Shown here piece by piece: positions 1 to 64,000 of a stretch of DNA of 64,000 bases. The position numbers and the translations under genes are program-made. The first letter of the stretch is position 1. The number at the start of each line of letters is the position of its first letter. This stretch comes from an uncultured Gammaproteobacteria bacterium. Its GTDB lineage: Bacteria > Patescibacteriota > Microgenomatia > Daviesbacterales > UBA10151. The notes under the pieces are model-generated. The model did no database searches. It saw nothing but the letters and a program-made list of their open reading frames with translations, and was not told the origin of the DNA. The stretch covers positions 2,969-66,968 of the forward strand of contig CAZYPW010000002.1 of the NCBI GenBank assembly GCA_964649615.1, read 5' to 3'.

Positions 1-38
1 AGCTTTGTGGGGGGACGAAAGAAGAATTTAAGAAAGAG

Positions 39-1040
39 CTATCTTTTCAACTTTATACCAATATTTTGATGAATTGCTTTTTGGTATACATGATAAGCCA
101 CTGCAATATCTTCCAAAGACATACCAAATGGATTAAAAATTATTATTTCATCATCATTTTCCCGTCCTGGTTTTTTATTTAAAATAATACCTGATAGCTC
201 TGCATGAATAGCAGGGAGTTTACCCTCTCTAAACATCCTTCCGAAGATTCTTTTATCATCATTTTTAACAAGATTCCAGTCATCTACTATTAACTTATCG
301 GCTCTAGTTATAACCTCCGGGAGTAAATCATCTAGTGAGACATGAACCACGAGAGCGCCTTTTTTTAACCAATTATATTTAATGTAACCTGCATTTGTGG
401 TGGTGGTAGTTATAATTATATCTGAATTTATTACTGCTTCTTTAGGATTTTTTGCAACTATAAATTTTTCTTTTAAATTTTTGAACCTTTCAATAAATTT
501 TTTGATAGAAAGCTCGTTTGAATCAAATATATAAATATTTTTAATTTTCTTTAGGTGTTTACTTAGTAAATCTAAATGCGCTTTACCAATTGTACCCAGC
601 CCAATAATTGCTATTGTATTATCCCAATCCTTCTTTCTTAATAAATCTATTCCTAATGCGCTAACGCTTGCAGTTCGGAGTGAAGATATAAAAGAGCCTT
701 CCATCATACAGATAATTTTTGCAGTCAGAGTATCAAAAAGTAAGGTTAAACCACTGGCCCGCTCAATACCCCTTTTAAAATTTGAAATATTCCCATTAAT
801 AATTTTTGTCCCTGCGATTTGGTAATTTGCTCCAATAAACGCAGGCATATTTAAACTTCTTGCTGCTTCTTTTTCTTTATTTGTCCATGATAAATAAGCT
901 TCATCAGGAAGTACTGTATTACCGGTTCCGTGTAGTTTAAAAGCCTCTTCTATAATCTTTACTGTTTCCAGACCTTCGCATATTTTAATAACTTCTTCCT
1001 TGTTTAAATAAAGGATATAATCTTTGTTATCATTTGACAT
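39..1040 (-). CDS. Ornithine cyclodeaminase / mu-crystallin family NAD-dependent enzyme (SbnB-like)
   Basis: Rossmann motif IIGLGTIGKAHLDLL and OCD-family length. The likely start is the internal MSNDNK (ORF track extends to 1094). Divergent from a CysK/SbnA-like gene. Confidence 0.7.
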   Translation of the reverse strand: MSNDNKDYILYLNKEEVIKICEGLETVKIIEEAFKLHGTGNTVLPDEAYLSWTNKEKEAARSLNMPAFIGANYQIAGTKIINGNISNFKRGIERASGLTLLFDTLTAKIICMMEGSFISSLRTASVSALGIDLLRKKDWDNTIAIIGLGTIGKAHLDLLSKHLKKIKNIYIFDSNELSIKKFIERFKNLKEKFIVAKNPKEAVINSDIIITTTTTNAGYIKYNWLKKGALVVHVSLDDLLPEVITRADKLIVDDWNLVKNDDKRIFGRMFREGKLPAIHAELSGIILNKKPGRENDDEIIIFNPFGMSLEDIAVAYHVYQKAIHQNIGIKLKR

Positions 1041-1059
1041 ATTTACTATACTAGCAGAA

Positions 1060-2010
1060 ATGATATATAACGATCCACTAAAATTAATTGGCAATGCCCC
1101 TTTGGTTAAACTTATTAAAATTAGTAAAAAATTTAATGCTAATTTTTATGTAAAGCTGGAAAAATATAACCTGACAGGATCTGTAAAAGACCGCGCAGCC
1201 TTAGGAATGATAGAAAAGGGAGAAAAGACGGGAGTTCTAAAACCAGGAATGACCCTAATTGAATCCTCATCCGGAAATTTGGGGATCGCTATAGCAGCTA
1301 TATCTAGTATTAAAGGTTATAAGTTTATATGTGTAATTGACCCAAAAACCTCAGCATCCAAGATAAGTATTATCGAAGCTTATGGAGGAAAAGTGCTTTT
1401 GGTTAAAGATAAAGACAAAGACGGTTCTTATGTAAAGATACGGATTAAAAAAGTTAAGGAGTTAGCCAGTAGCAATAAAAACTTCTATAATTTAGACCAA
1501 TACAGTAATCAGGATAATACTCTAGCGCATTTTGAAACAACTGGCCCGGAGATTTTTGATGATTTAAAAGGTAATGTAGATGCCTTGGTGGGAAGTGTTA
1601 GTACATCAGGTACAATGGTTGGTACTGCAAAATTTTTGAAGAGTAGGATTCCTCACCTTTTTGTTATAGAGGTGGAACCTGTAGGATCAATTTTATTTGG
1701 AGGAGAATACAAACCTTATTATCAGCAAGGGCCGGGATTAAGTTTTATACCAAAAATTTTTGATAATTCTATATTTGATGAGTCGGTGAAAGTAAAAGAC
1801 AAAGATGCTTTTAAAACTGCCCATGATCTAGCAAAAAAAGAAGGAATTATCGTAGGAGGATCTTCTGGGGCAGCGGTCTATGCTGCTATAAAAACAAAAA
1901 AGAAGAATGTTGGTTTAAAAAGTATTGTTATAATTTGCCCTGATGGAGGAGAGAGATATTTAGACACTATGTTTTCCAAATCCTGGCTTAAAGAGCGGAA
2001 CTTAATTTAG
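1060..2010 (+). CDS. PLP-dependent cysteine synthase family enzyme (CysK/SbnA-like)
   Basis: SVKDRAA PLP-lysine motif, SSGNLGIAIA glycine loop, about 315 aa. The track start at 1024 is TTG; ATG at 1060 preferred. Confidence 0.75.
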   Translation: MIYNDPLKLIGNAPLVKLIKISKKFNANFYVKLEKYNLTGSVKDRAALGMIEKGEKTGVLKPGMTLIESSSGNLGIAIAAISSIKGYKFICVIDPKTSASKISIIEAYGGKVLLVKDKDKDGSYVKIRIKKVKELASSNKNFYNLDQYSNQDNTLAHFETTGPEIFDDLKGNVDALVGSVSTSGTMVGTAKFLKSRIPHLFVIEVEPVGSILFGGEYKPYYQQGPGLSFIPKIFDNSIFDESVKVKDKDAFKTAHDLAKKEGIIVGGSSGAAVYAAIKTKKKNVGLKSIVIICPDGGERYLDTMFSKSWLKERNLI

Positions 2011-2683
2011 GTAGCCTATATTTAATAGGATCTGTTAATCCTAAACTCTGAAAAGCTGCCTGGCGTGATCTACAGTTACTACATCCACCGCAAGCTAGCT
2101 TGCTGGCGTTATGACAGGACCAGGTTTTCTCAAATGGTACGTTTAGAGCTACCCCTGTTTGAATAACCTGAGCTTTATTCATTTCAATCAAAGGAGCAGT
2201 GATTGCAATATCAGTTTTGATCATTGTGCCAAGTTGAGTCAGACGCTGAAAAGCCTCGATAAACGCAGGTGAATTATCAGGGGCTATCCGGTCACTGCCT
2301 GTTGAACCAATGTATACTCTATCAGCACCTAAAACTTCAGCTAGAGCTACTCCAACTGCAAGAAGCAGGGAATTCCTAAAAGGGACATATTCAAATTTCT
2401 CATTTGCCTGTGTAAGAGAAACATCTCTTCTAAATAATCCAGAACCTCCAAAGCTTCTTAACCAGGGTAATCTGACTACATCCAAACTAATTGCTTGAAA
2501 GTGTTCTGCCAAACTAACTGCGCTTTTTCTTTCCCTACCTTGAGTTTTTTGTCCATAATCTACAAACAGAAATTTGGCATCAAAACCATCCCTTTTAGCA
2601 ATGGCTACAGTTACAGCACTGTCTAAACCACCACTTACTAAACAAACAGCTAATGGTTTTGATTCAGGAGATCTGGCATTCAT
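1988..2683 (-). CDS. queC: 7-cyano-7-deazaguanine synthase QueC (PP-loop ATPase)
   Basis: PP-loop CLVSGGLDS near the N-terminus and a C-terminal zinc motif CHNASKLACGGCSNC. The track ORF is over-extended at the N-terminus; start placed at MNARSP. Confidence 0.8.
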   Translation of the reverse strand: MNARSPESKPLAVCLVSGGLDSAVTVAIAKRDGFDAKFLFVDYGQKTQGRERKSAVSLAEHFQAISLDVVRLPWLRSFGGSGLFRRDVSLTQANEKFEYVPFRNSLLLAVGVALAEVLGADRVYIGSTGSDRIAPDNSPAFIEAFQRLTQLGTMIKTDIAITAPLIEMNKAQVIQTGVALNVPFEKTWSCHNASKLACGGCSNCRSRQAAFQSLGLTDPIKYRLPKLSSAL

Positions 2684-2726
2684 AATAATTGGGGTTATAA
2701 TAACAGTCAAAATAGCAAATATCAAT

Positions 2727-3848
2727 ATGATGAAAGCTGCAAATTTAAGCTGGTTAGAAATTGACCTAAAAAAATTTAGAGAAAATATAAAGCTGATGTT
2801 TTCTGTTTTATCTCCCAAAACAAAATATATGCTAATGGTAAAAGGTAATGCTTACGGACATGGATTAATTGAAATCTCCAAAATTGCGGTTGATGAAGGA
2901 GCATCATTTCTTGGCGTATCTTCACTAAAAGAGGCTATTGAACTTAGAGTTAATAGTATAAAAATTCCTGTTTTATTGCTTTCTGAAGCAGAGCCAAATT
3001 TTATACCAGATATCATAAAATATAAAATCACACCTACAGTTTATAATTTATCCTACGTCTTAGCTTTGACAAAAGTTGCTAAACAGAAAAATAAAATTAT
3101 ACCTATACATATTAAAATTGATACAGGTTTAAACAGGTTTGGCTTTAAAGTAAATCAAGTATTGCAAGATATCGTAAAAGTTTCCCAATTCAAAAACCTT
3201 CAAATTGAGGGAATATTTACTCACTTTGCAGATGCAATAAATGATTTGAAATTAGCTAAAGAGCACCTTAGCTTATTTAATAAATTATGCAAAGAGGTTA
3301 ACTCTTATGGTATTTATCCCAAGTACAGACATACAGCAAACAGCCCGGCATTGGTTTGGCTAAAAGAATCGCATTTAGATTTAGTGAGATTTGGCCTTGC
3401 CACTTACGGCTTACAGCCATCTTTAACAAAAAAGTATCCTCTGCCAATACAACCTGCATTAACCTGGAAAACTAAAATTATGCAGATTAAATATGTAAAG
3501 ATTGGTGAATACATAGGATATGGTAAAACTTTTAAAGCCAAAAAGGATATGACCATTGCTGTAATAGGAGTAGGTTATGCAGATGGTTTTAGAAGATCAC
3601 CATTAAATTACAGAAACGTTTTAGTTCATGGAGAAAAAGTTTCAATTGTTGGTCAGGTAACTATGAATTTTACTATGATTGATGTAACTAAGCTGAAACG
3701 CTTGAAGCTTTATGATGAGGTGGTAATTATAGGTAAACAAAAAGATTCCGTTATTACATTAGAAGAAATTGCTACTATATCCGAAACAATAAATGAAGAA
3801 ATTGTCACTGCTATTTCTGCCCTTATCCCGCGAATTTATCTTAAATAA
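2727..3848 (+). CDS. alr: Alanine racemase
   Basis: MVKGNAYGHG PLP-lysine motif and fold-type III racemase length. The N-terminal track extension overlaps queC; start placed at MMKAAN. Confidence 0.85.
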   Translation: MMKAANLSWLEIDLKKFRENIKLMFSVLSPKTKYMLMVKGNAYGHGLIEISKIAVDEGASFLGVSSLKEAIELRVNSIKIPVLLLSEAEPNFIPDIIKYKITPTVYNLSYVLALTKVAKQKNKIIPIHIKIDTGLNRFGFKVNQVLQDIVKVSQFKNLQIEGIFTHFADAINDLKLAKEHLSLFNKLCKEVNSYGIYPKYRHTANSPALVWLKESHLDLVRFGLATYGLQPSLTKKYPLPIQPALTWKTKIMQIKYVKIGEYIGYGKTFKAKKDMTIAVIGVGYADGFRRSPLNYRNVLVHGEKVSIVGQVTMNFTMIDVTKLKRLKLYDEVVIIGKQKDSVITLEEIATISETINEEIVTAISALIPRIYLK

Positions 3849-3889
3849 GCATATTATGTTATTATTGGCAATGAAAATTACTCAAACCT

Positions 3890-4774
3890 ATGGTTGAAAA
3901 GGGTAGAGATATTACTGTTGTAATAGCAAGTTCTGAAGACGAAGCAGTTTTTAACTGTATTGACTCAGTTAGAGATGAGGCAAGAATTGCTGTATCACTT
4001 ACTCCATATGCCTCAATAGAAACTAGGCTTTCAAAAATGGGTATCCCTTTTGTAGTAGTACCGAGGGGAAATTTGGGTGTAACTTTTAATGCCGGAATTG
4101 AACTGGCTACAACAAACAAAGTCATAGTTATGACTGATGACGCTGCATTTAAACCAGAAGCCATTAGGAAATTAGCAGAAGGGCTAGAACAATATGATGC
4201 ATGCAAAGCAAGGCTCTCGTTTCAATATGATGACGCTCATCCATTAAGCAAAGTTGTAGCAAGTGCCAGAGATTTTATTAATTCCTCTCCAACTAGGGTA
4301 TTTACTCCGGGTCTAGCTTTAAGGAAAGATATCAGAGATCGTATGGGAGGCCATTTTTTTAATGAACAGGTTAGATGGGCAGAAGATTCTGAATTTTCCT
4401 ATAGATTTCATAGGAATGGGTTGAGCTTTGGTTATATTCAGGATGCAGTTGTCACTCATCCTGCAGTTTCATTAAAACATGATTTAAGAGGTGCTTTTTT
4501 GATAGGATTGAGTAAAAGAAGGGCTGTTGATTTAGGACTAAGGAAAGGAGATGAAGACGTTGTACCTACATTCAAAAGAATTCTTTCAGGAGAGACTTTT
4601 GGAAGAAAAAGCAGACTATTTAGAGAAAAAGGGGCTAGTACATTGGTTTACATGCTCCTTTGGGATTCTGCTTATAATATCGGTTATAACTTGAGAAGAT
4701 TAGGGCTATCAGGCCCAATAGAAGATAGAATATGGCAGGACTTTGGTAGGGATCAACGTAATATAGTAAATTAA
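3890..4774 (+). CDS. Family 2 glycosyltransferase (GT-A fold)
   Basis: ITVVIASSEDEA N-terminal motif, DXD-like MTDDAAF, acidic WAEDSEF motif. Confidence 0.55.
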   Translation: MVEKGRDITVVIASSEDEAVFNCIDSVRDEARIAVSLTPYASIETRLSKMGIPFVVVPRGNLGVTFNAGIELATTNKVIVMTDDAAFKPEAIRKLAEGLEQYDACKARLSFQYDDAHPLSKVVASARDFINSSPTRVFTPGLALRKDIRDRMGGHFFNEQVRWAEDSEFSYRFHRNGLSFGYIQDAVVTHPAVSLKHDLRGAFLIGLSKRRAVDLGLRKGDEDVVPTFKRILSGETFGRKSRLFREKGASTLVYMLLWDSAYNIGYNLRRLGLSGPIEDRIWQDFGRDQRNIVN

Positions 4775-4782
4775 TTTTTATT

Positions 4783-6465
4783 ATGGGAAAAGAACAGGTA
4801 ATCTTAGGTATAAACGGTTACTCAAGAAGAACCCATAATGCTTCAGCGTGCATCGTGATTAATGGTGAATTGGTAGCCATGGCAGAAGAAGAAAGATTCT
4901 CAAGAAGGAAAAATGCCTTTGGTGAAGTTCCACACCATGCTATAGCTTTTTGTCTTGATAAAACTGGTATATCTGTAGATGAGGTGGAAAGTATAGCTGT
5001 AGGCTGGAATTTTGATAAAGTATTTGGAAATATAGGTTCCAGACCACCTACTAAGGATGACCTCCTAGACCTTTATTTACCTAAGGATAGATTTAAATAT
5101 TCCAAAAGACCAGAATTAGAAATGGTTCCACACCATATGGCTCACGCTGCTTCAGCATACTACTTATCCGGTATGCCTGAATCATTAATACTGGTTATTG
5201 ATGGGCAAGGGGAAACACAATCAACCAGTGTATTTATTGGTAAAGGTAAGGATATCTCACTTATCAAAGAGTTTGGGGTAACAGATTCGCTTGGCTATTT
5301 TTATGAGGCTGTATCTGAATATGTAGGTTTATCAAGGCTTGATGCGGGTAAAACAATGGGATTAGCAAGTTATGGTAATCCAAGGTATAGATTTGGCTTA
5401 TTTGAAATGGGCAGTTCGGGTTATTTAGTTAATATGGGTCAACCAGTCCAAACAGAAATGGATTTACAACAGGAAGTTACCAATTCCTGGAGAAACTATT
5501 TAGAAAATACATTTGGACCAAGGAATAGAGGGCAATTAGTATACGATCCAGCTACAACAAGATTTAAGAGAGAAATTTCTTTTAATGAAAGCTATAAAGA
5601 TATCGCTGCTTCTGCTCAGAAAACTTTAGAGGCTGTAATTAGGCATTTAATCACTCTATATTCAGGTGAATATCAGATGAGTAATTTATGTATTGCAGGA
5701 GGGGTAGGTCTAAATTGTTCAATGAATGGAGCAATTGCCAGAGAAGAGATTGTTAGAGATCTATTTGTGCCTCCATTTTCTGACGACGCAGGGGTATCAG
5801 TTGGCGCAGCTTTATATTTATCTGACCAAAAACCCTCTTCCAGATTAGAATCAGCATCACTCGGACCTGAATTTTCAAATGAAGCAATTATTGCTACTCT
5901 TGAACTACTCGGAATTAATTACAGGTTAGTAGACGATATTGGAAGCATTGTGGCTAAACTTCTCGCGGAGGATAAAATAGTTGACTGGTTTCAGGGAAGA
6001 ATGGAGGCAGGACCAAGAGCTTTAGGAAATCGAAGCATATTGGGAAATCCTGCAAATAGAACAACGCATGATAGATTAAACGTAATAAAAAATCGGGAAA
6101 GCTGGAGACCTCTTGCGCCCAGCTTTTTAGCTGAAGGGCTAGCCGACTATATGATACATCCTTCAGATTCACCATTTATGTTAAGAGCTTTCATTGTACG
6201 GTCAGACCGAGTAGATGAAATACCTGCAGCTGTCCATATAGATGGAACTTCAAGAGCACAAACAGTAACAGAAAAAGATAACCCTTTATATTACAGATTA
6301 ATTAGGGATTTCCAACGGATTAGCGGTATCCCTGCTGTTATGAATACATCTTTTAATCTGGATTTTGAACCAATAGTTTGCTCACCTCATGATGCAATAA
6401 GAACTTTTTATTCAAGTGGCGCTGACTATTTAGCTATTGGGGATGCACTTATTTCAAAAAAGTAA
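4783..6465 (+). CDS. Carbamoyltransferase, NodU/CmcH/TobZ family
   Basis: N-terminus GINGYSRRTHNASACIV...AEEERFSRRKN, 560 aa, with the family's N and C domains. Confidence 0.8.
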   Translation: MGKEQVILGINGYSRRTHNASACIVINGELVAMAEEERFSRRKNAFGEVPHHAIAFCLDKTGISVDEVESIAVGWNFDKVFGNIGSRPPTKDDLLDLYLPKDRFKYSKRPELEMVPHHMAHAASAYYLSGMPESLILVIDGQGETQSTSVFIGKGKDISLIKEFGVTDSLGYFYEAVSEYVGLSRLDAGKTMGLASYGNPRYRFGLFEMGSSGYLVNMGQPVQTEMDLQQEVTNSWRNYLENTFGPRNRGQLVYDPATTRFKREISFNESYKDIAASAQKTLEAVIRHLITLYSGEYQMSNLCIAGGVGLNCSMNGAIAREEIVRDLFVPPFSDDAGVSVGAALYLSDQKPSSRLESASLGPEFSNEAIIATLELLGINYRLVDDIGSIVAKLLAEDKIVDWFQGRMEAGPRALGNRSILGNPANRTTHDRLNVIKNRESWRPLAPSFLAEGLADYMIHPSDSPFMLRAFIVRSDRVDEIPAAVHIDGTSRAQTVTEKDNPLYYRLIRDFQRISGIPAVMNTSFNLDFEPIVCSPHDAIRTFYSSGADYLAIGDALISKK

Positions 6466-6477
6466 TTATTAAAGTTT

Positions 6478-7149
6478 ATGGAAAAAGAAAAGAGGACGAA
6501 TTATAGAGTAAAAACTCCTAGCATTTGGCCTGCCGCAAACCAGAGGTTTTTTAGATTTTTGAAAGGAATTGAAGACAGAAATTTTCCTAAAACCTTGGCT
6601 ATTTTGGGCTGCTCAGATGGGAGTTATGTATTGCCCGCAGCAAAAAGAGGGTTTGCAGTGCTTGCAATAGATACTGACCATGTGGCTTTATATGGAGGTG
6701 TTATTCCGCTTTATAGAAATAATGTTGAAGTAATGGGTTTAACAAACAGACTTAAAGTAGAGGGTATTGAAAGCCAGGTAACAGTTGTATGCGATGATTG
6801 CTTTTCATATAATCCAAGAAATACTTTCTCAGGAGTATTTACCAGTGGTTTGATCCATTATCAAGATAATTCCCACTATCCGTTAAGCCAAATTATCAAT
6901 GGTATTCAATCATATGTAGCTCCGGGAGGTTTATTGATTATGGAATATATTCATCCTTCTGATGAAAATAATGATCCATTAAGACATTTCCCAACTGCGA
7001 AAGAATTGGTACAATACTTCCAGGTAAAAGACTGGAAAGTTACGAGTAACAAGAAAAAAAGGTATACTGAAGGTCCAAATCCTCGCAACCCACGTATTCA
7101 TGATATTGTATGGGGAAGGTTATATGCACAAAAACTTAAGTCAAATTAA
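6478..7149 (+). CDS. Putative class I SAM-dependent methyltransferase
   Basis: Glycine-rich LAILGCSDGSYVL...LAIDTD resembling a SAM-binding motif I/II. Weak. Confidence 0.4.
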   Translation: MEKEKRTNYRVKTPSIWPAANQRFFRFLKGIEDRNFPKTLAILGCSDGSYVLPAAKRGFAVLAIDTDHVALYGGVIPLYRNNVEVMGLTNRLKVEGIESQVTVVCDDCFSYNPRNTFSGVFTSGLIHYQDNSHYPLSQIINGIQSYVAPGGLLIMEYIHPSDENNDPLRHFPTAKELVQYFQVKDWKVTSNKKKRYTEGPNPRNPRIHDIVWGRLYAQKLKSN

Positions 7150-7885
7150 TTTGAAGCAGTTAAAAAAAAATTATGATGAGATAGGCATCCGGGTCGGTTG
7201 GGATTTCTCACGAATGAAAGATGAAAAAGAGTCTGCTCCATGGGACTATATTGAGATCGTGATTCGATATATTAAATCAACAGATTATGTTCTAGATATT
7301 GGTACAGGCGGTGGAGAAAAGTTCATTAAGTTATCCCAATATTTTTCCAAAGGAGTGGGTATTGATCCTTATCCAGAAATGATTAATACAGCGAAAAATA
7401 ACGCTGCTAAAAGCAATAATACTAAACTCTCTTTTGAATTGATGGGTGCAGAAGATATTCAGTTTCAGGAAAATACCTTTGATACTGTCCTTAACCGTCA
7501 TGCTCTAGTTGTTCCAAAGGAGGTAGTTAGAGTTTTAAAACCTGGTGGATATTTTATAACTCAACAAGTAGCAAAAAATAATATGCAAAATATAAAACAA
7601 GTTTTTAATTATAGAAAGACTTGGCAAAACGACGCACTTACTCTAAGTCGTGATTTTGAAAAAAATGGATGTAGGGTTATTGCCACAGGGAAATACAACA
7701 TCAATTATTGGGTAAAGGATCTTGAGTCACTGGTTTTCTGGTTAAAAGCAGTTGATTTACCCGAAAATTTTAATATCGAAGATCATGGTTTACAGTTACT
7801 GAAGTTTATTAAACAATACACGACACCAAAAGGATTTATAACTAATGAATCCAGGGAGTTTTTAATAGCCCAAAAAGTAAAATGA
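7124..7885 (+). CDS. Class I SAM-dependent methyltransferase (Methyltransf_11-like)
   Basis: VLDIGTGGGE motif I and VLKPGGYFI motif. Confidence 0.65.
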   Translation: MHKNLSQINLKQLKKNYDEIGIRVGWDFSRMKDEKESAPWDYIEIVIRYIKSTDYVLDIGTGGGEKFIKLSQYFSKGVGIDPYPEMINTAKNNAAKSNNTKLSFELMGAEDIQFQENTFDTVLNRHALVVPKEVVRVLKPGGYFITQQVAKNNMQNIKQVFNYRKTWQNDALTLSRDFEKNGCRVIATGKYNINYWVKDLESLVFWLKAVDLPENFNIEDHGLQLLKFIKQYTTPKGFITNESREFLIAQKVK

Positions 7886-9144
7886 CAGAACGTTTTAAGG
7901 ATCTACAAGCAGAATTAATTGAGGGGGCTCGAATTCAGGATGCTTACGATTTAAATACTATCAATTTGATTGCTCCTGCCAGCCCAACACTTTTAAAATA
8001 TTTTTACAATCTTCCTCTTAGGCATAATGCTATAGCTGAGGGCTTATTAGGACGCAGACCTTATGCTGGAGTTGAAGGCTTTAACAAAATTGAAGCAATT
8101 GCTGTCGAGGCAGCATGTTTATTATTTGGAGCAGAACATGCTAATGTTCAACCTCATTCTGTTAGTCAGGCAAATCAAGCTGTATATCAGGCACTTTTGG
8201 GAAATGGAGATCGAGTACTGGCTATGAAGTTTGAGGACGGAGGACATTTAACCCATGGCCTAAAGACTAATTTTTCCGGACGTTTTTTTGATTTTGATTT
8301 TTATGGAGTTGATCGGACAACTGGTTTAATAGATTATGATGCCCTAGAGAAACAGGCAAAAGATTTTAAGCCTAAATTAATTGTCTGCGGTGCTTCTTCT
8401 TATCCTAGAGCAATTGATTTTGAAAGATTAGCCGATATCTCAGCTAAAGTAGGCGCCTATTTAATGGCAGATTTATCCCATCCTGCTGGATTGATTGTGG
8501 CAAAAAGGTTTCTTCAACCTTTTCCTCATTGCGATGTCGTTACATTTACCCCTGATAAAACCATGCTTGGTCCTCACGGGGGGATAATTCTTTGTAAGGA
8601 TACCTTAAGTGAACAAGTAGATAAAGGCGTTCATCCCGGGGTCCAATCAAGTGTGCCCTTGAGAAGAATTTATGAAATGGCTCAATGTATGATTGATGCC
8701 AGTAAGCCAGAGTTTCAAGATTATATTGACCGGGTCATTAAAAATATCAAAGCATTTGAACAGGTATTTTTGGATAGTCCAGGCATGATGGTAACAGGTG
8801 GAAGCGATACCCATTTAATGGTTATAAATACAAGAGATACTTTTGGCTTAACTGGTAGGGATTCAGAGGGAGTATTAGAGAGTATTGGTATTCTGACTAA
8901 CCGCCAGGTAATTCCAGGAGAAAAACTTAGGCCTTACGTAGCCAGCGGGCTTAGGTTTGGTACTTCTTGGATAACAGCTAGAGGTTATGATCAGGCGGAG
9001 ACAGCGGTTGTCGCGGGAATAATGTTAGATAATCTATCTAATCCAAAAAATCCTGTGGTGCAAGAAAGATCTAGGAATTTAGTTAATGATCTTCTGCAAA
9101 TCAGGAGAGAAAAAGATGTCTGGCTTGAGGAAGGTAGTAAATAG
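7882..9144 (+). CDS. glyA: Serine hydroxymethyltransferase family PLP enzyme
   Basis: GGHLTHG motif and the PLP-lysine region VTFTPDKTMLGPHGG, matching the SHMT TTHKTLRGPRGG block. Confidence 0.75.
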   Translation: MTERFKDLQAELIEGARIQDAYDLNTINLIAPASPTLLKYFYNLPLRHNAIAEGLLGRRPYAGVEGFNKIEAIAVEAACLLFGAEHANVQPHSVSQANQAVYQALLGNGDRVLAMKFEDGGHLTHGLKTNFSGRFFDFDFYGVDRTTGLIDYDALEKQAKDFKPKLIVCGASSYPRAIDFERLADISAKVGAYLMADLSHPAGLIVAKRFLQPFPHCDVVTFTPDKTMLGPHGGIILCKDTLSEQVDKGVHPGVQSSVPLRRIYEMAQCMIDASKPEFQDYIDRVIKNIKAFEQVFLDSPGMMVTGGSDTHLMVINTRDTFGLTGRDSEGVLESIGILTNRQVIPGEKLRPYVASGLRFGTSWITARGYDQAETAVVAGIMLDNLSNPKNPVVQERSRNLVNDLLQIRREKDVWLEEGSK

Positions 9145-9145
9145 T

Positions 9146-10078
9146 ATGCCAAGAATAGAAGAACAATCACTTGCGATAACCATGGCCAGTGACGAAAAAT
9201 ATATTCCTTATATAACTACTGCTCTAAGAAGCATAAGAAGATATAACACCACCATCCAGATTGATGTTTATAGTTGTGCAAATATCAGACCACTTCTTCC
9301 TTTGGATGGGGTTAACGCTAGATTCCATGAGGTAACAGTGCCGAAAAAGCTCACTGCTTCTTTGGATGGGGAAGAGCTAGCTCATGCTTCAACAAGGGTG
9401 GCGAAGCTAGAATCGCTTACCCAAAGGGGTACTGATAAATTAATGTATGTCGATTGCGATATCGTTGTACTGGATGATTTAGGAAAGATAACTCAAGAAC
9501 TGCCAGTTGATGGTAGCGACAATCCAATAGTTTACATGCTTTTAAGACGACCCGATCTTCTATCAGTAAACGATCTTAGTTGGCTTTACTTTAGAGATAG
9601 TTCCCAATTATCAAACCAGCAAATGACCGGATTGGTCAACGATACTTTTTCTTTAGACTATTCTACCGAGAGATTTCAAGCTCTTAGATGCTGGAATGGA
9701 GGCCTTGTATATGGTTCAACCCAAGGGGTTAATATTCTTGGGGACTTATGGAAGGATTACTATAACCGAATGCTGACACATAGAGATAGAGGTTCGTTCA
9801 TTCCCAACGACCAGCTTTGTCTTTGGTTAGCAGCCGAGCAACTGGAAAAAGTACTAACAATAAGAGAACTACCCCTAGCTTGGAACTTTATGCCAGGACA
9901 TGCACTGGAAGAAGTTATGGGAAAAGCAGATCCAAAACTTGAGGAAATTAAGAAAGCTTTAGGTGGGGTAAAAATTCTGCATTTCGCACAGAATAAAACT
10001 GATCCGTGGGTTCAAGTCCTTGTGGATGATATTAATTCAGAAAAAGGTAGCAGCTTTCAAGGAAGCACTACACCATGA
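9146..10078 (+). CDS. GT8-like nucleotide-diphospho-sugar glycosyltransferase
   Basis: MASDEKYIPY N-terminal pattern and YVDCDIVVLDD DXD motif typical of GT8. Confidence 0.45.
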   Translation: MPRIEEQSLAITMASDEKYIPYITTALRSIRRYNTTIQIDVYSCANIRPLLPLDGVNARFHEVTVPKKLTASLDGEELAHASTRVAKLESLTQRGTDKLMYVDCDIVVLDDLGKITQELPVDGSDNPIVYMLLRRPDLLSVNDLSWLYFRDSSQLSNQQMTGLVNDTFSLDYSTERFQALRCWNGGLVYGSTQGVNILGDLWKDYYNRMLTHRDRGSFIPNDQLCLWLAAEQLEKVLTIRELPLAWNFMPGHALEEVMGKADPKLEEIKKALGGVKILHFAQNKTDPWVQVLVDDINSEKGSSFQGSTTP

Positions 10079-10767
10079 GCCAAGTTGAATCAACTGATTC
10101 AAAACTGATCCACCGACCCCAATATAGCTTCGCTAATCCCGACTCCGCTCTTTTTCTCACCGGTACTCCTTTATCAGGTAAATCTACGATAGCTCCTTTA
10201 GTTGCTGCCAATATTGAAGGTTGTACTGTTCAGAATATGGATATTATCCGGTTATTAGCCCAGGAAATGGAAACACGTAAACCGGAAAGTGAAAGAAATC
10301 CCTTCGTAAGGTATGGCTCTTGCGACAGTTATCTTTTTGTAGGAGATGGTTCGTACTCACCCCAGAGCCTTGTGACTGGATTTAATTACTATGCACGGGC
10401 TGTTTCTTCCTTATTAACAGGAATTATCCCAAGGTTAGAAGTTCAGGGAGCACAAAGAGTGTTATTTGAAGGTGTTCAATTAACACCAGGAATAGTATCC
10501 CCGTTTTTAGTTGGTAATAATAAGTTAATAGTAATTACCTCAGATGAGGCTAGATTAGGTGCTAATAGAGATAAACGCTACGGCAAAGATAAAGAATTAC
10601 TTGAGAGGTATTCACTTGATAGATTATTATTATTGCAAGGAGAAATTATGAGGCAAAGCCAACAAGTTCCTCCTGATAAAATATTTTTTGTTGATAATTC
10701 TGGAGATTATATAGATTCAACAATGCGGATAATTCGTCTTTTAATAGCTGAAGGCATAATTGCTTAA
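10075..10767 (+). CDS. P-loop NTPase / small-molecule kinase-like protein
   Basis: Walker A GTPLSGKST. Size and architecture resemble 2-phosphoglycerate kinase, TmrB or chloramphenicol-phosphotransferase families. Confidence 0.4.
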   Translation: MSQVESTDSKLIHRPQYSFANPDSALFLTGTPLSGKSTIAPLVAANIEGCTVQNMDIIRLLAQEMETRKPESERNPFVRYGSCDSYLFVGDGSYSPQSLVTGFNYYARAVSSLLTGIIPRLEVQGAQRVLFEGVQLTPGIVSPFLVGNNKLIVITSDEARLGANRDKRYGKDKELLERYSLDRLLLLQGEIMRQSQQVPPDKIFFVDNSGDYIDSTMRIIRLLIAEGIIA

Positions 10768-10791
10768 ATTTAATTTTGGTATACTCTATGT

Positions 10792-11508
10792 ATGGAACAG
10801 GTTTTTTTCGAGGAAATTAATGGCAAAAAAGTTTTTTGTTTCTTATCAGAACCAAATAATTTATCTAAAAAGATAGTTATTATGAGCCATGGTTTCAGGG
10901 GTACTAATGTAGGACCTGCCAGACAATTTGTAGATTTTCAGAGGATACTTAGTAAAGAGGGTTTTTCAGTGCTTCGTTTTGACCAGCCCAATAGCGGAAA
11001 CTCAGAAGGGAACTATATTAACTCTTCATTTAAGGAATGGGTAAATACAATTGTCTATTTTGCAAAGAAATATATTGACTTAGGGTATGATGTAAACATT
11101 TTGGGACAAAGCATGGGTGCCACAGCTACAGTTATAGCGACAAATGACCAGAAAATAGAAGATAAAGTATCCTGTTTGTTACTTTGGGTGCCTGATCCAG
11201 AAACAGATTTTTCCGGTGAATCACAAGAAATTTATGAAGAAGGTGGCCAGAAATATAAAGGAAGTTTTTGGCAGGAAGCAAAAGATGCTGACTTTTTTCA
11301 ATGCTTAAATAATTACCAAGGTAAGATACATCTAGTATATGGAGAGGTAGATAGATATATAACAAAATATTTGATCAATAAAACAATAAAAATTGTACGG
11401 GAGAAAGGACAAGACGTAATGATATTAAAAAATCAGGATCATAGTCCTTGGGAGTTTGATTTAGTACAAGAAGTTTATAAACAAGAATTAGCCAAACTAC
11501 GAGAATAA
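10792..11508 (+). CDS. Alpha/beta hydrolase
   Basis: HGFRG oxyanion region and nucleophile elbow GQSMGA (GxSxG). Confidence 0.65.
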   Translation: MEQVFFEEINGKKVFCFLSEPNNLSKKIVIMSHGFRGTNVGPARQFVDFQRILSKEGFSVLRFDQPNSGNSEGNYINSSFKEWVNTIVYFAKKYIDLGYDVNILGQSMGATATVIATNDQKIEDKVSCLLLWVPDPETDFSGESQEIYEEGGQKYKGSFWQEAKDADFFQCLNNYQGKIHLVYGEVDRYITKYLINKTIKIVREKGQDVMILKNQDHSPWEFDLVQEVYKQELAKLRE

Positions 11509-11514
11509 ATTTCA

Positions 11515-12504
11515 ATGGAACAGATTAATGAATCACTATCGATGGTACTCAGTGCAGCAGATAAGACCTATATATTAACTAGTCTCGTAGTTGAGTTTAT
11601 TGATGTCCTACAAAGAGATGGTGCGACTAGAACAACAGACATTGCTAGGGCAACTTCTTTACCCAAACGAACACTAAGACGGTTAGTTGGCGAACTCGAT
11701 TCTTGTGTGAGGATAGATCGTGATCGTTATTCATTAACTAGCGAAGGGGAACATCTGGCTTCAGAATTATTTAGCTACCGACAAAAACGCTTTGGGGAAG
11801 TGGAGAAAAGAGGAGAACAAGGGTTGGTATTGCTAGAACAGATTGAGAAGGAGCGGGGCCCATCAAAGAGAAATCTTGATCAATTCCGAGTAACACCAGC
11901 AACATCCATTGTCAGAGCTAAGCTGGCAGATGAGAAATTCGATATTGTGGGTAGGCGAATTGTCTTCTTGGGTGATAATGACCTTACGTCAGTAGCCGTA
12001 GCCACTCTTGGTGGTTCATCTAGGATAACTGTGCTTGATATAGATAGTGATGTTCTAGAAGCGATAACTAGAACAGCTAAACTACGCGATTTGAACATCG
12101 AGTGCGTTTCGTATGATGCCAGAGAGCCGCTTAAATCCAATCTGCGCGACAGCTTTGATATACTCTTTACTGATCCGCCTTACACTCGAAGTGGTGTGCG
12201 TTTGTTCTTATCGCGAGCGGCAGGGCTTTTGAATGAAGCACCTGGAACATCCTACTTCTCGTACGGTTTTAGCCTCCGCGCCCGCGAACGCGGACTTGCA
12301 ATACAGCGGTTGATTGCTGAACAAGGCTGGCTCGTTTACGGTATGTGGCCAGGATTCAATCAGTATTACGCGGCAGGTTCAATTGGAGCACGATCTGATT
12401 TATATCGTTTGATTCGTACCCCAAAGACAGTAAACCTAGTCCCAGGACGTTTCCTTGATAACATCTATACAGGCCTAGATTTATCACAACCGCATTTGGC
12501 ATAA
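11515..12504 (+). CDS. DUF43-family protein (BpsA-like branched-chain polyamine synthase / methyltransferase fold) with an N-terminal wHTH
   Basis: IVFLGDNDLTSVA and FTDPPYT motifs recalled for DUF43, plus an N-terminal winged-helix segment. Confidence 0.45.
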   Translation: MEQINESLSMVLSAADKTYILTSLVVEFIDVLQRDGATRTTDIARATSLPKRTLRRLVGELDSCVRIDRDRYSLTSEGEHLASELFSYRQKRFGEVEKRGEQGLVLLEQIEKERGPSKRNLDQFRVTPATSIVRAKLADEKFDIVGRRIVFLGDNDLTSVAVATLGGSSRITVLDIDSDVLEAITRTAKLRDLNIECVSYDAREPLKSNLRDSFDILFTDPPYTRSGVRLFLSRAAGLLNEAPGTSYFSYGFSLRARERGLAIQRLIAEQGWLVYGMWPGFNQYYAAGSIGARSDLYRLIRTPKTVNLVPGRFLDNIYTGLDLSQPHLA

Positions 12505-12545
12505 ATAGAAATCTATGCTAGAATTAGCAACTCAAAGTCAATCAA

Positions 12546-13568
12546 ATGGCAAAACAAGAATTTATAGGATATAGTACTCATTGTCTTCAAGACGTTCAGA
12601 GGCGTTTAGCCCAAGTAGACGCAACTCCAAATGAGGAAATTGGGCAACATTTCCTGGTTAATCAAGGAGCTATAGATTTGTTGGCACAAACAGTAAATCC
12701 AGGGAGTACTGTAATAGAGGTAGGCTGTGGGGTAGGACATATAACTGAAAGGTTGGCAGAAAGAGCAGCAAAGTTACATGGTATTGAGATTGACCGAAGG
12801 TATAGGCCTCTTCTGGATGGGTTGACTAGCAGATTCAGTAATTTAAATGTAATTTATGGGGATGCATTAGCAGTAGATTTTGATAGGCTATTACATGGTG
12901 ATAAACAAGAAGATGGGCAAATTATTGCAAGTTTACCGTATCATATTACTGAACCATTTATACAAAAAGTTACTCCGCTAAAATTGTCTAGTGTAACTTT
13001 AGTAGTAGGTAGAAGGTATGCTGACTCAATAGCTGCTTCAGTTGATTCAGGTGAGTTTGGCAGATTAAGTATTCTAACTGCAACATTTTTTGATGTTGAA
13101 ACACTGGCAACAATTCAAAGAGATGGATTCTTCCCGATTCCAAGAACTGATTCAGCAATGGTACAGCTTAGACCAAGAGAGCCAGAAGAAGTAGGATCTA
13201 ATAGAAGAGATATCATATTTAGACATTTATTTCTGACATCAAAGCAAAATTCAACATTAAGAAAGGGTTTGAAGGAAGGATTAGATGTATTTGAACTAGC
13301 TAGAGATAGTATAGGTTTATCTAAAAAGGAACGTAACCGTAAATCCAGAGTCAATACAAAACTACGTTTAAGAGAAGCTTTAGGACAGGTTAATAGAGGG
13401 AATGTCGATAGTGAAAATCAATCAGATGCTTCTAATTCAGCAAGTTTACTGTCCAGATTGAGTAGAAATACAATCGCCAAATTAAATATTCCCGATATGA
13501 CACTTGATAAGCCATTTGCGCTACTCAATAATTCAGAATTAAGAATGCTCTATCAGTCTTTAGGTTAA
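12546..13568 (+). CDS. KsgA/Dim1/Erm-family rRNA adenine N6-dimethyltransferase with an extended C-terminus
   Basis: QHFLVNQ (QNFL-like) motif, SAM motif EVGCGVGHIT, LPYHITEP (NLPYNIS-like). 340 aa, longer than KsgA (about 270) or Erm (about 245). Confidence 0.75.
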   Translation: MAKQEFIGYSTHCLQDVQRRLAQVDATPNEEIGQHFLVNQGAIDLLAQTVNPGSTVIEVGCGVGHITERLAERAAKLHGIEIDRRYRPLLDGLTSRFSNLNVIYGDALAVDFDRLLHGDKQEDGQIIASLPYHITEPFIQKVTPLKLSSVTLVVGRRYADSIAASVDSGEFGRLSILTATFFDVETLATIQRDGFFPIPRTDSAMVQLRPREPEEVGSNRRDIIFRHLFLTSKQNSTLRKGLKEGLDVFELARDSIGLSKKERNRKSRVNTKLRLREALGQVNRGNVDSENQSDASNSASLLSRLSRNTIAKLNIPDMTLDKPFALLNNSELRMLYQSLG

Positions 13569-13759
13569 TCTTTCCAAGCGAATATCTTATAGGAAGGGAT
13601 CGTTTCTCTTTTCTGGTATTATTTCGTATATGCCTGAATTAGATAAATCTTTTGTAGAAATTAAAAAGTAGCTCAAGATATTTAAAGAGTGTTTCTCTCT
13701 GTTTAATAGTTGTAAGTGGCTCAATAACTGGTGCTACCCTAGCATCATTTAACTTGTAA

Positions 13760-14040
13760 ACTCCAGAGGAAATTTTTTATTTTCTTTCTTGCTCTCTTCT
13801 TTCTAAATCTCTTTTATGCTGTGATGCCTCATATAAAAAAGGAGAGGGTAGTAAAGAAATATTAGAAAGTTTTAGTAGTAATAAATCAAGATTCTATACT
13901 TTCTTAACTAAAGAAAATTTAAATAGCTTGCTGGAAGATGCAGGTTTTAAGATTATTGAGACTTATGAAATAAATGAGAGGGAAAGATTTGGACCTACAA
14001 AACGAGATCTTATTTGGATCCACTCCTTCTCAAAAATATA
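13760..14040 (+). pseudogene. Start-less remnant of a methyltransferase C-terminus
   Basis: Open frame after a stop at 13757 with no ATG, ending ...LEDAGFKIIETYEINERERFGPTKRDLIWIHSFSKI*. Resembles the C-terminal region of class I methyltransferases. Confidence 0.35.
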
Positions 14041-14066
14041 ATTTATCTTGTTCTGACAGTCTAAAG

Positions 14067-14140
14067 TACCGCGTACGGGAGTCGAACCCGTGATTTCTGG
14101 GATGAAAACCCAACGTCCTAGGCCACTAGACGAACGCGGC
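14067..14140 (-). tRNA. tRNA-Glu (anticodon UUC)
   Basis: The reverse complement folds as a cloverleaf with a GUCUAGUGGCCUAGGAC D-arm like E. coli tRNA-Glu. Anticodon loop UUUUCAU, T-loop TTCGACT. Confidence 0.8.
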
Positions 14141-14212
14141 ATATTAAAATTTTAAGGTATATTCGCCTGGCGCTTACGCACTAGCCAAACGTGGCGCAGT
14201 GAAAATTATACC

Positions 14213-14614
14213 TTAATTTATATATCCATGCATCTTGAGCCATGGGAAAATTGTTCTTTTGGCAATGACAGATAAATTTTTAGGGGCAGAGTTTGTATCA
14301 AAATAATCAATCTCCACCACCTCTGATGAAGGCTTTGGCTCACCTACCAGTTTCCCCTCATACATCCTAAGGTGCAATATACCCTGATCACCGTGAGCAA
14401 CATCCTCAAACGTAGCCAGATACTTTAAAGATTGCTCATCCACCTCGCAGCCTAACTCTTCTTTTATTTCTCTTTTTATACAATCTATATCTGATTCCCC
14501 TTTCTCAATTTTCCCTCCCAAGGTATAAAACACCTCATCCTGCTTGTTAGTCCTCACCTGCAGCATTTTTTTGTCTTTAAAATAAGCCAAAGCCACTTTC
14601 TTAACAATCCTCAT
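14213..14614 (-). CDS. NUDIX hydrolase
   Basis: Nudix box GGKIEKGESDIDCIKREIKEELG. Confidence 0.8.
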   Translation of the reverse strand: MRIVKKVALAYFKDKKMLQVRTNKQDEVFYTLGGKIEKGESDIDCIKREIKEELGCEVDEQSLKYLATFEDVAHGDQGILHLRMYEGKLVGEPKPSSEVVEIDYFDTNSAPKNLSVIAKRTIFPWLKMHGYIN

Positions 14615-14644
14615 TACTAATCAGTATATGATATACTTTCTATC

Positions 14645-15520
14645 ATGCAAGCATCAGAAGATTTATTGGTTCCCATTAAACTAGGCATTATTGGCTATGG
14701 TTTTGTGGGTCAGGCTGTTGCCAACGGCTTCAGGGAAGCATCCTTTGGGAAGGATACCATTCTTTGGTATGACAAATACAAGGATGGAAGCTCTTTGGAA
14801 GATACTATAAAGAGAAGTGAATTCATCTTTGTTTGTCTGCCTACTCCTATGAAACAGGATGAATCTGGAATAGAACTGTCTATTTTTGAAGAAATGATTC
14901 CACAAATTACTAAACTAACAGACAAAACAGACAAAATTATTATTATTAAATCCACTGTGACCCCAGGTACAACTGCCAAATTTGAAAAAAGTTTTCCTAA
15001 TTCTCATTTCTGTTTTAGCCCGGAATTTCTAACAGAGGCTAATTTTTTGGATGATTTTATTAATGCTGAAAGAACAGTGATTGGGGCCAATAATGATTTA
15101 ATTTTAAGAAGGGTGGCGGTGGTTTTTAAACAAAGATTTCCTAACACTCAGCTTTTTTTGACAGACCCAATAACAGCTGAAACTGTCAAATATTTTGCCA
15201 ATGCTTTTCTTTCCTTAAAAGTTACCTTTGCCAATTATTTTTATGATTACTGCCAGGCTTTAGGGATTAAATATGAGGAAGTCAAGAAAATGGCTGCAGC
15301 AGATCACAGAATAGGAAATTATCATCTGGAGGTTACCACCAACAGAGGTTTTGGGGGGAAGTGTTTTCCCAAGGATTTGGTAGCTATCATGGGAGAGTTT
15401 AAAAAATTAGGAGTAAATACATCTTTGTTAGAAACTATGTGGGAATATAATAAAAAAATCAGAAAAGTCCATGATTGGGAAGAGATTCCATTTGCTGTAG
15501 AAGGTAACCACAAGAAATAA
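14645..15520 (+). CDS. UDP-glucose/GDP-mannose dehydrogenase family protein, C-terminally truncated
   Basis: NAD-binding IIGYGFVGQAV and catalytic-Cys motif GGKCFPKD. At 291 aa it lacks the C-terminal UDP-binding domain. Confidence 0.55.
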   Translation: MQASEDLLVPIKLGIIGYGFVGQAVANGFREASFGKDTILWYDKYKDGSSLEDTIKRSEFIFVCLPTPMKQDESGIELSIFEEMIPQITKLTDKTDKIIIIKSTVTPGTTAKFEKSFPNSHFCFSPEFLTEANFLDDFINAERTVIGANNDLILRRVAVVFKQRFPNTQLFLTDPITAETVKYFANAFLSLKVTFANYFYDYCQALGIKYEEVKKMAAADHRIGNYHLEVTTNRGFGGKCFPKDLVAIMGEFKKLGVNTSLLETMWEYNKKIRKVHDWEEIPFAVEGNHKK

Positions 15521-15551
15521 TTTCTTTTTTGATGTGATGAGTGACCACCTC

Positions 15552-15911
15552 TTATGAAGTAATATTTTTAATTAATTCTATCTTAGGCTTTTGGGGATCC
15601 TCTGCAAAATCTACTGAAATAAAATCTAACCTATATTCTTTCCATCCCCACTTAATCTTTAGAACATAAAATTGGGCAGTTTTTAAAAGGGCTTTAATTT
15701 TCCAGGGGGTCATACTTTCTACAGGGGGGCCAAAATCATGTGAATATCTTGTTTTCACTTCCACAAAAACCAAAGTATCCCCATCTTTACAAACAATATC
15801 TATCTCCCCTCCCCTTATTCTATAATTTCTTTCTAAAATTTTAAACCCAAGTTTTTTAAGATACTCACAGGCTAACTCCTCCCCATAATTACCAGTTAAT
15901 TTATTAGCCAC
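15552..15911 (-). CDS. YraN-family (UPF0102) endonuclease
   Basis: GEELACEYLKKLGF...GEIDIV...VFVEVKTR signature. Confidence 0.8.
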   Translation of the reverse strand: MANKLTGNYGEELACEYLKKLGFKILERNYRIRGGEIDIVCKDGDTLVFVEVKTRYSHDFGPPVESMTPWKIKALLKTAQFYVLKIKWGWKEYRLDFISVDFAEDPQKPKIELIKNITS

Positions 15912-15923
15912 GGGATCTTCTTT

Positions 15924-16238
15924 TTATACTCTTACTGCTGACTTACCTGTTAAATTTCTTAAGTAATATAATTTAGACCTTCTGACCCCAGCAGTTTTTT
16001 TCTTAACCTCAATTTTAACTAAATTTTTCCCGTCAAGCGGCCAGGTTCGCTCTACCCCAACTCCGGCTGCCCCTATTTTTCTAACTGTAAAAGTAGCATT
16101 TTCTCCACGCCCTCTTAAACTAATTAGGATGCCTTCAAAAACCTGCACTCTAGTTTTTCCACTCTCAATAATTTGAGCATGCACTCTTAAAGTATCACCT
16201 ATATGAATTTGTTGATCAGCAAATTTTCCTGAAATCAT
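15924..16238 (-). CDS. rplS: 50S ribosomal protein L19
   Basis: Full-length L19 similarity (…[20 protein letters not shown]…). Confidence 0.9.
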
Positions 16239-16257
16239 GGCTAAATATTAACACAGG

Positions 16258-19200
16258 TTATATTCTTTTAAAAGACCCTTTGCCTAATGCCTGAATAATT
16301 TGATTCTCCAAACTTGGAGTTGGATCAACGCTAAAGGGAAGATTCATTCTCCTTAACCCGTTTCCACCATTTGGCAGGATTAAAGAAACAGCAACATTTC
16401 CAGGATACTCTCTCAGAGTCCGATTAATGTTTTTTAGAATGTTAATATCTAATCCAACAGGCACATAAATCTCAATAGATTTTTTGCTCACCACCTCAAA
16501 ATAATCACCACCCTCTTCAAATAAGGCAATCTTGTCTATCACCAAAGAAATCTTTTCTTCTCTTTTATCAATTCTGCCTAATGTTATCACCACCTGGTCT
16601 CGCATTAAAAAGCTTTTGCTTTCTTCATATGTTTTAGGAAAAACAACTGCCTCAATATCTGAAGTCCCATCTGAAATTCTAATAAAAGCCATCTCAGCAC
16701 CACTTTTTTTAGTTAAAACTTTTTTCATCTCAGTGATCACTCCGCCTAAAACCAATTTCTGGCCCACATGCTCCTCGGTTAAATCTGCAATTTTAACAGA
16801 AATATGGTTTACAATTTGTTTTAATTTGGGCAGAAATGGCGGTTCATGCAGATAAAAACCTAATAAATCTTTTTCAAAAATTAACAGTTGCTCTAAAGGA
16901 AGTTCATCTACATTTGGAAGTTTAATATTAGAAGTAGAGTCTCCTACCATATCAAACAAAAATCCCTGGCCAGATAACTTAGATTTGTTTAACTTATGGC
17001 TATCATTAATGACTTGGTCCAAAACTAAAAGTTGGGCAGCCCTATTGCCAAAGGCGTCAAGTGCCCCGCTCTTTACTAAACTCTCCAGAGTTTTCCTGTT
17101 AACTAACCTGTTATCTACCTTGGAACAAAGATCAAAAAGAGAAGTAAAAGCTTCATTTTTTCTTCCGGCAATAATGGATAAAATCGCACTTCCTCCCACA
17201 TTTTTAATTGCAGAAAGCCCAAACCTTATTCCTTGATTCTGCTTACCTTTTTGGTATTGCGCCCCCAAACTCTTTTTTAAATCATATTCAGACAAGGGAG
17301 ATAAGTCCTCTATGCTAAAACCAACCCCTGATTTATTTACATCCGGAGGCAACACCACTATCCCTAATCTTTTGCACTCATTAATCGCCAAAGCTACTTT
17401 ATCAGTGTTGCCAGACTCTGCAGTCATCACAGCAGCCATAAATTCTACAGGAAAGTTGGCTTTCATATAAGCTGTTTGATAAGAAACTACAGCGTAACTT
17501 GCAGCATGGGCTTTATTAAAACCATAGGCTGCAAAAGGAGCAATTAATCCAAATAGCTCTTCAGCTTTATTAGCTTTCATTCCATTTTTTATGCACCCTT
17601 CTATGAATTTACCCTTTTGCTTAGCCATTTCCGCAGGATTTTTTTTGCCCATCGCTTTTCTAAATTTATCTGCCTCTTCCCAAGTATAACCAGCTAAATT
17701 AATTGCTGTTAACAAAACATCATCCTGGTAAACCAGCAACCCTAATGATTGTTTAGTATAATCTTTCATTCTAGAATCAAAATATTGAATTTTTTTAAGG
17801 TCATGTTTTCTGGATATATACTCTGGTATAACGCTCATTGGCCCAGGCCTATATAAAGCCACCATTGCCTGGATATCAAATATATTAGTTGGCTTAAGGG
17901 CTACTAAATTTTTGGTCATGCCAGAGGACTCCATCTGAAAAATACCCATAGTGTCACCTTTTGCCATGAGCCCATAAGCTTTTTTACTGGCAGAGGAACC
18001 TGACTCATCGTACATAGGAATTTTATTTAAATCTACCAGAATCCCTTTATTTTCTTTCACAAATTCCACAGCTTTTCCCAAAATTGATAGATTTCTTATG
18101 CCCAAAAGATCCATTTTAACCAGTCCTGCATCTTCCACAGAAAACATGTCATATTGGGAAACTAATTTTTCTCCATTTGCTTCTCTTTGCAAAGGAGTAA
18201 AGTTATTAATATCATCCGGAGCAATCACAATCCCTGCAGCATGGACTGATGCATGCCTAACAGTTCCCTCAATATTAACAGCTAAATCAAGCAGCCTTTT
18301 AATATCCGTGCTGCTTTTATACATCAGGGATAATTCAGGAACTTCTTTAATGCAATCAGACAAAGGCTTATGGAAACCCTGGTGGGGTGGGGGAACTAAT
18401 TTAGCTATTTTATCTACATCAGAATAACTCATTCCTAAAACTCTTCCTACATCACGGATTGCTGCCCTACCCATCATAGTTCCAAAAGTAACAATATGGG
18501 CAACCTGGTCTTCACCGTATTTTTTCATTACATAAGCAATAACTTCATCTCTTCTATCGTCAGCTATATCTGCATCTATATCTGGAAGAGTGGGCCTATA
18601 AATTGTTAAAAATCTTTCAAAAGGCAGAAGATAATCTAGAGGATTTAAATTAGTTACTCCTAGGCAGTATAAAACCATAGACCCTGCAGCAGAACCACGG
18701 GTGTTGGTAATTATTCCCCGCTCGTGGGCCCATTCCATAAAATCTGCTACCACCAGGAAATAATCTGCATATTTTTTCTTTTCAATCACCCCTAATTCGT
18801 ATTCAATCCTATCTTTAATTTCCTGGGTCATCTTAATCCTATCTTCTGATACCTGGTATGTTTTTTCTTTCAAAACCTCCATAGAAGTTTTACCCTCAGA
18901 TGCTTCAAACACAGGAAATCTAGCTACGCCCAAAGGTATTTCTATATTAACCATATCAGCAATTTTGATTGTTGAATCCAAAGCCTGGGGAATCTCCTTA
19001 AAATCATCCTCCATTTCTTCTGGTGATTTAACAAAATAATCAGGACAATCAATCATTCTTAACCTATCAGTCTCTGTGACAAATTTGCCAGTTTGAACAC
19101 ACAGCAAAATATCCTGGGCTTCTGCATCTGTTTTTTCTATATAATGAAAATCATTGGTAGCTACCGGAGGTATTCCCAACTTTTCTGATAACTCTACTAC

Positions 19201-19827
19201 AGCCTGCCAGGTTAGATTCTGCAATTTTGCCATTTTTTGTTGGTCTTTTTTTATATTTTCATCTGCGCCGTTTTGGGCTGCTTCCCCATAAGGGTGTTTT
19301 TGTAATTCTAAGTAATAATTACCTTCACCAAATATCTCTAAATAGCTTTTAGCTGCCTCTTCTGCCTTTTTTAAACCTAGCTCATCTAAACTTCTGATAA
19401 ATTCACCTGACGGACAACCAGACAAAGCTATTAACCCTTCGTGATACTTTTTTAAAAGCTCTTTGTCTACCCTAGGTCTGTAGTAATAACCATCAACTTG
19501 TGCAATAGTCATTAGCTTCATTAAATTTAAGTAGCCCTGGTAATTTTTAGCAAGCAAGGTTAAATGAAATGGCTCTGCATCCAGCTTTGCTTCTTTGTCT
19601 TTATGGGACCTTTTGGCAACATAAGTTTCCACTCCAATAATAGGTTTTATGCCAGCCTCTTTACATTCTTTATAGAATTCTATTGCTCCATACATTACTC
19701 CATGGTCAGTAATAGCTAGAGCATCCATTCCTAAACCTTTAACTTTTTTCACAAGCTGCGGAATTTTAGAAAGCCCATCTAAAAGAGAATACTGGGTATG
19801 GGAATGAAGGTGTACAAAACGCGCCAT
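16258..19827 (-). CDS. dnaE: DNA polymerase III alpha subunit
   Basis: PHP N-terminus MARFVHLHSHTQYSLLDG, 1189 aa. Confidence 0.95.
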   Translation of the reverse strand: MARFVHLHSHTQYSLLDGLSKIPQLVKKVKGLGMDALAITDHGVMYGAIEFYKECKEAGIKPIIGVETYVAKRSHKDKEAKLDAEPFHLTLLAKNYQGYLNLMKLMTIAQVDGYYYRPRVDKELLKKYHEGLIALSGCPSGEFIRSLDELGLKKAEEAAKSYLEIFGEGNYYLELQKHPYGEAAQNGADENIKKDQQKMAKLQNLTWQAVVELSEKLGIPPVATNDFHYIEKTDAEAQDILLCVQTGKFVTETDRLRMIDCPDYFVKSPEEMEDDFKEIPQALDSTIKIADMVNIEIPLGVARFPVFEASEGKTSMEVLKEKTYQVSEDRIKMTQEIKDRIEYELGVIEKKKYADYFLVVADFMEWAHERGIITNTRGSAAGSMVLYCLGVTNLNPLDYLLPFERFLTIYRPTLPDIDADIADDRRDEVIAYVMKKYGEDQVAHIVTFGTMMGRAAIRDVGRVLGMSYSDVDKIAKLVPPPHQGFHKPLSDCIKEVPELSLMYKSSTDIKRLLDLAVNIEGTVRHASVHAAGIVIAPDDINNFTPLQREANGEKLVSQYDMFSVEDAGLVKMDLLGIRNLSILGKAVEFVKENKGILVDLNKIPMYDESGSSASKKAYGLMAKGDTMGIFQMESSGMTKNLVALKPTNIFDIQAMVALYRPGPMSVIPEYISRKHDLKKIQYFDSRMKDYTKQSLGLLVYQDDVLLTAINLAGYTWEEADKFRKAMGKKNPAEMAKQKGKFIEGCIKNGMKANKAEELFGLIAPFAAYGFNKAHAASYAVVSYQTAYMKANFPVEFMAAVMTAESGNTDKVALAINECKRLGIVVLPPDVNKSGVGFSIEDLSPLSEYDLKKSLGAQYQKGKQNQGIRFGLSAIKNVGGSAILSIIAGRKNEAFTSLFDLCSKVDNRLVNRKTLESLVKSGALDAFGNRAAQLLVLDQVINDSHKLNKSKLSGQGFLFDMVGDSTSNIKLPNVDELPLEQLLIFEKDLLGFYLHEPPFLPKLKQIVNHISVKIADLTEEHVGQKLVLGGVITEMKKVLTKKSGAEMAFIRISDGTSDIEAVVFPKTYEESKSFLMRDQVVITLGRIDKREEKISLVIDKIALFEEGGDYFEVVSKKSIEIYVPVGLDINILKNINRTLREYPGNVAVSLILPNGGNGLRRMNLPFSVDPTPSLENQIIQALGKGSFKRI

Positions 19828-19852
19828 GATGTTGTCATATTACGCTGGGCTA

Positions 19853-19951
19853 TATAAACTTCCGCGATTTGTAAGTCCGCGGTTTTCTTTAAAAGTTTAC
19901 AAGAAACTGCAGAAAACTCTGACTCATCATACCACCTACCCCGCGGAAGAC
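19853..19951. repeat. About 98-bp structured intergenic repeat, copy A
   Basis: About 92% identical to 61644-61741. Terminal inverted segments (cttccgcg ... cgcggaag) and an internal hairpin (ccgcg-atttgtaagt-cgcgg). Sits between the gatB stop and the dnaE start. Confidence 0.7.
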
Positions 19952-20057
19952 ACCAGAATATATACGACGAATTAATTTTATCCTGTTATATTTTTATTGC
20001 AAGTAGCAACACATCTCCTCACAAATTGCGCACACCAGGTGTGCCGTAGATAAACAC

Positions 20058-21404
20058 CTAGGATTTTGTCAGCAGTATTTCTAAAATTTCTTTTACTTTG
20101 CCAGGATCTGCTTTACCTTTAGTTTCTTTCATTACCCATCCTACCATTGCCTGAATTGCATTTATCCTGCCTTTAACAAAATCCTGAACGGCCATAGGGT
20201 TTTTTGTTATTGCCTCTTCAGCCAATTTTTTTAACTCTTTCCCATCATCAATCAACCCAACTAATTTGGCTTTAATTTCTTCAATAATTTGTGCCGTGCC
20301 TACAATGTTAATATCCGTCTTTTTGTTAATTATGTAATTTGCTATATCTTGAGCACTTACTTCCTGTTCTTGTCCTTGTTTTACTACAGTTTCAAAAAAT
20401 TCCGCCATCCTTTTATCTTCTGCTAATATTTCTGCATCTGTTTTTTTTATCCCTAACCCTTTCTCAAACCTTTCGCTCCTATCCCATGGTAATTCAGGAA
20501 GAGAATTCTTTATTGATTGGATTTTTTTATGCTCCAAAATTAATTCAGGCAAATCAGGTTCGGGAAAATAGCGGTAATCATGAGCATCTTCTTTACCTCT
20601 TTGGAGATATGTACACTTTTTGTCCTCATTCCATCCCCTGGTTTCTTGAAAAAGTTTCTCGCCTTTCTCAATTGCGGCAATTTGGCGTTTAATTTCATAC
20701 TCCACGGCTGCTACCATAAATCTAAAACTATTTATATTTTTAAGTTCCACCCTATAATTTGGTAAAACTCGAGCTTCACCCTTGGGGTGTCCGCTCAAAT
20801 TTCTGACTGAAACATTAGCCTCTAGTCTCATGTCTCCACGTTCCATATCTGCATTGGAGACTTCTAAATATCGAAAAAGCTGCTGCAGTTTTTTGGCATA
20901 ATCCCTAATCTGTTCCACATTTGTAAAATCAGGTTCAGTGACGATCTCTACCAGCGGCACTCCTGATCTATTAAAATCAATCAATGTTTCTGTACCCTTA
21001 TGAGATAGCTTCCCTGTATCTTCCTCCATATGCGCCCTGTTAATCCTTATCCATTTTCCATTTTCAATTTTCAATTTTCCATTTGTTGTTAATGGCCATC
21101 TGTATTGAGATATCTGGTATCCCTTGGGCAAATCCGGATAAAAGTAGTTTTTTCTCTCAAACAAAGACTTTTCGGCAACTGTACAATTCAAAGCAAGTCC
21201 TATTTTTATGCAATCATCTATAGCCTGCTCATTTATATAAGGCAAAGCTCCGGGTAACCCTAAACAAACCGGACAAGTATGGGTATTTGGCTCTTTGCCA
21301 AAATAATCTGCAGAACAGGAACAAAACATTTTGGATTTAGTATTTAGCTCAACATGAACTTCTAAACCAATCACAGGTTCATACATTTGCTTCGTATTTA
21401 TCAT
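20058..21404 (-). CDS. gatB: Asp/Glu-tRNA amidotransferase subunit B
   Basis: YEPVIGLEVHVELNTKSKMFCSC N-terminus. Confidence 0.9.
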   Translation of the reverse strand: MINTKQMYEPVIGLEVHVELNTKSKMFCSCSADYFGKEPNTHTCPVCLGLPGALPYINEQAIDDCIKIGLALNCTVAEKSLFERKNYFYPDLPKGYQISQYRWPLTTNGKLKIENGKWIRINRAHMEEDTGKLSHKGTETLIDFNRSGVPLVEIVTEPDFTNVEQIRDYAKKLQQLFRYLEVSNADMERGDMRLEANVSVRNLSGHPKGEARVLPNYRVELKNINSFRFMVAAVEYEIKRQIAAIEKGEKLFQETRGWNEDKKCTYLQRGKEDAHDYRYFPEPDLPELILEHKKIQSIKNSLPELPWDRSERFEKGLGIKKTDAEILAEDKRMAEFFETVVKQGQEQEVSAQDIANYIINKKTDINIVGTAQIIEEIKAKLVGLIDDGKELKKLAEEAITKNPMAVQDFVKGRINAIQAMVGWVMKETKGKADPGKVKEILEILLTKS

Positions 21405-21934
21405 TTGCCTCCTTCTTTAATCATCTTTGGTTGATATAATCTATCTATTGCACTTCTAATAAGGGTCAGGCTATCTTGTTGAGCAGATCTGTTAGCTTGA
21501 GTAGGGGAATCCTCAAAATCATGTAGGTATCTATCAAAAGTTTCTATTGCAACATTTAAGATGTTTCTTTTATTGACCAACGCCCTCACCTGTTCAAAAT
21601 CCCATGGGTTCACTCTAATCTCTTCTGGTTGTTTGGTTTCCCTATTAATTCCTGATCCCAGTATTACATCTTCTCCATCCACACCTATACCTTCATCTCT
21701 TTTTGAAGCCAGAAAAACCCCTAGATCTTGCTTTGCTTTTTTAGGTGGCTTTGACTCTAATAACTCTCCTGCCTTCCTTATAGCAACAGATCCAACTAAA
21801 CCGTCAATCCAATATCTCAACTTATATGCTTCATGTAACCAACTATATCCAGGCCTCACTTCAGGATCCAATCTTTCTGATGAATAAGGAAAGGTTTTAA
21901 CTTCTGTCATATTTTTGGTTTCTCCTTTCTCCAA
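21401..21934 (-). CDS. Hypothetical protein between gatA and gatB
   Basis: ORF only, co-directional within the gatCAB operon. Confidence 0.4.
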
Positions 21935-23253
21935 TTTGTTGCTTGCTCATATGCAAAACCTACTCTTAAAATAGTTTCTTCATCGAAATGTTTCCCTAAA
22001 ATTTGTAACCCAACCGGCAACTCATCTGAAAATCCGCAAGGCACTGACAATCCCGGAATCCCTGCCAGATTTGCAGAGATTGTGTAGATATCGGAAAGAT
22101 ACATTCTTAAAGGATCATCAATTTTTTCTCCCAGATTCCACGCTGTGGTGGGGGAGACTGGGCCAACTATCACATCACATTTTTGAAAAGCATCCTTAAA
22201 ATCCCTTTTTACTAAAGTCCTCACTTTTGCAGCCTTAGCATAATATTCATCATAATATCCAGTGGAAAGCGCATATGTTCCCAACATGACTCTTCTTTTA
22301 ACCTCCGGGCCAATTTTATCCCTACCCTTCCCATACCTAATTCCGTCATAACGAGCCATATTAGAAGAAACTTCAGATGGCACAATTATGTAATAAGCTA
22401 CCAGAGCATATTCACTGTGCGGCAAACTTATTTCAACTATTTCTGCTCCTAAATTCTCCAATTTTTTAATAGCATCCTCCACTACATGTTTAACTTTTGG
22501 ATCCAGCCCTTCCTCAAAATACTCCCTAGGAACTCCAACCTTTAACTCTTGCACACCCTTAGGGTGTGTTAGCTTGACACCTTTAGTATTTATACAATTG
22601 CTGTCATATCCATCAGCACCCGAAATCCAGTCTAAAACTAGAGCGGCATCCTCAACAGATTTGGTCATAGGACCTATTTGATCTAAAGATGAAGCCATAG
22701 CAATTAATCCATATCTGGAAACTCTACCATAGGAAGGTTTTAAACCCACAATTCCAGTGAGAGATGCTGGCTGTCTAATAGACCCACCTGTATCAGATCC
22801 TAAAGCAAATGTACAAAGATCAGCTGCTACAGCTACAGCTGAACCAGAAGATGATCCGCCAGGAATCTTATTAATATCCCAGGGATTTTTAGTTGGACCA
22901 TAGGCGGAATTCTCTCCGGAGGCTCCCATTGCAAACTCATCATGATTAGTTTTTCCAATAATGGAAATTCCTTGTGCTAACAATTTATCTATGACTGTGG
23001 CATTGTATGGTGGAATGTAATTTTCCAAAACTTTGGAAGCTGCTGTAGTCTTAATACCTTTTGTTGAAATTACATCTTTTATAGCAGCAGGAATACCCTT
23101 AGTGGGATTTTCTATTTGCAAATAAGCATTTAATTTTTCATTCAATAAATCAATTCTCTCTTTATATGCTTTATTTAATTCTTCTTCAGAAAATTCTTTA
23201 TCTTTTAAAGCTTTTATAGTTTGCGTAAGAGTTAAAGAGGTAATATCACTCAT
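21907..23253 (-). CDS. gatA: Glu-tRNA(Gln) amidotransferase subunit A
   Basis: Amidase signature [13 protein letters not shown]. Confidence 0.9.
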
Positions 23254-23539
23254 TAAAAACTCCTTTGGTTACAAAAAATCCATCCTGCTTTTTAGCAGCA
23301 TTTGATAAAACATCCTCTTGAGGCAAGGCGCAATCCCCTACCTCATCTTTAGCTTCAATATTTACTTGTCCTGAAACATTAAATGTTGGTTCCACTCCAG
23401 AAGTATCAACGAAATTTAGCTGATCAACATATTCTAAAATTTTAGATAACTGTTCAGAATATTTTTTTTCTTCTTCATCAGAAATAGGTAAATTAGCTAG
23501 TTTAGCAACATGTTTTACTTGATCTTTAGTTAGTTTCAT
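23246..23539 (-). CDS. gatC: Glu-tRNA(Gln) amidotransferase subunit C
   Basis: 97 aa, upstream of and coupled to gatA, GatC-like. Confidence 0.75.
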
Positions 23540-23581
23540 ATAGGTAGGATTATACCCTACCTAATCCAGGGTGTTAAGAGT

Positions 23582-24502
23582 TTAAATCTTACCCTCCATT
23601 TCCTGAAGGGCTTTGAGGCGGGCCTCCATCGGAGGGTGGGTATTAAAAAGTCCGGCAAGCCAAGCGCCGGCGTTTTTTCCTTTTAAAGGATTAACAATAA
23701 AAAGGTGTGCTGTTCCTGAGTGAGCAACTTTCATTTGAGTGTGAGATGAGGATATTTTCTGCAGCGCTGAAGCCAAACCTTGAGGATATCTTGTTAAAAG
23801 CACCCCTGACGCATCCGCCAAAAGTTCTCTTCTTCTGGAAACCGCCATTTGTATAAGCATGGCTGCAATGGGTGCCAAAATAGCTGCAATTATTGACAGT
23901 ACCATAAATAATCCCCCACCTCTTTCTCTATTATTTCCGCCAAACCAAAGTGAACGCATAAAAATATCCGCAAGTATAGCGATTACTCCAACAAGAACTG
24001 ATACAACTGCCATAACTAGGGTATCCCTATTCCCCACATGAGACAATTCATGAGCTGTCACTCCTTCTAATTCATGCTTGTCCAGTCTTTGTAGGATTCC
24101 TCTGGTAAAAGCAATAGCCGCATGTTTAGGATCTCTGCCTGTGGCAAAAGCATTTGGAGCTTCCTCATTCATGATATAAACTTTTGGTAAGGGCAACCCT
24201 GCAGCAAGACAAAGATTCTCTACAGTTCTATAAAGAGTGGGATTATCCTCTTTTTTAATTGGTTTTGCCTCAGAAAGACCCAGTACAATTTTATCTGAGT
24301 AGTAGTAGCTTACAAAATTCATTATTCCTGCAAAAATTAGAGCAAAACCCACCAATCCTAAAGCCCCCACATTATCATAACCAAAACCTCTGGCAAATAT
24401 ATAAACAATACCAATAACAAAAAGGGAGAAAAAGAACATAATCAGCCATGTTTTGAAAATATTTCCTGAAACATGATCCCAAGCTGTATTAACAGTTGCC
24501 AT
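23582..24502 (-). CDS. htpX: M48-family zinc metalloprotease HtpX
   Basis: HELSHV HExxH motif and N-terminal transmembrane segments. Confidence 0.8.
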   Translation of the reverse strand: MATVNTAWDHVSGNIFKTWLIMFFFSLFVIGIVYIFARGFGYDNVGALGLVGFALIFAGIMNFVSYYYSDKIVLGLSEAKPIKKEDNPTLYRTVENLCLAAGLPLPKVYIMNEEAPNAFATGRDPKHAAIAFTRGILQRLDKHELEGVTAHELSHVGNRDTLVMAVVSVLVGVIAILADIFMRSLWFGGNNRERGGGLFMVLSIIAAILAPIAAMLIQMAVSRRRELLADASGVLLTRYPQGLASALQKISSSHTQMKVAHSGTAHLFIVNPLKGKNAGAWLAGLFNTHPPMEARLKALQEMEGKI

Positions 24503-24507
24503 AGGAG

Positions 24508-25059
24508 TTAAAATTTGACTTCAATATCTTTTTTATCCTCTTCAGTGGCTTTGAAGAAGTCTTCTTTAATAAATCCAAACATAGATCCTACCCAGGCAGA
24601 GGGGATAGTTTCCAAAGAATTATTTAAATCCAAAACATTGGTGTTATAAAACTGCCTGGAGGCTGCTACTTTTGTTTCTGTATCAGAAAGTTCATCCTGA
24701 AGTTTAATAAAATTCTCCGAAGCTTTAAGGTTTGGGTAATTCTCCGCCACAGCAAAGAGTGATTTTAAAGCACCGGTTAACATATTATCAGCCGCAGCAG
24801 CTTCATGGGGATTTTTTGCACCCATTAAAGATGTTCTGGCTTTTGTTACCTCTTCCAGCACCCCTTTTTCATGCTTAACATATCCCTTAACAGCTTCTAC
24901 TAAATTAGGAATTAAAGATGAACGCCTCTTTAACTGCACATCTATTTGTGACCAAGCCTCTCTGACTCTGTTCCTTAAGGTAATTAAACTATTATAGGCA
25001 AATAATATCCATAGTGCTAGAACTACTATTATCCCTACTACAATATAAGTAATTTCCAT
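24508..25059 (-). CDS. lemA: LemA family protein
   Basis: N-terminal TM, LemA-like core, 183 aa, upstream of htpX. Confidence 0.75.
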
Positions 25060-25082
25060 AATTCTTGACTCTATATTCTTGA

Positions 25083-26825
25083 TTATATATTAAACCATTT
25101 GGCAAAATCTGTCCAGCCCCAAGTGTTAACTATATCTTTGGCTTCTGCCCAACCGCGCCTGGCAACAGCCACTCCAAATTTCATATTATCCATCTGAGAA
25201 ACCTGATGAGCATCAGTATCTATAATAAATTTAACTCCATATTTTAGCGCAAGCCTGACTAAATCATCCCTTAAATCTAATCTATTTGGATAGGCATTGA
25301 TCTCCAAAATCTTGTTATTTTTGGCAGCTGCTTTAAAAATTTGCTCCCAATCGGCATCTGATGACTCTCTTTCATTTAAAAGCCTGTTTGTAGGATGGGA
25401 GATAATATCTACTTGAGGATTATTTAAAGCACCAATTAGCCTTTTAGTAATTTCTTCCTTTGAACCCCTATGCCCAGAGTGAATTCCAGCTATGCAATAA
25501 TCAAGCGTGACTAAAACTTCATCAGGCATACTCAAACTCCCATCACCTAAAATATCTATTTCGAGTCCATTAAGTACTCGAATACTTTTTGTACCCTGCC
25601 TAAGGGATTGAATAAATTTTGTCCTCTTTTCTACCCAACTAATAATTTCTTTTTTGCTGTTTGTACTATGCCCTGGTGGATGGTCTGCAATCCCCACAAA
25701 CTGATATTCAAACTCCTGAGCTTTTTTAACAATCTCCTCAATAGAATTTACTCCTGGAGCATGGGATGGACTTTTAATAGCAAAATTTGAATGTAGATGC
25801 AAATCTCCTTTAATATCCCCCGCTTCTACTAAATTAGGTAAATTATGCTTCAGGGCAGCCTCTATCTCTCCGGTATCTTCCCTCATCTCTGGCGGGGGAA
25901 TCTGCATACCTAGCAGTTTGTAGAATTCCTCCTCTGTTTCTGTTTTAATTGTTTTTTGACTGTCCATTTTCCTAACTCCATATTCACTTAATGAGTAACC
26001 CAGGTCCAAAGCTAAACTTCTAAGATGAATATTGTGGCTCTTAGAGCCTGTAAAATGCTGCAGAAGGGCTCCGTAAGAGCTTAGACTGCCCACAAGCAGA
26101 TCAGCCTGCACACCGCTTTGGAGAATCACTGTAGCTTTATTCACGCCCTGGTCAACAATCCTGGCAACACCGGGCATTTCACAAAAACAGTCTATAATTT
26201 TCTTAGGCTCCTCTGAGCTGGCAGAAAAATCCAGATCCCCCACAGTTGCCGCCATTCTTCGAAGGGAACCTAGTGAGTGAACTTGTAAAACACCAGGGCA
26301 CTTTTTAAGATACTCCAGAATTTTTTCTGCCTGTGCATAACCATACGGAAGCAACATCCTGTTGTCTCTTTGGGATAATTCATGTAATCCTGACAGAATA
26401 TTTTGAGCAATTTTAGCTGAGAAACCTTTTTTTACTAATTCTCCAGTTTTAAGTTTTTTGGGTAAATCCTCAATATTATTTACTCCTAAATCAACCATCT
26501 TTTGGGCAGTTTTAGGCCCAATCCCTGGAATATCTAAAAGATCAAAAACTATACTGGGTATCCCCTGCTGAATCTTCTCAAAGTGCTTAACCTTGCCTGT
26601 TTTAAATAATTCATCCAAATAGCCCTGAAGAGCCACTCCTAAGCCTGGAACTTGGCCCAATTTACCTTCCTCCCATAGGTCAGCAATTTCTGCAGTGGAG
26701 TGTTCAATAGAATCAGCAGCATTGCTGTAAGCTCTTATCTGAAAAATATTACCTATTTCTTTAATAGTTAGCGCGGCGGCTATATCACGAAGCAATTTTG
26801 CCAATCGTTGATTAGAAATCTCCAC
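25083..26825 (-). CDS. Family X DNA polymerase with C-terminal PHP domain
   Basis: Hh[10 protein letters not shown], Pol-beta-like core, PHP motif DLHLHSNF. Confidence 0.85.
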
Positions 26826-26845
26826 AATGTTAATATATCAGAAGT

Positions 26846-26918
26846 TGGGACCGTAGTGAACCGGTCATCACGTCTCCCTGTCACGGAGAAGATAGCGGGT
26901 TCGATTCCCGTCGGTCCC
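26846..26918 (+). tRNA. tRNA-Asp (anticodon GUC)
   Basis: Acceptor GGGACCG/CGGTCCC, anticodon loop CTGTCAC, T-loop TTCGATT. Confidence 0.8.
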
Positions 26919-28589
26919 GCAAGATATACTTTTGTTCTTATGATACATCTCGTTTAGCTTGAACAGGCCAGCTAATCGGGGTGTTCCATTGATTAAATCT
27001 TCATAAGTTGGTTTTTCATCAAAAATAATTCCAAAAACAGCAGCATTTTTAAGGGGATTTTTGTGTCCTAACAACATATTCTCTGGGTGTTCCATAAATT
27101 TTCTTAATGACCTTAAAACATCATCCCTGCTAACATTAACTACCTCATCCTTTTGTTGTTTTTCCTTAAATTCATCAACCTTTAATTGCTCAATTTCTCC
27201 CTCTAACTCTGAAACCCTCTCTTGCATTGATTTAAGCATTGTTTGGTTAGTTAGGATTTCACAATTCTTTGAAATTTGATCTATTTGAATTTGTAATTCT
27301 GCTATTCTCGCTTGTCTTCCATTATCAGTTTTCTCTATCTGTCCTATTCTTAATTCCCAATTTTCAAGAAAACTTGCCTCAAAATCAGCAATAAACTTAT
27401 CGGTAAACTTGATATTTGAACAAAAGTCCTTAATTTCTGCATTAAAATCTCTTAGCTTAATTCTGAAAGATTTGTGGTTTCTTGAGCAATGATAGGCTGG
27501 ATGCTTTTTACCGAGTTTACCAGTAGAAGCACTACCCATCAGAGGTTTTTTACAAATAGAACAAAGGACATACTGTTTATAGGCATACATAGGGTTGAAT
27601 TTATTTTTAGTGATTCTCCAACTTGGAGGATTACCTTTATGAATTGTAATTAGTCCATGATTGTCTTCAATAAAAGCCCGCCCAAGATTAGCTTTATTCC
27701 ATAATTCTATGCTAATCAAACCCCCGCCATACAATCTAACTGGTTTACCATTGGTCCATTTCTCGGTATTAACCCCACAATAGATTGGATTTTGAATGTA
27801 TTGAGTAAGTTTTTTGATCGTTAATTTATTGTTTCCATATAAAGCTACTACCTTATTACCATTATGCTTATCTCTGTGTTTCTTTTGTCTAGTTCTAAAA
27901 CCCATTTTATTAACCTCATCAACAACTTTCTGCTTAGTAAAACTACCCAACGCTGTTAATTCAAACATTCTTATAAACCACGGAGATTCAATCGGGTGGG
28001 GTTTTAAAATGTACCTTTTACCATGTTCTTCTGTTTCAATTCTTTCGGAGGTATAACCTGGTGGGGTAGTGGATCGCCAAAATCCTAATCTGATATACCG
28101 GATAGCAGCTCCTAACATTCTGGTTTGAATATCCCTAATTTCATCCTTAAAACGCTCTGCTGTTAAGATTTCATTTTGGAAAGAAGGATTATATACACTC
28201 CATTTATACTCAACCCCTAGATGGGCGAGGGTATTAACTTTATATTCTGAAATCACACCATGACAATCAATAAGTGATACACCAGCTTTTTCCAGTTGTG
28301 ATTTTAGATCAGAATAAGGACCTACTCCACCTCTGGTAAATCTATCAATACTTTTAACAATGCAATACTTAATTTTGTTCTTTGGGTTTTTACAATAGTC
28401 TATAGCCGCCTGTGAGGGTTGCAATTCACCGGATGCAGATTCCATGAAGGTAAATGTTTCTTTGAGGGAAGCGTTAAGAGATTCAGCTTTTAATACAATC
28501 TGCTCTAGTTGATCTTCTGGGGAATCACCCTGTAAACCCTGCTTTTTAGAACTAACTCTTATTAGAGCTACTGCGTGACATTCCTGCAT
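26868..28589 (-). CDS. Large serine recombinase (integrase)
   Basis: Catalytic serine in ALIRVSSKKQ, a recombinase domain and a zinc ribbon (CSICKK...YHCSRNH). The last roughly 17 codons are antisense to tRNA-Asp. Confidence 0.8.
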   Translation of the reverse strand: MQECHAVALIRVSSKKQGLQGDSPEDQLEQIVLKAESLNASLKETFTFMESASGELQPSQAAIDYCKNPKNKIKYCIVKSIDRFTRGGVGPYSDLKSQLEKAGVSLIDCHGVISEYKVNTLAHLGVEYKWSVYNPSFQNEILTAERFKDEIRDIQTRMLGAAIRYIRLGFWRSTTPPGYTSERIETEEHGKRYILKPHPIESPWFIRMFELTALGSFTKQKVVDEVNKMGFRTRQKKHRDKHNGNKVVALYGNNKLTIKKLTQYIQNPIYCGVNTEKWTNGKPVRLYGGGLISIELWNKANLGRAFIEDNHGLITIHKGNPPSWRITKNKFNPMYAYKQYVLCSICKKPLMGSASTGKLGKKHPAYHCSRNHKSFRIKLRDFNAEIKDFCSNIKFTDKFIADFEASFLENWELRIGQIEKTDNGRQARIAELQIQIDQISKNCEILTNQTMLKSMQERVSELEGEIEQLKVDEFKEKQQKDEVVNVSRDDVLRSLRKFMEHPENMLLGHKNPLKNAAVFGIIFDEKPTYEDLINGTPRLAGLFKLNEMYHKNKSISCGTDGNRTRYLLRDRET

Positions 28590-28730
28590 ATTTCTTTTAC
28601 TTTAACCCCTTTCTTAGGTTGTTTCAATATATATTTTTCCGGATTTTCTAACATTAGGTCTATTATGTGATTGGATAAAACATCCATCAAGTCTTCCTGT
28701 TTAGAATTTCTCTCTATTTGTGTTTTAGAA

Positions 28731-29276
28731 TCAGGCATAGGGACTCCTCCTAAACCCTTCTGCTTTTTCTTTTAACTTCTTATAAGATTCCGTTTCTGAA
28801 AGATTTTTAACCTCATTCTTATTATCTTTTTCTAATTCATTTTCTTCTAATAGCTGATAACCATTTTTATCGGAGGTCGGGTAATCATCTTTAACAGAGG
28901 TCTGATAATTATTACTGACAGAGGGGGTTAAAAGGGACCATTCATTTGATAGATTTGTTTTGCCATCAACCTTCCTGTTCTTTTTATCTAAAATTCTAAG
29001 TTCTACAAACCGCCTACAATAAATTTTAACTGTGGAAATAGATTTGCCGGTGAGTTTAGCTATTTGGGAATAATAGGCAGTAAATTCATCACTAGAATTG
29101 TTGCTAGCCAATTCAGTAAGGGTTTGATAAATAGCCAGAGCAGTGGTTAATTTCTGACCCTTAAAATTATTTCTTATAAATTCAGTCATGTCTTTATCCT
29201 GCCAACACCAGCGTCTGGATTTTTTAATATTTCTCGATATTTCCATTTCTGTTTCCTTCATTTCTTGCCTGTGCAA
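28731..29276 (-). CDS. Putative wHTH DNA-binding protein
   Basis: Helix-turn-helix-like segment LAIYQTLTELA...SISTVKIYCRRFVELRIL, upstream of the recombinase. Confidence 0.35.
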   Translation of the reverse strand: MHRQEMKETEMEISRNIKKSRRWCWQDKDMTEFIRNNFKGQKLTTALAIYQTLTELASNNSSDEFTAYYSQIAKLTGKSISTVKIYCRRFVELRILDKKNRKVDGKTNLSNEWSLLTPSVSNNYQTSVKDDYPTSDKNGYQLLEENELEKDNKNEVKNLSETESYKKLKEKAEGFRRSPYA

Positions 29277-29550
29277 CTTGTTTCCAAAATGTTTCTATGG
29301 CCTCAAAGAGGTCTTTAGCGGATATATGTGGCTCTGTCTTGGTTCTGAATTGATTTATGAGGTTTTGAGCCTCTTTCTTAGGGGTAAACTGCCAATAAAC
29401 AACTCTGTTTTCTGAATAACTCTTAACAAATTTAATTAAGCCTGCAAAGCTAGCAGCAAGAAGAAAGGGAGCATTAATTTTATCTTTTTCAATATATACA
29501 TCCATAAATTTTTCCATTAAAAAAGCCCGTCTATAAACGGCAAATGCCAT
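29224..29550 (-). CDS. Hypothetical protein
   Basis: ORF only, same strand as the recombinase module. Confidence 0.3.
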   Translation of the reverse strand: MAFAVYRRAFLMEKFMDVYIEKDKINAPFLLAASFAGLIKFVKSYSENRVVYWQFTPKKEAQNLINQFRTKTEPHISAKDLFEAIETFWKQVAQARNEGNRNGNIEKY

Positions 29551-29694
29551 TTACAAACGAGCTCCGGTTTTCCGATAACTCTGTACTAAGTGTTCAGTTA
29601 AGGATTAATCCTAACTGCTATTTAATAATACACCCATTTGAGGAAAATAATACTTGTTTGATCGTTCTACCAGATGGGAAAAAGGACTTGACAC

Positions 29695-29958
29695 CTAAAA
29701 ACCTTTAAAAAATTCCTCCAGTGAAAGTCCTAATGAGTGTGCCAATCTCCATACGGTATGTAGGCTTGGGGAATATTTACCCTTCTCAATCTTGTTGACA
29801 TAAGTGTGATAATAACCAGCCTTATTAGAAAGCTCCTCCTGACTCATGTCTGTTTTCTCTCTGACATTTTTTAAATGAGCACCAATCTTCTTGGCAAACT
29901 CCTTTTTCTCTAACCTTCTTTCTACTGGCTTACTTCCATCTAAATCTTTTGGCTTCAT
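29695..29958 (-). CDS. XRE-family HTH transcriptional regulator
   Basis: MSQEELSNKAGYYHTYVNKIEKGKYSPSLHTVWRLAHSLGLSLEEF HTH_3 signature. Confidence 0.8.
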   Translation of the reverse strand: MKPKDLDGSKPVERRLEKKEFAKKIGAHLKNVREKTDMSQEELSNKAGYYHTYVNKIEKGKYSPSLHTVWRLAHSLGLSLEEFFKGF

Positions 29959-30003
29959 ATCTTAATTAGACACAAGCCACCACACAAATACACTGCACTA
30001 GTA

Positions 30004-30675
30004 TTGTGGATTTATGCTAAAATCAAATCGTTTATAAATATGCTTGAAGACTTATTTCAAAAGATAACAATTGCAATTACTTCAATAGTTATTGCAGTTA
30101 CCGGAGTATTTACAGGACCAAAGCCTACCCCTACCCCAACGCCTATTGCCGAACAAAGGGTTGAATCTTCTCCAACACCTTCTGTCATCCCATCAATTAA
30201 ACCTACTTTGCAAGCTATCCCAAAACCATCTAGCACTCCAAAGGTAGAACCAACACCCTCAAGCCAATCCGAATGGACTTTTACAAAGGATCAATATGAG
30301 GTAAACATTAGTAATGTTGACTACGGAACTATTTCTTGGCAGGCTCCAGGTGTAATGGCTGATGTAAATATTAAAAACATATCCATAACACCCTTTATCA
30401 CTAAATATGATCTTTCTGACTGTAAAGTAGTTAAAAATGGCACGCCTAGCAAATTCTATCCTAAAGGTTTTTTACCATCTTTGCCAAAAGGAATACCACC
30501 AGGAGAATCTTATCAAACCAGAATTGAAAAAGGATTTAGCGGTACTGATTATGATTCCTCTGGAAATAAAATTCTGCCCTCATCTGATTTAAAAGTAACA
30601 ACCTGCACTTTCACAGTGCAAACAGAAGGTAATTCAATCATTGAACCTAAAGTAGTAACTTTTTCAAACTTATAG
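30004..30675 (+). CDS. Secreted/membrane-anchored Pro/Thr-rich protein
   Basis: N-terminal TM, PTPTPTP and PSxxP linkers. Confidence 0.4.
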   Translation: MWIYAKIKSFINMLEDLFQKITIAITSIVIAVTGVFTGPKPTPTPTPIAEQRVESSPTPSVIPSIKPTLQAIPKPSSTPKVEPTPSSQSEWTFTKDQYEVNISNVDYGTISWQAPGVMADVNIKNISITPFITKYDLSDCKVVKNGTPSKFYPKGFLPSLPKGIPPGESYQTRIEKGFSGTDYDSSGNKILPSSDLKVTTCTFTVQTEGNSIIEPKVVTFSNL

Positions 30676-30691
30676 AAAAGCTGGTAAAACA

Positions 30692-31174
30692 ATGACAAAT
30701 AAGGAAGTATTAAAGGATCTCACTTTTGATGTAAATGATTTATTGTCTGAATATATTGCTATCCATAATGACAGGCTTAAAAGAGCTGGGACATTAGTAA
30801 GCTTTCTAAAAAACCTTTTCTTGGATAAAAAGATTGACTTCAACCAAATAACTAATGACACAGCCTTACTTCTGGGGAAATTTGAATCTAAGGAAAGAAA
30901 GTTTACACTTGTAAAGAACACATTTTATAAGCGTTTCGATGGACAGGAAAAGGAGTTTTTTGAATGTTTAACTCAATATTTTGACGCTTTGTATTTAACC
31001 TGTAAATCATTGGCAAGAGTTGCAGAATATCAACATTTAATAAGCCAGAGCTCAAAAAACGCATCTTGGAGTAAAAACAAACAACTAGAGGAAAATTATC
31101 AGGAATCAATTAAAAACTATTACGCTTTAGGAGAACAGCTAAATATACTCTATGGGAAGTTATTTAGTATTTAG
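30692..31174 (+). CDS. Hypothetical protein
   Basis: ORF only. Confidence 0.3.
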   Translation: MTNKEVLKDLTFDVNDLLSEYIAIHNDRLKRAGTLVSFLKNLFLDKKIDFNQITNDTALLLGKFESKERKFTLVKNTFYKRFDGQEKEFFECLTQYFDALYLTCKSLARVAEYQHLISQSSKNASWSKNKQLEENYQESIKNYYALGEQLNILYGKLFSI

Positions 31175-31239
31175 TCTAATGATTACAAAGTCTACAGTCA
31201 TACCTATGATAAGTATTTGTCAAAAGATTATTAGAACTT

Positions 31240-31758
31240 ATGTTAAATATACAAATGCAAAATAAATCGAAAATGTATAAAAATATGCAGTCTGACGAGC
31301 TTGCTGCCTCAATAGGTTCTTTAGTCTGGGAATCACCTAGAAAAATGCCAGCTCATTTTACAAGTAAAACTAATGGCAGTTCTCAATCATTTATGGTTGA
31401 TTTTGAAGATATAGATCCAAAAGATGAATACGAGATGGCATCTACCGCCTGGAATAAACTCGGAGAATATATCAAACCGGAGGATGGGATTACAGAAAAG
31501 CAGTCTATGGCTATTCTTCGCTGCGGAGAGGATATTATGATCGCTTCATACATTACTCAAAAAATAGGCAGAATTGAAGTTATTGAAAATGTAGTTTCAG
31601 GATTAACTGAAAAAAATAGCGGTTCCTGGCCGGATGATCTTGGTATTCCGCAGGTATTTGAAACTGAATCGGCAAAAAACTGGTTTGATTTTTGCAAGGA
31701 ATTTGGTGTACAGATGGCAGCAGGAAAAGCTAGCGTACATCCGGTAGAAGGTCTATAA
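31240..31758 (+). CDS. Hypothetical protein
   Basis: ORF only. Confidence 0.3.
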   Translation: MLNIQMQNKSKMYKNMQSDELAASIGSLVWESPRKMPAHFTSKTNGSSQSFMVDFEDIDPKDEYEMASTAWNKLGEYIKPEDGITEKQSMAILRCGEDIMIASYITQKIGRIEVIENVVSGLTEKNSGSWPDDLGIPQVFETESAKNWFDFCKEFGVQMAAGKASVHPVEGL

Positions 31759-31769
31759 TAATTGACCCC

Positions 31770-33059
31770 ATGCCTAATGAGAAAATTATATGTGCACTTG
31801 ATATTGGAACCTCAAAAATAGCCACACTGATTGCCTCAATAGGAGTAAACAACAGGATAAATTTAATAGGAGCTTCATCAGTTACTTCCAAAGGAATTAG
31901 AAAAGGTCAGGTAGTAGATATTGAATCCGCCTCACAGTCAATTATAGAAAGTGTTGAGAGTGCAGAAAGAATGGCAGGCATCTCAATTTCCTCTGCTTAC
32001 ATCTCAATAGGTGGACCTCATATTGAAAGCATAAATACTCATGCTGTGGTGGCAGTTTCAAAGGCAGGGTCAGATATTGATGAGAAAGATTTAGGAAGGC
32101 TTAATGAAATAGCACAGGCTGTCTCCTTACCTTCTTCAAGACAGATACTTCACTCACTCCCGATCAGTTACACAATTGATGGTCAGCATGGCATTAAAAA
32201 CCCCTTAAATATGGCTGGGACGCGTCTTGAGAGTGAAACCCATATTATTAGCGGTTCCAGCGTTGCTATAAGCAACTTAATTAAATGCTTGCAAAAGGTG
32301 GATGTAGAAATTGAGGAGATAATATTTTCCGGTATTGCCTCATCAGAGTCAGTTTTAACCCAAACAGAAAAAGAATTAGGGGTTGTACTCTTAGACATAG
32401 GATATGACACTACAGATGTAGTGATATTTGTTGATGGAGCAATTACCTATTCTTCTGTTTTACCAATAGGGGCAAGATACATAACAAATGATCTGGCAAT
32501 AGGATTAAAGGTTTCACTGGAATCAGCAGAAAAGATAAAACTTAAATTATCTGATCCGGAATTAACAAAAAGTGATCCAGAAACTCTTGATAAAAATGAA
32601 AAGAATAAAAATAATCCAGATTTATTAGACCTTAAAACACTTGGTATATCAGAAGAAACAGAGAAAATATCCATAAAATCTGCCAGGGATACCATCATCC
32701 GCTCCAGATCAAGGGAGATATTTGAGCTAATTCAAAAAGAACTTAAAAGGAGTGGGTATGGTTTGCATATACCTTTTGGGGTTGTCATATCCGGTGGAGG
32801 AGCATTAACAGTAGGATTACCAGATGTAGCAAAATACATTTTAGGTTTTCCGGCAAGAATAGGAGTACCAGATGGATTTACCGGTCTTTCAGATGAGACA
32901 GATTCTCCGGAATTTGCTGTTTCATCTGGACTAATCCTCTATGCACTTAATAATCAGGATATAGAAAAACAACATAATTTCCGGATATTAGGTAGAAATT
33001 TACCCTTTAAAAAGTGGTTTGATCAGATTAAAAGATTTATTAAACAATTACTACCCTAA
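31770..33059 (+). CDS. FtsA-like actin-family ATPase
   Basis: ICALDIGTSKIATLI phosphate-1 motif, DIGYDTTDVVIF phosphate-2 motif, 429 aa. No ftsZ nearby. Confidence 0.6.
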   Translation: MPNEKIICALDIGTSKIATLIASIGVNNRINLIGASSVTSKGIRKGQVVDIESASQSIIESVESAERMAGISISSAYISIGGPHIESINTHAVVAVSKAGSDIDEKDLGRLNEIAQAVSLPSSRQILHSLPISYTIDGQHGIKNPLNMAGTRLESETHIISGSSVAISNLIKCLQKVDVEIEEIIFSGIASSESVLTQTEKELGVVLLDIGYDTTDVVIFVDGAITYSSVLPIGARYITNDLAIGLKVSLESAEKIKLKLSDPELTKSDPETLDKNEKNKNNPDLLDLKTLGISEETEKISIKSARDTIIRSRSREIFELIQKELKRSGYGLHIPFGVVISGGGALTVGLPDVAKYILGFPARIGVPDGFTGLSDETDSPEFAVSSGLILYALNNQDIEKQHNFRILGRNLPFKKWFDQIKRFIKQLLP

Positions 33060-33628
33060 GTAGCGATCTGATTGCTAGCCTTTTCTTTCTCTCTTTTCTC
33101 TCGAATTGCATCATCATATCGTTTTTTACCATGAGTAATCTCCAATCTTTTAATTTTTGCATCTAATTCTTCATTTGTTAAATCATCATTAGGATCATGG
33201 TACATTTGCCTTTGTTCAGCCAGCTTGTAATACCCCTTTAATCTGTAAATCATATCTATAGTTCTGATTATCATGCTGTTATCAGGTTGCCGGTAATATG
33301 CAATAATCCTTTTATCTAATCTGGCTATGTTTAATAATTTGTAGCCTCTTCCTCCTTTGAAAATAGCTTGAATATCTTGATCTGATGTATCTAAAGAAAA
33401 ACTCATTGATCTAATCTTATGAGCAAATAATAATTCTCTTGTGAGCATTACTAACACCTCATCTGGAAAGTAATCTCCCATCAACTCTTTCCATCCCTTG
33501 CTTTCAGTAAGTTTTTGAGGGTTTTTAGCCATAGCAGGAGAATAACCTACAGCAAGCATAGCCTTTCCCATATTTCCACCAAATTCCACCATTTTTTTAA
33601 GTACCAGTTTCTGTTTTAAAGTTGCCAT
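33056..33628 (-). CDS. Phage terminase small subunit-like protein
   Basis: N-terminal HTH AMLAVGYSPAMAKNPQKLTE resembling the TerS A(G)YS..A...A motif. Confidence 0.4.
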   Translation of the reverse strand: MATLKQKLVLKKMVEFGGNMGKAMLAVGYSPAMAKNPQKLTESKGWKELMGDYFPDEVLVMLTRELLFAHKIRSMSFSLDTSDQDIQAIFKGGRGYKLLNIARLDKRIIAYYRQPDNSMIIRTIDMIYRLKGYYKLAEQRQMYHDPNDDLTNEELDAKIKRLEITHGKKRYDDAIREKREKEKASNQIAT

Positions 33629-33703
33629 ATTTTAATCTTACTCCATAACTTTAATAGACAACTAATTTAATCTGGGCGTATAATCCCCTTACTTAAATCA
33701 CAA

Positions 33704-34177
33704 ATGAAGAAAGTCAGGAATTTATTCTATATCTTAGGTGGCTTAACTCTATTGGTTCTGGGGTGGATTGCAATAGTAAGACTATTAGGTTTCCAGATTA
33801 ACAAAGAGTTTTTCATACCTTTTGATAAACAACAATGCATACAAAGAGAGTATCCTACTTATCCCAACCATTCAGGTATTGCCGGTTGTGTGTTCTGGTC
33901 AAGACATGATGATCTGGAATTAAAGCAGAATTGGATAGCCTTGTTTGAAAGGGATGCTACTTACTGCAATCAAACTTATGGAAATATAGATGATGCTGAC
34001 TTTGCAGAGAGTTTGCACAGAAGGCTTACAGAAGGTAGAGACCCCAAGTGTGATTATGAAGGTGTCAGACAGATAAAAAGGAATGAGAACTGGGATTATT
34101 TAATCTCAAAAGATAAAGATCAGTTTTACTACTCCTGTGTTGAGCAACTTTGTCCAAGTAAAAGTTTGTTTAAATGA
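33704..34177 (+). CDS. Secreted Cys-containing hypothetical protein
   Basis: N-terminal TM/signal and several Cys. Confidence 0.3.
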   Translation: MKKVRNLFYILGGLTLLVLGWIAIVRLLGFQINKEFFIPFDKQQCIQREYPTYPNHSGIAGCVFWSRHDDLELKQNWIALFERDATYCNQTYGNIDDADFAESLHRRLTEGRDPKCDYEGVRQIKRNENWDYLISKDKDQFYYSCVEQLCPSKSLFK

Positions 34178-35208
34178 AAATAACTAATGTTAAGAAACTA
34201 TTTTCAGGTAAAAAGAAATTCCTAACAATACCAATTGCCAGTGTACTTGGATTTACGGTATTGCCCTTTCTGGTAGGTGGTTTACTAGTCTGGTTATCAT
34301 ATAAAAAGATTGGGAATATTAAACTTAGATTTACAGCTTTAGCAGTAGTTACTTTAATAACATTATTCTTTGGAAGTGCTTGGGTAGCTGGACTAACTTC
34401 TCCAAGTGAACCTAAGCCACAGACAGAACAGGTACAACAAGAAGTCCAAATTGATCCTAATACTTCCCAAGCTACAAAGCCAAGTGAGCCTTCTGCCTCA
34501 CCCTCTGTATTCAAAGCTCAAACTGCACCGAATAATCCAACTATCCAACTTGCTAAAGTTACTAAAGTTATAGATGGAGATACTATTGAAGTTGATCTGG
34601 GTGAAGAGAATATAAAAAGAGTTAGGTATATTGGTATTGATACTCCTGAAAGTGTTGATCCTAATCAACCAGTAATGTGTTTTAGCAAAGAAGCAACAGC
34701 AAAGAATAAGGAACTAGTTGAAAATAGCACTGTTGGACTTGAGAAAGATGTATCTGAAACAGACAGGTATGGAAGATTACTTAGGTATGTGTATATGGGA
34801 GACTTATTTATAAATCAGGTGTTAGTTGCAGAAGGATATGCCCACTCCTCATCTTACCCTCCGGATATAAAATATCAGGATAAATTCAGACAAGCAGAAC
34901 AAGAAGCTAGAACAGCCAATAAAGGACTGTGGGGATCATGCAATACTCCAACACCAACTCCAACTAGAAAACCTACTACATCAAACTCTACGAGCTCACA
35001 GATAGATACTAATACATCAACAGGAACAAGCAATAGCGGTGGAAGTTGTAAATATTCTTGTAGTAGTCCTGATAGAGATTGTTCAGACTTTTCCTCTCAT
35101 CCAGAAGCACAAACCTTTTTTAACTGCTGTGGATTTACAGCAACAAATGATCCTATGAAACTAGATGCCGTGGGTGTAGGAGATGGAATAGCCTGTGAGA
35201 ATATCTAA
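34174..35208 (+). CDS. Membrane-anchored thermonuclease (SNase) with C-terminal Excalibur calcium-binding domain
   Basis: SNase motifs IDGDTIEV, GIDTPE, RYGRLLRYVY. C-terminal CSDFS...FNCCG...DAVGVGDGIACE Excalibur-type motif. Confidence 0.75.
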   Translation: MKITNVKKLFSGKKKFLTIPIASVLGFTVLPFLVGGLLVWLSYKKIGNIKLRFTALAVVTLITLFFGSAWVAGLTSPSEPKPQTEQVQQEVQIDPNTSQATKPSEPSASPSVFKAQTAPNNPTIQLAKVTKVIDGDTIEVDLGEENIKRVRYIGIDTPESVDPNQPVMCFSKEATAKNKELVENSTVGLEKDVSETDRYGRLLRYVYMGDLFINQVLVAEGYAHSSSYPPDIKYQDKFRQAEQEARTANKGLWGSCNTPTPTPTRKPTTSNSTSSQIDTNTSTGTSNSGGSCKYSCSSPDRDCSDFSSHPEAQTFFNCCGFTATNDPMKLDAVGVGDGIACENI

Positions 35209-35755
35209 TAATCATCTCGAACCTGTATTCAAAGTTTTGTTATTCGGTTTAAAAAAAGCTGGCATTGATTATTGGGTCTACGGAGGAGTAAGTATTGCAG
35301 GTTATGCAGGAAAATTTATTCGTGAAAATAATGATGTAGATATTTTTGTAAGAGAAAAAGATTTTAATAATACTAGATTGATTTTAGATTATTTATGTAA
35401 GCAGAATAATTTTGAACTAATAAATCAGAAACTTTTAAGGAATGGCCGACCGAAGCTAGATATAAAAATTGCTGGAAAAGAGAGATTATCAGTAATTCCA
35501 ATATACTTGAAAGATACTATGGTTGAGTTTAAATTCTGGAAAAGGTCAGAGGAGTATCCTTATCAAATTCTGGAAAAAATGGAAAATAACATATCTGGTT
35601 ACAAGTTTTTTACACCTCCAAATGAATACATTAGAAAACTTTTCCTAAATTATTTAATTTCAAGAAAAGACAAGAAGAATAATCCAAAGATTAAGGACTA
35701 TGATGCAAAAGCGATCCTCACTCTTAAAGAATACACCGAACAATACCTAGCATAA
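35195..35755 (+). CDS. Lnu-like (lincosamide) nucleotidyltransferase family protein
   Basis: YWVYGGVSIAGYAG...NNDVDIFV resembles the Lnu YWLDGGWGVD...HRDIDI pattern and the Pol-beta NTase GS/DxD motifs. Confidence 0.45.
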   Translation: MRISNNHLEPVFKVLLFGLKKAGIDYWVYGGVSIAGYAGKFIRENNDVDIFVREKDFNNTRLILDYLCKQNNFELINQKLLRNGRPKLDIKIAGKERLSVIPIYLKDTMVEFKFWKRSEEYPYQILEKMENNISGYKFFTPPNEYIRKLFLNYLISRKDKKNNPKIKDYDAKAILTLKEYTEQYLA

Positions 35756-35804
35756 AAGTGGAATTTCTTCGATATGTTATTATCTCAATGCAGAAATTTA
35801 ATCT

Positions 35805-36098
35805 ATGTTAAGTTCAATTCCTGGACAACCCTTGTGGATTGTTTTTACCTTTATATTTGTGGGATTGGCAATTTTCCATTTTAACCAGTCAAATAAATCC
35901 ATTAAAAAACCAGAAAATAAAGCTAAAGTAAAAACAATCAATGGCATGAATTTAGGCATAAATGAGTTTATTAACGAGTTTGGAGTTTATGTTGATGATC
36001 TGAACAGACAAAATAGAATTATCAATCTTTTTACTGCCTTTGGATATATAGTTGCGGTTCTCACCTCGATCTACTCTTATTTTCTAAGCTTAAATTAA
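35805..36098 (+). CDS. Small membrane protein
   Basis: Two hydrophobic segments. Confidence 0.3.
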   Translation: MLSSIPGQPLWIVFTFIFVGLAIFHFNQSNKSIKKPENKAKVKTINGMNLGINEFINEFGVYVDDLNRQNRIINLFTAFGYIVAVLTSIYSYFLSLN

Positions 36099-36116
36099 AT
36101 GCTAATACTCTGATGA

Positions 36117-36572
36117 ATGGAGAATAATATAAATACCCCTGATCATATAGTACAAATAGTTGAAATACTGGAAGAACAGGGCCTAAATCAGAAAGATAAT
36201 CTGGTAATAACACCCAATATCAGTACTTGGGCTAGGGAAAATGGTGGTCAAGAAATACCTTTGGACACGATTGGATACTCAATAACTCTTGTTTCAACTA
36301 ATCCTGAAACAGGAGTAGAAACAAGAACTCCGAAAATAGTTCTTAAAAAGATTATTACCAATAATGACCAAGTTCGCATTAAACAGAGGATTTCATATCC
36401 AGTAGATCGTGGTAGGCAAGTTTTTTTAACACCTCTGGAGAAATTCATAGAACACTTAACAAGACATGAGATAGCTCATCAGTTAAACAATATTCCCCAA
36501 GATCGGGAATCTGATGCAGATCAAGTGGCATTGGATCAGATGGGTTTCAGTGAGACATCACAAGGATTCTAA
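36117..36572 (+). CDS. Hypothetical protein with an HExxH motif
   Basis: LTRHEIAHQ could form a small zinc-metallopeptidase-like site. Confidence 0.3.
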   Translation: MENNINTPDHIVQIVEILEEQGLNQKDNLVITPNISTWARENGGQEIPLDTIGYSITLVSTNPETGVETRTPKIVLKKIITNNDQVRIKQRISYPVDRGRQVFLTPLEKFIEHLTRHEIAHQLNNIPQDRESDADQVALDQMGFSETSQGF

Positions 36573-36932
36573 TCTTGTTTCTTTTTTGCTTTTTAAGAAG
36601 ATTTTCTTTGGCTATATCAAAAATTCTATTAAAAGCTCTTTGTACACGTTCTTCACTATCCGGAGAATTAACAAAATGATACCTTATTGTGAGTGGTTTT
36701 ATTTTTCTACCCATTTTACTTAGTAAGTAATTCTATCTTTCTTCGTTTTCATACTAACAATATTCAGCTTTGCATCCGGACTATTAAGATCAACTCTTTT
36801 TAGTAAATTCATCAAGGTTTGAATTAAGTTTTTCGATTTAAGATATCTTTTACTCTTTATCATAGATATTATTTCATAACTGAACACTTTAATTACTCAA
36901 AAGAAGCTAGCAGACTTGAGCATTTATAGTAC

Positions 36933-37361
36933 TCATTTTTTCTTTAAACCAAGAATATCACTCAATAAGTCAGATACCTCACCAGTTGATAAAGATGGAG
37001 TGTTTGATTTAGGAATACCAGATAGAAGATCAAGGAGTGGAGAAGAATTAGTTGCACGGCTGGACATAACTTTCAGTTTCAGATTTTGATTATTCTTTTG
37101 ACTAAACCATTCCCAGGCATCTTTGTTTAAAACCCCATTGTAATCGCTTATATCCACTTTAATTACTAGAAATGATAACCCTTGAAAACTAGTAATAATT
37201 CTATCGGATATATATTTAGAGCTACTGGTAGTACTAATGACATAAACATTAGGAAGATAGTGCCACCAATCTGTAACGGTTGAGATATGGGTAACTACAT
37301 TATGAATCTGATTGGAATCAAATCCTTCCAGATTATTAAAGACTATAAGATAGTAGCTCAT
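36933..37361 (-). CDS. Hypothetical protein
   Basis: ORF only. Confidence 0.3.
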   Translation of the reverse strand: MSYYLIVFNNLEGFDSNQIHNVVTHISTVTDWWHYLPNVYVISTTSSSKYISDRIITSFQGLSFLVIKVDISDYNGVLNKDAWEWFSQKNNQNLKLKVMSSRATNSSPLLDLLSGIPKSNTPSLSTGEVSDLLSDILGLKKK

Positions 37362-37768
37362 TTTGTCTCCTTTCTTAAAACTCTAATTTTCCCAGTTACT
37401 TCGGAATTTACTTCCGAAGTAACTATAGTTGGTTGTACAAGCTCTGCATCAGGTGGTGGTAAATGTAAGCCTTTTTTTTTATTTCCAATTTCATTTTGGA
37501 ATTTTAATACAGTTAAAAATGATTTAGCATCTAAAAATAGGTGCGGTTTTAAAGGAAGAAGTATATGAAAATATACTGATTCCAAAAAATAATAAGAAAT
37601 GAAAACAAAAAAAGGAATAATTGAATCTATTTTAAAAGAAAATATCGTACAAAAGATACCAAGAATAATTAACCTGTGAAGAAATATTTTAGTAGCCCCA
37701 GTTCTAAAAAGAACTTGCAGCGTACTTTGACCCCACTTATATAACCAACTTTCTGTATCGTTTCCCAT
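37358..37768 (-). CDS. Hypothetical membrane protein
   Basis: Hydrophobic ORF. Confidence 0.3.
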   Translation of the reverse strand: MGNDTESWLYKWGQSTLQVLFRTGATKIFLHRLIILGIFCTIFSFKIDSIIPFFVFISYYFLESVYFHILLPLKPHLFLDAKSFLTVLKFQNEIGNKKKGLHLPPPDAELVQPTIVTSEVNSEVTGKIRVLRKETK

Positions 37769-37837
37769 AAATCAGCTTTGCCCAGCTGAATTATCTTTTA
37801 TATCTAATTTAAAAGCAAATCCTATTGAATGCCTGTG

Positions 37838-37906
37838 CCTAATTGTTGCAAAGTTTTATATTGATATAATATGCTTTGAAAGAGGTGTTCAAGATTTTCA
37901 CCCTTG
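37838..37906. repeat. About 69-bp promoter-like direct repeat, copy 1
   Basis: About 85% identical to 39607-39675. Contains TTGTTG/TTGCAA and TATAAT-like hexamers and a conserved 3' segment agaggtgttcaagatttt. Confidence 0.6.
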
Positions 37907-38012
37907 AACCCGCATTTTAGGATTTAGGCACAAATTAGTACAAATAGTGTTCAGTGGCTTCTTGATTTTGAGGCTAAAAGTGTTCTAGTCCTATCAAGCG
38001 ATAAACCTAGAT

Positions 38013-39581
38013 TTATAAGAAACATTTTGTTTGTGATTTAAAAAAGTCTCGGTATCTTTCTGATTCGTTTATGATATTACCTTTGTCTAGTCTTAATACA
38101 TATATATGGGCTAACGGTGTCTTATTCTTGTGCGTAAACTGACCCTCTAAGGTATTTACTACTATTTCTTCTCCACATAGCATTTTTTTAATAGCCCCTT
38201 CATCATACAAAAGAACAGGAAAATCTTGTAAATTTGTTATATTTCTGTTTACAGCAAAAGGTATAGTTAATGACCAATCCAGAAGCATTAAACGGTTTGG
38301 ATCCTGACCAGTGTAGACAAAAATATCATCAGTCTCACCTTTTGGCACAAAATTATCTATCTGATCCCAAACCTGGTTTACAGCGGTCACGGATCGGTAG
38401 GGTAACTGAGATGACAAAAGTATGTTTGTGTAGAATATATTTAATCCTAAAACCAACATACAAGCAGATAAAAAATATTTCCTATTTAAAGATGAGATAA
38501 AAGTAGATATCAAATAAATTAAGCCTATTGACGGTAGTGTCAGGTACCTATAAGAGGTTCCTGCGGTTACATAACTATAAAACCACCAGTTTGGTAGGTA
38601 GGCTATCGGTATAAACAATAAGAAAAATAATCGCCATTGAAGTTTGTCTATCCTAAGTTTCAGAAATCTAATTATTGTTACACATAGGAAAACGAATAAT
38701 AAGAAACATGATAATAATGAAAGGAAAGTAGGAGAAGATAAACCAGCAATTTCCTGTATGGGTATAATCCAACCAATTGAGAGATTACCGATAGAAGCAA
38801 AGAAGTTACTTATTCTGGGGATAAAATCTCCTGAAATAATGCCAATTGATTCAGTAGACCTAGATACTAGACCGCCCGTTCCTTTACCTTGTAAAATTGA
38901 AAAAGTCAGTAAAAGCAAAAATAAAAAGGTTGTTATTCGGAGTATTGCTAATTTTGCTTTTCTTTGACTGGGGCTTTTTATGAAGCTAAAAATATCCCAA
39001 ATCAATATTAAAGCAGGGAGACCTGCGGCTCTTGCAGGAGAGATAAAAATACTTATCAATAAAAATGGCAGGGAATAGATCAAACCAATTAGGCTATTTT
39101 CTTCAAAAGATTTTACCCAATAGTAAAATCCAATCCCAAAAAATATTACAATTAGAGCTGCTGCATGATTACTGGCCCAAGTAAATGATTCTATCCCAAC
39201 AACAGAGGTTGAGAAAAATAAGCCTGCTAAAGCAGCTGTCCGATATGATCTAGTAACTCCTAGAATCATCAATGAGACGCTAAGGGAAGCTAATATTTTC
39301 AATATAAGACCTTCTATTTGCCAGTAAAAAGGATTTAAACCAAAGATTGGTCCAAAAAACATTTGCTCAATAGTCATACCAGGATGATCTGGTAATCCAA
39401 GGAGAGTTAAGAGTAACTCTGGTTTGTAATATGCCATCCAAAGACGGCTCCAATCATCCTTCCAAAAATGAAAATTTAGGGACTGCCAAGAACTGATAAA
39501 TACTAAAAAGGTTATTAAAAAGATATAAAGTAGAACTGATTTTATTGACGGTAGAGAGAATCTATAGTTATCATTTTGCAT
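38013..39581 (-). CDS. Polytopic membrane protein, GT-C-like glycosyltransferase candidate
   Basis: Twelve or more hydrophobic segments and an early acidic DDW motif in loop 1. 522 aa. Confidence 0.4.
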   Translation of the reverse strand: MQNDNYRFSLPSIKSVLLYIFLITFLVFISSWQSLNFHFWKDDWSRLWMAYYKPELLLTLLGLPDHPGMTIEQMFFGPIFGLNPFYWQIEGLILKILASLSVSLMILGVTRSYRTAALAGLFFSTSVVGIESFTWASNHAAALIVIFFGIGFYYWVKSFEENSLIGLIYSLPFLLISIFISPARAAGLPALILIWDIFSFIKSPSQRKAKLAILRITTFLFLLLLTFSILQGKGTGGLVSRSTESIGIISGDFIPRISNFFASIGNLSIGWIIPIQEIAGLSSPTFLSLLSCFLLFVFLCVTIIRFLKLRIDKLQWRLFFLLFIPIAYLPNWWFYSYVTAGTSYRYLTLPSIGLIYLISTFISSLNRKYFLSACMLVLGLNIFYTNILLSSQLPYRSVTAVNQVWDQIDNFVPKGETDDIFVYTGQDPNRLMLLDWSLTIPFAVNRNITNLQDFPVLLYDEGAIKKMLCGEEIVVNTLEGQFTHKNKTPLAHIYVLRLDKGNIINESERYRDFFKSQTKCFL

Positions 39582-39606
39582 GACTTAATAATACTAGATT
39601 GTTACT

Positions 39607-39675
39607 CCTAATTGTTGCAATGTTTTGTATTGGTATATTAAACTTTGGTAGAGGTGTTCAAGATTTTTACCTTCG
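39607..39675. repeat. About 69-bp promoter-like direct repeat, copy 2
   Basis: See copy 1. Lies upstream of the LysM gene and overlaps the TTG-initiated 5' extension of track ORF 39645. Confidence 0.6.
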
Positions 39676-39767
39676 GTCCCCAGCAAGTTTGCCCCTTGAC
39701 AAAATTTGTAAAAAATATTAAAAAGAGGTTGCAAACTGCTTCATGGTATTTCTCTGTCCCCAAAATT

Positions 39768-40421
39768 ATGGCTAAACTTCCTTCAAGTAAAAGTAATAAA
39801 CCAGCTTCTCAATCTGTTTCTAGTTATTGGCAGAATTTAGAAAGTGAAGTTTCTAATAATCAATCTAAAATTAGCATGATTTTGGGAAGCCTGATTATTT
39901 TTGTAGTGGTTTTATTAATTTTTAATTTCTTCAATAAAAACAAATCATCTTTAGGCCCAGCTCAAACAACCGAAAGCACAAGTGAGCAACAAGATGTCAG
40001 CCCTGAAAACCTACCGGGTAAATATACAGTTAAAGAAGGAAACACTTTATTTTTAATTGCAGAAAAATATTATAGTGATGGATATAAATTTACAGAGATT
40101 GCTAAAGCAAATAATATTAGTGATGTAAATGCAATTACTGTTGGCCAAACCTTAGAAATTCCTAAATTAGAAGCTGTGGAAGTGGCAGAATCTACACCCG
40201 CACCAATTACTATTCCAGCAGGTACACCAGAAGTATCTGCCAGCGATTATGGACCTGCCATTACTGCTAACACCTACACAGTGGTAGAGGGCGATTGGCT
40301 CTCCACTATAGCTGCAAGAGCTTATGGGGATATATTTGCTTACCCAAAAATTGCCCAGGCCAATAATATTACTAACCCTGATTACATCACCCCGGGAATG
40401 GTTTTAACTATCCCCAGATAA
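39768..40421 (+). CDS. Membrane-anchored protein with two LysM domains
   Basis: Two LysM repeats (YTVKEGNTLFLIAEKYY...LEIP and YTVVEGDWLSTIAARAYGD...LTIP) after a TM helix. ATG at MAKLPS preferred over the TTG extension. Confidence 0.75.
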   Translation: MAKLPSSKSNKPASQSVSSYWQNLESEVSNNQSKISMILGSLIIFVVVLLIFNFFNKNKSSLGPAQTTESTSEQQDVSPENLPGKYTVKEGNTLFLIAEKYYSDGYKFTEIAKANNISDVNAITVGQTLEIPKLEAVEVAESTPAPITIPAGTPEVSASDYGPAITANTYTVVEGDWLSTIAARAYGDIFAYPKIAQANNITNPDYITPGMVLTIPR

Positions 40422-40445
40422 TCAATTTTTTGGTATATTTACCAT

Positions 40446-42056
40446 ATGCCAAAAAAGAATTGGCCCTACCTATTAATTTTAGTTTTATCTATTTTTGCAG
40501 TTTATGCTAACTCTTTAAATAATGCTTTTCTCTCAGATGATATAGCAGAAATTGTGCTAAATCCCAGGATTGGGGATTTTAGTTATATTTTTACCCATCC
40601 TTTTGGCTTTATCAGGCTGATTTTAAACTGGATAGCCTATCATTTGGGAGGACTTAATCCCCTTCTTTTTAGAAGCATTAATGTGGGATTTCATATTGGT
40701 TGTGTAGTGTTAATTTTTTATCTTTTAAATATTCTTACCCAATCAAGAAAACTGGCTTTTTTTGTTTCCTGGATCTTTGCAGTCCATCCAGCTATATCTG
40801 AAGCTGTAGTTTGGATTTCTGGAGGAACGTACCCTCAATATACCTTCTTTTTCCTATTATCTCTATTTTTATATATTAAATCCAAAGAAATCAGGAAATT
40901 ATATTGGCTATCTCCTTTGGCATTTTTAGCCAGTTTTATGTCCCATCCACAAATGCCCATAGCTTTATTTTTAATCTTTCCTCTATATGAGTATATTTTT
41001 GGAAATCTTAAGCAAAATTGGCAAAAATCCCTTCCCTTTTTGGTTATTACTATAGCTTATGCCTTTATTAATTTGGGTGGCTTGCAGGAAAGAACTACTA
41101 CTTTGCAATCTGTCCATTACCAGGAAAAAGGAATAGATAATCCATTTATTTTAATCCCTGTAGCTATTTCTTCTTATTTTGAGCTCCTGCTTTACCCCTC
41201 CACCCTCACTCTTTACCATTCAGAATTAGCTTTTGGAAATTTAGAATTTAGTATAAGAGTTTTATTCACTCTAGCATTAATATTTATTACTTTAATAAGT
41301 TTCAAAAAAAACAAAGTCATCTTTTTTTATCTTGCACTTTTTTGGATTAGCCTTGCCCCTACTTTAACCCCCTTTAGATTAAATTGGATTGTGGCTGAAA
41401 GGTATTTGTATTTACCAATTTTGGGCATTTTGACTACTATTTGCATAGGTATTATTCAGTTAAGCCAAAAATTTAAGCTTAAGGGAATGGATTATGCCCT
41501 AATTATATTAGTAGTTGCACTACTGTCTGTTAGGACCATAGCAAGAAATGTTGATTGGAAAAGTGAGGATAATCTTTGGATTGCCACAGGTAAAACTTCT
41601 CCTTCCAGCCCAAATACCCACAATAATTTAGGGGATGTTTACGGAAGGTGGGGCAATAAACAAAAAGCCATAGAAGAATTCCAGACTGCCATCTTAATAA
41701 AACCCAACTATGCTGATGCCTACCATAATCTTGCAAATACTTATAGAGAAGTAGGAGAGTTAGATAAAGCTTTGGAAAATTATCATAAAGCCCTGGAATT
41801 TAATCCTAATCTTTGGCAGTCATATCAAAATATAGCAGCAATTTATTTTAATGCAAAACAATATGATAAGACGCTGGATTATATCCAAAAAGCAATCCAG
41901 ATTAACCCCAAAAACATAAATTTAGTAAATAATCTGGGGGTTGTCTATTTAGCTATGGGAGAAAAAGAAAAAGCCAAAGAAATATTTACAAAAGTTTTGG
42001 CCGCAAATCCGCAAAATCAGTTTGCCAGACAGGCCCTGTTTGAAATCAGTAAATAG
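40446..42056 (+). CDS. Polytopic membrane protein with C-terminal TPR repeats (TMTC/PMT-like)
   Basis: N-terminal multi-TM domain and C-terminal TPR repeats (AYHNLANTY, ALENYHKALEFNP). Confidence 0.7.
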   Translation: MPKKNWPYLLILVLSIFAVYANSLNNAFLSDDIAEIVLNPRIGDFSYIFTHPFGFIRLILNWIAYHLGGLNPLLFRSINVGFHIGCVVLIFYLLNILTQSRKLAFFVSWIFAVHPAISEAVVWISGGTYPQYTFFFLLSLFLYIKSKEIRKLYWLSPLAFLASFMSHPQMPIALFLIFPLYEYIFGNLKQNWQKSLPFLVITIAYAFINLGGLQERTTTLQSVHYQEKGIDNPFILIPVAISSYFELLLYPSTLTLYHSELAFGNLEFSIRVLFTLALIFITLISFKKNKVIFFYLALFWISLAPTLTPFRLNWIVAERYLYLPILGILTTICIGIIQLSQKFKLKGMDYALIILVVALLSVRTIARNVDWKSEDNLWIATGKTSPSSPNTHNNLGDVYGRWGNKQKAIEEFQTAILIKPNYADAYHNLANTYREVGELDKALENYHKALEFNPNLWQSYQNIAAIYFNAKQYDKTLDYIQKAIQINPKNINLVNNLGVVYLAMGEKEKAKEIFTKVLAANPQNQFARQALFEISK

Positions 42057-42138
42057 CTTGTGAGGAAGAGATTTTACTTTGGCTGAATCTTCATTATCTC
42101 TTTGCATTAAATATTTTACCCCTTGAAATAATTTAAAT

Positions 42139-42159
42139 ATATCCCTATACTGGGGATAT
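42139..42159. promoter_or_regulatory. Putative CsoR-type operator
   Basis: Palindrome ATATCCC-tatact-GGGGATAT overlapping the -10 region and start codon of csoR. Resembles the C/G-tract pseudo-palindromes bound by CsoR. Confidence 0.4.
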
Positions 42160-42433
42160 GGCATACCGACCAAAAGATACTCAGGAAAGAATACTCCATA
42201 GGTTAAAGATTGCCCAGGGGCACTTAAAAAAAGTTTTAAGGATGGTGGAAGGCGGCGAATATTGCATTGATGTTATCCATCAATCACGGGCAGTACAAAG
42301 GGCTTTGCAGGAAGCAGATAACCTGGTTTTGGAAAATCACCTGAAGGGTTGTGTGGTTGATCATATTAAAAAAGGCGAATCAGATTCTTCTATAAAAGAA
42401 ATAATGCATGTTTTTAAAAAAAGAGAAACATGA
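42158..42433 (+). CDS. csoR: CsoR/RcnR-family metal-sensing transcriptional repressor
   Basis: DUF156 fold with C...H...C ligand pattern (YCIDVIHQ ... HLKGC). Confidence 0.7.
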   Translation: MAYRPKDTQERILHRLKIAQGHLKKVLRMVEGGEYCIDVIHQSRAVQRALQEADNLVLENHLKGCVVDHIKKGESDSSIKEIMHVFKKRET

Positions 42434-42927
42434 ATGGCAAAAAAATTATTATTGGTTTTGTAACCTTTACCCTTCTCATATTGGGAGGTGGAATTTATAT
42501 TTTAAGTGCGGCCAGCACCAATCCTGCTGCGGTGATCTCTTCCCAAAATGCCAAGGTTTCTGCTGATGAAAAAACTTATGACTGGGGTAATATTAATTAT
42601 AGCGGGCCGGATGCCACCAAGGCCTTCACCATCAAAAATACCGGCACTGATGTATTGAAGCTGACCAATATTAAAACTTCCTGTGCCTGTACATATGCTC
42701 AAATTGTTATTGATGGAAAGGTTAGCCCGAAATTTGGTATGCATAGTACTTCCTCCTGGGTTGGAGAAGTGCCTGTTGGTAAGGAAGCTCAACTTATTGT
42801 TGTTTTTAACCAGGATTTTCATGGCCCAACAGGAGTAGGGCCAATTGAAAGACTAATCTCTGTTGAGACAAATGACATACAAAATCCCAGCTTAGAGTTT
42901 TCCTTAAAAGGAATAGTGGTAAAGTAA
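42430..42927 (+). CDS. DUF1573 domain protein
   Basis: YDWGNI...FTIKNTGTDVLKLTNIKTSCACT matches the DUF1573 signature ending sCgCT. Confidence 0.5.
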   Translation: MNGKKIIIGFVTFTLLILGGGIYILSAASTNPAAVISSQNAKVSADEKTYDWGNINYSGPDATKAFTIKNTGTDVLKLTNIKTSCACTYAQIVIDGKVSPKFGMHSTSSWVGEVPVGKEAQLIVVFNQDFHGPTGVGPIERLISVETNDIQNPSLEFSLKGIVVK

Positions 42928-42941
42928 ATTCAAAAATCAAA

Positions 42942-43886
42942 ATGCAAAAGCCAAAAATACAATTCAAAATTAAAAATTTTCTTTCTACAGCTGTTCCCTT
43001 GTGGATGATTTTGTTAATAGTATTCAATTCGACTCTGGCTATGGGTTTTGGGCAATATTACCTAATGAAACTTGAGCTGCAAAAAAATATAAAGGAACTT
43101 TCTAAGAGCTTAGATCCTGTTCAAATGGCGGCAGCATTGAAACAGGAAGTTTTGCCACAAAAAGGCTATATGACTTCCCTTAAATGGAAGGATTTGGGTA
43201 AAAAACTGATTGAAGCCGGGGCAATTGATAAACAAAAATATGAACAAATCTTTACCCTTCAATCAGACGGGGCAGACCATATGAAATATATGGATGGAAA
43301 CTGGGATGAAAATATTACTATCACTGAGGAAAATAGCCGTTTTATGGCCAATACTTTATGGGCTTTGGGCTTGGTGAACAAAAGCAGAGTTTTAGATAAA
43401 GGGCCGATGAGGGAAGAAGGGATTGAAACTGCTAATATGGCCTCAACTGGCGGATGGACTTTAGGGATAAAACCTGCCATGGAAATTTATTCCTCTGCAG
43501 AAATTATTCCTCTAACTTTGGAGCAGCAGGATTTAGTGAAAAGGATTGCGGATAATGTATTTCGGCCTTGCTGCGGGAATGCCACCAGCTTTCCGGATTG
43601 TAATCACGGCATGGCAGCTTTGGGCTATATTGAGTGGGCAGTTTATAATGGTTTGAGCGAACAGCAAATATACAAAGACCTGCTGGCTTTTAATTCCTTC
43701 TGGTTTCCGCAAAATTATGTTGATTTAGCAGTATACTTTGAAAAACAGGGAATTAAATGGAAAGATCTTAATCCGAAACTGGCTTTGTCTTCCTCTTATT
43801 CTTCTGCCCAGAGTGCCCAGCGGATTAAACAATCCATCCAGCCTGTTCCCGGGGTTGGCGGAGACGGAGGGGGTTGTAGTGTTTAA
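42942..43886 (+). CDS. Secreted hypothetical protein with a Cys cluster
   Basis: N-terminal TM and RPCCGNATSFPDCNHG motif. Confidence 0.3.
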   Translation: MQKPKIQFKIKNFLSTAVPLWMILLIVFNSTLAMGFGQYYLMKLELQKNIKELSKSLDPVQMAAALKQEVLPQKGYMTSLKWKDLGKKLIEAGAIDKQKYEQIFTLQSDGADHMKYMDGNWDENITITEENSRFMANTLWALGLVNKSRVLDKGPMREEGIETANMASTGGWTLGIKPAMEIYSSAEIIPLTLEQQDLVKRIADNVFRPCCGNATSFPDCNHGMAALGYIEWAVYNGLSEQQIYKDLLAFNSFWFPQNYVDLAVYFEKQGIKWKDLNPKLALSSSYSSAQSAQRIKQSIQPVPGVGGDGGGCSV

Positions 43887-44699
43887 ATGGAGAATATCTT
43901 TTTTCAAACCTCGCTGATAGCCGCATTTGTGGCCGGGATGGTGGCTTTATTTGCCCCCTGCTGCATTACTTTTTTACTGCCTGCTTATTTAGGCAGCGTT
44001 TTTAAGGAGAAAGAAAAAGTGCTCCTGATGACTTTGGTTTTCGGGGCAGGAATTTTCGTGGTGCTTTTGCCAGCTGTTTTAGGAGTGGCTTTAATTTCAC
44101 AACTTTTGTTTCGCTATCATGATGTTATCTATATTTTAGGTGGCCTGGTGATGATAGCAGTGGCCATAACCACTTTTTTAGGAATCAAGATGCCGATGCC
44201 TAATTTGCCTCAGGCTAATGTTGGAGGAAGGACAGATGTGTTTTCTATTTTTACCCTAGGAATTTTTTCAGGGCTAACCAGCGCTTGCTGTGCACCTGTT
44301 TTAATTGGCATTATGGCTTTAACCTTGCTCTCTCCCAGCTTTTTCGGGGCTCTTTTAATAGGAGGAATGTATGTGTTAGGTATGATAGTTCCGCTTCTTT
44401 TCATCTCTATTTTTCTGTCAGGTAAGATTTCAAAAATGGCTTTACTGAGAAAACCAATTATAGGGAATGTTACTTTAAGTAACCTGATTGCCTCGGTTAT
44501 TTTTTTGATAACAGGCATATTGGCTTTATGGTTAACATTAACCGGCAGGCTGTCTGCTTCCAACATGGATCAGTTCACTGAAACTATTACTACTTCTTTA
44601 AGCTGGGTTAATGATGCAGTTGGAGAAAACGGCATATTAAATTTTGGTTTTTTGATAATAATTATTTTGTTTATTTATTGGATTGCCAAAAAGGTTTAA
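43887..44699 (+). CDS. CcdA/DsbD-family thiol-disulfide transmembrane protein
   Basis: FAPCCITFLLPAYLG resembles the CcdA SPCvLPllPaYL motif. A second Cys pair is SACCAPVL. Confidence 0.55.
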   Translation: MENIFFQTSLIAAFVAGMVALFAPCCITFLLPAYLGSVFKEKEKVLLMTLVFGAGIFVVLLPAVLGVALISQLLFRYHDVIYILGGLVMIAVAITTFLGIKMPMPNLPQANVGGRTDVFSIFTLGIFSGLTSACCAPVLIGIMALTLLSPSFFGALLIGGMYVLGMIVPLLFISIFLSGKISKMALLRKPIIGNVTLSNLIASVIFLITGILALWLTLTGRLSASNMDQFTETITTSLSWVNDAVGENGILNFGFLIIIILFIYWIAKKV

Positions 44700-44948
44700 T
44701 ATTGATTAAAGGGGGTGATTTTATATGATGGGCTACGGAAATTGGGGAGGATACTCTGGTATGATGAATTCAGGATTTGGGATTTTGGCCACTGCTTTTT
44801 GGCTGGTAATTTTAGTGGACCTGATTCTTTTGGGTGTTTGGCTATGGAAACAAATAAATAAAAATAAATAGGTTAGGAAAAATGTTAAATGCGAAACCCA
44901 TAGAAGATAAATGGGCCAAATAGTTTAAATATGAGAGGATGATAATCT

Positions 44949-45308
44949 ATGGAGATAGACAAAGTAATTGTCATTGTTTTAGGTTTAGTAGGTATAGCTT
45001 TTACTTTCTGGTTTTTTCTGATGAAGAAAGAAAAGGAGGTGATTGTGGTGGATGAAGTGGATATTAAAGTAAGTGGTGGTTATTCACCTGAGGTAATCTC
45101 TATAGCTAAAGGAAAATTAACGAAAATTAATTTTTTAAGAACAGATCCAACTGATTGTTTATCAGAGGTAGTTTTGGGTGATTTTAAAATTAGAAAAGAA
45201 TTACCTTTAAATCAGAAAGTAACGATAGAAGTTACCCCTCAAAAGGAAGGGGAATATAAATTTAGTTGTGGAATGAATATGTATCATGGCCGGATAGTAG
45301 TTCGTTAG
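44949..45308 (+). CDS. Cupredoxin-like copper-binding domain protein
   Basis: TM anchor plus C-terminal ...EGEYKFSCGMNMYHGRIVV (C/H/M ligand pattern). Motif repeated in 51358-52353. Confidence 0.45.
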   Translation: MEIDKVIVIVLGLVGIAFTFWFFLMKKEKEVIVVDEVDIKVSGGYSPEVISIAKGKLTKINFLRTDPTDCLSEVVLGDFKIRKELPLNQKVTIEVTPQKEGEYKFSCGMNMYHGRIVVR

Positions 45309-45397
45309 TTCGTGATTGGTTAGAAGGAGATTAACGAATTATATGAATGGTGTGATAAATTATCTCGTACGATCAGTGCTTTAAAAAGGTCTCTACA

Positions 45398-47683
45398 ATG
45401 AACGATGAACTAACTAACAAACTAACCACTAAAACCTTTCCTATTAAAGGTATGCATTGTGCTTCCTGTGTCAGGATTCTGGAAAAATCCTTAAGCCGGG
45501 TTAATGGGGTTTCAAGTTGCGCGGTAAATTTGGCGACAGAAACAGCAACTGTTGATTATGATCCTAAAAAAGTAACAGATAATGATCTGGAATCTGCCGT
45601 AGCTAATGTAGGCTACATTGCAGGAATTAATGAAGAGCTTAAAACAGAGGATCAGCAAAAACAAGAGAAAGAAAAAGAGTTGAAAAGTTTGCGCAACAAA
45701 GTTTTTATAAGTTTGGGTTTGGGATCCTTAATTGTCTGGGGATCTTTCCCTGGACTGATGGAATTTGCTCCCCTGATTTTAAAAAACTTTTGGGTGCAGC
45801 TGATTTTGGCCATTCCGGTGCAATTTTGGGCAGGTTTGACTTTTTACCAGGCTACTCTTCCTGCCTTACGCCACCGTACTGCCAATATGGACACACTGGT
45901 AGCAATCGGTACGACAGTGGCTTTTTCCTATTCCGCAGTTGTAACCATTTTTCCTCAACTACTTGTAAGCATAGGAGTAAAACCAGAGCCGTATTTCGAT
46001 GTTTCCACCATAATCATTGGTCTTATCTTATTAGGGAGATATTTTGAGGCTAAAGCCAAAGCTGGAACTTCAGAAGCCATCAAAAAACTAATTGGGCTGC
46101 AAGCCAAAACAGCCAGAGTTGTAAGAGGGGGTAAAGAGGTAGATATACCAATAGATCAGGTAGTGATTGGGGATACTATCAGAGTCAGGCCGGGAGAAAA
46201 GATTCCGGTTGACGGGATAATTTTAGAAGGTCAGTCTTCAATTGATGAATCTATGATAACAGGAGAAAGTATTCCTTCTGATAAGTCGAAAGGTGATACA
46301 GTTATCGGGGCAACCATTAATAAAACCGGCACTTTTTTATATAAAGCAACTAAGGTTGGATCAGACACCATGCTTTCACAAATTATAAAACTGGTAGCAG
46401 AGGCTCAAGCCAGTAAAGCTCCAATACAAAGACTGGCTGATTTAATTTCTTCTTATTTTGTGCCAATAGTGATTATACTGGCAATTCTTACTTTTGTAAT
46501 CTGGTATGTTTTTGGCCCCTCCCCTGCTTTTCTTTTTGCCATGTTAAATATGGTGGCTGTGTTAATTATTGCCTGTCCCTGTGCCATGGGTTTGGCCACC
46601 CCGACTGCTATTATGGTGGGAACAGGCATTGGGGCGAACAAAGGAATTTTAATTAAAGACGCAGCCAGTTTAGAAACTGCCCATAAGATTAATACTGTCA
46701 TTTTTGATAAGACCGGGACCTTAACTAAGGGAAAGCCGGAAGTAACAGATGTAATTTACAGTTCACAGTTAGTTAGTGATTCGTTAGTTAGTAAAAACAG
46801 TGAACCAAGTAACCAACTAACCAATAACATTCTACGTTTGGCTGCCTCGCTTGAAAAAGGTTCGGAGCATTCTTTAGCTGAGGCAATTGTTAACAAAGGT
46901 GAAGAGGAAAAGGTAAAGTTTATGAAAGTAGCAAACTTTAAGGCAATCCCGGGCCATGGTGTGGAGGGGATAATTGGCGGAAAGAAAGTTGCCTTAGGCA
47001 ATAGGAGGCTGATGGAAAGACAGGGTATAAATATAGATGAGAAAGTGGTGGAAAGATTGGAAAATGAAGGTAAAACAGTGATGATGCTTGCTGTGGATGG
47101 AAAGGCGGCAGGATTAATTGCTGTGGCAGATACACTTAAGGATTCTGCCAAAGATGGAGTAGAAGCGCTTACAAAAAAGAATATAGAGGTAATTATGATT
47201 ACCGGAGACAACCAAAGAACTGCTCAAGCCATCGCCAAACAGGTAGGAATTAAAAGGGTTCTGGCAGAGGTTTTGCCCGATCAAAAAGAAGCAGAAGTTA
47301 AAAAGATTCAAGCTGAAAATAAAAAAGTTGCTATGGTGGGTGATGGCATTAATGACGCACCGGCGCTTGCAGCTGCAGATATCGGGATTGCCATGGGATC
47401 TGGTACTGATGTGGCAATTGAATCCGCCGGAATTACTTTAATAAATAAAGATTTGACATCTGTAGTATCGGCAGTAGAGCTTTCCAAAAAAACTATGAGG
47501 ACCATAAGATTAAATTTATTTTGGGCTTTCGGGTATAATATTATTTTGATACCTGTGGCTATGGGAATATTGTACCCAAATTTTGGAATATTGCTTAATC
47601 CTATTTTTGCATCAGGTGCTATGGCTTTAAGTTCAATATCAGTTGTTTCAAATTCACTTTTACTTAAAAGGTTTAAAATGTAA
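45398..47683 (+). CDS. copA: Copper-translocating P1B-type ATPase
   Basis: N-terminal [14 protein letters not shown] motif [26 protein letters not shown]. Confidence 0.9.
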
Positions 47684-47703
47684 TTGACTAGATATTAATT
47701 TAG

Positions 47704-47720
47704 TACTACACTATGTAGTA
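47704..47720. promoter_or_regulatory. BlaI/CopY-type operator box
   Basis: Perfect dyad TACTACA-cta-TGTAGTA with TACA/TGTA half-sites, overlapping the promoter of the blaI-like gene. Confidence 0.5.
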
Positions 47721-47723
47721 AAT

Positions 47724-48116
47724 ATGAGCAGTAAACAAAAAGTTGGCAAAGTTTTAGGTGAGTTAGAATCAGAAGTGATGAAAGTCATTTGGCAATCTCA
47801 AAGTTCTGTTCCAGTAAGAGGTATTACTGAAATTCTTCAAAAAAAGCGTAAAATTGCCTATACCACTGTAATGACTATAATGAATCGTTTAGTAGATAAA
47901 AAACTTTTGAGCCGTAAACAGGATGGTAGGGCTTATCTATATAAGTCTGCAGAATCTAGAGATAAGTTTTTAACTAGAATTTCCCGTCAAATCATCAAAA
48001 ACTTTGTCTCAAGCTTTGGCGATGCAGCTGTTGCATATTTTGTTGACGAGTTAGAAAAGACGCCAGTTAAGAGACAAGCAAGGCTAATCAAATTACTTAA
48101 GGACTCAAATGAATAG
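47724..48116 (+). CDS. BlaI/MecI/CopY-family transcriptional repressor
   Basis: Penicillinase-repressor wHTH (ITEILQKKRKIAYTTVMTIMNRLVDKKLLSRKQDGRAYLY). No C-terminal Cys metal motif. Confidence 0.7.
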   Translation: MSSKQKVGKVLGELESEVMKVIWQSQSSVPVRGITEILQKKRKIAYTTVMTIMNRLVDKKLLSRKQDGRAYLYKSAESRDKFLTRISRQIIKNFVSSFGDAAVAYFVDELEKTPVKRQARLIKLLKDSNE

Positions 48117-48921
48117 TAATTTTATATTTAGTTACTGTCAGCAAGTTTTGTCCAATTATTCTTCTATAATATATTCTATAATCGGAGTACTACTGTCAGT
48201 AGCTTTAATCTATCTAGCTTTACAGCTTTTTTTCACCAACCAATTTCTAAAAAGATATTTAAAAAAGAGAGTTAAATCTTCTGATAAACTTTCTAAAATT
48301 GCCTTACCACTTAAGATCTTAGATAGAGTTGATGTAGTTGATTCTAAAGCAAATCTTGTTTTCTGTTATGGAATTTTGAGACCGAGGATAGTTTTGAGTT
48401 CACAACTGACCAATTCTTTAAGTGATAAGCAGCTGCGAGCAGTATTACTCCATGAAAGTTGTCACTTAAAAAGTTACGATCCTTTAAAAATTGTTTTGAG
48501 TAGAACTTTATCCTCAATATTCTTTTTTATTCCCCTACTCAAGGATCTGCAAAGACATTATATGCTGACAAAAGAGATTGTTGCTGATATGGAAGTAATA
48601 AAATACAGCGGCAAGGAAGTTTTGATATCAGTTTTGTCTAAACTCATAACATCGAGATTTTCTAGTTTGAATACTATTGCGGCGTTGGTAACAACAAATG
48701 ATTTAGAGAAAAGGATACTTTATCTGGGTGGTAAACAAAAAAGCATCGCCTTCCAACCGCCTATGTTTAATATAGCTATTTCCATCTTTATGGTCGTTGC
48801 CTTATTCATAGTAATTAGTACCCCTGTTTATGCTGTAAAAAACCAAGAAGGTGGTTTTTGTAAGACAGAAAATCAGGTTAACTATAGTCAGCACTTACCA
48901 TACACACCTTTGCCTAACTAA
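48109..48921 (+). CDS. BlaR1-like M56 peptidase domain protein lacking a sensor domain
   Basis: HESCH HExxH motif in a membrane context, overlapping the blaI-like stop. At 270 aa it is far shorter than a sensor-containing BlaR1. Confidence 0.55.
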   Translation: MNSNFIFSYCQQVLSNYSSIIYSIIGVLLSVALIYLALQLFFTNQFLKRYLKKRVKSSDKLSKIALPLKILDRVDVVDSKANLVFCYGILRPRIVLSSQLTNSLSDKQLRAVLLHESCHLKSYDPLKIVLSRTLSSIFFFIPLLKDLQRHYMLTKEIVADMEVIKYSGKEVLISVLSKLITSRFSSLNTIAALVTTNDLEKRILYLGGKQKSIAFQPPMFNIAISIFMVVALFIVISTPVYAVKNQEGGFCKTENQVNYSQHLPYTPLPN

Positions 48922-48948
48922 TCTCTATTGACAAACCCCAAAATAATC

Positions 48949-48965
48949 TACTACACTATGTAGTA
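48949..48965. promoter_or_regulatory. BlaI/CopY-type operator box, second copy
   Basis: Identical TACTACActaTGTAGTA dyad downstream of a TTGACA -35, upstream of the dsbA-like gene. Confidence 0.5.
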
Positions 48966-48967
48966 AC

Positions 48968-49693
48968 ATGAATATATCAACTGCTCAAAGTATTTTAATA
49001 GGTTCAATTATCATTTCTCTAGCAATTCTAATAAGTGGAGGGATTATTAAGTTTGGAACACCTGTATCATCAACCACAGGGTCCCCAACAACACAAGCCG
49101 CTGTCCCTACCCAATTACCTCCTGAACCTCAAGCTGGTCCTGTAGAGCCTTTAAAAGTAGAAGATCATGTCAGGGGTGATAGAAAAGCCAGGATTTTGCT
49201 TTTTGAATACTCTGATTTAGAATGTCCATTCTGTAAGAGATTTCACCCAACTGCCCAACAGGTAGTTGATGAGTATAAAGGTACTGTAGCTTGGGTTTAC
49301 AGACATTTTCCTCTAGATCAAATTCATTCTAAAGCAGACAAAGAAGCAGAGGCTATAGAATGTGCTAATGAGCTTGGAGGAAATGATGGATTCTGGAAGA
49401 TGGCTGATAAAATTTTTGAAGTTACCCCGTCAAATAATGGATTAAACCTAGATGATCTGCCAAAACTGGCTTCACAAGTGGGGTTGGATCAGAATAAATT
49501 CAAATCTTGCCTTGATTCTGGTAAATATGCTGCTCATGTAGAGGAAGATTATCAGGGAGGTATTAAAGCCGGTATCACTGGCACTCCGGGTAACATTTTA
49601 CTTGATACCAAAACAGGTAAAACAGTTTCCATACCGGGAGCAGTTCCGTTTGAGCAGATTAAACCGTCAATTGACGAATTATTGAAGTCATGA
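48968..49693 (+). CDS. DsbA-like thioredoxin-fold thiol:disulfide oxidoreductase
   Basis: CPFC active site (ECPFCKRF), N-terminal TM anchor. Confidence 0.65.
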   Translation: MNISTAQSILIGSIIISLAILISGGIIKFGTPVSSTTGSPTTQAAVPTQLPPEPQAGPVEPLKVEDHVRGDRKARILLFEYSDLECPFCKRFHPTAQQVVDEYKGTVAWVYRHFPLDQIHSKADKEAEAIECANELGGNDGFWKMADKIFEVTPSNNGLNLDDLPKLASQVGLDQNKFKSCLDSGKYAAHVEEDYQGGIKAGITGTPGNILLDTKTGKTVSIPGAVPFEQIKPSIDELLKS

Positions 49694-49702
49694 ACCTGAA
49701 CA

Positions 49703-50260
49703 ATGAAGCAGTATCTATTTTATTACGTCAGTAACAAGCTTGCTTATCTTTTCTCTGCCAGTAAAATAATTTTCAGTGACAAAAGATATATATTGGGATT
49801 TATGGGTGTAGCCATTGCCATGTTTTGGCTGCTACTTTATATCCCAATTAGGACTGTGCCTGGAAATGACCTTGCCTTCCAGCTGAGTATTTTAACCCCT
49901 AAAGATTGGTTTCTATTTACTCTCCTACCAGTTTTAACTGCTCTTTCTATAGTGATGAATATTTATATCTTAAGAAACAAAAGTTCTATTCGGGATAGTG
50001 CTTCCATGGCTGGGCAAGGAGGCACCGGATTTTTATCCGGGGTTATTGCCTCGGTTTTTGGCACAGCATCTTGCGCTTCTTGTTTGGCTTCTATTTTTGG
50101 CTTTTTAGGAGTAGGCGGAGTATTATTTCTACTACAATACCGAACCTATATTACCGCAGCTGCTATTATTTTGTTGCTTATTTCACTTTATTTTACTTCC
50201 AAAAGAGTGCTCAATGCTTGTGAAAGTTGCAGAATAGGAGTGCATAAACATGGCAACTAA
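49703..50260 (+). CDS. Membrane protein with two CxxC motifs (possible VKOR/DsbB-like partner)
   Basis: Four or more TM segments, CASC within a TM and a C-terminal CESC. Confidence 0.3.
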   Translation: MKQYLFYYVSNKLAYLFSASKIIFSDKRYILGFMGVAIAMFWLLLYIPIRTVPGNDLAFQLSILTPKDWFLFTLLPVLTALSIVMNIYILRNKSSIRDSASMAGQGGTGFLSGVIASVFGTASCASCLASIFGFLGVGGVLFLLQYRTYITAAAIILLLISLYFTSKRVLNACESCRIGVHKHGN

Positions 50261-50840
50261 TCTGGTCAATAGAAAACTCCATATTGTAATCATACTATTG
50301 TTAGTCATAGCAGCTGCTGTCTACTTTGGGTCATTCTCAAAAAAGAGCAGTATTAATCCTTTAGTAAATCAGGCTCTGGCAGCTAAGTTTGATTATTTGA
50401 GCAAGAACGGTAACTCTTCTTGCTCTCAATCTTTTCAAACATCTATTCCTGCTATGTCAGACAATGTGCGTCTACAAGGCTCTTGTTGTTCTCCTATGAG
50501 TATGCATCGTTATCAAGAGCAAGTTGAGGGTTTGAAAAAGTATAAAGAATCTGCTGAAATTCCTATTGATCCTTATGATATTGAAGCTGGGCTTGCCAAA
50601 AAACTACTTTCGTATTATGACTTGCAATTAACTCCAGATGAACAGAAAGAATATGATTACGCTATGCAAAATTCTAATGAAAAAGGTCCTTGTTGTTGTA
50701 AGTGTTGGAGATGGTATGTTTATGGGGGTTTGGGAAAATATTTAATAACAGAGAAAGGATTTACAGGAGAGCAGGTTACTGAGGTATGGAATTTATCAGA
50801 TGGTTGTGGTGGAGAAGGAGACCACGTACAGCATACGTAA
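50250..50840 (+). CDS. Secreted Cys-rich protein
   Basis: Signal/TM then CC/CCC clusters (CCSPMSMH, GPCCCKCWRW). Confidence 0.3.
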   Translation: MATNLVNRKLHIVIILLLVIAAAVYFGSFSKKSSINPLVNQALAAKFDYLSKNGNSSCSQSFQTSIPAMSDNVRLQGSCCSPMSMHRYQEQVEGLKKYKESAEIPIDPYDIEAGLAKKLLSYYDLQLTPDEQKEYDYAMQNSNEKGPCCCKCWRWYVYGGLGKYLITEKGFTGEQVTEVWNLSDGCGGEGDHVQHT

Positions 50841-50846
50841 CTAGCA

Positions 50847-51341
50847 ATGAAGACAGAAACTAAGGTTATTATAGGAGGTGCCATATTTACCATCCTACTT
50901 TTGGTTGGTGCTGCTTTCCTTCTATCCAGAGAAGAAAAAGTTAATGTATCAGAAGATCAAATCATATCAAGAAAAGGTATACACTGGCATCCTAGACTGA
51001 CAATTTTAATCAAGGGAGAAAAACAGGAAATCCCTGCAGATTTTGGTTTAGGAGCAGTACATTCGCCAATCCATACTCACGCTGCTGATAGTAAAGAGGG
51101 TATCTTACATATGGAAATATCAGGCCTGGTGACTAAGGATGAGACAAAATTGAGCAAATGGTTTCAACTTTGGGGAAAGCAGTTTAACTCCAACTGTATT
51201 TTTGATAAATGTAATGGAGAAGAGGGAACTGTTAAAATGTTTGTTAATGGGCAGGAAAATGAGCAAAGCTCTTCTGTGAATAAAGAATTTGAGAATTATC
51301 AAATGAAAGATGGAGATAATATAGAAATTAAATACGAATAA
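50847..51341 (+). CDS. Secreted His-rich protein
   Basis: Signal/TM and a His cluster (HWHP...VHSPIHTHAADS...LHME). Confidence 0.3.
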   Translation: MKTETKVIIGGAIFTILLLVGAAFLLSREEKVNVSEDQIISRKGIHWHPRLTILIKGEKQEIPADFGLGAVHSPIHTHAADSKEGILHMEISGLVTKDETKLSKWFQLWGKQFNSNCIFDKCNGEEGTVKMFVNGQENEQSSSVNKEFENYQMKDGDNIEIKYE

Positions 51342-51357
51342 AAGGTAAACTAAATAT

Positions 51358-52353
51358 ATGGATCTTTGGCTGATATTTTTAACCGGTTTAACTGTGGGAG
51401 GATTAACCTGTTTGGCTGTACAAGGTGGGCTTTTAGCTTCTGTGATTGCCGCAAAAGAGGAAGAGGAAGTTGAAAAAGGGATCAATACTAAAAATACAGT
51501 TTTCCCCACACTTTCGTTTCTTGCCGCAAAACTTGTTTCATATACAGTTTTAGGCTTTCTCTTGGGAGCTTTTGGAGGCGCATTAAATATTTCTCCTAAA
51601 GTTCAAACTGCCATGCAATTTTTAGCAGGACTATATATGGTTTTTATTGCGCTGGATTTGTTAAAAGTACATCCGATTTTCCGCTACGCAGTTATTCAAC
51701 CGCCCAGATTTTTAACAAGAGTAGTTAGAAACCAATCAAAAAGTAAAGATTTATTTGCTCCCGGCTTTTTGGGAGCGTTAACCGTCTTTATTCCCTGTGG
51801 GACAACTTTAGCAATGGAGGCTTTGGCAATTTCATCCGGCAATGCCATCTTGGGTGCTTTAATTATGGCTGTTTTTGTATTGGGTACTATCCCTTTGTTT
51901 TTTGGGGTGGGTTTTTTAACTTCTGTTTTAGGGGATAATTTCAGAGGTGGATTTTTAAAACTGGCAGGAATTATTGTTTTATATTTGGGGTTTATTTCAG
52001 CTAATGGAGCATTAGCAGCAGGAGGATTCCCTTTTGTACAAATTGATTTAAGCGGTGCAAATTATCAGGCCCAAAATAATGCTCCTGCTTCTCAAAATGT
52101 GCAAATAAATATCAATTCAACAGGTTATAGTCCCAACTATATCAAAGTCAAAAAAGGTGAGGCAGTTAATTTAACTTTAAAAAGCACTAATGCTTTCAGC
52201 TGCGCCCTGTCTTTTAGGATTCCTTCTTTGAGCATCAACAGGAATTTGCAGCCCAATGATACCCAGCTGATTAGCTTTGTTCCTACCCAAAAGGGCCAAA
52301 TTCCCTTTAGTTGTTCTATGGGGATGTATCGAGGGATAATAGAGGTAATATGA
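51358..52353 (+). CDS. DsbD_2-like polytopic membrane protein fused to a C-terminal cupredoxin-like domain
   Basis: GLTVGGLTCLAVQGG TM Cys motif. C-terminal KGEAVNLTLKSTNAFSC...IPFSCSMGMYRGIIEV matches ORF 44949. Confidence 0.4.
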   Translation: MDLWLIFLTGLTVGGLTCLAVQGGLLASVIAAKEEEEVEKGINTKNTVFPTLSFLAAKLVSYTVLGFLLGAFGGALNISPKVQTAMQFLAGLYMVFIALDLLKVHPIFRYAVIQPPRFLTRVVRNQSKSKDLFAPGFLGALTVFIPCGTTLAMEALAISSGNAILGALIMAVFVLGTIPLFFGVGFLTSVLGDNFRGGFLKLAGIIVLYLGFISANGALAAGGFPFVQIDLSGANYQAQNNAPASQNVQININSTGYSPNYIKVKKGEAVNLTLKSTNAFSCALSFRIPSLSINRNLQPNDTQLISFVPTQKGQIPFSCSMGMYRGIIEVI

Positions 52354-52577
52354 TAAAGAAAACACTAAAGATCCAAGGAATGCACTGCAGTTCTTGTGCC
52401 ATGAATATTGATTTTAATTTAGAGGATTTAGCAGGCGTTAAATCAGTAAAAACCAGTTATGCAAAACAAGAAACAGAAATTGAATATGAAGAAGGTAAAG
52501 TAGAAGTTGAGCAAATTTTACAGCAGGTGCAAAAAACAGGTTATAGTGCAAAGGAGAAAGATTTAATAGAAGTTTAA
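52350..52577 (+). CDS. copZ: Heavy-metal-associated copper chaperone
   Basis: LKIQGMHCSSCAMNI MxCxxC HMA motif. ATGA overlap with the upstream stop. Confidence 0.8.
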   Translation: MIKKTLKIQGMHCSSCAMNIDFNLEDLAGVKSVKTSYAKQETEIEYEEGKVEVEQILQQVQKTGYSAKEKDLIEV

Positions 52578-52647
52578 CTTATTATGGGCAGATGTTCTGC
52601 TCAATCTCCTTAATTGTAACTTCTATCTTTATTACAAGAATACTTAT

Positions 52648-53100
52648 TTAAACACCAGCAGGTAAATGTGATCTTCCATACCGCCTACTAATCATTGCAT
52701 TATATGCTGCTATTTGTTCCCTTTCATCTCTCGCAATTTCTTTCATTGCTTCTAGGTAAGCTTCATCCCAAACCTCCCTTGAAAGTCTTGGGTTTATCAT
52801 CTGTAATCCTTCGGGAAAAACTATAGTTGGTAACTCAGCACCATCCTTATTACTTTTTGGTATATTAAAGATAACTGTTTTCCTTCCTTCGTTAATACTA
52901 CGAATACCCCAAACATCATGAGCAAAAGTATATTGCCCTGGGCCCACCTTTGTATCTATTGTTTTACGCTTTATTGCTAAAGGTTCAGCTTCAGTAGTTT
53001 GAGGAGCCTGACTTTTGACAGTCAAGGGCCTTTTGTATTCAATTAAAGTATTTCTTCTTCTTATACCGAAGTAGTATTGTTTATTTTCAGGACTTCTCAT
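52648..53100 (-). CDS. Hypothetical protein
   Basis: ORF only. Confidence 0.3.
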   Translation of the reverse strand: MRSPENKQYYFGIRRRNTLIEYKRPLTVKSQAPQTTEAEPLAIKRKTIDTKVGPGQYTFAHDVWGIRSINEGRKTVIFNIPKSNKDGAELPTIVFPEGLQMINPRLSREVWDEAYLEAMKEIARDEREQIAAYNAMISRRYGRSHLPAGV

Positions 53101-53326
53101 AGTTGATTACGCCTAAAGTCTAGCACTAACTGAGCAAATGTGCAACAATTCAACTAATGATGGTACAACAACTACTTTTTCTAAAGATAAATTATTCTTA
53201 ACTTTTGGTGTTAAAAACATCTATTCAGGATCTGGGGATAACAAAAAGCTGGTAGGCTACAAGGCATATATTGAACATAATTGAATTTATCAAATAGTTT
53301 TTGACATTCATGGTAAAATATCACAA

Positions 53327-54028
53327 ATGAGTCTTGAGAGTGAAGCCAGAAAACAATTAGAAGCACAAAGGCGTGCTGCCCAAGAACAGGAAAGACAAAG
53401 ATTAGCCCAACAACAAGCTGCAGAGGCAAAAAGGCGCACTGATAAACTTAATGAAGAGCAAGGTAGAGCTCAAGCTTTATCAAAATTTAGAGGTTTAAAT
53501 CCTGAAAGATTCCTTGAAGAAGTAAGGCATGCGTGGGGTGTTGGTCGGATAGTACGTTTCTCTGATCCCTTATATAAAGTATTTGATGTTTATGGTGCTC
53601 CTACTGCTATTGATGGAGTAATGTTATATCAACGGGGAAATGCCCAACATTCAAGGAAATCAGAAAAAGGTGAATATCCTTATCATTCATCAGATGGTTT
53701 TCACCCAGCGGGAAGGAGCAGCGTGTGGAAACCTGCTAGTACTGTTGATACTGATACATATCCTGTAGATATTGCAAGAATCTATGTATCTATAGGTAAT
53801 GTGGTGGTAGAAGATAAATATGGATCCTATCAATCACAGAAATTAAGCATCCACAAAGGGCTTTTCAGTACAGAAAGATCTGAAAGTAGCAGGTACTTTA
53901 TGTCTAGTCATCCTTATTCAACCGTGCGATTTGATATTGACAGTGTAAGACCTGAGGATATACGTTCATTCTTTGTAGAAACTACAGCACGCCGTATGGG
54001 GGGAGAAGGTAACATAAGAATTCGATAA
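53327..54028 (+). CDS. Hypothetical protein with an N-terminal coiled-coil/Q-rich segment
   Basis: ORF; QLEAQRRAAQEQERQRLAQQQAAEAKRR. Confidence 0.3.
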   Translation: MSLESEARKQLEAQRRAAQEQERQRLAQQQAAEAKRRTDKLNEEQGRAQALSKFRGLNPERFLEEVRHAWGVGRIVRFSDPLYKVFDVYGAPTAIDGVMLYQRGNAQHSRKSEKGEYPYHSSDGFHPAGRSSVWKPASTVDTDTYPVDIARIYVSIGNVVVEDKYGSYQSQKLSIHKGLFSTERSESSRYFMSSHPYSTVRFDIDSVRPEDIRSFFVETTARRMGGEGNIRIR

Positions 54029-54069
54029 CTTCATTTGATATAGGTCGAATATATTCAGGGAAAATAAGT

Positions 54070-54639
54070 ATGTCTATCCAAGAAAGGCTTTCCCAAATTC
54101 AAAGAGAAGGTGAGGGTTTGGTTAACAGAATCGATCAAAAACGTAAGCTGGCAGAATTAAAAAATCAGCTTGCTCAATCCTCAGGAATAGGTAAGGGGAG
54201 ACAAATTGAGCGTTTAAGGGGGATATTAGTAGACACTGGCCTTGTGGATATGCTAGTTGAAGCAGTTGACCTTATCCCTAAGGTAGATGTCATTTGTACA
54301 GATTCAAGTAATCCTGTACCTGATCCTAATGGGGACTGGGCAATCCATATGCAATGGGATCAAAAGGGAGATGTAAGTGCAGGGATTACTGAGTCTTGGA
54401 AGGAATTTGAATTATACGTTCAACAAGATAAAATGTTTGTTTATTCAAGGTTATATGAGTTACCGGTAAATAACCAGCATATTTCCTATAGATATCAGAT
54501 GATAAAAGAGGAATATTTTAAAGATAGTTTAGAGAGTGAGCAATGGGGAAATAAAGAAAGATTGGAATCATCAATAGCTGATGCTTTATGGAAGGCTGAT
54601 ATCAGACCAAATGAAGCTGAAAGAGGCAGATTATTATGA
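54070..54639 (+). CDS. Hypothetical protein
   Basis: ORF only. Confidence 0.3.
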   Translation: MSIQERLSQIQREGEGLVNRIDQKRKLAELKNQLAQSSGIGKGRQIERLRGILVDTGLVDMLVEAVDLIPKVDVICTDSSNPVPDPNGDWAIHMQWDQKGDVSAGITESWKEFELYVQQDKMFVYSRLYELPVNNQHISYRYQMIKEEYFKDSLESEQWGNKERLESSIADALWKADIRPNEAERGRLL

Positions 54640-54660
54640 AACAGGGTCAAATCTAAATTT

Positions 54661-54715
54661 AATAGCTAATTCAGGTTATTACCCTGAGTTTAATCGAAGG
54701 GTGGAAGGTGTAAAT
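54661..54715. repeat. Direct repeat, copy 1 (native 3' end of fabD)
   Basis: tcaggttattaccctgagtttaatcgaagggtggaag encodes the fabD C-terminus ...TLRLNSG* on the minus strand. Near-identical copy at 56511-56565. Confidence 0.75.
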
Positions 54716-55656
54716 AACCCAAGAACATTTTTAGTTTCATTTATACCATTAATTTTATTTAAAGCAGCTAGTGAGGTCCCTGGACCTACCTCACCAAAAA
54801 CTCCAACACCACTAGATTGCAAAGTAGCTAATGTTTTAACCCATTGCACAGGCTGAACCATACTTTCAGCTAAATAATCCTTTAAGGTAAAACCATCTGT
54901 CCTAGCTTTTCCTGTCAGGTTAACAATAACTGGTATTTCTGAATTTCTAAAGTTATAATCAAACAATCTTTTTAGTAACTCATGGGCAGGTTTCATCATA
55001 AACGCAGTATGGAAAGCACCTGCTGTCCCTAAATCAGTAGCCCCGCTTGCTCCAGCTTCTTTGGCCAGTCTGTCTACTTGCTGAGCAGTTTCTGCACCGC
55101 AGCCAACTACAATTAATGTGGGAGCATTGATTAGAGCAACTTGTGTAAGTCCTAACCCTCTTGTTTCACAGATTTCTCTCACTTTATCTTCTGTGAGCCT
55201 ACTAATTCTCAAAAGAACACTTCTAGTTTCCTGGCATGCTTCCTGCATAACCTGCCCTCTGTAGGTAACAAGCTCAATTCCATCTTCAAAGCCAATAACC
55301 TTTGCCCTAGTTAATGCAGTATATTCACCTAGACTATGTCCCGCTACAAAACTAGGAGCAAGCCTGGCAGCGCCTCTTTTATCAGTAATTTCAGAGGTAA
55401 GAACACTAAGAGCATACACCACAGGTTGTACAAAAGCAGTTTGACCATAACTTGGTGATTCTGCATCTATTAATGCTTTATTAATATTAAAGGCTGCACT
55501 TCCATGTACTTTATTTATTGTCTCTTGTGCTTGTCCTAATCTTTGTTGTACATGAGTGGGATCAATATCAGAAAGTTTTTGATAGCAAGCTATAATATCT
55601 TTAGGAGGTAATCCCTGTCCAGGAAAAAGTAATGCTGCTTTAGTTTCTTGAGTCAT
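54679..55656 (-). CDS. fabD: Malonyl CoA-ACP transacylase
   Basis: GQGLPPKD (GQGSQ-like) and GHSLGEYTAL nucleophile motif. Confidence 0.85.
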   Translation of the reverse strand: MTQETKAALLFPGQGLPPKDIIACYQKLSDIDPTHVQQRLGQAQETINKVHGSAAFNINKALIDAESPSYGQTAFVQPVVYALSVLTSEITDKRGAARLAPSFVAGHSLGEYTALTRAKVIGFEDGIELVTYRGQVMQEACQETRSVLLRISRLTEDKVREICETRGLGLTQVALINAPTLIVVGCGAETAQQVDRLAKEAGASGATDLGTAGAFHTAFMMKPAHELLKRLFDYNFRNSEIPVIVNLTGKARTDGFTLKDYLAESMVQPVQWVKTLATLQSSGVGVFGEVGPGTSLAALNKINGINETKNVLGLFTPSTLRLNSG

Positions 55657-55873
55657 ATCTTAGTGTAATAATAATGAATTCACAGCCTTTGTCAATATAA
55701 CCATTTAGGTAGAAATTATGATTACTAGTAATAGTAACTTATTCAGAGTTTCCCAGTAAGTACGTCATTGGCTACTTTGTAGCCTTGCGATGACGGTTCC
55801 GCTGGGAAGAACTGAACTTATACCTACCTCATCTTAAAAATACTCCCTCTTTTTATGTTATAATCAACATATT

Positions 55874-56095
55874 ATGCCAGCAATTAATATGACCAAAATT
55901 TATGGTAATAAAAACTATAAAGGCAACTGGGTAGCCATGATTAATTATGAGACTAAACCCAAAGTTGTAGCATATGCAAAAACACTGCATGAAGTGTTAG
56001 AAAAGGCAAAACAAAAAGGATACAAAATGCCTTTAGTAACTGAAATACCCAAAAAAGTTCTTCCAATTGTAGGACCTTTTGCTTGTATTAAATGA
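55874..56095 (+). CDS. Hypothetical small protein
   Basis: ORF only. Confidence 0.3.
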   Translation: MPAINMTKIYGNKNYKGNWVAMINYETKPKVVAYAKTLHEVLEKAKQKGYKMPLVTEIPKKVLPIVGPFACIK

Positions 56096-56493
56096 TATTC
56101 CCCTACAAAGATATTACCTCTAAGATTAAGCGGCCTATTATTCCAATCATAATTAAGTTAGATAATTACTTTATTCTCTATCATGGTTTGATTGACTCAG
56201 GAGCTGATTACTGTATTTTCAGCCTGGAGATCGCTAAAGAGTTAGGGCTGAAATTTTTTAAAAGAAATAAAACTAAGTTTATCGGAGCTGGCCAAGATGA
56301 AATTGAAGGTTACTGGGGTAAAATTGATATAAAAATTGGTCAAAGCACTTATACAACTCGAGTAATTTTTGCAAAAATCAGTGATTTTGGCCATGGAGTT
56401 TTAGGACAAAGAGGCTTCTTTGAACATTTTGATGTTAAGTTAAACCATCATAAACAAATTATTGAGATCGAACCAATAAAATTATCAAATTGA
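56092..56493 (+). CDS. Retropepsin-like (clan AA) aspartic peptidase
   Basis: LIDSGADYCIF D(S/T)GA catalytic motif, 133 aa. Confidence 0.5.
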   Translation: MIFPYKDITSKIKRPIIPIIIKLDNYFILYHGLIDSGADYCIFSLEIAKELGLKFFKRNKTKFIGAGQDEIEGYWGKIDIKIGQSTYTTRVIFAKISDFGHGVLGQRGFFEHFDVKLNHHKQIIEIEPIKLSN

Positions 56494-56510
56494 TGTTTAC
56501 AACACCTTTA

Positions 56511-56565
56511 ATAGTTTCCTCAGGTTATTACCCTGAGTTTAATCGAAGGGTGGAAGTTGTGAATA
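56511..56565. repeat. Direct repeat, copy 2 (duplicate of the fabD 3' end)
   Basis: 37-nt perfect match plus flanking partial matches to 54661-54715, 1.85 kb away, same orientation. Confidence 0.75.
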
Positions 56566-56608
56566 TTAAAAAAGCGAAAAGTTGACAGTTATCTCATAGT
56601 AGTGTACA

Positions 56609-56983
56609 ATGTGGCTAATTATGGAACGAGAACTACTTTTAAATACAGCAGGAAGAAATTTTAGAATTCAATTAGGACAAGATGAGCTTTCTTTGCAAAT
56701 AGCCATGGGCTATATGGACTATAGAGGCAGTAGATTTGATAAAAGACAAGAAGGAGATTTTATAGATCTTCTCTTAATGAGGCATGCAAATTTTTTTGCA
56801 GGGGCTGATCAATACCTAAATTTACATGGCGTAGATGGGGCTTTGAGAAGGTTTAGATCAAGTAGAGTGTGGAGAGTGTTAACTAATCAGATGCAGCAAC
56901 CACAGATTCCATTAAATGATATGAAGATTCGTAAAGAGACCTCAAAACTAGAAAAATTAGTACTTCTTAAGAAAATTGCTTAA
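56609..56983 (+). CDS. Hypothetical protein
   Basis: ORF only. Confidence 0.3.
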   Translation: MWLIMERELLLNTAGRNFRIQLGQDELSLQIAMGYMDYRGSRFDKRQEGDFIDLLLMRHANFFAGADQYLNLHGVDGALRRFRSSRVWRVLTNQMQQPQIPLNDMKIRKETSKLEKLVLLKKIA

Positions 56984-57162
56984 CATCTTTTCAAGAACTT
57001 CTTAAATCTGGTATGCTCAAGTTATGCCCAAACTAATTACTGTTTCAGAATCATTACTTGAAGATATCCTGCCTCATGTTAAAAATACTCCCTTGGAGAA
57101 AAAATAAATTCAGTATTCTTGACACCTCGATTAAAATATGACATACTTAAGATGTATTAGAT

Positions 57163-57462
57163 ATGCCAAAAAAGAAGAGGCGTTTTGAATGGGATTTTGG
57201 AAATACAACTCATCTATGGGAAAGGCATCAGGTACGCTCCTTTGAGGCAGAAGAAGCGATGAATGATGTTCATGCAATAGAAGGACCAGATAAACTTCAT
57301 TCCCAGGATGAGGTGCGTTTTACAGTCATTGGTAGAACTCGAAAGGGAAGGATGCTCTTTCTGGTATTTACAGTAAGAAACAGTCATATCCGTGTCCTTC
57401 ACGCACGGAATGCCAAACGGAAGGAGGTGGGTCTGTATGAAGAAAAAATTAGTACTGCCTAG
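57163..57462 (+). CDS. brnT: BrnT-family (DUF497) ribonuclease toxin
   Basis: FEWDFGNTTHLWERH...VRFTVIGRTRKGRMLFLVFTVRNSHIRVLHAR matches the BrnT pattern. Confidence 0.6.
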   Translation: MPKKKRRFEWDFGNTTHLWERHQVRSFEAEEAMNDVHAIEGPDKLHSQDEVRFTVIGRTRKGRMLFLVFTVRNSHIRVLHARNAKRKEVGLYEEKISTA

Positions 57463-57706
57463 GTTTAAAAATGAAGATGAAGAGCATGATTTTTGGGAGA
57501 AAATTGATCTCTCAGAGTATTACGAGGTAAAAGACCTTAAACATTTTGATGCAGCAGCGTTTCTTAAGGAGCATGAGCAGCCAAAGATAACCAGGGTAAC
57601 TATGCGTATACCTACGGATATTGTCAGACGCTATAAACAAAAAGCTTCACAAATTGATGTTCCATACCAAAGCTTAATGAAACAACAATTGGCAAAAGGA
57701 GCATAA
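57437..57706 (+). CDS. brnA: BrnA-family antitoxin
   Basis: Overlaps the brnT 3' end. VTMRIPTDIVRRYKQKA ribbon-helix-helix-like C-terminus. Start placed at MKKKLV. Confidence 0.55.
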   Translation: MKKKLVLPRFKNEDEEHDFWEKIDLSEYYEVKDLKHFDAAAFLKEHEQPKITRVTMRIPTDIVRRYKQKASQIDVPYQSLMKQQLAKGA

Positions 57707-57770
57707 ATTTGGCTTGGCTCAAGCTGAAGCAAAGAAAAACAAAAGAGGCATTTGGAGTAAATAATAAAAA

Positions 57771-58361
57771 ATGGTAAAGAAAACTGAAAAGCAAAAACTG
57801 TACTGTTATGTAGATGAAACAGGACAAGACACTGAAGGTAAGTTGTATATAGTAGCTACAGTAGTAGTCGGAGACGAGCGGGATTCATTGAATGATTTTT
57901 TAGGGGAAGCAGAGGCAAAAAGTGGCAAAACCAGACGTAAATGGACTAAATCTCGGAATAAAGAGAGACATCAGTATATTGAGTTAGCTTTAATACCGAG
58001 ACAGCTAAAGGGTAAGATATTTTACAAAGTATATAAAGATTCCAAAGCCTATGAAGATCTCATGGTTTTAGTTATTGGAAGAGCTATTAATATTTACACC
58101 TCAACTAGAGACATTACTGATTATAAAGCAACGATAGTAATAGATGGGTTACAGGATAGAGTTCAAAAAAGAGTTACTAAGTCGTTAAGACAACTAGGGA
58201 TTAAAATGAGGAAAGTTGTAGGTGGGAGGGATGAAAGTAGCCCGCTTTTGAGATTAACAGATAATTTAGCAGGGATGATTAGAGAATCAGAAGAAGATAA
58301 AGGAGATTATAAAAAGATTGTTAATAAGCTAGAAGATCAGGGAGTAATTAGTGAACTTTAA
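57771..58361 (+). CDS. DUF3800-like protein
   Basis: N-terminal YCYVDETGQD resembles the DUF3800 (Y)iDESG motif. Confidence 0.35.
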   Translation: MVKKTEKQKLYCYVDETGQDTEGKLYIVATVVVGDERDSLNDFLGEAEAKSGKTRRKWTKSRNKERHQYIELALIPRQLKGKIFYKVYKDSKAYEDLMVLVIGRAINIYTSTRDITDYKATIVIDGLQDRVQKRVTKSLRQLGIKMRKVVGGRDESSPLLRLTDNLAGMIRESEEDKGDYKKIVNKLEDQGVISEL

Positions 58362-58521
58362 AACAATAAAAAACCACCGTAGTCTTACGACCAGAGGGTG
58401 GAACAACCTAGCTTTTTATAGCACCCACCCATAAAGGGGTAGTATTCAGTTGCGATTTAATTGCATATTATCATATTTGTCAGTAAGATACAAGCCAAAA
58501 ATTATGTTGTATACTTAAATC

Positions 58522-59112
58522 ATGCCAGATGATCCTAACCAACCACCAGATCAACCATCTATTCCCCCTAATCCTCCTGAAACCACATTACCTGAAGAAA
58601 TCCCACCCTCTGAACCTTCTCCTCCTTCAGAACCAGAAACCCCACCTACTCCTGAACCATCAGCAGCAGAAGTCCCATCCCAACCTTCCCAATCTCCCCA
58701 AATTCCCCAACCTCAAATAATTGAGAAAGAAGTTATTAAGGAGGTTCCTGTGGAGGTAATTAAAGAGGTTATAAAGGAAGTGCCTGTTGAAAGAATAGTT
58801 GAGAAAGTTATAGAAATCCCCACCCCCTTTGTAGATCAAAATGAAGTAAATAAACAGGTAGAAGAAAAACTCCAACAAAGATTAAAAGAAAATTTAGCTT
58901 TGAATAGACAAAAAGCCAAGGAAGCAAAACTTAAAAAGAAAGAAGATAATTTAGCAAAACTTTTACAATTTACTCAATCTAAAGGAACTATCACCAGTTC
59001 TGAAGCCTCAACTTATCTAAAAATCTCTAAATCCACTGCTACCAAATATTTAAAAGAATTAGTTAATAGAGGCTTATTAAAAAAGATAGGTAAAGCTCAA
59101 TATTCAACATAA
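58522..59112 (+). CDS. Pro-rich repeat protein with C-terminal wHTH
   Basis: PxxP-rich N-terminal half, EVIKEVPVEVIKEVIKEVPVERIVEKVIEIP repeats, C-terminal HTH (TSSEASTYLKISKSTATKYLKELVNRGLL). Confidence 0.4.
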   Translation: MPDDPNQPPDQPSIPPNPPETTLPEEIPPSEPSPPSEPETPPTPEPSAAEVPSQPSQSPQIPQPQIIEKEVIKEVPVEVIKEVIKEVPVERIVEKVIEIPTPFVDQNEVNKQVEEKLQQRLKENLALNRQKAKEAKLKKKEDNLAKLLQFTQSKGTITSSEASTYLKISKSTATKYLKELVNRGLLKKIGKAQYST

Positions 59113-59562
59113 CCTTATCCCTATATCTGATACTAACATACCATTTATATGATTTATTTCCTGCTCTAATGTTGCAGCACGTCCATATTTAATAACTTCT
59201 ATGTGATATTTCCCTTCTAAATCCTGATATCTTACCTTAATCCAAAGATGAGCTTTTATTAAATAAATACCTTTTAAACTGAAACATCTTGAAAAAATTG
59301 GAAATAACCATTTTTGTCCTAACACTTCTGGGTTAATCATGACTGTGTAATTTTCATAAGATTCTTTGAGAACAATGACTCTTCTGTTTATACCTATCTG
59401 TGGAGCAGCCATTCCTAACCAAATATTCCAAGGTTTATCTACACTTTTAATTACCTCAATTAATTCTTGAACAATTTTTCTAGCTTCAGCTAAATTGTCT
59501 ATTTTACTACTTTGTTCATGAAGTTTTTTATTTGGTTCTTGAATAATATCTTGCTTATTCAT
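59104..59562 (-). CDS. Peptide deformylase homolog with an atypical metal-binding motif
   Basis: PDF motif 1 GMAAPQIG and motif 2 region FSRCFSLKG. Motif 3 reads EQEINHINGM where PDF has QHExDHLxG, so the first His is Gln. Confidence 0.5.
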   Translation of the reverse strand: MNKQDIIQEPNKKLHEQSSKIDNLAEARKIVQELIEVIKSVDKPWNIWLGMAAPQIGINRRVIVLKESYENYTVMINPEVLGQKWLFPIFSRCFSLKGIYLIKAHLWIKVRYQDLEGKYHIEVIKYGRAATLEQEINHINGMLVSDIGIRLC

Positions 59563-59920
59563 AATTTATTAATTCATCTAAATTATCTGGTAAATAATCA
59601 ATTCCTCCAAATTCTTTAACTGGAATTGACTTAACTTTAGTTTTAATATCTTTTCTGATATGAGGATAAACCATTTCTTTTTCTCCTCCAATGCTTTCAC
59701 AATCATCTTCAATTAAAATATCAGGTATTAACTTTTCCACCACATCTTTATAATCTTCTCCTTGCTGACGAAAGAGTAAGTTTTGAGAATCAGGAAAGTT
59801 ATATTGTTGTAATACATTTCTAATATCATCAATATCCTTTTTAATTCTTCTGGAGGTTAGGTAATAAATTTCTGCTCTTTGGCTTTTCCAGTTAGTTAAT
59901 TTTCCTACCGCATCTCTCAC
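59555..59920 (-). CDS. Hypothetical protein
   Basis: ORF; ATGA overlap with the upstream ORF. Confidence 0.3.
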   Translation of the reverse strand: MRDAVGKLTNWKSQRAEIYYLTSRRIKKDIDDIRNVLQQYNFPDSQNLLFRQQGEDYKDVVEKLIPDILIEDDCESIGGEKEMVYPHIRKDIKTKVKSIPVKEFGGIDYLPDNLDELINYE

Positions 59921-60111
59921 TGGAACATAGTTTGCATAATCATGAACAGAATTTTCCCTTCTGGAACTTCTTCAACAGAATTATATGAAAGTGATGCTTC
60001 TTCTCTTTGAATACCTTCTAAATGTGATTGTCTAACTTGCTTCTCTCTACTTAAACCTTTTTCAGATTTAAATGTTAAAGCAGTACCTTCTGTAAAAATT
60101 AATATTTTCAT
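59917..60111 (-). CDS. Hypothetical small protein
   Basis: ORF only. Confidence 0.25.
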   Translation of the reverse strand: MKILIFTEGTALTFKSEKGLSREKQVRQSHLEGIQREEASLSYNSVEEVPEGKILFMIMQTMFQ

Positions 60112-60126
60112 AAATTATTTATTTAA

Positions 60127-60402
60127 TAATTTTAGTATTTCTTGCTCTGCATCTTCAGAATTATAAAATGTTTTATAGCCATATTTTTCTGCTTCACTTT
60201 TATACATCTTCCCTTCACAAAAATAGAAATTCTCTGCCTCTATTTTTTGCAGCTTTTCAGTTTTACCCCATCTGGGATTTTTCTTATTCCTTTCTTAAAG
60301 TATCTAAATCTAAATGAAAGGCTCCGGTTTTTTCAGCAACTTTCCTTGCCAGATAACTTTTACCAGAAGCCGGAATTCCTCCTATAAAGACATAGCTCAT
60401 GG
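60127..60402 (-). pseudogene. Frameshifted P-loop kinase/AAA-like gene
   Basis: Minus strand from 60402 translates to MSYVFIGGIPASGKSYLARKVAEKTGAFHLDLDT, hits a stop, then continues in another frame (…NPRWGKTEKLQKIEAENFYFCEGKMYKSEAEKYGYK…). Neither piece passes the ORF cutoff. Confidence 0.45.
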
Positions 60403-60503
60403 GTTAAGTATAGGTGTTTGCAGTCTATAATCCAAGGGATTACAGGAAGCGTAAGCGACTATCTTACAATCTAACTTTTTGCTAGAATTAGTATAATAAA
60501 ATT

Positions 60504-60689
60504 ATGACTAAGACACGTTTTCGTACAAACCAAGGAACCTTCCGATCAGTCAGACAAGACACTAAAGTTGGAACTATAGAAAAAAAATATAATGTCAATC
60601 TAGGTGTTCGTTCTGATATGAAATTAGGCAAGTATCTAACTAAGAAAGGCTATCCTTCCCTTTCCAGTATTTTAAAAGACTCTAAATGA
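60504..60689 (+). CDS. Small hypothetical protein (possible partner of the downstream HEPN-like gene)
   Basis: 61-aa ORF with a 4-nt overlap to the next gene. Confidence 0.25.
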   Translation: MTKTRFRTNQGTFRSVRQDTKVGTIEKKYNVNLGVRSDMKLGKYLTKKGYPSLSSILKDSK

Positions 60690-61225
60690 GTAGTTTCTCT
60701 TTTGTATCTGACAAAATTCTCCAATCGAATTTGGATATGTCATTTGCCCATATTGTAGATTTGCTTGCCCTTTCAGAATCTGATCAATATAAAGGCAAAA
60801 ATCTTCTTGTCAGTAGCTTAAGAAAGACAATAATTATTCATACGGCTTCAATTATTGAGGCCCTTTTATTATGGAAATTTAAACAAGTTTGCAAAACAGA
60901 CAAAGTTGAATTGGATAACGAATGGCGATATTTTAATATAAAAATAATTTATCCAATAAACAATTCAGAAGAAGTTATTGCAGGACTTCGTAAAAAGGAA
61001 CAAAAAGATCTGGATCGCCTTGATTTTGTACGAATAACAGATTTATGTCAAAAATATAAGATAATCAAGTCAAAAGAATTAAGAGAAGATATAGATAAAG
61101 TAAGAGAGCTTAGAAACAGGATGCATATAGGAGGTTTGTCAGAGTTAGAAAAAGAATACAATAGAAGTGATTTAGAATTTTGTTTTAACGTAGCTAAGAA
61201 AATTAAAAATCTATCCTCAAAATAA
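60686..61225 (+). CDS. Putative HEPN-domain protein
   Basis: C-terminal Rx4-6H-type motif (VRELRNRMHIGG). Confidence 0.3.
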   Translation: MSSFSFVSDKILQSNLDMSFAHIVDLLALSESDQYKGKNLLVSSLRKTIIIHTASIIEALLLWKFKQVCKTDKVELDNEWRYFNIKIIYPINNSEEVIAGLRKKEQKDLDRLDFVRITDLCQKYKIIKSKELREDIDKVRELRNRMHIGGLSELEKEYNRSDLEFCFNVAKKIKNLSSK

Positions 61226-61440
61226 TGAAAACATAAAATTATAAAGACAGCGATTTTTTCCAGAAAGGTTTTGTAGCGAATCCCTTCGACAAGCTCAGGA
61301 CTGAGCGACTGATCGACAACGAATGCGTCAACTTGTTTGTTAGCGGTGGGAGTACAAATTTAGGTGGGGTACGAGATGGAGCTGGGCGCCGACAATATAT
61401 GCGTCTATGAATGCAGCGGTGGCAATTCCTTTTCCCCTTG

Positions 61441-61512
61441 AGCCGGTGGACAGAATCGGACTGTCGGTCCACACTTTACGAAAGTGTTGCTTTACCACTA
61501 AGCTACACCGGC
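61441..61512 (-). tRNA. tRNA-Thr (anticodon CGU)
   Basis: Minus-strand cloverleaf: acceptor GCCGGTG/CACCGGC, anticodon loop TTCGTAA. T-loop reads TCCGATT. Confidence 0.7.
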
Positions 61513-61541
61513 ACTATGTATCTTTATGACCTATAGTTGTG

Positions 61542-61612
61542 AGCGGGATACCAGAATCGGACTGGCTTCTCCACCTTGGGAAGGTGGCATACTACCGGTG
61601 TACTAATCCCGC
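61542..61612 (-). tRNA. tRNA-Gly (anticodon CCC)
   Basis: Acceptor GCGGGAT/ATCCCGC, anticodon loop TTCCCAA, same TCCGATT T-loop. Confidence 0.7.
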
Positions 61613-61643
61613 AAAATTAATTTCTTAAATCCATTTCCACCTT

Positions 61644-61741
61644 TATAAACTTCCGCGATTTGTAAGTCCGCGGTTTTCTTAAAAGTTTACAAGAAACTGC
61701 AGAAAACCTTAACTCAGTATACCACCTATCCCGCGGAAGAC
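61644..61741. repeat. About 98-bp structured intergenic repeat, copy B
   Basis: About 92% identical to 19853-19951, same orientation, adjacent to the tRNA-Gly gene. Confidence 0.7.
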
Positions 61742-61763
61742 TGTAATCACTTTAGCATTCATC

Positions 61764-61795
61764 CCCGTTTTAAGAAAACGGGGTTTTCTGCTAGT
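61764..61795 (+). terminator. Rho-independent terminator-like hairpin
   Basis: ccccgtttt-aag-aaaacgggg followed by ttttct on the plus strand, nested inside a longer inverted repeat (aatcac...gtgatt). Confidence 0.5.
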
Positions 61796-62030
61796 GATTA
61801 TAAGATTTGATTTGTTTTTCTCTCCTAATTACCTCAAGTGATTCCGTATATTCTTCTATATATATTACTTCCCAAATTCCTTTTTGTATTGAAACTGGAC
61901 AGCATTTAAGCTTTAATTCAATATATAACTTAATATACCAATCGTACTGAAAAATGCAAAAGATTAATGTACGATTGGACTGTAACTAACAATAAATTAT
62001 TTGTAAACTAATGTATGTTAGTTATAAATT

Positions 62031-63551
62031 ATGTTAAAGCATCTAAAATTATCTTACTTGCTAATTGTTTTTTTAATTCTCTTAATTTCTTTATTTTTAA
62101 GATTTTATAATCTTCCGCAATCTTTTGTTTTTGCTGGAGATGAAGAATATCAGGCAACTTTGGCCCAAACTATAGTTTCAGATTTTCATATTATCTGGGT
62201 AGGAGTTAATGCAGCCCATCTGGGTTTTTATCTTGGCCCTTATTGGACTTACTTTACTGCCTTTTGGTTGTGGTTATCAAATGGTAATCCGCTTATAACA
62301 GGTTTCATTTCCTCAATTATAGGAGTTTCCACCACTTTACTGATTATTTATACAGGCTCTACTCTTTTTAATCAAAAAATTGGCATTATAGCAGGATTAC
62401 TTTATGCTACTCTCCCTTTAATGATCTATTTTGACCAAAAATATTGGAATCCAACCCTAGTCCCCTTTTTATCTTTACTAGTATTGCTGTCTTTATATAA
62501 ACTTAAACAAAATCCTAATTGGGCAATACTACTTGCTTTAGCAGGTGGTTTAATTTTTCACACTCATTTATCTTTAGTCCCTCTTTTATTTTTAATTCCT
62601 TTTTGGATTAAGTCAAAAAAAATTAAATTGCCTAAAAAAAGTTTTATTCTGTCTTTAATTATCTTTTTAATTATGCTTTTCCCTCTGATTGCTTTTGATT
62701 ACTTTCATAAAGGATCCAATATCACCACACCCTTGAGATTTAATGAAATATCTTCAAATCCTGTTAATAAAGTTAATCCCACTCATCACTTCCAAGCTTT
62801 ATTTCAAAGTATGGGCAGGATTTGGTACCTAAAACCTTTTGGCAATAATTCAGATGAGGTCATAACTTCTTGTACATCTGTCTCCCGTCTTGATGCATTA
62901 AATATAGTTGATAAAATCTCCAAAAGAACCACTCCTCCTTTTCTTTTATCTTTATTTGGAATAGGGATCTTAATTATATTTTTATTTCATAAATTAACCT
63001 GGCACCAGAGCAACACCAGATTACTGGCTTTATTTATACTTTCAATTATTTTTTTCTTTTTACTTTTTCCAGGAGCAGCTTTTGAATATTATCTTTTGGG
63101 AATATTTCCCTTAATTTTATTTTTACCTGGGATACTTATGGAATATTTTAATAAACTCAAGTATCCTTTAATTTTGGCTGTAATAACTGCATCTACCTTG
63201 GGGGTTTTTACAATTCTTACCAATAATCCTGAATTTGGCCTAGAGGTAAAAAAATCCCTAATTCAGAAAACTCTATCTGTCATTGATGATGAAACATTTG
63301 AGCTAAAACAAACTGGCATTTGCCACTTCTATGAGGGTTGGAGGTATTTATTTGTGATAAATGGCAAAATACCCCAAAAAAGTGATAGCGACCTGGGCTT
63401 AGGCTGGTTATATCCAACAGAAGTGAGTACAGAAACTGCTAAATATTCTATTGTTTTATCAGAAGAAAGGGCTCCTCTAAACTTTGATATATCCTTGGCG
63501 ACTATAATTCCTTCAGGGGGCTTTAAGGCATATATTTTTAAAAATCACTGA
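62031..63551 (+). CDS. GT-C fold membrane glycosyltransferase (ArnT/PMT GT39/GT83-like)
   Basis: RFYNLPQSFVFAGDEEYQA loop-1 acidic motif after TM1. About 12 or more TM segments. 506 aa. Confidence 0.55.
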   Translation: MLKHLKLSYLLIVFLILLISLFLRFYNLPQSFVFAGDEEYQATLAQTIVSDFHIIWVGVNAAHLGFYLGPYWTYFTAFWLWLSNGNPLITGFISSIIGVSTTLLIIYTGSTLFNQKIGIIAGLLYATLPLMIYFDQKYWNPTLVPFLSLLVLLSLYKLKQNPNWAILLALAGGLIFHTHLSLVPLLFLIPFWIKSKKIKLPKKSFILSLIIFLIMLFPLIAFDYFHKGSNITTPLRFNEISSNPVNKVNPTHHFQALFQSMGRIWYLKPFGNNSDEVITSCTSVSRLDALNIVDKISKRTTPPFLLSLFGIGILIIFLFHKLTWHQSNTRLLALFILSIIFFFLLFPGAAFEYYLLGIFPLILFLPGILMEYFNKLKYPLILAVITASTLGVFTILTNNPEFGLEVKKSLIQKTLSVIDDETFELKQTGICHFYEGWRYLFVINGKIPQKSDSDLGLGWLYPTEVSTETAKYSIVLSEERAPLNFDISLATIIPSGGFKAYIFKNH

Positions 63552-63573
63552 TCTGGTATGGTAAAATCAAGCT

Positions 63574-64000
63574 ATGGCATATAAGCGGAGAAATGTTAGA
63601 AAAATTGCCTCAAAAAGCAAAAGAAATTTAGTAGTTACCCTAGTCCTTGTTTTAATAATTATTTATGCCACTATATCTTGGATCTTTCCTTGGTTTGTTG
63701 AGGGCATTGGTTCTATCAAAAACTTAATAAATCCCCCAAAAACTATCAGTAATAATATAGAGGATTCATCTTTAGCCCCACCAGTTTTAAATATTCCCTA
63801 TGAATCAACCAATAGTTCAATTATTAATATCTTAGGTTATGCTACTTATGGTACGGCAGTAAAGCTGTATGTGGATGAGCAGTTACAAGACACTGTTGAT
63901 ACTAAAGATGATGGCACATTTATAATAGAAGGGGTGAATTTAGCCATTGGAATAAATAATATTTATGGAAAAACTTCTGACGGAGAAAAGACAAGTTTAC
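63574..64000 (+). CDS. Partial CDS, membrane-anchored protein, continues beyond the window
   Basis: ATG after an intergenic gap, TM helix after MAYKRRNVRK, open to the window end. Confidence 0.35.
   Translation, partial: MAYKRRNVRKIASKSKRNLVVTLVLVLIIIYATISWIFPWFVEGIGSIKNLINPPKTISNNIEDSSLAPPVLNIPYESTNSSIINILGYATYGTAVKLYVDEQLQDTVDTKDDGTFIIEGVNLAIGINNIYGKTSDGEKTSL

Follow-up and report, generated by a model that had tools for sequence, protein, structure and literature searches.

This locus raises the question of what a pair of genes resembling sbnA and sbnB, which in Staphylococcus aureus serve the synthesis of L-2,3-diaminopropionate (L-Dap), does in an ultra-small CPR-like groundwater bacterium. 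CPR bacteria are usually held to be nearly devoid of specialised metabolism. The DNA comes from groundwater DNA metagenomes, and positions refer to the window, by which we mean the whole stretch of 64,000 nucleotides that was analysed. A preliminary description had reported an NAD enzyme of the OCD/mu-crystallin family next to a PLP enzyme carrying an SVKDR lysine. Both open reading frames, their Pfam matches and their motifs are indeed present. The sbnB-like gene P0001 (42..1040, minus strand, stop codon at 39-41) encodes a protein of 333 aa, predicted to be an NAD-dependent N-(2-amino-2-carboxyethyl)-L-glutamate dehydrogenase of the OCD/mu-crystallin family. It matches Pfam OCD_Mu_crystall at 1e-43, with the GxGxxG motif as IIGLGTIGK. 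The sbnA-like gene P0002 (1060..2010, plus strand) encodes 316 aa of a fold-type II PLP β-replacement enzyme, predicted to be an N-(2-amino-2-carboxyethyl)-L-glutamate synthase using O-phospho-L-serine. It matches Pfam PALP at 1e-67 and has a GSVKDR motif with Lys43. The genome (1.14 Mb, 97.5% complete) has no second member of either Pfam family.

The two genes are divergent and lie head-to-head, as the title of the preliminary description had it, and not "back-to-back" as it was worded there. The long open reading frames, 39..1094 on the minus strand and 1024..2010 on the plus strand, overlap at their 5' ends. The start codons are probably the ATG at 1040 on the minus strand for P0001 and the ATG at 1060 on the plus strand for P0002; close homologues are 333 and 316 aa long, exactly the lengths obtained from these starts. 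With this choice, a divergent spacer of 19 bp (1041..1059) separates both start codons. The spacer holds a TATACT, and a -35-like TTGTTA lies within the sbnB coding region; these are consensus matches only, and a promoter scan found promoter-like sites in the region to be no commoner than in shuffled sequence. The divergent arrangement of sbnA and sbnB is kept in six of six related loci, with spacers of 24-137 bp.

The top NCBIfam model for P0001 was TIGR03944 SbnB at 275.2 bits, 118 bits ahead of the next family (157 bits) and under the curated SbnB equivalog cut-off of 326.9 bits. The closest solved structures were S. aureus SbnB (4m54; 3e-64, full length) and CmnK (1e-52), and the next match in the PDB was an alanine dehydrogenase at 1e-31. 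P0001 aligned over its full length with 4m54 and 7cxs, and conserved blocks were seen against SbnB and CmnK. The Rossmann NAD-binding motif, GLGTIGK, is present. In a maximum-likelihood tree P0001 was placed in the SbnB clade with support of 100/99, together with SbnB of Ralstonia, where the gene belongs to a staphyloferrin B locus, of Bacillus, and of Ktedonobacteria, where the genes adjoin NRPS genes. Agrobacterium Ocd, EutC and other OCD-family members fell outside this clade. This assignment, which uses clade membership and overall alignment, supports P0001 as an SbnB-like enzyme and not an ornithine cyclodeaminase. The earlier SbnB reading of this gene is thus borne out by the family scores, the PDB matches and the 100/99 clade, and the tree did not yield the outcome named as contrary to it, a position in an ornithine cyclodeaminase clade unlinked to SbnB.

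For P0002 the top NCBIfam model was TIGR03945 SbnA (327.4 bits, under the curated equivalog cut-off of 349.95), with cysKM at 294.7 bits. Lys43, the ESSSGNL loop, Arg128, Gln147-Tyr148 and Ser181 correspond to K47, loop 72-78, R132, Q151-Y152 and S185 of the S. aureus enzyme. R132, Y152 and S185 of SbnA have been reported to be selective for O-phosphoserine (PMC12414870). The preliminary description had proposed comparing SbnA-specific with CysK-specific residues, and this comparison came out in favour of SbnA, with all 15 active-site positions compared identical between P0002 and Ralstonia SbnA. P0002 shares with CysK/CysM and cystathionine β-synthase (CBS) its PLP fold, its lysine motif and 35-45% identity. 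It differs from them in having a GNL loop where CysK has GNT, and Arg, Tyr and Ser where CysK has A/C/N, Phe and Gly; the CysK/CBS signature (GNT loop, no Arg, GTGGT) is missing.

P0002 lay outside a 100/99 clade of CysK and CBS, in a clade of its own (clade B) that stands beside the reference SbnA of known Dap pathways and is not nested within them. The nearest outgroup of this clade (L007, L013 and L015) has no OCD partner. An AU test rejected a grouping of P0002 with CysK/CBS (p 0.0006). A grouping with the validated SbnA enzymes was not rejected (p 0.106), and the tree itself does not recover such a clade. It is very unlikely, then, that P0002 is a cysteine synthase or CBS and P0001 an unrelated ornithine cyclodeaminase or alanine dehydrogenase. 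The top single-sequence PDB matches of P0002 are annotated as CBS and cysteine synthases, and P0002 is the only PALP-family gene of the genome. Against this stand the AU test, the missing signature, the firm place of P0001 in the SbnB clade and the finding of no bona fide CysE in the genome. A P0002-type gene was also found in only about 1 of 96 related genomes, which argues against a housekeeping role. The best family model, the SbnA-specific residues and the AU test support P0002 as SbnA-like and not a cysteine synthase, in agreement with the first reading of the sequence; the placement firmly within CysK/CysM that would have contradicted that reading was looked for, and the CysK/CBS clade was rejected.

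By analogy with SbnA/SbnB of S. aureus and with CmnB/CmnK, P0002 would convert O-phospho-L-serine to an aminoacrylate and join the amino group of L-glutamate to it, so that N-(2-amino-2-carboxyethyl)-L-glutamate (ACEGA) is formed. P0001 would then oxidise ACEGA with NAD+, and hydrolysis would release L-Dap and 2-oxoglutarate. In this way we infer which substrates are used, that Dap is the product and what becomes of it. [quoted passage not shown] This places the pair inside a 7-deazaguanine cluster, so that its earlier description as sitting at the edge of an accessory enzyme island has to be given up. On the other side, a queC-family gene of a diverged, cluster-specific subtype (1988..2683, minus strand, 231 aa) is convergent with sbnA, the 3' ends overlapping by 23 bp. 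The genes that follow are all on the plus strand. The first is alr (2727..3848; TIGR00492 at 343 bits), a second alanine-racemase paralogue whose other copy is on contig C6. A variable tailoring block (3890..7885) encodes a GT2-like glycosyltransferase (3890-4774), a NodU/CmcH-type carbamoyltransferase (4783-6465) and two methyltransferases (6478-7149 and 7100-7885). It is followed by an SHMT paralogue (7882-9144), with a second SHMT on C4, so that the alr and SHMT of the cluster are both extra paralogues of genes elsewhere in the genome. Next come a DxD-motif protein that varies among loci (9086-10078) and a P-loop small-molecule kinase (10075-10767) with the Walker A motif GTPLSGKST and an Atlas score of 0.98. 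The kinase model (pLDDT 91) has a fold matching NMP, shikimate and gluconate kinases, which indicates no substrate. An alpha/beta-hydrolase confined to loci that also carry alr (10792-11508), a DUF43-like protein (11515-12504) and a KsgA/Erm-family methyltransferase (12546-13568) complete the cluster at its right end. A tRNA-Glu gene (14066-14140) lies beyond it.

This setting bears on the suggestion in the preliminary description that the Dap would serve a staphyloferrin-B-like siderophore or an NRPS peptide. Every named reference pair that we inspected does adjoin NIS synthetases or NRPS genes. Here, tblastn against the 97.5%-complete genome gave no match to IucA/IucC synthetases, and for NRPS modules only a weak, partial A-domain match in one stand-alone AMP-binding gene on C1; no NIS synthetase or NRPS genes were found in the related loci either. 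With the pair inside a 7-deazaguanine cluster and no such synthetase in the genome, we regard this use of Dap as extremely improbable. A role of the cluster in tRNA modification, in which it would make a base for TGT, was also considered and rejected: QueF and QueA were not found in the genome, and TGT, which 73 of the order's 96 genomes have whether or not they carry the cluster, is common in relatives lacking the cluster and missing from the cluster-bearing genome G046.

Comparison of related loci revealed that the gene pair comes and goes while the rest of the cluster is retained. The genome G046, of the same family, has a cluster in which queE abuts queC and which has no sbnAB, alr or hydrolase gene, and the core was found without sbnAB in eight metagenome loci. 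As related clusters exist without the pair, sbnAB is an optional module, which probably supplies a precursor to a rare accessory cluster of ultra-small CPR-like groundwater bacteria. The alr gene accompanies the sbnAB module in six of seven loci and is directly downstream of sbnB in L006 and L008. These two loci keep the same gene set together despite a reshuffled order, and L006 has a type-IA FolE in place of FolE2. No gene co-varies strictly with sbnAB across the loci, so that co-variation picks out no dedicated Dap-using enzyme. Ureido-alanine is known from zwittermicin and viomycin. The carbamoyltransferase was accordingly considered as a Dap user and set aside; it does not co-vary with sbnAB, being absent from L002, L003 and L006 and present in G046.

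The same comparison bears on whether the que genes are involved at all. L-Dap could be made for an unrelated purpose, for example for a cell-envelope component together with the Alr paralogue, and the position of the pair between queE and queC could be accidental and inherited. In favour of this, the loci with sbnAB all belong to a single, fairly narrow lineage, sbnB shares an operon with alr in L006 and L008, and in other genomes the core does without sbnAB. On the other hand, the linkage to que genes has survived two independent rearrangements and the replacement of FolE2 by FolE. Within the lineage the pair was always seen at the cluster and never away from it, and the genome yielded no NRPS or NIS synthetase to which Dap might otherwise go. 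We therefore judge an unrelated purpose to be improbable.

We also consider it unlikely that the pair carries out SbnA/SbnB-like chemistry on other substrates, with an amine other than glutamate or a leaving group other than phosphate, and forms no free L-Dap. In that case P0002 might pass the 2-amino-2-carboxyethyl group to a cluster intermediate or a different amino acid, and P0001 would act on the resulting adduct. Such substrates would fit the separate clade of the PLP enzyme, apart from validated SbnA, and the scores of both proteins under the equivalog cut-offs. Substrates do vary among relatives, DabB taking O-phosphothreonine and aspartate (PMC10906522). Nor was a route to O-phosphoserine found, as the genome has no SerC, no SerA-type dehydrogenase and no match to an SbnI-like (ParB/Srx) serine kinase or an APH-type kinase; for O-acetylserine, too, no source was found, there being no bona fide CysE. 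An SHMT paralogue and P-loop kinase acting as a dedicated supply from serine to O-phosphoserine are a possibility only, since both genes occur in every cluster without sbnAB; they are in fact in every cluster variant whose contig reaches that part. However, the residues linked to recognition of O-phosphoserine are all kept, P0002 and Ralstonia SbnA have one and the same 15-site signature, and P0001 is inside the SbnB clade and can be aligned from end to end with SbnB and CmnK. That the cluster can dispense with sbnAB also fits a supply of precursor better than a modification of the scaffold. These results favour L-Dap as the product and leave a metabolic puzzle, namely the origin of O-phosphoserine when SerA, SerC and any known serine kinase are missing.

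How the L-Dap may be used is suggested by the diverged QueC. The protein matches Pfam QueC at 6e-50 and scores 134 bits against TIGR00364, under the cut-off of 150. Its closest solved relative is Cap9 (1.3e-14), with QueC at 8e-11. All 19 cluster-type QueC copies have [A/C/T]PDN and CHN (APDN and CHN in the host copy) instead of YPDC and CY. These changes are specific to cluster-type copies, YPDC and CY being retained in 63 of 73 QueC relatives from loci without other cluster genes, and a lineage effect as their sole cause was rejected. The His of YxQxH is Thr in ordinary relatives too, so this site was dropped as evidence of a cluster-specific change. E. coli QueC cannot synthesise preQ0 without Y131 and Y189 (PMC13082051). 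RoyL-type homologues of QueC couple CDG to L-Lys, L-Orn, L-Dab or D-Ala-D-Ala (bioRxiv 10.64898/2026.04.15.718813). The cluster QueC is thus a candidate amide synthetase acting on CDG. Its resemblance to the amide-forming RoyL and Cap9 suggests that Dap would provide the amine with which CDG, or an intermediate further on, is coupled, which would give a product like a peptidyl-7-deazapurine. The co-operonic Alr paralogue might racemise Dap before this coupling. Clusters that lack sbnAB contain this diverged type of QueC as well, which means that it does not have to use Dap as its amine. A complete product, in which L- or D-Dap is joined to CDG by the diverged QueC and the conjugate is then glycosylated, carbamoylated and methylated to a Dap-containing 7-deazapurine of a kind not seen before, can be put forward only tentatively.

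Several known systems resemble parts of this cluster. The closest to the pair itself is SbnA/SbnB of staphyloferrin B synthesis in S. aureus, in which the same two families are paired. Kept here from SbnA are the lysine that binds PLP, an ESxSGN[LM] loop and counterparts of R132, Y152 and S185. In S. aureus, sbnA and sbnB are co-directional, whereas here the genes are divergent, in a CPR-like genome of 1.1 Mb without an NIS synthetase, NRPS or SbnI-like kinase. Equivalent pairs are CmnB/CmnK (capreomycin), SulH/SulG (sulfazecin) and a pair of Bacillus cereus beside an ornithine carbamoyltransferase gene, in what we take to be possibly the zwittermicin locus.

The likeness to the RoyL-type cluster of roseomycin A from Streptomyces, in which RoyL was compared by description only, lies in FolE, QueD and QueE together with a diverged QueC. 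RoyL-type partners are L-Lys, L-Orn, L-Dab and D-Ala-D-Ala; here the diverged QueC has beside it a predicted Dap synthase and an alr paralogue, and Dap is the diamino acid one step shorter in this series. The present cluster has in addition an SHMT, a P-loop kinase, glycosyl-, carbamoyl- and methyltransferases and a KsgA-like gene, and it is missing the ATP-grasp and TauD genes of the roseomycin family. In Cap9 of type IV CBASS, too, the chemistry of QueC serves to link CDG to an amine and not to ammonia. Unlike the putative amide synthetase here, Cap9 modifies a protein N-terminus, in a defence operon with Cap10 and a CD-NTase, all of which are absent from this locus. Huimycin/dapiramicin-type clusters share a 7-deazaguanine core, glycosyl- and methyltransferases and the lack of enzymes for insertion into nucleic acid; they have a normal, preQ0-forming QueC and no Dap module, in contrast to the altered QueC signature and the sbnAB genes found here.

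The preliminary description had called the pair unusual for such a genome, and our scans agree with it. Of 96 genomes from the host's order, one turned out to carry a close SbnB-like gene, as did one of 401 genomes sampled from the phylum. The loci that bear sbnAB form one fairly narrow lineage, with SbnB identities of 48-89%, and within it the trees of the PLP enzyme and the dehydrogenase have matching branching orders. The two halves differ in their nearest kin: SbnB is sister to the Ktedonobacteria proteins, and the PLP enzyme is 32-40% identical to the PLP partners of Ktedonobacteria. A scan of species-representative genomes with the SbnB alignment returned only Ktedonobacteria and Chloroflexia loci, at 42-48% identity and none with que genes.

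To our knowledge, L-Dap synthesis of the SbnA/SbnB type has been seen only as a feeder for siderophores, non-ribosomal peptides or β-lactams. What is new here is L-Dap chemistry as a plug-in of a 7-deazaguanine cluster. In the open literature, no paper was found that combines 7-deazaguanine with diaminopropionate, and searches joining Patescibacteria with preQ0 returned only unrelated microbiome surveys. Peptidyl 7-deazapurine clusters have been described mostly in Streptomyces, with no mention of Dap or Patescibacteria (bioRxiv 10.64898/2026.04.15.718813). A Dap module combined with a deazapurine cluster was found neither in the open literature nor in the 2026 survey of about 900 deazapurine clusters. 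The natural versions with the module, in the window, and without it, in G046 and the metagenome loci, offer a ready comparison of what the Dap unit contributes, which could help to show whether diverged QueC enzymes beyond Streptomyces are amide synthetases. If the proposed use of L-Dap is correct, the series of peptidyl deazapurines built on Lys, Orn and Dab would extend to the C3 diamino acid, and interchangeable clusters with and without the Dap module would give this lineage a small combinatorial family of bioactive deazapurines.

The pair was called as two long open reading frames, 39..1094 on the minus strand (dehydrogenase side) and 1024..2010 on the plus strand (PLP side), whose 5' extensions overlap each other. 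Starting from the first ATG, they encode an OCD/mu-crystallin protein of 333 aa (P0001; 42-1040, minus strand) and a PLP protein of 316 aa (P0002; 1060-2010, plus strand), the same lengths as in close homologues, with a divergent spacer of 19 bp between them. P0001 matched the Pfam family OCD_Mu_crystall (1e-43) and P0002 matched PALP (1e-67) and carries the GSVKDR motif. Neither Pfam family has a second member in the genome (1.136 Mb, 31 contigs, 97.5% complete). These results confirm the OCD-family and PLP gene pair placed at 39-2010 in the preliminary description as two adjoining divergent genes, although their orientation is head-to-head rather than back-to-back.

The best NCBIfam model for P0001 was SbnB (TIGR03944), at 275 bits versus 157 for the next family but below the curated cut-off of 327. 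Its best solved relative was S. aureus SbnB (4m54; 3e-64, aligned over residues 9-331), followed by the capreomycin enzyme CmnK (1e-52) and an archaeal alanine dehydrogenase at only 1e-31. In a maximum-likelihood tree of 40 sequences, P0001 was located within an SbnB clade (100/99) together with Ralstonia SbnB from a staphyloferrin B locus, the SbnB proteins of Bacillus and a large group from Ktedonobacteria, encoded next to NRPS genes. Outside this clade fell the ornithine cyclodeaminase of Agrobacterium, EutC and other members of the OCD family. The dehydrogenase is therefore SbnB-like, as proposed, by best model, structural matches and clade, rather than a member of an ornithine cyclodeaminase clade unlinked to SbnB.

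P0002 was also best matched by its expected NCBIfam model, SbnA (TIGR03945), at 327 bits (curated cut-off 350) compared to 295 for cysKM. Single-sequence PDB matches did not discriminate, since CBS, cysteine synthases and SbnA all scored 1e-70 to 1e-59. The active site, unlike these matches, separates P0002 from CysK. The S. aureus SbnA active site includes K47, the loop 72-78, R132, Q151-Y152 and S185, and selection of O-phosphoserine is ascribed to R132, Y152 and S185 (PMC12414870). All counterparts are present in P0002 (K43, ESSSGNL, R128, Q147-Y148 and S181), whereas in CysK the loop reads GNT, A/C/N occupies the Arg site, Phe occupies the Tyr site and GTGGT replaces STSGT. When 41 sequences were compared, P0002 and all members of its clade were identical to Ralstonia SbnA at 15/15 active-site positions. 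In the maximum-likelihood tree, P0002 was outside the CysK+CBS clade (100/99) and in a clade of its own (96/92), beside the reference SbnA clade (100/99) and not inside it. Joining the P0002 clade to CysK/CBS was rejected by the AU test (p 0.0006) and joining it to the reference SbnA clade was not (p 0.106). The AU test and the active-site residues thus argue against a cysteine synthase/CBS grouping, including firm placement within CysK/CysM, and the best model and the 15 shared sites support the SbnA-like assignment. Closest to the SbnA-like clade of CPR bacteria is an outgroup that includes L015 (GCA_002919055.1, an archaeal-looking contig) and L007 (GCA_964409315.1). These enzymes keep the Arg and Tyr at the SbnA sites, mostly have Gly at the S185 site and are without an OCD partner; one of the genes precedes two ATP-grasp genes and a ThiF-like gene, and a second one overlaps the stop codon of a gene of the Orn/Arg decarboxylase family. 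Such enzymes may work like SbnA but on a different amine partner.

The first 2,968 bases of contig C2 precede the window, and the left flank outside it holds an MscS-like gene followed by plus-strand genes for FolE2 (GTP cyclohydrolase), QueD and the radical-SAM protein QueE, the last ending 8 bases before the sbnB stop codon. To the right, a QueC homologue (1988-2683, minus strand) is convergent with sbnA and overlaps it by 23 bp. It is followed, in order, by genes for an alanine racemase, a GT2-like glycosyltransferase, a NodU/CmcH-type carbamoyltransferase, two methyltransferases, an SHMT, a DxD-motif protein, a P-loop kinase, an alpha/beta hydrolase, a DUF43-like protein, a KsgA/Erm-family methyltransferase and tRNA-Glu. 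The racemase and SHMT are second copies, the other copies being on contigs C6 and C4, respectively. Because folE2-queD-queE lie to the left and queC and further genes to the right, the pair is not at the edge of an accessory island, as had been supposed from the window without its left flank, but in the middle of a cluster of ~16 kb built around four genes for 7-deazaguanine formation from GTP. A second divergent pair is formed by queC and alr, which lie just ~43 bp apart (2684-2726); their upstream ORF extensions, from TTG starts at 2818 and 2574, overlap mutually and are probably not translated.

The implied siderophore or NRPS setting was rejected: the only gene returned by searches of the genome with IucA/IucC synthetases and an NRPS module was one stand-alone AMP-binding gene. 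The queuosine pathway was likewise rejected. QueF and QueA were not found in this 97.5% complete genome. TGT is kept, and it occurs in 73/96 genomes of the order whether or not they carry the cluster; G046, which belongs to the same family and has the cluster, is without TGT. Full-length QueC was found in 5/96 genomes of the order, and most relatives presumably salvage a 7-deazaguanine base. Overall, the SbnA/SbnB identification stood and the expected pathway context gave way to a 7-deazaguanine cluster.

We compared the cluster across homologous loci. In the metagenome contigs L002-L005, both proteins are 70-89% identical to those of the window and the order is folE2-queD-queE, head-to-head sbnB/sbnA, queC. 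L008 (55-57% identity) has the order carbamoyltransferase, GT2, queC, hydrolase, alr-sbnB, divergent sbnA, queE-queD-folE2, and L006 (48-58% identity) has sbnA divergent from sbnB-alr, then folE-queD-queE-queC-SHMT-kinase, with a type-IA FolE replacing FolE2. Linkage of sbnAB to the que genes thus outlasts two changes of gene order and, for the first enzyme, a non-orthologous replacement, which argues for a shared function. As alr directly follows sbnB in L008 (4-bp overlap) and L006 (6-bp gap), the unit looks like sbnA divergent from sbnB-alr. G046 carries the cluster at 69-84% protein identity, with folE2, queD, queE, queC, GT2, carbamoyltransferase, SHMT, kinase, methyltransferases and KsgA-like genes, but queE abuts queC, and it lacks sbnA, sbnB, alr and the hydrolase gene. 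L004 has sbnAB without alr and hydrolase. Searching metagenomes with the QueC of the cluster gave eight further loci (L069-L075, L081), none with sbnAB. Six have a queC-SHMT core, to which most add queD-queE, the kinase and a KsgA-like gene, and carbamoyltransferase and GT2 vary; L074 and L075 have only queD-queE-queC and a KsgA-like gene. No other gene among the loci compared tracks sbnAB exactly. SHMT, the P-loop kinase, folE, queD, queE and queC are the constant core of the cluster, and sbnAB is an optional module. This fits sbnAB as the supplier of a non-proteinogenic building block, which other cluster versions omit or replace with a common amino acid. The SHMT paralogue (7882-9144) is 64-84% identical across all variants, and the 230-aa kinase (10075-10767) accompanies it in every variant whose contig spans that part, either adjacent or with at most one gene or ~700 bp between.

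The pair was described as unusual for a reduced CPR-like genome, and a close SbnB homologue was indeed found in only 1/96 genomes of the order and 1/401 sampled genomes of the phylum; in two others the OCD-family genes were just 29% identical. Groundwater metagenomes are the source of the DNA. Scanning species-representative genomes with an SbnB alignment returned only Ktedonobacteria/Chloroflexia relatives (42-48% identity), at loci with canonical co-directional sbnA-sbnB and no que genes; NRPS genes adjoin the single locus that was analysed closely. Identity between the CPR PLP enzyme and the Ktedonobacteria partners is only 32-40%, and P0001 and P0002 therefore have different nearest relatives. 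G081, of the same family and among the five genomes with full-length QueC, has a different deazaguanine cluster (L025; G081:C56:12000-26473) with folE2-queD-queE, an APH-type kinase, an MFS transporter, a radical-SAM protein, a dehydroquinate-synthase/Fe-ADH-like enzyme, two GT1/GT4 glycosyltransferases, a distant QueC, a methyltransferase, a PIG-L deacetylase and a DegT aminotransferase, a content that resembles an aminocyclitol/aminoglycoside pathway.

SbnA-type enzymes use O-phosphoserine. SerC, a SerA-type dehydrogenase, an SbnI-like serine kinase and bona fide CysE were not found in the 97.5% complete genome. The SHMT paralogue and adjacent P-loop kinase could in principle provide serine and, from it, O-phosphoserine. 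A Walker A motif is present in the kinase, and its model (pLDDT 91) matches the folds of NMP, shikimate and gluconate kinases, which does not reveal its substrate; clusters lacking sbnAB have the two genes as well. In both Bacillus reference loci, on B. cereus plasmids, ParB-N-terminal-domain genes adjoin sbnA/sbnB (L031, 5102-5875; L032, 2131-2922). These look like equivalents of SbnI, the serine kinase of S. aureus, and no homologue of them was found in the window's genome.

The cluster QueC scored 134 bits, below the QueC equivalog cut-off of 150, and its best solved relative was Cap9 rather than QueC. [A/C/T]PDN and CHN replace YPDC and CY in 19/19 cluster-type copies (from loci including the window, L002-L008, L024, L069-L075 and L081), whereas YPDC and CY are kept in 63/73 relatives whose loci have no other genes of the cluster. 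Formation of preQ0 by E. coli QueC was abolished by Y131A (in YPDC) and by Y189A (PMC13082051). Judged from its sequence, the cluster QueC may be an amide synthetase instead of a preQ0 synthase. The QueC-like Cap9 joins 7-carboxy-7-deazaguanine (CDG) to an amine, a protein N-terminus, and not to ammonia (bioRxiv 10.1101/2025.04.06.647259), and in Streptomyces the RoyL family uses L-Lys, L-Orn, L-Dab or D-Ala-D-Ala to make peptidyl 7-deazapurines (bioRxiv 10.64898/2026.04.15.718813). The present cluster, in which a predicted Dap synthase and a paralogue of alanine racemase accompany a diverged QueC, is consistent with these precedents as described, and Dap would be the next shorter diamino acid after the RoyL substrate series. 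Following the RoyL/Cap9 precedent, we hypothesise that the diverged QueC would join Dap to CDG; the same QueC type is also found in clusters without sbnAB. A literature search found no paper combining '7-deazaguanine' and 'diaminopropionate', and the 2026 deazapurine-cluster survey (bioRxiv 10.64898/2026.04.15.718813) does not mention Dap, SbnA or Patescibacteria. Together, the sequence comparisons suggest that the pair is best read as a module that supplies L-Dap to a rare and modular cluster for 7-deazaguanine biosynthesis in CPR-like groundwater bacteria, which would be a new setting for a known enzyme pair.

Follow-up and report, generated by a model that had tools for sequence, protein, structure and literature searches.

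A gene cluster in Microgenomates-type Patescibacteria with a predicted 7-deazaguanine-based product and a KsgA-derived methyltransferase

What would a compact run of tailoring enzymes make, and what is an rRNA-methyltransferase-family gene doing at its end? In the window, by which we mean the whole 64-kb stretch of DNA analysed, ten co-directional ORFs occupy the plus strand at 3890-13568, with intergenic gaps of −59 to +41 nt. An earlier note had listed them, and its family assignments hold in Pfam and NCBIfam searches: a weak GT2 match, a NodU/CmcH/TobZ-type carbamoyltransferase, one weak and one clear class I methyltransferase, an SHMT family member, a weak GT8-like match, a weak P-loop kinase, an alpha/beta hydrolase, DUF43/BpsA_C and RrnaAD. 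From these genes the note had read a locus of aminoglycoside- or nucleoside-type small-molecule tailoring enzymes, which the gene families support, with the rRNA-methyltransferase-family gene as a member. The genes, this membership and the position of the neighbouring tRNA all stand. Its left boundary, its GC value of about 50%, its frame of an island ending at tRNA-Glu, its label "Erm-like" and its surface-glycan alternative are not supported.

The ten genes form the right-hand portion of a larger cluster, most of which lies in the window at 39-13568. Rather than starting at 3890, as had been proposed, the co-inherited unit reaches leftward to at least position 39 through four genes that occur in identical order in one relative (L019) and are also present in two others (L007 and L013). 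The outermost is an SbnB-like NAD-dependent dehydrogenase of the ornithine cyclodeaminase family (39-1043, minus strand; Pfam OCD_Mu_crystall, 1.3e-43), whose ORF spans 39-1094 from a TTG, with a likely ATG start at 1043. Beside it lies an SbnA-like PLP enzyme of the cysteine-synthase fold (1060-2010 within an ORF at 1024-2010, plus strand; Pfam PALP, 1.3e-67). Their top NCBIfam matches are the SbnB and SbnA families (274.9 and 327.2 bits, below the cut-offs of 326.9 and 349.95, respectively), and both adjoin the same genes in the three relatives. The pair is probably an L-2,3-diaminopropionate module. An alanine racemase, Alr (2727-3848, plus strand; NCBIfam alr 343 bits, cut-off 168), annotated as 373 aa on an identical contig (L009), travels with this pair and is contiguous with it in the same three loci. 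The remaining gene encodes a QueC-like ATP-dependent 7-carboxy-7-deazaguanine-activating enzyme (1988-2683, minus strand; Pfam QueC, 5.6e-50) that scores 133.7 bits against NCBIfam QueC (below the cut-off of 150.3), its top PDB matches being Cap9 (57 bits) and QueC (45 and 37 bits). Ligation of amines to CDG is known from RoyL and other QueC homologs (bioRxiv 10.64898/2026.04.15.718813), and the window protein is predicted to act in one of two ways, as a preQ0 synthase or, like RoyL, as a CDG:amine ligase. A QueC-like gene is found in every locus reached through methyltransferase homologs. Judged by sequence, this gene and the 7-deazaguanine genes of relatives are the organising core of the cluster, which the earlier note overlooked.

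We compared the window with 46 related Patescibacteria/Microgenomates loci. These carry the same genes with either FolE-QueD-QueE-QueC or a YhhQ-type precursor importer and QueC, accompanied by a BpsA-like aminopropyltransferase, AdoMetDC, and a GT-A glycosyltransferase with a TobZ-like carbamoyltransferase (or a DegT aminotransferase in its place); a conserved SHMT paralog, a P-loop kinase (Y) and the methyltransferase complete the set. A kinase-profile search of metagenomes gave 35 loci with the consensus DUF43-AdoMetDC-FolE-QueD-QueE-QueC-CarbT-GT2-SHMT-Y-RrnaAD. In seven of seven cases a methyltransferase homolog (33-76% identical) had a QueC-containing cluster as its neighbour, and both SHMT homologs that were looked up proved to lie in this cluster too, one of them on a complete genome of 802,554 bp. 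CP055308.1 is an example of a cluster-bearing genome. At least 16 loci have FolE, QueD, QueE and QueC inside the cluster; in eight others a Vut_1/YhhQ transporter directly precedes QueC, and there QueD and QueE are missing from the cluster. Variant loci encode a PIG-L/BshB-like deacetylase, DegT, an FAD oxidase, an APH-family kinase, GNAT, phosphatases and an ABC transporter. Even L018 and L019, close relatives whose methyltransferases are 74-76% identical to that of the window, differ from it in tailoring content. That a conserved cluster family of this composition exists, in modular variants, in Microgenomates-type Patescibacteria is very probable, and we found no description of it in the literature searched. 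Because relatives carry FolE, QueD, QueE and AdoMetDC and the 64-kb window holds no homolog of any of them, the left edge of the window probably truncates the unit. A preQ1 riboswitch was also searched for, and none was found.

The cluster most likely makes a sugar- and amine-decorated 7-deazaguanine compound, and we infer each chemical step from the enzyme families. GTP would first be converted to 7-carboxy-7-deazaguanine or preQ0 by FolE-QueD-QueE, present in relatives and probably encoded just left of the window; in other relatives the YhhQ-type transporter would import the precursor. The QueC-like enzyme would then activate the carboxylate to give a nitrile, or an amide with an amine, which in the window may be L-2,3-diaminopropionate made by the SbnA/SbnB-like pair; Alr would be a racemase associated with this pair. 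A DUF43/BpsA-like aminopropyltransferase with an N-terminal winged-helix-like domain (11515-12504, plus strand; Pfam BpsA_C, 6e-41; top PDB match N4-bis(aminopropyl)spermidine synthase, 85.5 bits) would add an aminopropyl group. Members of its family are paired with AdoMetDC in most related loci. A hexose or hexosamine would be attached by the GT-A (GT2-type) glycosyltransferase X (3890-4774, plus strand; Pfam Glycos_transf_2, 23.7 bits). Orthologs of X in three loci (L013, L014 and L015) match GT2 clearly, the family alignment has an invariant Asp at the conserved DxD motif, and the top PDB match of its profile is the glycosyltransferase SunS. The sugar would then be O-carbamoylated by a TobZ/NodU/CmcH-type enzyme with Kae1-like and YrdC-like domains (4783-6465, plus strand; Pfam Carbam_trans_N and Carbam_trans_C). 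Its top PDB match is the O-carbamoyltransferase TobZ, an aminoglycoside enzyme, over the full length (residues 7-559) at 407 bits, far above the 26 bits for TsaD. In variants, amination by the DegT aminotransferase, with or without an oxidase, would replace carbamoylation; both would parallel the 6-position tailoring of aminoglycosides. A precedent is the huimycin locus, where preQ0 genes occur with genes for a glycosyltransferase and a methyltransferase and a carbamoyltransferase gene is adjacent (PMC7439116).

Four accessory genes are candidates for lineage-specific decoration. MTa (6478-7149, plus strand) can be recognised, weakly, as a class I SAM methyltransferase (Pfam Methyltransf_23 at E=4.5e-4, under the cut-off); it has a homolog in L020 and none in L019. 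The second, MTb (7124-7885, plus strand), matches Pfam Methyltransf_31, _11 and _25 at about 1e-15, is 51% identical to its L005 homolog and is annotated as 253 aa on L001. A GT8-like putative glycosyltransferase (9116-10078, plus strand; Pfam Glyco_transf_8, E=0.0022, below cut-off) has orthologs in L019 and L042, and an alpha/beta hydrolase (10792-11508, plus strand; Pfam Abhydrolase_1) has a 57% identical ortholog in L007 and occurs in L019 as well.

Two further enzymes mark the cluster. The SHMT-fold PLP enzyme (7882-9144, plus strand; Pfam SHMT 318 bits) is a cluster-specific paralog in which HNAIAEGLLGRRPYAG, TFTPDKTMLGPHGG, HPGVQSSVPL and TNRQVIP replace the canonical motifs of solved SHMT. 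These changes are kept in seven loci and point to an altered active site and pterin/folate site. The paralog is 69-80% identical between loci whose methyltransferase shares only 35-71%. It might perform PLP-dependent Ser/Gly/Thr-type C-C chemistry with the changed pterin site. Kinase Y (10075-10767, plus strand) is a novel P-loop kinase with an NMP-kinase-like fold, a weak family match and the Walker A motif GxPLSGKST; its substrate may be the product or one of the intermediates, which phosphorylation would activate or keep as a protected pro-form. In all 33 loci with enough upstream sequence, the SHMT gene directly precedes Y or sits one gene off.

The last gene (12546-13568, plus strand; Pfam RrnaAD, 5.3e-32) encodes a KsgA-derived adenine-N6-type methyltransferase paralog, RrnaAD-ext. 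It was called Erm-like, and yet it scores higher against RsmA (146 bits) than against Erm (95 bits), both under the NCBIfam cut-offs (171 and 212). In the tree it falls in a monophyletic, cluster-specific clade that is sister to KsgA and distant from ErmB/C, and the best 50 structural matches of its predicted model are all KsgA/Dim1/TFB1M. The catalytic motifs are retained, the KsgA motifs QRRK, RAE-LS and QKEV are gone, and in 60 of 82 family members motif IV reads SLPY/F instead of NLPY (SLPY in the window). By these features RrnaAD-ext is neither an Erm nor an orthodox KsgA. Its acidic catalytic domain and very basic C-terminal region, with an Arg/Lys-rich inserted helix, resemble Erm (the C-terminal net charge is +7.7; KsgA has +2.9 and ErmB/C +9.5) and argue for a polyanionic partner. 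RrnaAD-ext therefore probably binds RNA, although charge says nothing about purpose. That the gene functionally belongs to the block follows from its place beside such clusters in 7/7 methyltransferase-chosen loci and in 25/28 kinase-chosen loci with sequence past Y, in none of which canonical KsgA is the best match. There are two to three copies in L012, L016, L041 and L042 (range 0-3 per locus), and the gene also accompanies clusters without SHMT and Y (L014 and L018).

RrnaAD-ext probably serves self-protection of the producer: by methylating an rRNA adenine, it would keep the product from poisoning the ribosome of the cell that makes it. The full reading, a secreted, deazapurine aminoglycoside-like bioactive metabolite with an rRNA-methylating self-resistance gene, has in our estimate a probability of roughly 0.5. 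Counting against it are the missing FolE, QueD, QueE and AdoMetDC genes of the window and a dedicated exporter in only a few loci. To our knowledge, no 7-deazapurine metabolite is documented as ribosome-targeting or as countered by rRNA methylation. Selected CPR "resistance" methyltransferases gave no resistance phenotype in E. coli, in a set that may or may not include the RrnaAD-ext family (10.64898/2026.07.13.738296). Several of the enzymes also have RNA-modifying relatives (TsaD-like proteins, the galactosyl-queuosine enzyme for GT2, and P-loop RNA kinases).

The main rival, which we consider unlikely, is RNA hypermodification: a transglycosylase encoded outside the cluster would place cluster-made preQ0 or CDG in tRNA or rRNA, where the base would then be glycosylated, carbamoylated, aminopropylated and methylated, the KsgA-like enzyme being one RNA-acting step. 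However, TGT/DpdA, QueF, QueA and QueG are annotated in none of the Pfam-annotated loci, and 663 kb of loci contain no TGT signature motif. Tailoring modules are swapped among close relatives, which is unusual in RNA modification pathways, and the methyltransferase is missing in 3/28 loci, multiplied in others and found with clusters lacking SHMT and Y. The TobZ-like rather than TsaD-like carbamoyltransferase and the rarity of the family (156 clusters at 90% identity) also speak against it.

Less likely again, the same small-molecule cluster could use the KsgA-like enzyme as a tailoring N-methyltransferase, acting on an exocyclic amine of the 7-deazaguanine or of an aminosugar, rather than for resistance. 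The SLPY/F motif and the lost motifs, which in KsgA contact the ribosome, make a substrate other than helix 45 possible; the gene nearly always sits in the operon right behind the biosynthetic genes, and the flipped-out purine substrate of KsgA would be chemically near the scaffold. The Erm-resembling C-terminal region points instead to the polyanionic partner, and we know of no RrnaAD-family enzyme that acts on a small molecule. Moreover, the variable copy number and the chemically different host clusters (as in L018) are easier to reconcile with a resistance gene than with an invariable tailoring reaction.

There is a small chance that the locus is a housekeeping neighbourhood, in which the queuosine-precursor operon, glyA and ksgA of the lineage happen to be neighbours of each other and of unrelated sugar-modifying genes. 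The highly conserved SHMT paralog does exceed the NCBIfam SHMT subfamily cut-off (370 versus 335 bits), the methyltransferase is nearest to KsgA and the composition is native. Against this stand the sub-threshold RsmA score and absent C-domain motifs, the family-wide changes at the canonical SHMT sites, operon-style gene overlaps and the loci with multiple methyltransferase copies. The SHMT paralog and the methyltransferase also occur essentially only beside Y, for which we found no relatives beyond this cluster; of the 63 SHMT-paralog matches on contigs of at least 9 kb, about 38, counted by eye, equal a listed Y match in longest-contig size. The family is also small for 2,415 Microgenomates assemblies with about one erm-like (RrnaAD) match per CPR genome (10.64898/2026.07.13.738296). 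A cell-surface glycan decoration locus with a housekeeping ksgA, the alternative of the earlier note, is very improbable: glycosyltransferases, carbamoyltransferases and methyltransferases are common in surface polysaccharide loci, several GT2/GT4 genes follow the L013 cluster and the window has a UDP-sugar dehydrogenase-like gene further downstream, but the conserved part lacks a flippase, polymerase, priming transferase and lipid-carrier enzyme, and its partners are 7-deazaguanine genes, an aminopropyltransferase, a kinase and an RNA-type methyltransferase.

The locus is an old, relocating accessory cluster. The tRNA-Glu(ttc) gene is where it was reported (14066-14140, minus strand, 3′ end towards the block; ARAGORN and Rfam), as a neighbour of the cluster and not a conserved boundary. 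Neither an integrase nor a repeat of the tRNA-Glu end was found within the window, and relatives have tRNA-Lys, tRNA-Gly/Pro/Leu, tRNA-Gln or, mostly, no tRNA at the cluster end. GC is indeed raised in the DUF43 gene, to 0.446 rather than 50% (GC3 0.355), and in no other gene of the block; block GC is 0.366 versus 0.363 in the other 42 window genes (p=0.84), and GC3 is 0.261 versus 0.282 (p=0.054). This flat composition, with flanking genes and tRNAs that vary among relatives, argues against a recent tRNA-Glu island. The spacer at 13569-14065 holds no intact gene. Blastx of its plus-strand segment at ~13790-14042 against the cluster proteins gives no match, and Pfam Methyltransf_23 matches there at E=0.2 only, over its last 27 profile positions; the spacer may contain a methyltransferase C-terminal remnant.

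The window is AT-rich (GC ~36%), and its core genes (DnaE, GatA/GatB, L19 and FtsA), together with the names of its homologs (Daviesbacteria, Levybacteria and Shapirobacteria), place it by sequence within the Patescibacteria/Microgenomates. Ten ORFs run along the + strand from 3890 to 13568, with spacings of -59 to +41 nt. Family by family, Pfam and NCBIfam uphold the gene list of the earlier note. In order, the matches are GT2 (weak), a NodU/CmcH/TobZ-type carbamoyltransferase, two class I methyltransferases (the first weak, the second clear), an SHMT-family enzyme, a GT8-like protein and a P-loop kinase (both weak), an alpha/beta hydrolase, DUF43/BpsA_C and an RrnaAD methyltransferase. A tRNA-Glu(ttc) gene follows on the opposite strand (14066-14140, -). 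The methyltransferase remnant proposed at ~13.8-14.04 kb is not borne out, as this stretch matches only the end of Methyltransf_23 at E=0.2 and has no blastx match. Two short-read contigs from the same population (L001 and L002) both end at 14090, within the tRNA-Glu gene, and contigs L009-L011 and L001 break inside QueC (~2301) and the carbamoyltransferase gene (~5853-5882); these breaks may reflect strain heterogeneity, or paralogous community clusters that confuse assembly.

The left boundary set at 3890 has to be moved outward, since the genes directly upstream belong to the cluster. These encode an alanine racemase, Alr (2727-3848), a QueC-like protein (1988-2683, -) and an SbnA-like/SbnB-like pair (1060-2010 and 39-1043). 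In L019, a related locus whose methyltransferase is 76% identical to that of the window, the order is SbnB, SbnA, QueC, Alr, glycosyltransferase X, the carbamoyltransferase CarbT, SHMT, GT8-like, kinase Y, hydrolase, an ORF labelled x and RrnaAD. The left-hand genes of the window also occur in two further loci, L007 and L013, where they are arranged differently. The gene sets shared with these three loci indicate that the co-inherited unit spans at least 39 to 13568, and the cluster is probably cut by the left edge of the window. No homologs of FolE, QueD, QueE or AdoMetDC are found within the 64 kb (tblastn for FolE, QueD and QueE); relatives carry all four in the cluster.

We read 46 related loci, with flanks limited to +/-10 kb. 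Seven were reached through methyltransferase homologs (33-76% identity) and two through SHMT homologs, one of these in a complete 802,554-bp genome; one came from a species-representative genome collection, and 35 came from JGI metagenomes, where they were found with a profile of kinase Y. The 35 metagenome loci were labelled by blastp against a reference set, with some checked by Pfam, and their unlabelled genes may hide functions. The consensus order is DUF43(BpsA_C)-AdoMetDC-FolE-QueD-QueE-QueC-carbamoyltransferase-GT2-SHMT-Y-RrnaAD, in which the gene without a Pfam family between QueD and QueC is QueE-like. All four of FolE, QueD, QueE and QueC occur in the orthologous clusters of at least 16 relatives.

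Around this consensus the tailoring genes vary. In four loci (L012, L016, L041 and L044), a DegT aminotransferase and a nucleotide-diphospho-sugar transferase, or an FAD oxidase, replace the carbamoyltransferase and GT2, and four others carry a PIG-L/BshB-like deacetylase (L014, L018, L023 and L024). The SbnA/SbnB/Alr module is present in the window and in L007, L013 and L019, an APH-family kinase in L039, phosphatases at the 3′ end in L016, L026, L028, L044 and L045, and ABC transporter genes in L014; a GNAT gene also appears among the variant loci, and further methyltransferases in various loci. In L018 (1-11023), a methyltransferase 74% identical to that of the window follows a quite different aminosugar set. 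This set includes a QueC-like protein, a SerRS-like ligase (truncated), a radical SAM enzyme of 511 aa, a G1PDH-like enzyme, the BshB-like deacetylase, DegT, GT4, a UDP-GlcNAc-3-dehydrogenase-like enzyme, GNAT and an Asp/Glu-type racemase, and its logic resembles that of mycothiol/bacillithiol or aminoglycoside pathways.

There is strong circumstantial evidence that the scaffold of the cluster is a 7-deazaguanine base, either made or imported. In eight loci (L026, L031, L032, L035-L038 and L040), a Vut_1/YhhQ-type queuosine-precursor transporter gene lies directly upstream of QueC, and QueD and QueE are missing from the cluster; FolE is retained in L026, L031 and L032. The retention of QueC beside an importer suggests either that the imported compound is 7-carboxy-7-deazaguanine (CDG) or that this QueC is no nitrile synthase. 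The QueC-like protein falls below the QueC equivalog cut-off and is distantly similar to solved QueC or Cap9. In the window its gene is flanked by the SbnA/SbnB-like diaminopropionate pair and the racemase. SbnA and SbnB are the best matches of this pair, yet both scores are below cut-off (327 versus 350 for SbnA, 275 versus 327 for SbnB); the two genes lie side by side in L007, L013 and L019 and also in the window, where they are divergent. No TGT/DpdA is annotated in the Pfam-annotated loci, and a TGT motif, a weak test, is absent from 663 kb. The annotated loci likewise show no QueF, QueA, QueG/H, ArcS or DpdB/C, and no preQ1 riboswitch is found in the window or seven loci. Promoter and terminator scans return counts no higher than in shuffled sequence.

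The window surrounds this core with genes for a glycosyltransferase, a carbamoyltransferase, methyltransferases, a hydrolase, a kinase and an aminopropyltransferase. X (3890-4774, +) is a GT-A enzyme whose DxD motif is conserved. CarbT (4783-6465, +) combines a Kae1-like Carbam_trans_N domain (153.7 bits) with a YrdC-like Carbam_trans_C domain (213.9 bits) and is a putative O-carbamoyltransferase, matching TobZ along its whole length (407 bits, residues 7-559). The DUF43 protein (11515-12504, +) is closest to the aminopropyltransferase BpsA.

With 69-80% identity among the loci compared, the SHMT paralog (7882-9144, +) is better conserved than any other protein of the cluster, and it always lies beside Y or one gene off. 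It is ~45% identical to solved SHMTs, passes the SHMT subfamily cut-off (370 versus 335) and retains the Schiff-base Lys, the GGHLTHG motif and the carboxylate-binding Arg. Other motifs are altered: SEN to PAS, TNKYAEGYPG to HNAIAEGLLG, RYYGG to RPYAG, THK to PDK, GPRGG to GPHGG, GGQGGP to GVQSSVP and NKN to NRQ. These changes, read against E. coli GlyA, are common to all seven loci aligned, and a comparison with PDB 3pgy shows the same contrasts. Its neighbor Y (10075-10767, +) has no Pfam family and, judged from its predicted structure (pLDDT 92.9), is an NMP-kinase-like P-loop kinase. The Y family comprises 156 clusters at 90% identity; only 18 representatives among 1.84 billion reach E<=1e-30, after which the matches drop to generic kinases, and none of its relatives lie on viral contigs.

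At the end of the cluster, the RrnaAD methyltransferase (12546-13568, +) belongs to a family of its own. It scores 111 bits against Pfam RrnaAD and retains the motifs LGQHFL, IEVGxGxG, IEID and FxPxPxxxS, but reaches 146 bits against RsmA (TIGR00755), below the equivalog cut-off of 171; its homologs are named 'hypothetical protein' by NCBI. The 'Erm-like' label of the earlier note does not survive. The score against the Erm model NF000499 is 95.2 versus a cut-off of 212. In a neighbor-joining tree with E. coli KsgA, ErmB and ErmC among the references, the family forms one clade next to canonical RsmA as its sister, and ErmB/C fall outside. The best 50 Foldseek matches are all KsgA/Dim1/TFB1M, and Erm is not among these 50. 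Among solved structures, its closest relatives are B. subtilis KsgA (102 bits) and archaeal Dim1 (~100 bits), compared with 38 bits for ErmC'. A database search recovers ~82 full-length relatives, followed by a sharp fall from 174 to 104 bits, where ordinary RsmA begins.

The family also departs from KsgA. Motif IV reads SLP(Y/F) in 60 of 82 members, including the window protein (SLPY), and NLP(Y/F) is confined to mostly basal members. The KsgA motifs F-x-QRRK, RAE-LS and QKEV are lost: QRRK becomes K/R-Q/R-N/S-S/P with a 2-residue deletion, and RAE-LS becomes LD-x-x-LN. The C-terminal region is longer and carries a net charge of +7.7 +/- 2.8, versus +2.9 +/- 2.0 for KsgA and +9.5 for ErmB/C. 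It contains a conserved Arg/Lys-rich insertion ('LSKKERNRKSR...') of ~65 residues that is basic and partly disordered. An AF2 model (pLDDT 85.7) predicts a long helix followed by a disordered stretch for this insertion, and the modelled N-domain aligns with B. subtilis KsgA at 1.8-2.1 Å. Of the 28 kinase-selected loci with sequence beyond Y, 25 carry the gene and three do not, and two or three copies occur in L012, L016, L041 and L042. Canonical KsgA is never the best match of the RrnaAD genes in the kinase-selected loci. One canonical RsmA match that was looked up lies in a Gram-negative LptD-SurA-KsgA context. The window holds no second RrnaAD gene within its 64 kb, and the cluster-bound distribution of the family, sometimes with two or three copies, counts indirectly against its gene being the genome's single housekeeping KsgA ortholog. 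The enzyme is thus a cluster-bound, fast-evolving KsgA paralog, and from its sequence features it probably binds RNA.

What was observed comprises gene content and order, protein families, folds, altered motifs and distribution; from it we propose a pathway. The 7-deazaguanine core would be supplied through FolE, QueD and QueE or imported through YhhQ, and the QueC-like enzyme would activate it, yielding either a nitrile or, if it works like RoyL, an amide formed with an amine such as diaminopropionate. The BpsA-like DUF43 protein may then aminopropylate the product with dcSAM, with the caveat that some AdoMetDC homologs act as ornithine or arginine decarboxylases (PMC10407285). X would add a sugar, which could undergo TobZ-like O-carbamoylation or DegT amination; the SHMT paralog presumably contributes some PLP chemistry and Y a phosphorylation, and the phosphatases in some loci suggest that this phosphate is transient. 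The KsgA paralog would methylate RNA as self-protection.

Several features favor a bioactive small molecule with self-resistance: tailoring genes turn over in modules, APH, GNAT and ABC genes occur now and then, and the methyltransferase varies in copy number and is 'portable'. The main rival has the same enzymes act on RNA: the cluster would install in CPR rRNA or tRNA a 7-deazaguanosine hypermodified in several steps (glycosylation, carbamoylation or amination, and aminopropylation), with the KsgA-derived enzyme and Y both working on RNA. The probable RNA binding of the methyltransferase is in keeping with this, and the turnover of tailoring genes and the annotated loci, which show no TGT, speak for the metabolite; we regard modification on RNA as unlikely. 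A second, lesser alternative makes the methyltransferase a tailoring enzyme of the metabolite, a role to be set against its basic C-terminal region. Poorly supported are a mosaic of housekeeping genes and a surface-glycan locus, the one appealing to a KsgA relative and the other to glycosyltransferases, in a cluster whose methyltransferase can be multi-copy and whose relatives encode deazaguanine synthesis. Known anti-phage defense was rejected as a candidate (Qat, and CBASS type IV with the QueC-like Cap9), as PADLOC returns only generic QueC and methyltransferase matches. A phage or DNA-modification origin was likewise rejected, with Y relatives absent from viral contigs and no DpdA/TGT annotated in the Pfam-annotated loci.

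The nearest described systems to this candidate metabolite cluster are huimycin/dapiramicin-type clusters for N-glycosylated 7-deazaguanines, RoyL-type peptidyl deazapurines, aminoglycoside tailoring and Erm/PikR self-resistance. The hui locus of Kutzneria albida (PMC7439116) shares FolE, QueD, QueE, QueC, a glycosyltransferase and SAM methyltransferases with the CPR cluster; the hui locus is without a nucleic-acid insertion enzyme, and none is annotated in the Pfam-annotated CPR loci. A further likeness is a carbamoyltransferase gene directly adjacent to the hui locus, although it is not needed for huimycin (PMC7439116). The hui locus differs in being from an actinomycete and in having no SHMT paralog, kinase Y, BpsA/AdoMetDC module or RrnaAD methyltransferase. 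Roseomycin A (bioRxiv 10.64898/2026.04.15.718813) offers a parallel for the left side of the window, as its divergent QueC homolog, RoyL, is likewise encoded beside genes for unusual amine or amino acid supply. The RoyL family consists of QueC-like CDG:amine ligases whose products are peptidyl 7-deazapurines (bioRxiv 10.64898/2026.04.15.718813). We count the retention of QueC even in precursor-importing CPR loci as a RoyL-like trait, and by this analogy hypothesize that the QueC-like protein of the window could be a RoyL-type ligase. Roseomycin clusters tailor with ATP-grasp, TauD and desaturase enzymes, whereas the CPR cluster does so with sugar, carbamoyl and aminopropyl groups.

Aminoglycoside tailoring (6''-O-carbamoylation by TobZ, 6'-oxidation with transamination, PIG-L deacetylases and APH kinases) parallels the CPR variants, in which DegT with or without an FAD oxidase swaps with the carbamoyltransferase and a PIG-L deacetylase or APH-family kinase occurs in some loci. 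The main variant differs from aminoglycoside clusters in having no genes for aminocyclitol synthesis (2-deoxy-scyllo-inosose or inositol), its proposed scaffold being a deazapurine and not a cyclitol. Erm/PikR self-resistance likewise places an RrnaAD-fold enzyme with a basic C-terminal domain at the cluster edge, sometimes in two copies. PikR1 and PikR2 are the two-copy parallel. Unlike Erm, the CPR methyltransferase lies outside the Erm clade and branches with KsgA. KsgA/RsmA/Dim1 share its fold and catalytic motifs I-VIII and are its best matches in sequence and structure, but it differs from KsgA in having SLPY for NLPY, three missing motifs and the ~65-residue insertion, and in being cluster-bound and at times multi-copy. 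The queuosine/archaeosine tRNA and Dpd DNA systems have the preQ0 pathway genes and a YhhQ-type transporter in common with the CPR cluster; unlike in these systems, the annotated loci show no insertion or downstream enzymes, and the window and seven loci have no preQ1 riboswitch. None of the nearest systems unites a deazaguanine pathway, the SHMT paralog, Y, BpsA/AdoMetDC and a KsgA-derived methyltransferase, and none comes from candidate-phyla bacteria. The literature searched holds no description of the cluster. Patescibacteria go unmentioned in a large genome-mining survey of deazapurine pathways, surveys count 'erm' matches in CPR genomes, and one paper remarks in passing on a Patescibacteria contig with 'BGC and MLS resistance' (PMC9927545).

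CPR genomes are roughly 1 Mb in size. About 1.5% of such a genome is here given to a conserved, diversifying pathway with its own RNA-type methyltransferase. CPR bacteria are generally regarded as lacking nucleotide synthesis and as having next to no secondary metabolism, and this CPR pathway would consume GTP or import a deazaguanine precursor. If the product is a bioactive, deazapurine aminoglycoside-like compound, it is a candidate means by which episymbionts act on hosts or competitors; the cluster would then encode a new antibiotic scaffold and a new family of KsgA-derived resistance enzymes, now mislabelled 'erm-like' or 'hypothetical'. If the cluster instead modifies RNA, ultra-small symbiotic bacteria would have a new class of hypermodification to themselves. 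Under either reading, the cluster provides three enzyme families, each with a clear genomic context and testable substrates: the SHMT paralog, Y, and the QueC-like protein with its amine-supply genes.

A recent island at tRNA-Glu, where the earlier note had its accessory island end, is rejected on flat composition, the absence from the window of a nearby integrase or a repeat of the tRNA end, and tRNA neighbors that are not conserved. The block has a GC content of 0.366 versus 0.363 in the other 42 genes of the window (p=0.84) and a GC3 of 0.261 versus 0.282 (p=0.054). Only the DUF43 gene (11515-12504) deviates in composition (GC 0.446, GC3 0.355), and in L019 an unrelated 244-aa ORF takes its place; its outlier GC and this replacement suggest a recent module swap within the cluster. 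No recombinase or integrase is found at 1-16 kb, and no repeat of the tRNA-Glu region longer than 13 nt occurs in the window, beyond which the far boundary of the cluster lies. A minus-strand tRNA within ~1.2 kb of the cluster end is present only in the window (Glu), L005 (Lys), L016/L045 (Gly/Pro/Leu) and L039 (Gln), with none at the cluster end in ~30 other loci, and the tRNA is therefore no consistent attachment site. Downstream neighbors differ in every locus, even at 74-76% methyltransferase identity, and include GroES/EL, AKR/BipA, HIT/CAP, AhcY, GT2 and R-M genes. In L004, IS3-type transposase genes (399-1446) lie immediately upstream of the methyltransferase, after which the contig ends, and in L005 an rve_3 integrase-core gene (751-1158) lies upstream of the cluster. 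The cluster family is small relative to the number of Microgenomates genomes. It is best seen as an old accessory cluster, restricted to its lineage, that relocates and diversifies module by module.

Farther along the window, a 573-aa large serine recombinase (Resolvase and Recombinase domains; 26868-28589, -) abuts and partly overlaps a tRNA-Asp(gtc) gene (26847-26920), and the ORFs next to it at 28.7-31.2 kb have no Pfam matches. This region (26847-29300) is a better candidate for a tRNA-integrated element than the deazaguanine cluster. Just past tRNA-Glu, a UDP-glucose/GDP-mannose dehydrogenase-like ORF (14645-15520) encodes 291 aa with the N-terminal and central domains but without the C-terminal domain, and may be truncated or a short variant. 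Finally, the regions 25083-26825 and 45398-52353 encode a PHP-domain PolX-type DNA polymerase, an HMA-domain heavy-metal P-type ATPase and a DsbD_2-cupredoxin fusion, all unconnected with the deazaguanine cluster.

Follow-up and report, generated by a model that had tools for sequence, protein, structure and literature searches.

Gene content and organization of the locus

The window analysed here, a 64,000-nt stretch of a Candidatus Daviesbacteria (CPR) genome, contains a copper locus of 15 co-directional genes on the plus strand (42139-52577; all features below lie on that strand). The 14 genes listed by the first-pass annotation were all recovered with their positions and orientation, together with one more, a conserved 48-aa ORF (44725-44871). 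Neighboring genes overlap or are separated by 0 to 46 bp, the exceptions being gaps of 249 bp, which holds the small ORF, and 89 bp, which precedes copA. A search of Pfam and NCBIfam, even at E ≤ 10, returned no family for five of the proteins (Cys314, TM270, TM185, Cys196, and His164). The protein topologies given below are predictions that rest on a simple positive-inside charge count.

The CsoR operon

The first promoter (TTGAAA-17-TATACT, 42123..42159) is overlapped by a CsoR-type palindrome, ATATCCCtatactgGGGATAT (42139-42159). Its extension into the ATG of csoR points to a leaderless mRNA. Six relatives (L004, L005, L007, L011, L087, and L088) keep the ATATCCCC..GGGGGATAT palindrome upstream of csoR. 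The csoR gene (42158..42433) encodes a Cu(I)-type repressor of 91 aa (PF02583, 82 bits) whose closest solved structures are the CsoR proteins of Geobacillus and M. tuberculosis, and its residues Y35-C36, H61, and C65 align with the Cu(I) ligands of the latter.

Three genes for membrane proteins follow. The first product is an anchored, Ig-like DUF1573 protein (42430..42927; 44 bits) with an invariant C85-x-C87 motif that is predicted to face outward. The second, Cys314 (42942..43886), belongs to an unnamed family of membrane-anchored proteins (1521 homologs, mostly in Daviesbacteria/Microgenomates) with an invariant RPCCGNxTxFPDCNHG motif and a C-terminal GGGC; its predicted structure (pLDDT 77) had no fold match in the PDB. 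The third, TM270 (43887..44699), is polytopic and has conserved intramembrane Cys-Cys pairs (C25-C26 and C134-C135). The label “CcdA-like” given earlier to this 270-aa protein is unproven, as it has no Pfam match and hhalign returned a probability of 2% against DsbD_2. The 48-aa ORF encodes a Gly/Met-rich single-pass membrane protein (MMGYGNWGGYSGMM...) and has a strong Shine-Dalgarno sequence; the gene calls of L086, L087, and L088 include ORFs of 42 to 48 aa at this position.

The next gene (44949..45308) encodes a membrane-anchored protein with a Cupredoxin_1 domain (82 bits). It had been described as cupredoxin-like and counted among many extracytoplasmic Cys/His/Met proteins. It is, however, a CupA-type Cu(I) chaperone rather than an extracytoplasmic redox cupredoxin: it matches S. 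pneumoniae CupA (2mry/4f2e) with E 1.8e-22, and its Cys2Met2 site (C70, C107, M109, and M111) is invariant in 21 homologs. From its charge distribution the CupA-like domain is predicted to be cytoplasmic. The product of copA (45398..47683), a Cu(I) ATPase of the P1B-1 type, has a single HMA domain at its N terminus and the motifs GMHCASC, CPC, DKTGT, YN, and MALSS (MxxSS); it matches the E1-E2 ATPase and HMA families, and TIGR01511 with 635 bits.

A BlaI-like repressor, an M56 protease and two identical operators

Downstream of copA lies a gene for a BlaI/CopY-family winged-helix repressor of 130 aa (47724..48116; Penicillinase_R PF03965, 95 bits), the closest solved structure being Mtb BlaI (Rv1846c). 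Across 27 CPR homologs G99, A102, A104, and F106 do not vary; in the alignment these residues fall at the MecI cleavage site, with F106 opposite N101|F102.

The gene that overlaps blaI by 8 nt (48109..48921) encodes a truncated, BlaR1-type M56 zinc protease of 270 aa (Peptidase_M56 PF05569, 63 bits) with the sequence HESCH; HExxH is invariant. In the predicted layout a single TM helix at either end flanks a cytoplasmic domain that holds HESCH, and a tail of 30 aa after the C-terminal helix points outward, with C10 and C248 on the exofacial side. The protease had been called sensor-less, which is not really the case, since all 31 CPR members have cysteines in a predicted outward-facing loop (YxCQ or CGC) and in the tail; Chloroflexi homologs without nearby copper genes mostly have short, Cys-free tails. 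The exofacial cysteine totals are usually even (1+1, 3+1, 4+2), and these residues could therefore be structural disulfides.

The 17-bp palindrome TACTACACTATGTAGTA occurs exactly twice in the 64 kb, and each copy overlaps the -10 element of a TTGACW promoter. One (TACTACActaTGTAGTA, 47704-47720) lies in the blaI promoter (TTGACT-17-TACACT, 47684..47720), 3 nt before the ATG, and the identical second copy (48949-48965) in the dsbA promoter (TTGACA-18-TACACT, 48928..48965). With up to 3 mismatches allowed, the chance expectation was 0.14, and none of 100 shuffles reached the observed count. Both of the operator types proposed earlier are thus real, the CsoR palindrome over the csoR promoter and the BlaI-type palindrome twice over a -10.

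The genes behind the second box begin with dsbA (48968..49693), which encodes a membrane-anchored DsbA-like thiol-disulfide oxidoreductase (Thioredoxin_4 74 bits, DSBA 55 bits) with a CPFC active site whose cysteines, C86 and C89, are invariant in 22 homologs. TM185 (49703..50260) is a membrane protein of four helices, with a CASC motif predicted to lie where TM3 reaches the outside and a CESC motif in a tail predicted to be cytoplasmic; it also comes after dsbA in L004, L007, L008, and L014. Cys196 (50250..50840), an anchored Cys-rich protein of no known family (CC, CCCxC, and GCGG), has homologs in L008 and L014. His164 (50847..51341; 184 homologs) is anchored and beta-grasp-like, and its HWH, HTH, and HxE motifs do not vary. 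Its predicted structure (pLDDT 85) showed a weak fold match to 3u7z, a DUF4430-type putative metal-binding protein, and its gene is directly upstream of copA in the Levybacteria loci L089/L090. Next is a fusion of a six-helix DsbD_2 membrane domain to a CupA-like domain (51358..52353; DsbD_2 113 bits, Cupredoxin_1 55 bits) in which C18, C147, C282, C319, M321, and M323 are conserved. By positive-inside counts both termini, and hence the CupA-like domain, are predicted to be outside. The last gene is copZ (52350..52577; HMA/CopZ, 55 bits), whose product contains MHCSSC.

Conservation in related genomes

Relatives have a single CsoR operon with the order csoR-DUF1573-Cys314-TM270-small ORF-cupA-copA-DsbD_2/CupA fusion-copZ. 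In Daviesbacteria that lack BlaI, copA abuts the DsbD_2 fusion directly, which indicates that a cassette was inserted. The block that had been read as one unit is therefore composite: the conserved CsoR operon of relatives, with a BlaI cassette (blaI-like, truncated M56 protease, dsbA-like, CxxC membrane protein, and Cys-rich and His-rich proteins) placed between copA and the DsbD_2 fusion.

We surveyed the BlaI-type box in 30 related CPR loci, using windows of up to 120 bp upstream of blaI and up to 300 bp after the M56 gene. Absence of the box from relatives had been named in advance as the outcome that would speak against such a switch; the box was present upstream of blaI in 18 of 27 loci and after the M56 gene in 22 of 30. 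Of the boxes that fell in neither window, five are immediately upstream of dsbA, at loci where extra genes come between M56 and dsbA. As background, 663 kb of non-CPR loci contained 8 boxes, and relatives without blaI had none. The gene set co-occurs in relatives as well. blaI is directly upstream of the M56 gene in 29 of the 30 CPR loci, and the remaining locus, L083, starts at the M56 gene. In Microgenomates the genes after the second box are DsbA, TM185, Cys196, His164, DsbD_2-cupredoxin, and CopZ. In Parcubacteria-type loci, in which BlaI/M56 stands at the head of the entire cop operon, they are an HMA-DsbD_2-cupredoxin fusion, HMA, DsbA, and CopA.

A two-tier model and its alternatives

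These data support the earlier proposal that the locus combines copper and thiol handling and has two repressors of unrelated families, with a separate operator for each. We consider it reasonably probable that the locus is a two-tier copper defense, one tier under CsoR and the other under a BlaI/M56 protease switch. Tier 1 would be the leaderless operon from csoR to copA, which CsoR would repress from the palindrome over its own -10 until cytoplasmic Cu(I) binding releases it. It would supply the membrane-tethered CupA chaperone and the P1B-1 Cu(I) pump, along with three conserved proteins of the envelope in which Cys motifs are invariant. Tier 2 would be the cassette inserted after copA. Its Cys-free BlaI/CopY-family repressor would bind the two identical palindromes, at the -10 of blaI-M56 and at the -10 of the dsbA-to-copZ operon. 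The outward parts of M56 are predicted to be only a short N-terminal segment and the C-terminal tail, each with conserved Cys. Copper outside the cell, or thiol damage that it causes, may alter these cysteines and so activate the cytoplasmic zinc-protease domain, which would cut the repressor near the invariant Phe106. The DsbA-like protein, the CxxC membrane relay, the Cys-rich and His-rich exoproteins, the DsbD_2-CupA fusion, and CopZ would then be derepressed, and these products may together bind extracellular copper and protect the thiols of the envelope or restore them. No terminator was found between copA and blaI, and transcription continuing past copA could make the separation of the tiers less sharp.

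That the tier 2 signal is copper or copper-induced thiol damage is suggested solely by the content of the regulon and the conserved cysteines. One possibility is that BlaI/M56 responds to thiol-disulfide or oxidative stress of the envelope in general rather than to copper, and that in some lineages a disulfide-maintenance regulon was recruited to a place beside cop genes. Among the genes under the box, those for thioredoxin-fold proteins are the most constant, with a DsbA-like protein in 13 of the 14 closest loci, and the mostly even exofacial Cys counts are as expected of disulfides. Loci such as L051, L055, L076, and L078 have operons of thioredoxin-like, DUF1573, and DUF3105 genes without CopA or CopZ, and L014 has the cassette alone, without CopA. 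Given such operons under the box in several CPR loci, in which no copper gene is recognizable, a thiol or envelope signal fits at least as well. On the other hand, CopZ and/or a CupA-type domain is encoded in the same operon in the window and at least 12 relatives, the box-controlled operon holds CopA itself in L073, L075, L080, and L082, and His164 adjoins CopA in Levybacteria. Moreover, of the sensor-less BlaI/M56 pairs that have been tested, the only one whose inducer is known, PetRP, responds to copper. We regard general thiol stress as a possible but rather unlikely explanation of the whole.

It could also be speculated that an unrelated BlaI/M56-DsbA cassette landed by chance in the cop operon and that the two systems are independent, as the cop operon is intact without the cassette and the cassette occurs without the cop operon in L014. 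This is improbable, however, because the juxtaposition recurs with differing gene orders in species-level genomes (L004, L005, L007, L009, L010, and L011) and in distant Parcubacteria-type lineages, and the second operator would put DsbD_2-CupA and CopZ under BlaI control. In addition, about 9 of the 30 CPR loci have CopA no more than 10 kb from M56, where we estimate a chance of ~2% for a 1-Mb genome.

It is very improbable that the repressor is a CopY-type direct metal sensor whose induction needs no M56. Its top NCBIfam match is indeed the CopY/TcrY model (TIGR02698, E 3e-16), and the TACA/TGTA half-sites of the operator resemble the cop box; however, the score of 59.7 bits is below the cut-off of 122, the repressor contains no Cys, the CopY metal motif CxCxxxxCxC is found in 0 of 27 CPR homologs, and blaI is tied to the M56 gene by the 8-nt overlap and the conserved adjacency. 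A beta-lactam or cell-wall-stress BlaI/BlaR1 system, for which family membership alone speaks, is scarcely credible, as the M56 protein lacks the penicillin-binding sensor domain (it aligns to BlaR1 residues 102-321 only, and scores 39.7 against a blaR1_generic cut-off of 400) and the regulon has no beta-lactamase or PBP gene.

Comparison with known systems

The first tier resembles the CsoR-controlled copZA/cso operons of B. subtilis and M. tuberculosis in its Cu(I)-type CsoR with a C-H-C signature, its GC-core palindrome over the promoter, and its control of a P1B-1 ATPase. It differs in that DUF1573, Cys314, TM270, the small ORF, and CupA are also encoded, and in that CopZ is apart from CopA, under the second repressor.

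In the copY-cupA-copA locus of S. pneumoniae, as here, a BlaI-family repressor, a cupredoxin-fold Cu(I) chaperone, and the CopA pump share a locus, the operator has TACA/TGTA half-sites, and the CupA ligands (Cys, Cys, Met, and Met) are kept. CopY, however, senses Cu(I)/Zn(II) directly by way of C-terminal CxC motifs and lacks a protease partner, whereas here a Cys-free repressor is paired with M56. The half-site spacer is 3 nt here and 2 nt in S. pneumoniae, and in the present locus cupA-copA lies behind the CsoR operator and not behind the BlaI-type box.

In the Scs (ScsB/ScsC) and DsbD/DsbC systems of Proteobacteria, a DsbA/DsbG-like thioredoxin-fold protein and a DsbD-superfamily membrane protein are co-encoded and linked to copper tolerance, a pairing that recurs in this locus. 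Here, in contrast, DsbD_2 is fused to a CupA-like Cu(I) domain instead of having the DsbD alpha/gamma architecture, and regulation is by BlaI/M56 instead of CpxR. The hosts differ too, as the present one is a CPR bacterium, which is assumed to have a single membrane.

An M56 protein without a transpeptidase domain beside a BlaI-like repressor is the commonest M56 architecture, and such atypical, sensor-less pairs include BlaIR of Mtb and M. abscessus and CenIR of C. difficile (PMC13492132). The present pair shares this arrangement, and Mtb BlaI is the best solved relative of its repressor; however, the regulons of the atypical pairs concern energy metabolism or the cell envelope, and none is tied to copper genes (PMC13492132).

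A switch in which a protease cuts a repressor is known mainly from antibiotic resistance and is not yet described for copper export, and our literature search found no description of a BlaI/M56 pair controlling cop genes. The closest parallel is PetR/PetP of Synechocystis sp. PCC 6803 (PNAS 2021), in which the Cys-free BlaI-family repressor PetR is degraded by the sensor-less M56 protease PetP only when copper is present (10.1101/2020.07.31.226407). The shared features are a BlaI/CopY-family repressor without the CopY Cys motif, a membrane M48/M56 protease without a penicillin-binding domain whose gene overlaps that of the repressor, a kept cleavage-site Phe, and the link to copper. The operators differ (TACTACAN3TGTAGTA here, GACN5GTC for PetR). 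Three helices precede the protease domain in PetP, where this protein has one and its relatives two, and PetP conserves Met in the TM2-TM3 loop in place of the Cys in loop and tail here. Given these differences, orthology with PetRP is not established. The targets of PetRP are only petE, petJ, and two unknown genes, and not copper homeostasis (10.1101/2020.07.31.226407; PMC10141476). The first-pass claim of an undescribed cop architecture is therefore correct in part: the principle of a copper-responsive BlaI/M56 pair was already described with PetR/PetP, and what is new is that such a pair is connected to genes for copper export and thiol handling.

Gene content of the copper locus

The copper locus is a tight run of genes at 42139-52577, all on the plus strand. 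Pfam and NCBIfam searches bore out the genes listed by the first-pass annotation, while its interpretation was supported in part. These searches identified CsoR, a DUF1573 protein, a CupA-like Cupredoxin_1 protein, the P1B-1 copper ATPase CopA, a Penicillinase_R (BlaI-family) repressor, an M56 peptidase of 270 aa with the motif HESCH and without a penicillin-binding domain, a DsbA-like protein (CPFC), a fusion of DsbD_2 and Cupredoxin_1, and the HMA protein CopZ. Five further proteins fell into no named family. Cys314 (314 aa, 42942-43886) has Cys motifs and TM270 is a polytopic membrane protein of 270 aa with two Cys-Cys pairs; both are encoded before cupA. TM185, with four helices and two CxxC motifs, the Cys-rich Cys196 and the His-rich His164 are encoded between dsbA and the fusion gene. 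The one omission from the earlier inventory was a conserved membrane ORF of 48 aa at 44725-44871.

The locus terminates at a convergent gene. Directly downstream (52648-54639) lie three ORFs of no Pfam or NCBIfam family, encoding 150 aa on the minus strand and 233 aa and 189 aa on the plus strand.

The CsoR operon

CsoR carries the four-helix-bundle repressor domain PF02583 (82.3 bits, cut-off 22.8). In an alignment with M. tuberculosis CsoR its Cu(I) ligands Y35-C36, H61, and C65 are conserved: YCIDV...NHLKGC pairs with YCVDV...NHLETC, and the x-C-H-C signature corresponds to C36, H61, and C65 of the M. tuberculosis protein. A CsoR-type palindrome, ATATCCCtatactgGGGATAT, at 42139-42159 covers the -10 of a promoter (TTGAAA-17-TATACT) and extends into the start codon of csoR; the element ATATCCCC...GGGGGATAT is also found upstream of csoR in six relatives. 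Because we found no second CsoR box ahead of cupA or copA, we assumed a single long CsoR operon.

Sequence comparison shows clear homology between the stand-alone cupredoxin-like protein and CupA, the Cu(I) chaperone of pneumococcus (E 1.8e-22). The window protein retains an intact Cys...CxMxM site for binuclear Cu(I) (CGMNM), and C70, C107, M109, and M111 are invariant in 21 homologs. One N-terminal helix serves as membrane anchor, and positive-inside counts predict that the CupA domain lies in the cytoplasm. CopA matched TIGR01511 at 635 bits (cut-off 397) and has an HMA domain and the motifs GMHCASC, CPC, YN, and MALSS, the last being the MxxSS transmembrane motif.

A BlaI-like repressor and its operator

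The second repressor has the Penicillinase_R winged-helix domain PF03965 (95 bits) and is free of cysteine; among solved structures, M. tuberculosis BlaI (Rv1846c) is the best match. Against the CopY/TcrY model TIGR02698, whose cut-off is 121.95, the repressor scored 59.7 bits, and the C-terminal CxCxxxxCxC (or CxC) metal site of CopY is absent from 27 repressor homologs. G99, A102, A104, and F106 are invariant across the family, and F106 aligns with the Phe of the MecI/BlaI cleavage site, between N101 and F102.

The 64-kb window has two exact copies of a 17-bp palindrome, TACTACActaTGTAGTA, one lying 3 nt ahead of the blaI start codon and the other 2 nt ahead of that of dsbA; both overlap the -10 (TACACT) of a TTGACW promoter. 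The window holds no other copy within two mismatches and a single match with three, at 62527. The half-sites TACA and TGTA are those of the BlaI, MecI, and CopY operators; the spacer is 3 nt, compared with 2 nt in the CopY-type operator KACANNTGTA (PMC7253601).

The BlaI-type box anticipated by the first-pass annotation proved to be conserved. When up to two mismatches are allowed, 18 of 27 loci have it in the 120 bp ahead of blaI, and 22 of 30 have it in the 300 bp that follow the M56 gene. Of the boxes outside both intervals, five lie directly upstream of dsbA, with extra genes between dsbA and the M56 gene. The background was 8 boxes in 663 kb of non-CPR loci, and relatives without blaI had none.

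For the promoters at 42123-42159, 47684-47723, and 48928-48967, transcription is predicted to start within a few nt of the start codon. The first genes of the three operons have no Shine-Dalgarno sequence, and thus the mRNAs from all three promoters appear to be leaderless or nearly so.

A minimal M56 protease with predicted exofacial cysteines

The M56 protein matched PF05569 at 63 bits, with H115, E116, and H119 of the HExxH motif invariant. Its 270 residues align only to residues 102-321 of BlaR1, that is, to helix 3, the protease domain, and helix 4. The penicillin-binding (transpeptidase-like) sensor domain of BlaR1 and MecR1 is absent from it, and it scored 39.7 against the blaR1_generic model (cut-off 400). 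Judging from charge distribution, the first 19 and last 30 residues are predicted to lie outside and the protease domain in the cytoplasm.

Although the first-pass annotation called this protease sensor-less, it does not really lack a candidate sensor: the predicted outward tail has at least one Cys in 31 of 31 CPR members, and often three or four. Ahead of the helix leading into the protease domain is a segment with a conserved YxCQ in Microgenomates and CGC, often followed by HxH, in the Parcubacteria-type proteins. Chloroflexi homologs without copper genes nearby mostly have short tails free of Cys.

Thiol and envelope proteins

The DsbA-like protein matched both Thioredoxin_4 and DSBA, its CPFC is invariant, and its N-terminal anchor alone suggests an extracytoplasmic location. 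In the fusion protein, PF13386 (DsbD_2) was matched at 113 bits, and C18 and C147 are invariant, giving one conserved Cys in each half of the six-helix core. The C-terminal domain of the fusion is also CupA-like. Positive-inside counts predict that both termini are outside, so this CupA-like domain would face outside as well.

TM270 had been labelled CcdA-like in the earlier reading. We dropped this label because hhalign returned a probability of only 2% against the DsbD_2 domain, and no Pfam match was found; TM185 gave 0.4% against DsbD_2 and 5.6% against TM270. At E<=10, no Pfam or NCBIfam family was found for Cys314, TM270, TM185, Cys196, His164, or the small ORF, and sequence searches of the PDB with Cys314, Cys196, and His164 gave no match.

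Cys314 belongs to a large, well-conserved family of 1521 homologs. The top matches sampled are 61-82% identical to it, and RPCCGNxTxFPDCNHG and a C-terminal GGGC are invariant. Its structural model is of moderate confidence (pLDDT 77) and has no fold match in the PDB. In 4 of 4 relatives inspected, Cys314 adjoins DUF1573 and a TM270 homolog. The model of His164 is confident (pLDDT 85) and shows a beta-grasp-like domain on an anchor, in which HWH, HTH, and HxE are invariant. Its fold weakly matches a DUF4430-type "putative metal binding protein", and no similarity was found to the DUF3105 protein of a related locus, L051.

The 48-aa ORF between TM270 and cupA encodes a Gly/Met-rich single-pass protein (MMGYGNWGGYSGMMNSGFG...) and has a strong Shine-Dalgarno sequence. 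ORFs of 42-48 aa occupy the matching position in three related loci (L086, L087, and L088).

Related loci and the composite origin of the window locus

We scanned one genome per species with an M56-family alignment, which gave 80 loci, and added one more from a protein look-up. Named relatives in the homolog searches were mostly Daviesbacteria or Levybacteria (CPR/Microgenomates), and one member of the His164 cluster carries the name Candidatus Daviesbacteria. The first-pass annotation had pointed to co-occurrence of the gene set, and blaI-M56, DsbA, the DsbD_2-cupredoxin fusion, and CopZ indeed recur together. Among the closest relatives (L004-L017), 13 of 14 loci have DsbA after blaI-M56, 10 of 14 have the fusion there, and 9 of 14 have CopZ; CsoR, CupA, and CopA lie just upstream of the pair in 5 of 14. 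In the Parcubacteria-type loci L073, L075, L080, and L082, the pair heads a cop operon encoding an HMA-DsbD_2-cupredoxin triple fusion, an HMA protein, a DsbA-like protein (fused to HMA in L082), CopA, and DUF1573. Other CPR loci have thioredoxin-like, DUF1573, and DUF3105 proteins in the downstream operon.

Four Daviesbacteria loci (L085-L088) have neither blaI nor M56 and consist of one operon, csoR-DUF1573-Cys314-TM270-small ORF-(DUF5676 and others)-cupA-copA-DsbD_2/CupA fusion-copZ, in which copA abuts the fusion gene. The window locus therefore corresponds to that operon with a cassette, blaI-M56-dsbA-TM185-Cys196-His164 (47684-51357), inserted between copA and the fusion gene. As a result, the fusion gene and copZ come to lie behind the second BlaI-type operator. 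In one relative (L014) the cassette occurs by itself. We found no convincing insertion scars or repeats around the window cassette, and base composition gave only a weak signal of a foreign island (GC 0.36-0.40 in the locus, compared with 0.32-0.34 upstream and 0.37 downstream). In Levybacteria, the neighbour immediately upstream of copA is a His164 homolog, in a CsoR locus lacking BlaI and M56; this ties the cassette cargo to copper independently of the regulator.

The accessory gene set is modular across Microgenomates. The Levybacteria loci L089 and L090 (3664-13911) have a CsoR-His164-CopA(HMBD)-DsbA core surrounded by DUF5676 (twice), DUF305, a YHS-domain protein, DsbD_TM, and Redoxin. 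In L004 (a Logan contig), a 23S_rRNA_IVP/bAvd-like gene (1564-1923) lies between cupA and copA. After copA in the same locus (4240-8716) are genes for a pyridine-nucleotide-disulfide oxidoreductase, possibly MerA-like, an ArsR-type regulator, DsbD_TM, a thioredoxin/AhpC-like protein, and DUF3179, which look like a larger metal/thiol supercluster.

The Parcubacteria-type HMA-DsbD_2-Cupredoxin_1 triple fusions and HMA-DsbA fusion (L075 6207-7628; L082 7841-9604 and 9634-10614) suggest that copper binding is physically coupled to a membrane Cys pair and to the thioredoxin fold. In L082 (6497-7728), genes for a membrane iron-sulfur protein of FtrD-like type and for a protein with a rhodanese domain come first behind the box and precede the copper genes.

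Loci linking blaI-M56 with copper genes were also seen in Anaerolineae and Nocardiopsis mangrovi (L027 5425-10549, L028 1-6153, and L072 9369-12843). In some Anaerolineae, genes for CsoR and/or CopA immediately precede the pair, and a variant box, CTTACAN3TGTAAG, lies before blaI. In N. mangrovi, a cultured actinomycete that may offer a tractable organism for this link, copZ-copA is convergent with blaI-M56. Many metagenome-assembled genomes recorded as "uncultured Gammaproteobacteria" (L006, L011-L018, L023, L058, L065, L076, and L078-L080) have loci that are near-collinear with Daviesbacteria/Microgenomates loci and share the operator; the taxonomic labels of these genomes look wrong.

A two-tier model and its alternatives

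The reading of the locus with the best support is copper defence in two tiers. In one, CsoR would sense Cu(I) in the cytoplasm and govern CupA, CopA, and three envelope proteins with Cys motifs. The BlaI-like repressor would control its own gene, the M56 gene, and the dsbA-to-copZ operon, and the M56 protease would remove it when exofacial cysteines report copper or copper-induced thiol damage. The analysis establishes the gene identities, the operators, and how these are conserved, whereas repression, proteolysis, the signal, and the membrane topologies are predicted parts of the model.

The main rival explanation takes general thiol stress in the envelope as the signal. It is plausible because thioredoxin-fold proteins are the most constant members of the regulon and because the controlled operon of some loci has no recognisable copper gene. 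A mercury-responsive function was suggested by HMA and MerTP-like NCBIfam matches and by the oxidoreductase of L004; we rejected it for the window, where MerA, MerR, and MerT are absent and CsoR, CupA, and CopA bear Cu(I) signatures.

Returning to the two-tier reading, we propose tentatively, and with slightly less than even confidence, that the minimal M56 protease of CPR is an outward sensor of copper or copper damage, with a sensing part of no more than a few exofacial cysteines, and that it destroys a CopY-like repressor and so turns on copper export and envelope thiol protection. If so, this switch would be the first proteolytic regulator of copper efflux, and proteolytic copper sensing, so far a switch in photosynthesis, would reach into copper detoxification. 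The switch would provide a mechanism for sensing extracellular copper without a two-component copper sensor gene in the locus, and with cytoplasmic CsoR it would amount to two-compartment sensing analogous to CueR plus CusRS. The CPR pair could also be a living intermediate between BlaI/BlaR1 and protease-independent CopY, and would suggest a way in which CopY may have arisen from a protease-dependent ancestor. Cys314, TM270, TM185, Cys196, His164, and the DsbD_2-CupA fusion would be new copper-handling families.

Thiol-redox proteins are a built-in part of CPR copper loci, and five unnamed protein families travel with CopA in Microgenomates, one of which has >1500 members and no recognisable fold. 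The main value of the system is that it is compact and makes the question of what BlaR proteases of the sensor-less type respond to testable: it has a clear predicted regulon, an exact operator, and a candidate sensor of two short Cys-bearing segments. Reconstruction of the repressor and protease with the operator is feasible in E. coli and has already been done for PetRP (10.1101/2020.07.31.226407).

Comparison with known systems

Among M56 proteins the sensor-less BlaR type is the commonest architecture, with signals that are for the most part unknown (PMC13492132, 2026). In the literature we found no paper linking BlaI/M56 pairs to cop operons and none describing CPR copper loci. The known precedent is PetR/PetP of Synechocystis, a Cys-free repressor of the BlaI/CopY family with a sensor-less M48/M56 membrane protease that degrades PetR only when copper is present; its regulon is petE, petJ, and two unknown genes, controlled through a GACN5GTC site (10.1101/2020.07.31.226407). 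According to a 2023 review, PetRP does not drive a copper-homeostasis response (PMC10141476).

Like PetRP, the window pair combines a Cys-free BlaI-family repressor, with the cleavage-site Phe conserved, and an overlapping gene for an M56 protease of the sensor-less type. On the other hand, its operator is a TACA/TGTA palindrome and not the published GACN5GTC site of PetRP. PetP has four helices and a conserved Met in the TM2-TM3 loop, whereas the window M56 protein has one helix before the protease domain and Cys in place of Met. The predicted regulon runs from dsbA to copZ, compared with petE and petJ for PetRP. In contrast to the direct copper sensors CopY and TcrY, the repressor lacks Cys and falls below the TIGR02698 cut-off, and unlike BlaR1 and MecR1, with which it has the M56 HExxH domain in common, the protease has no penicillin-binding sensor domain. 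The system reads as a putative PetRP-like proteolytic switch in CPR that uses a BlaI/CopY-type operator, is wired to copper export and thiol handling, and is layered on a CsoR operon.
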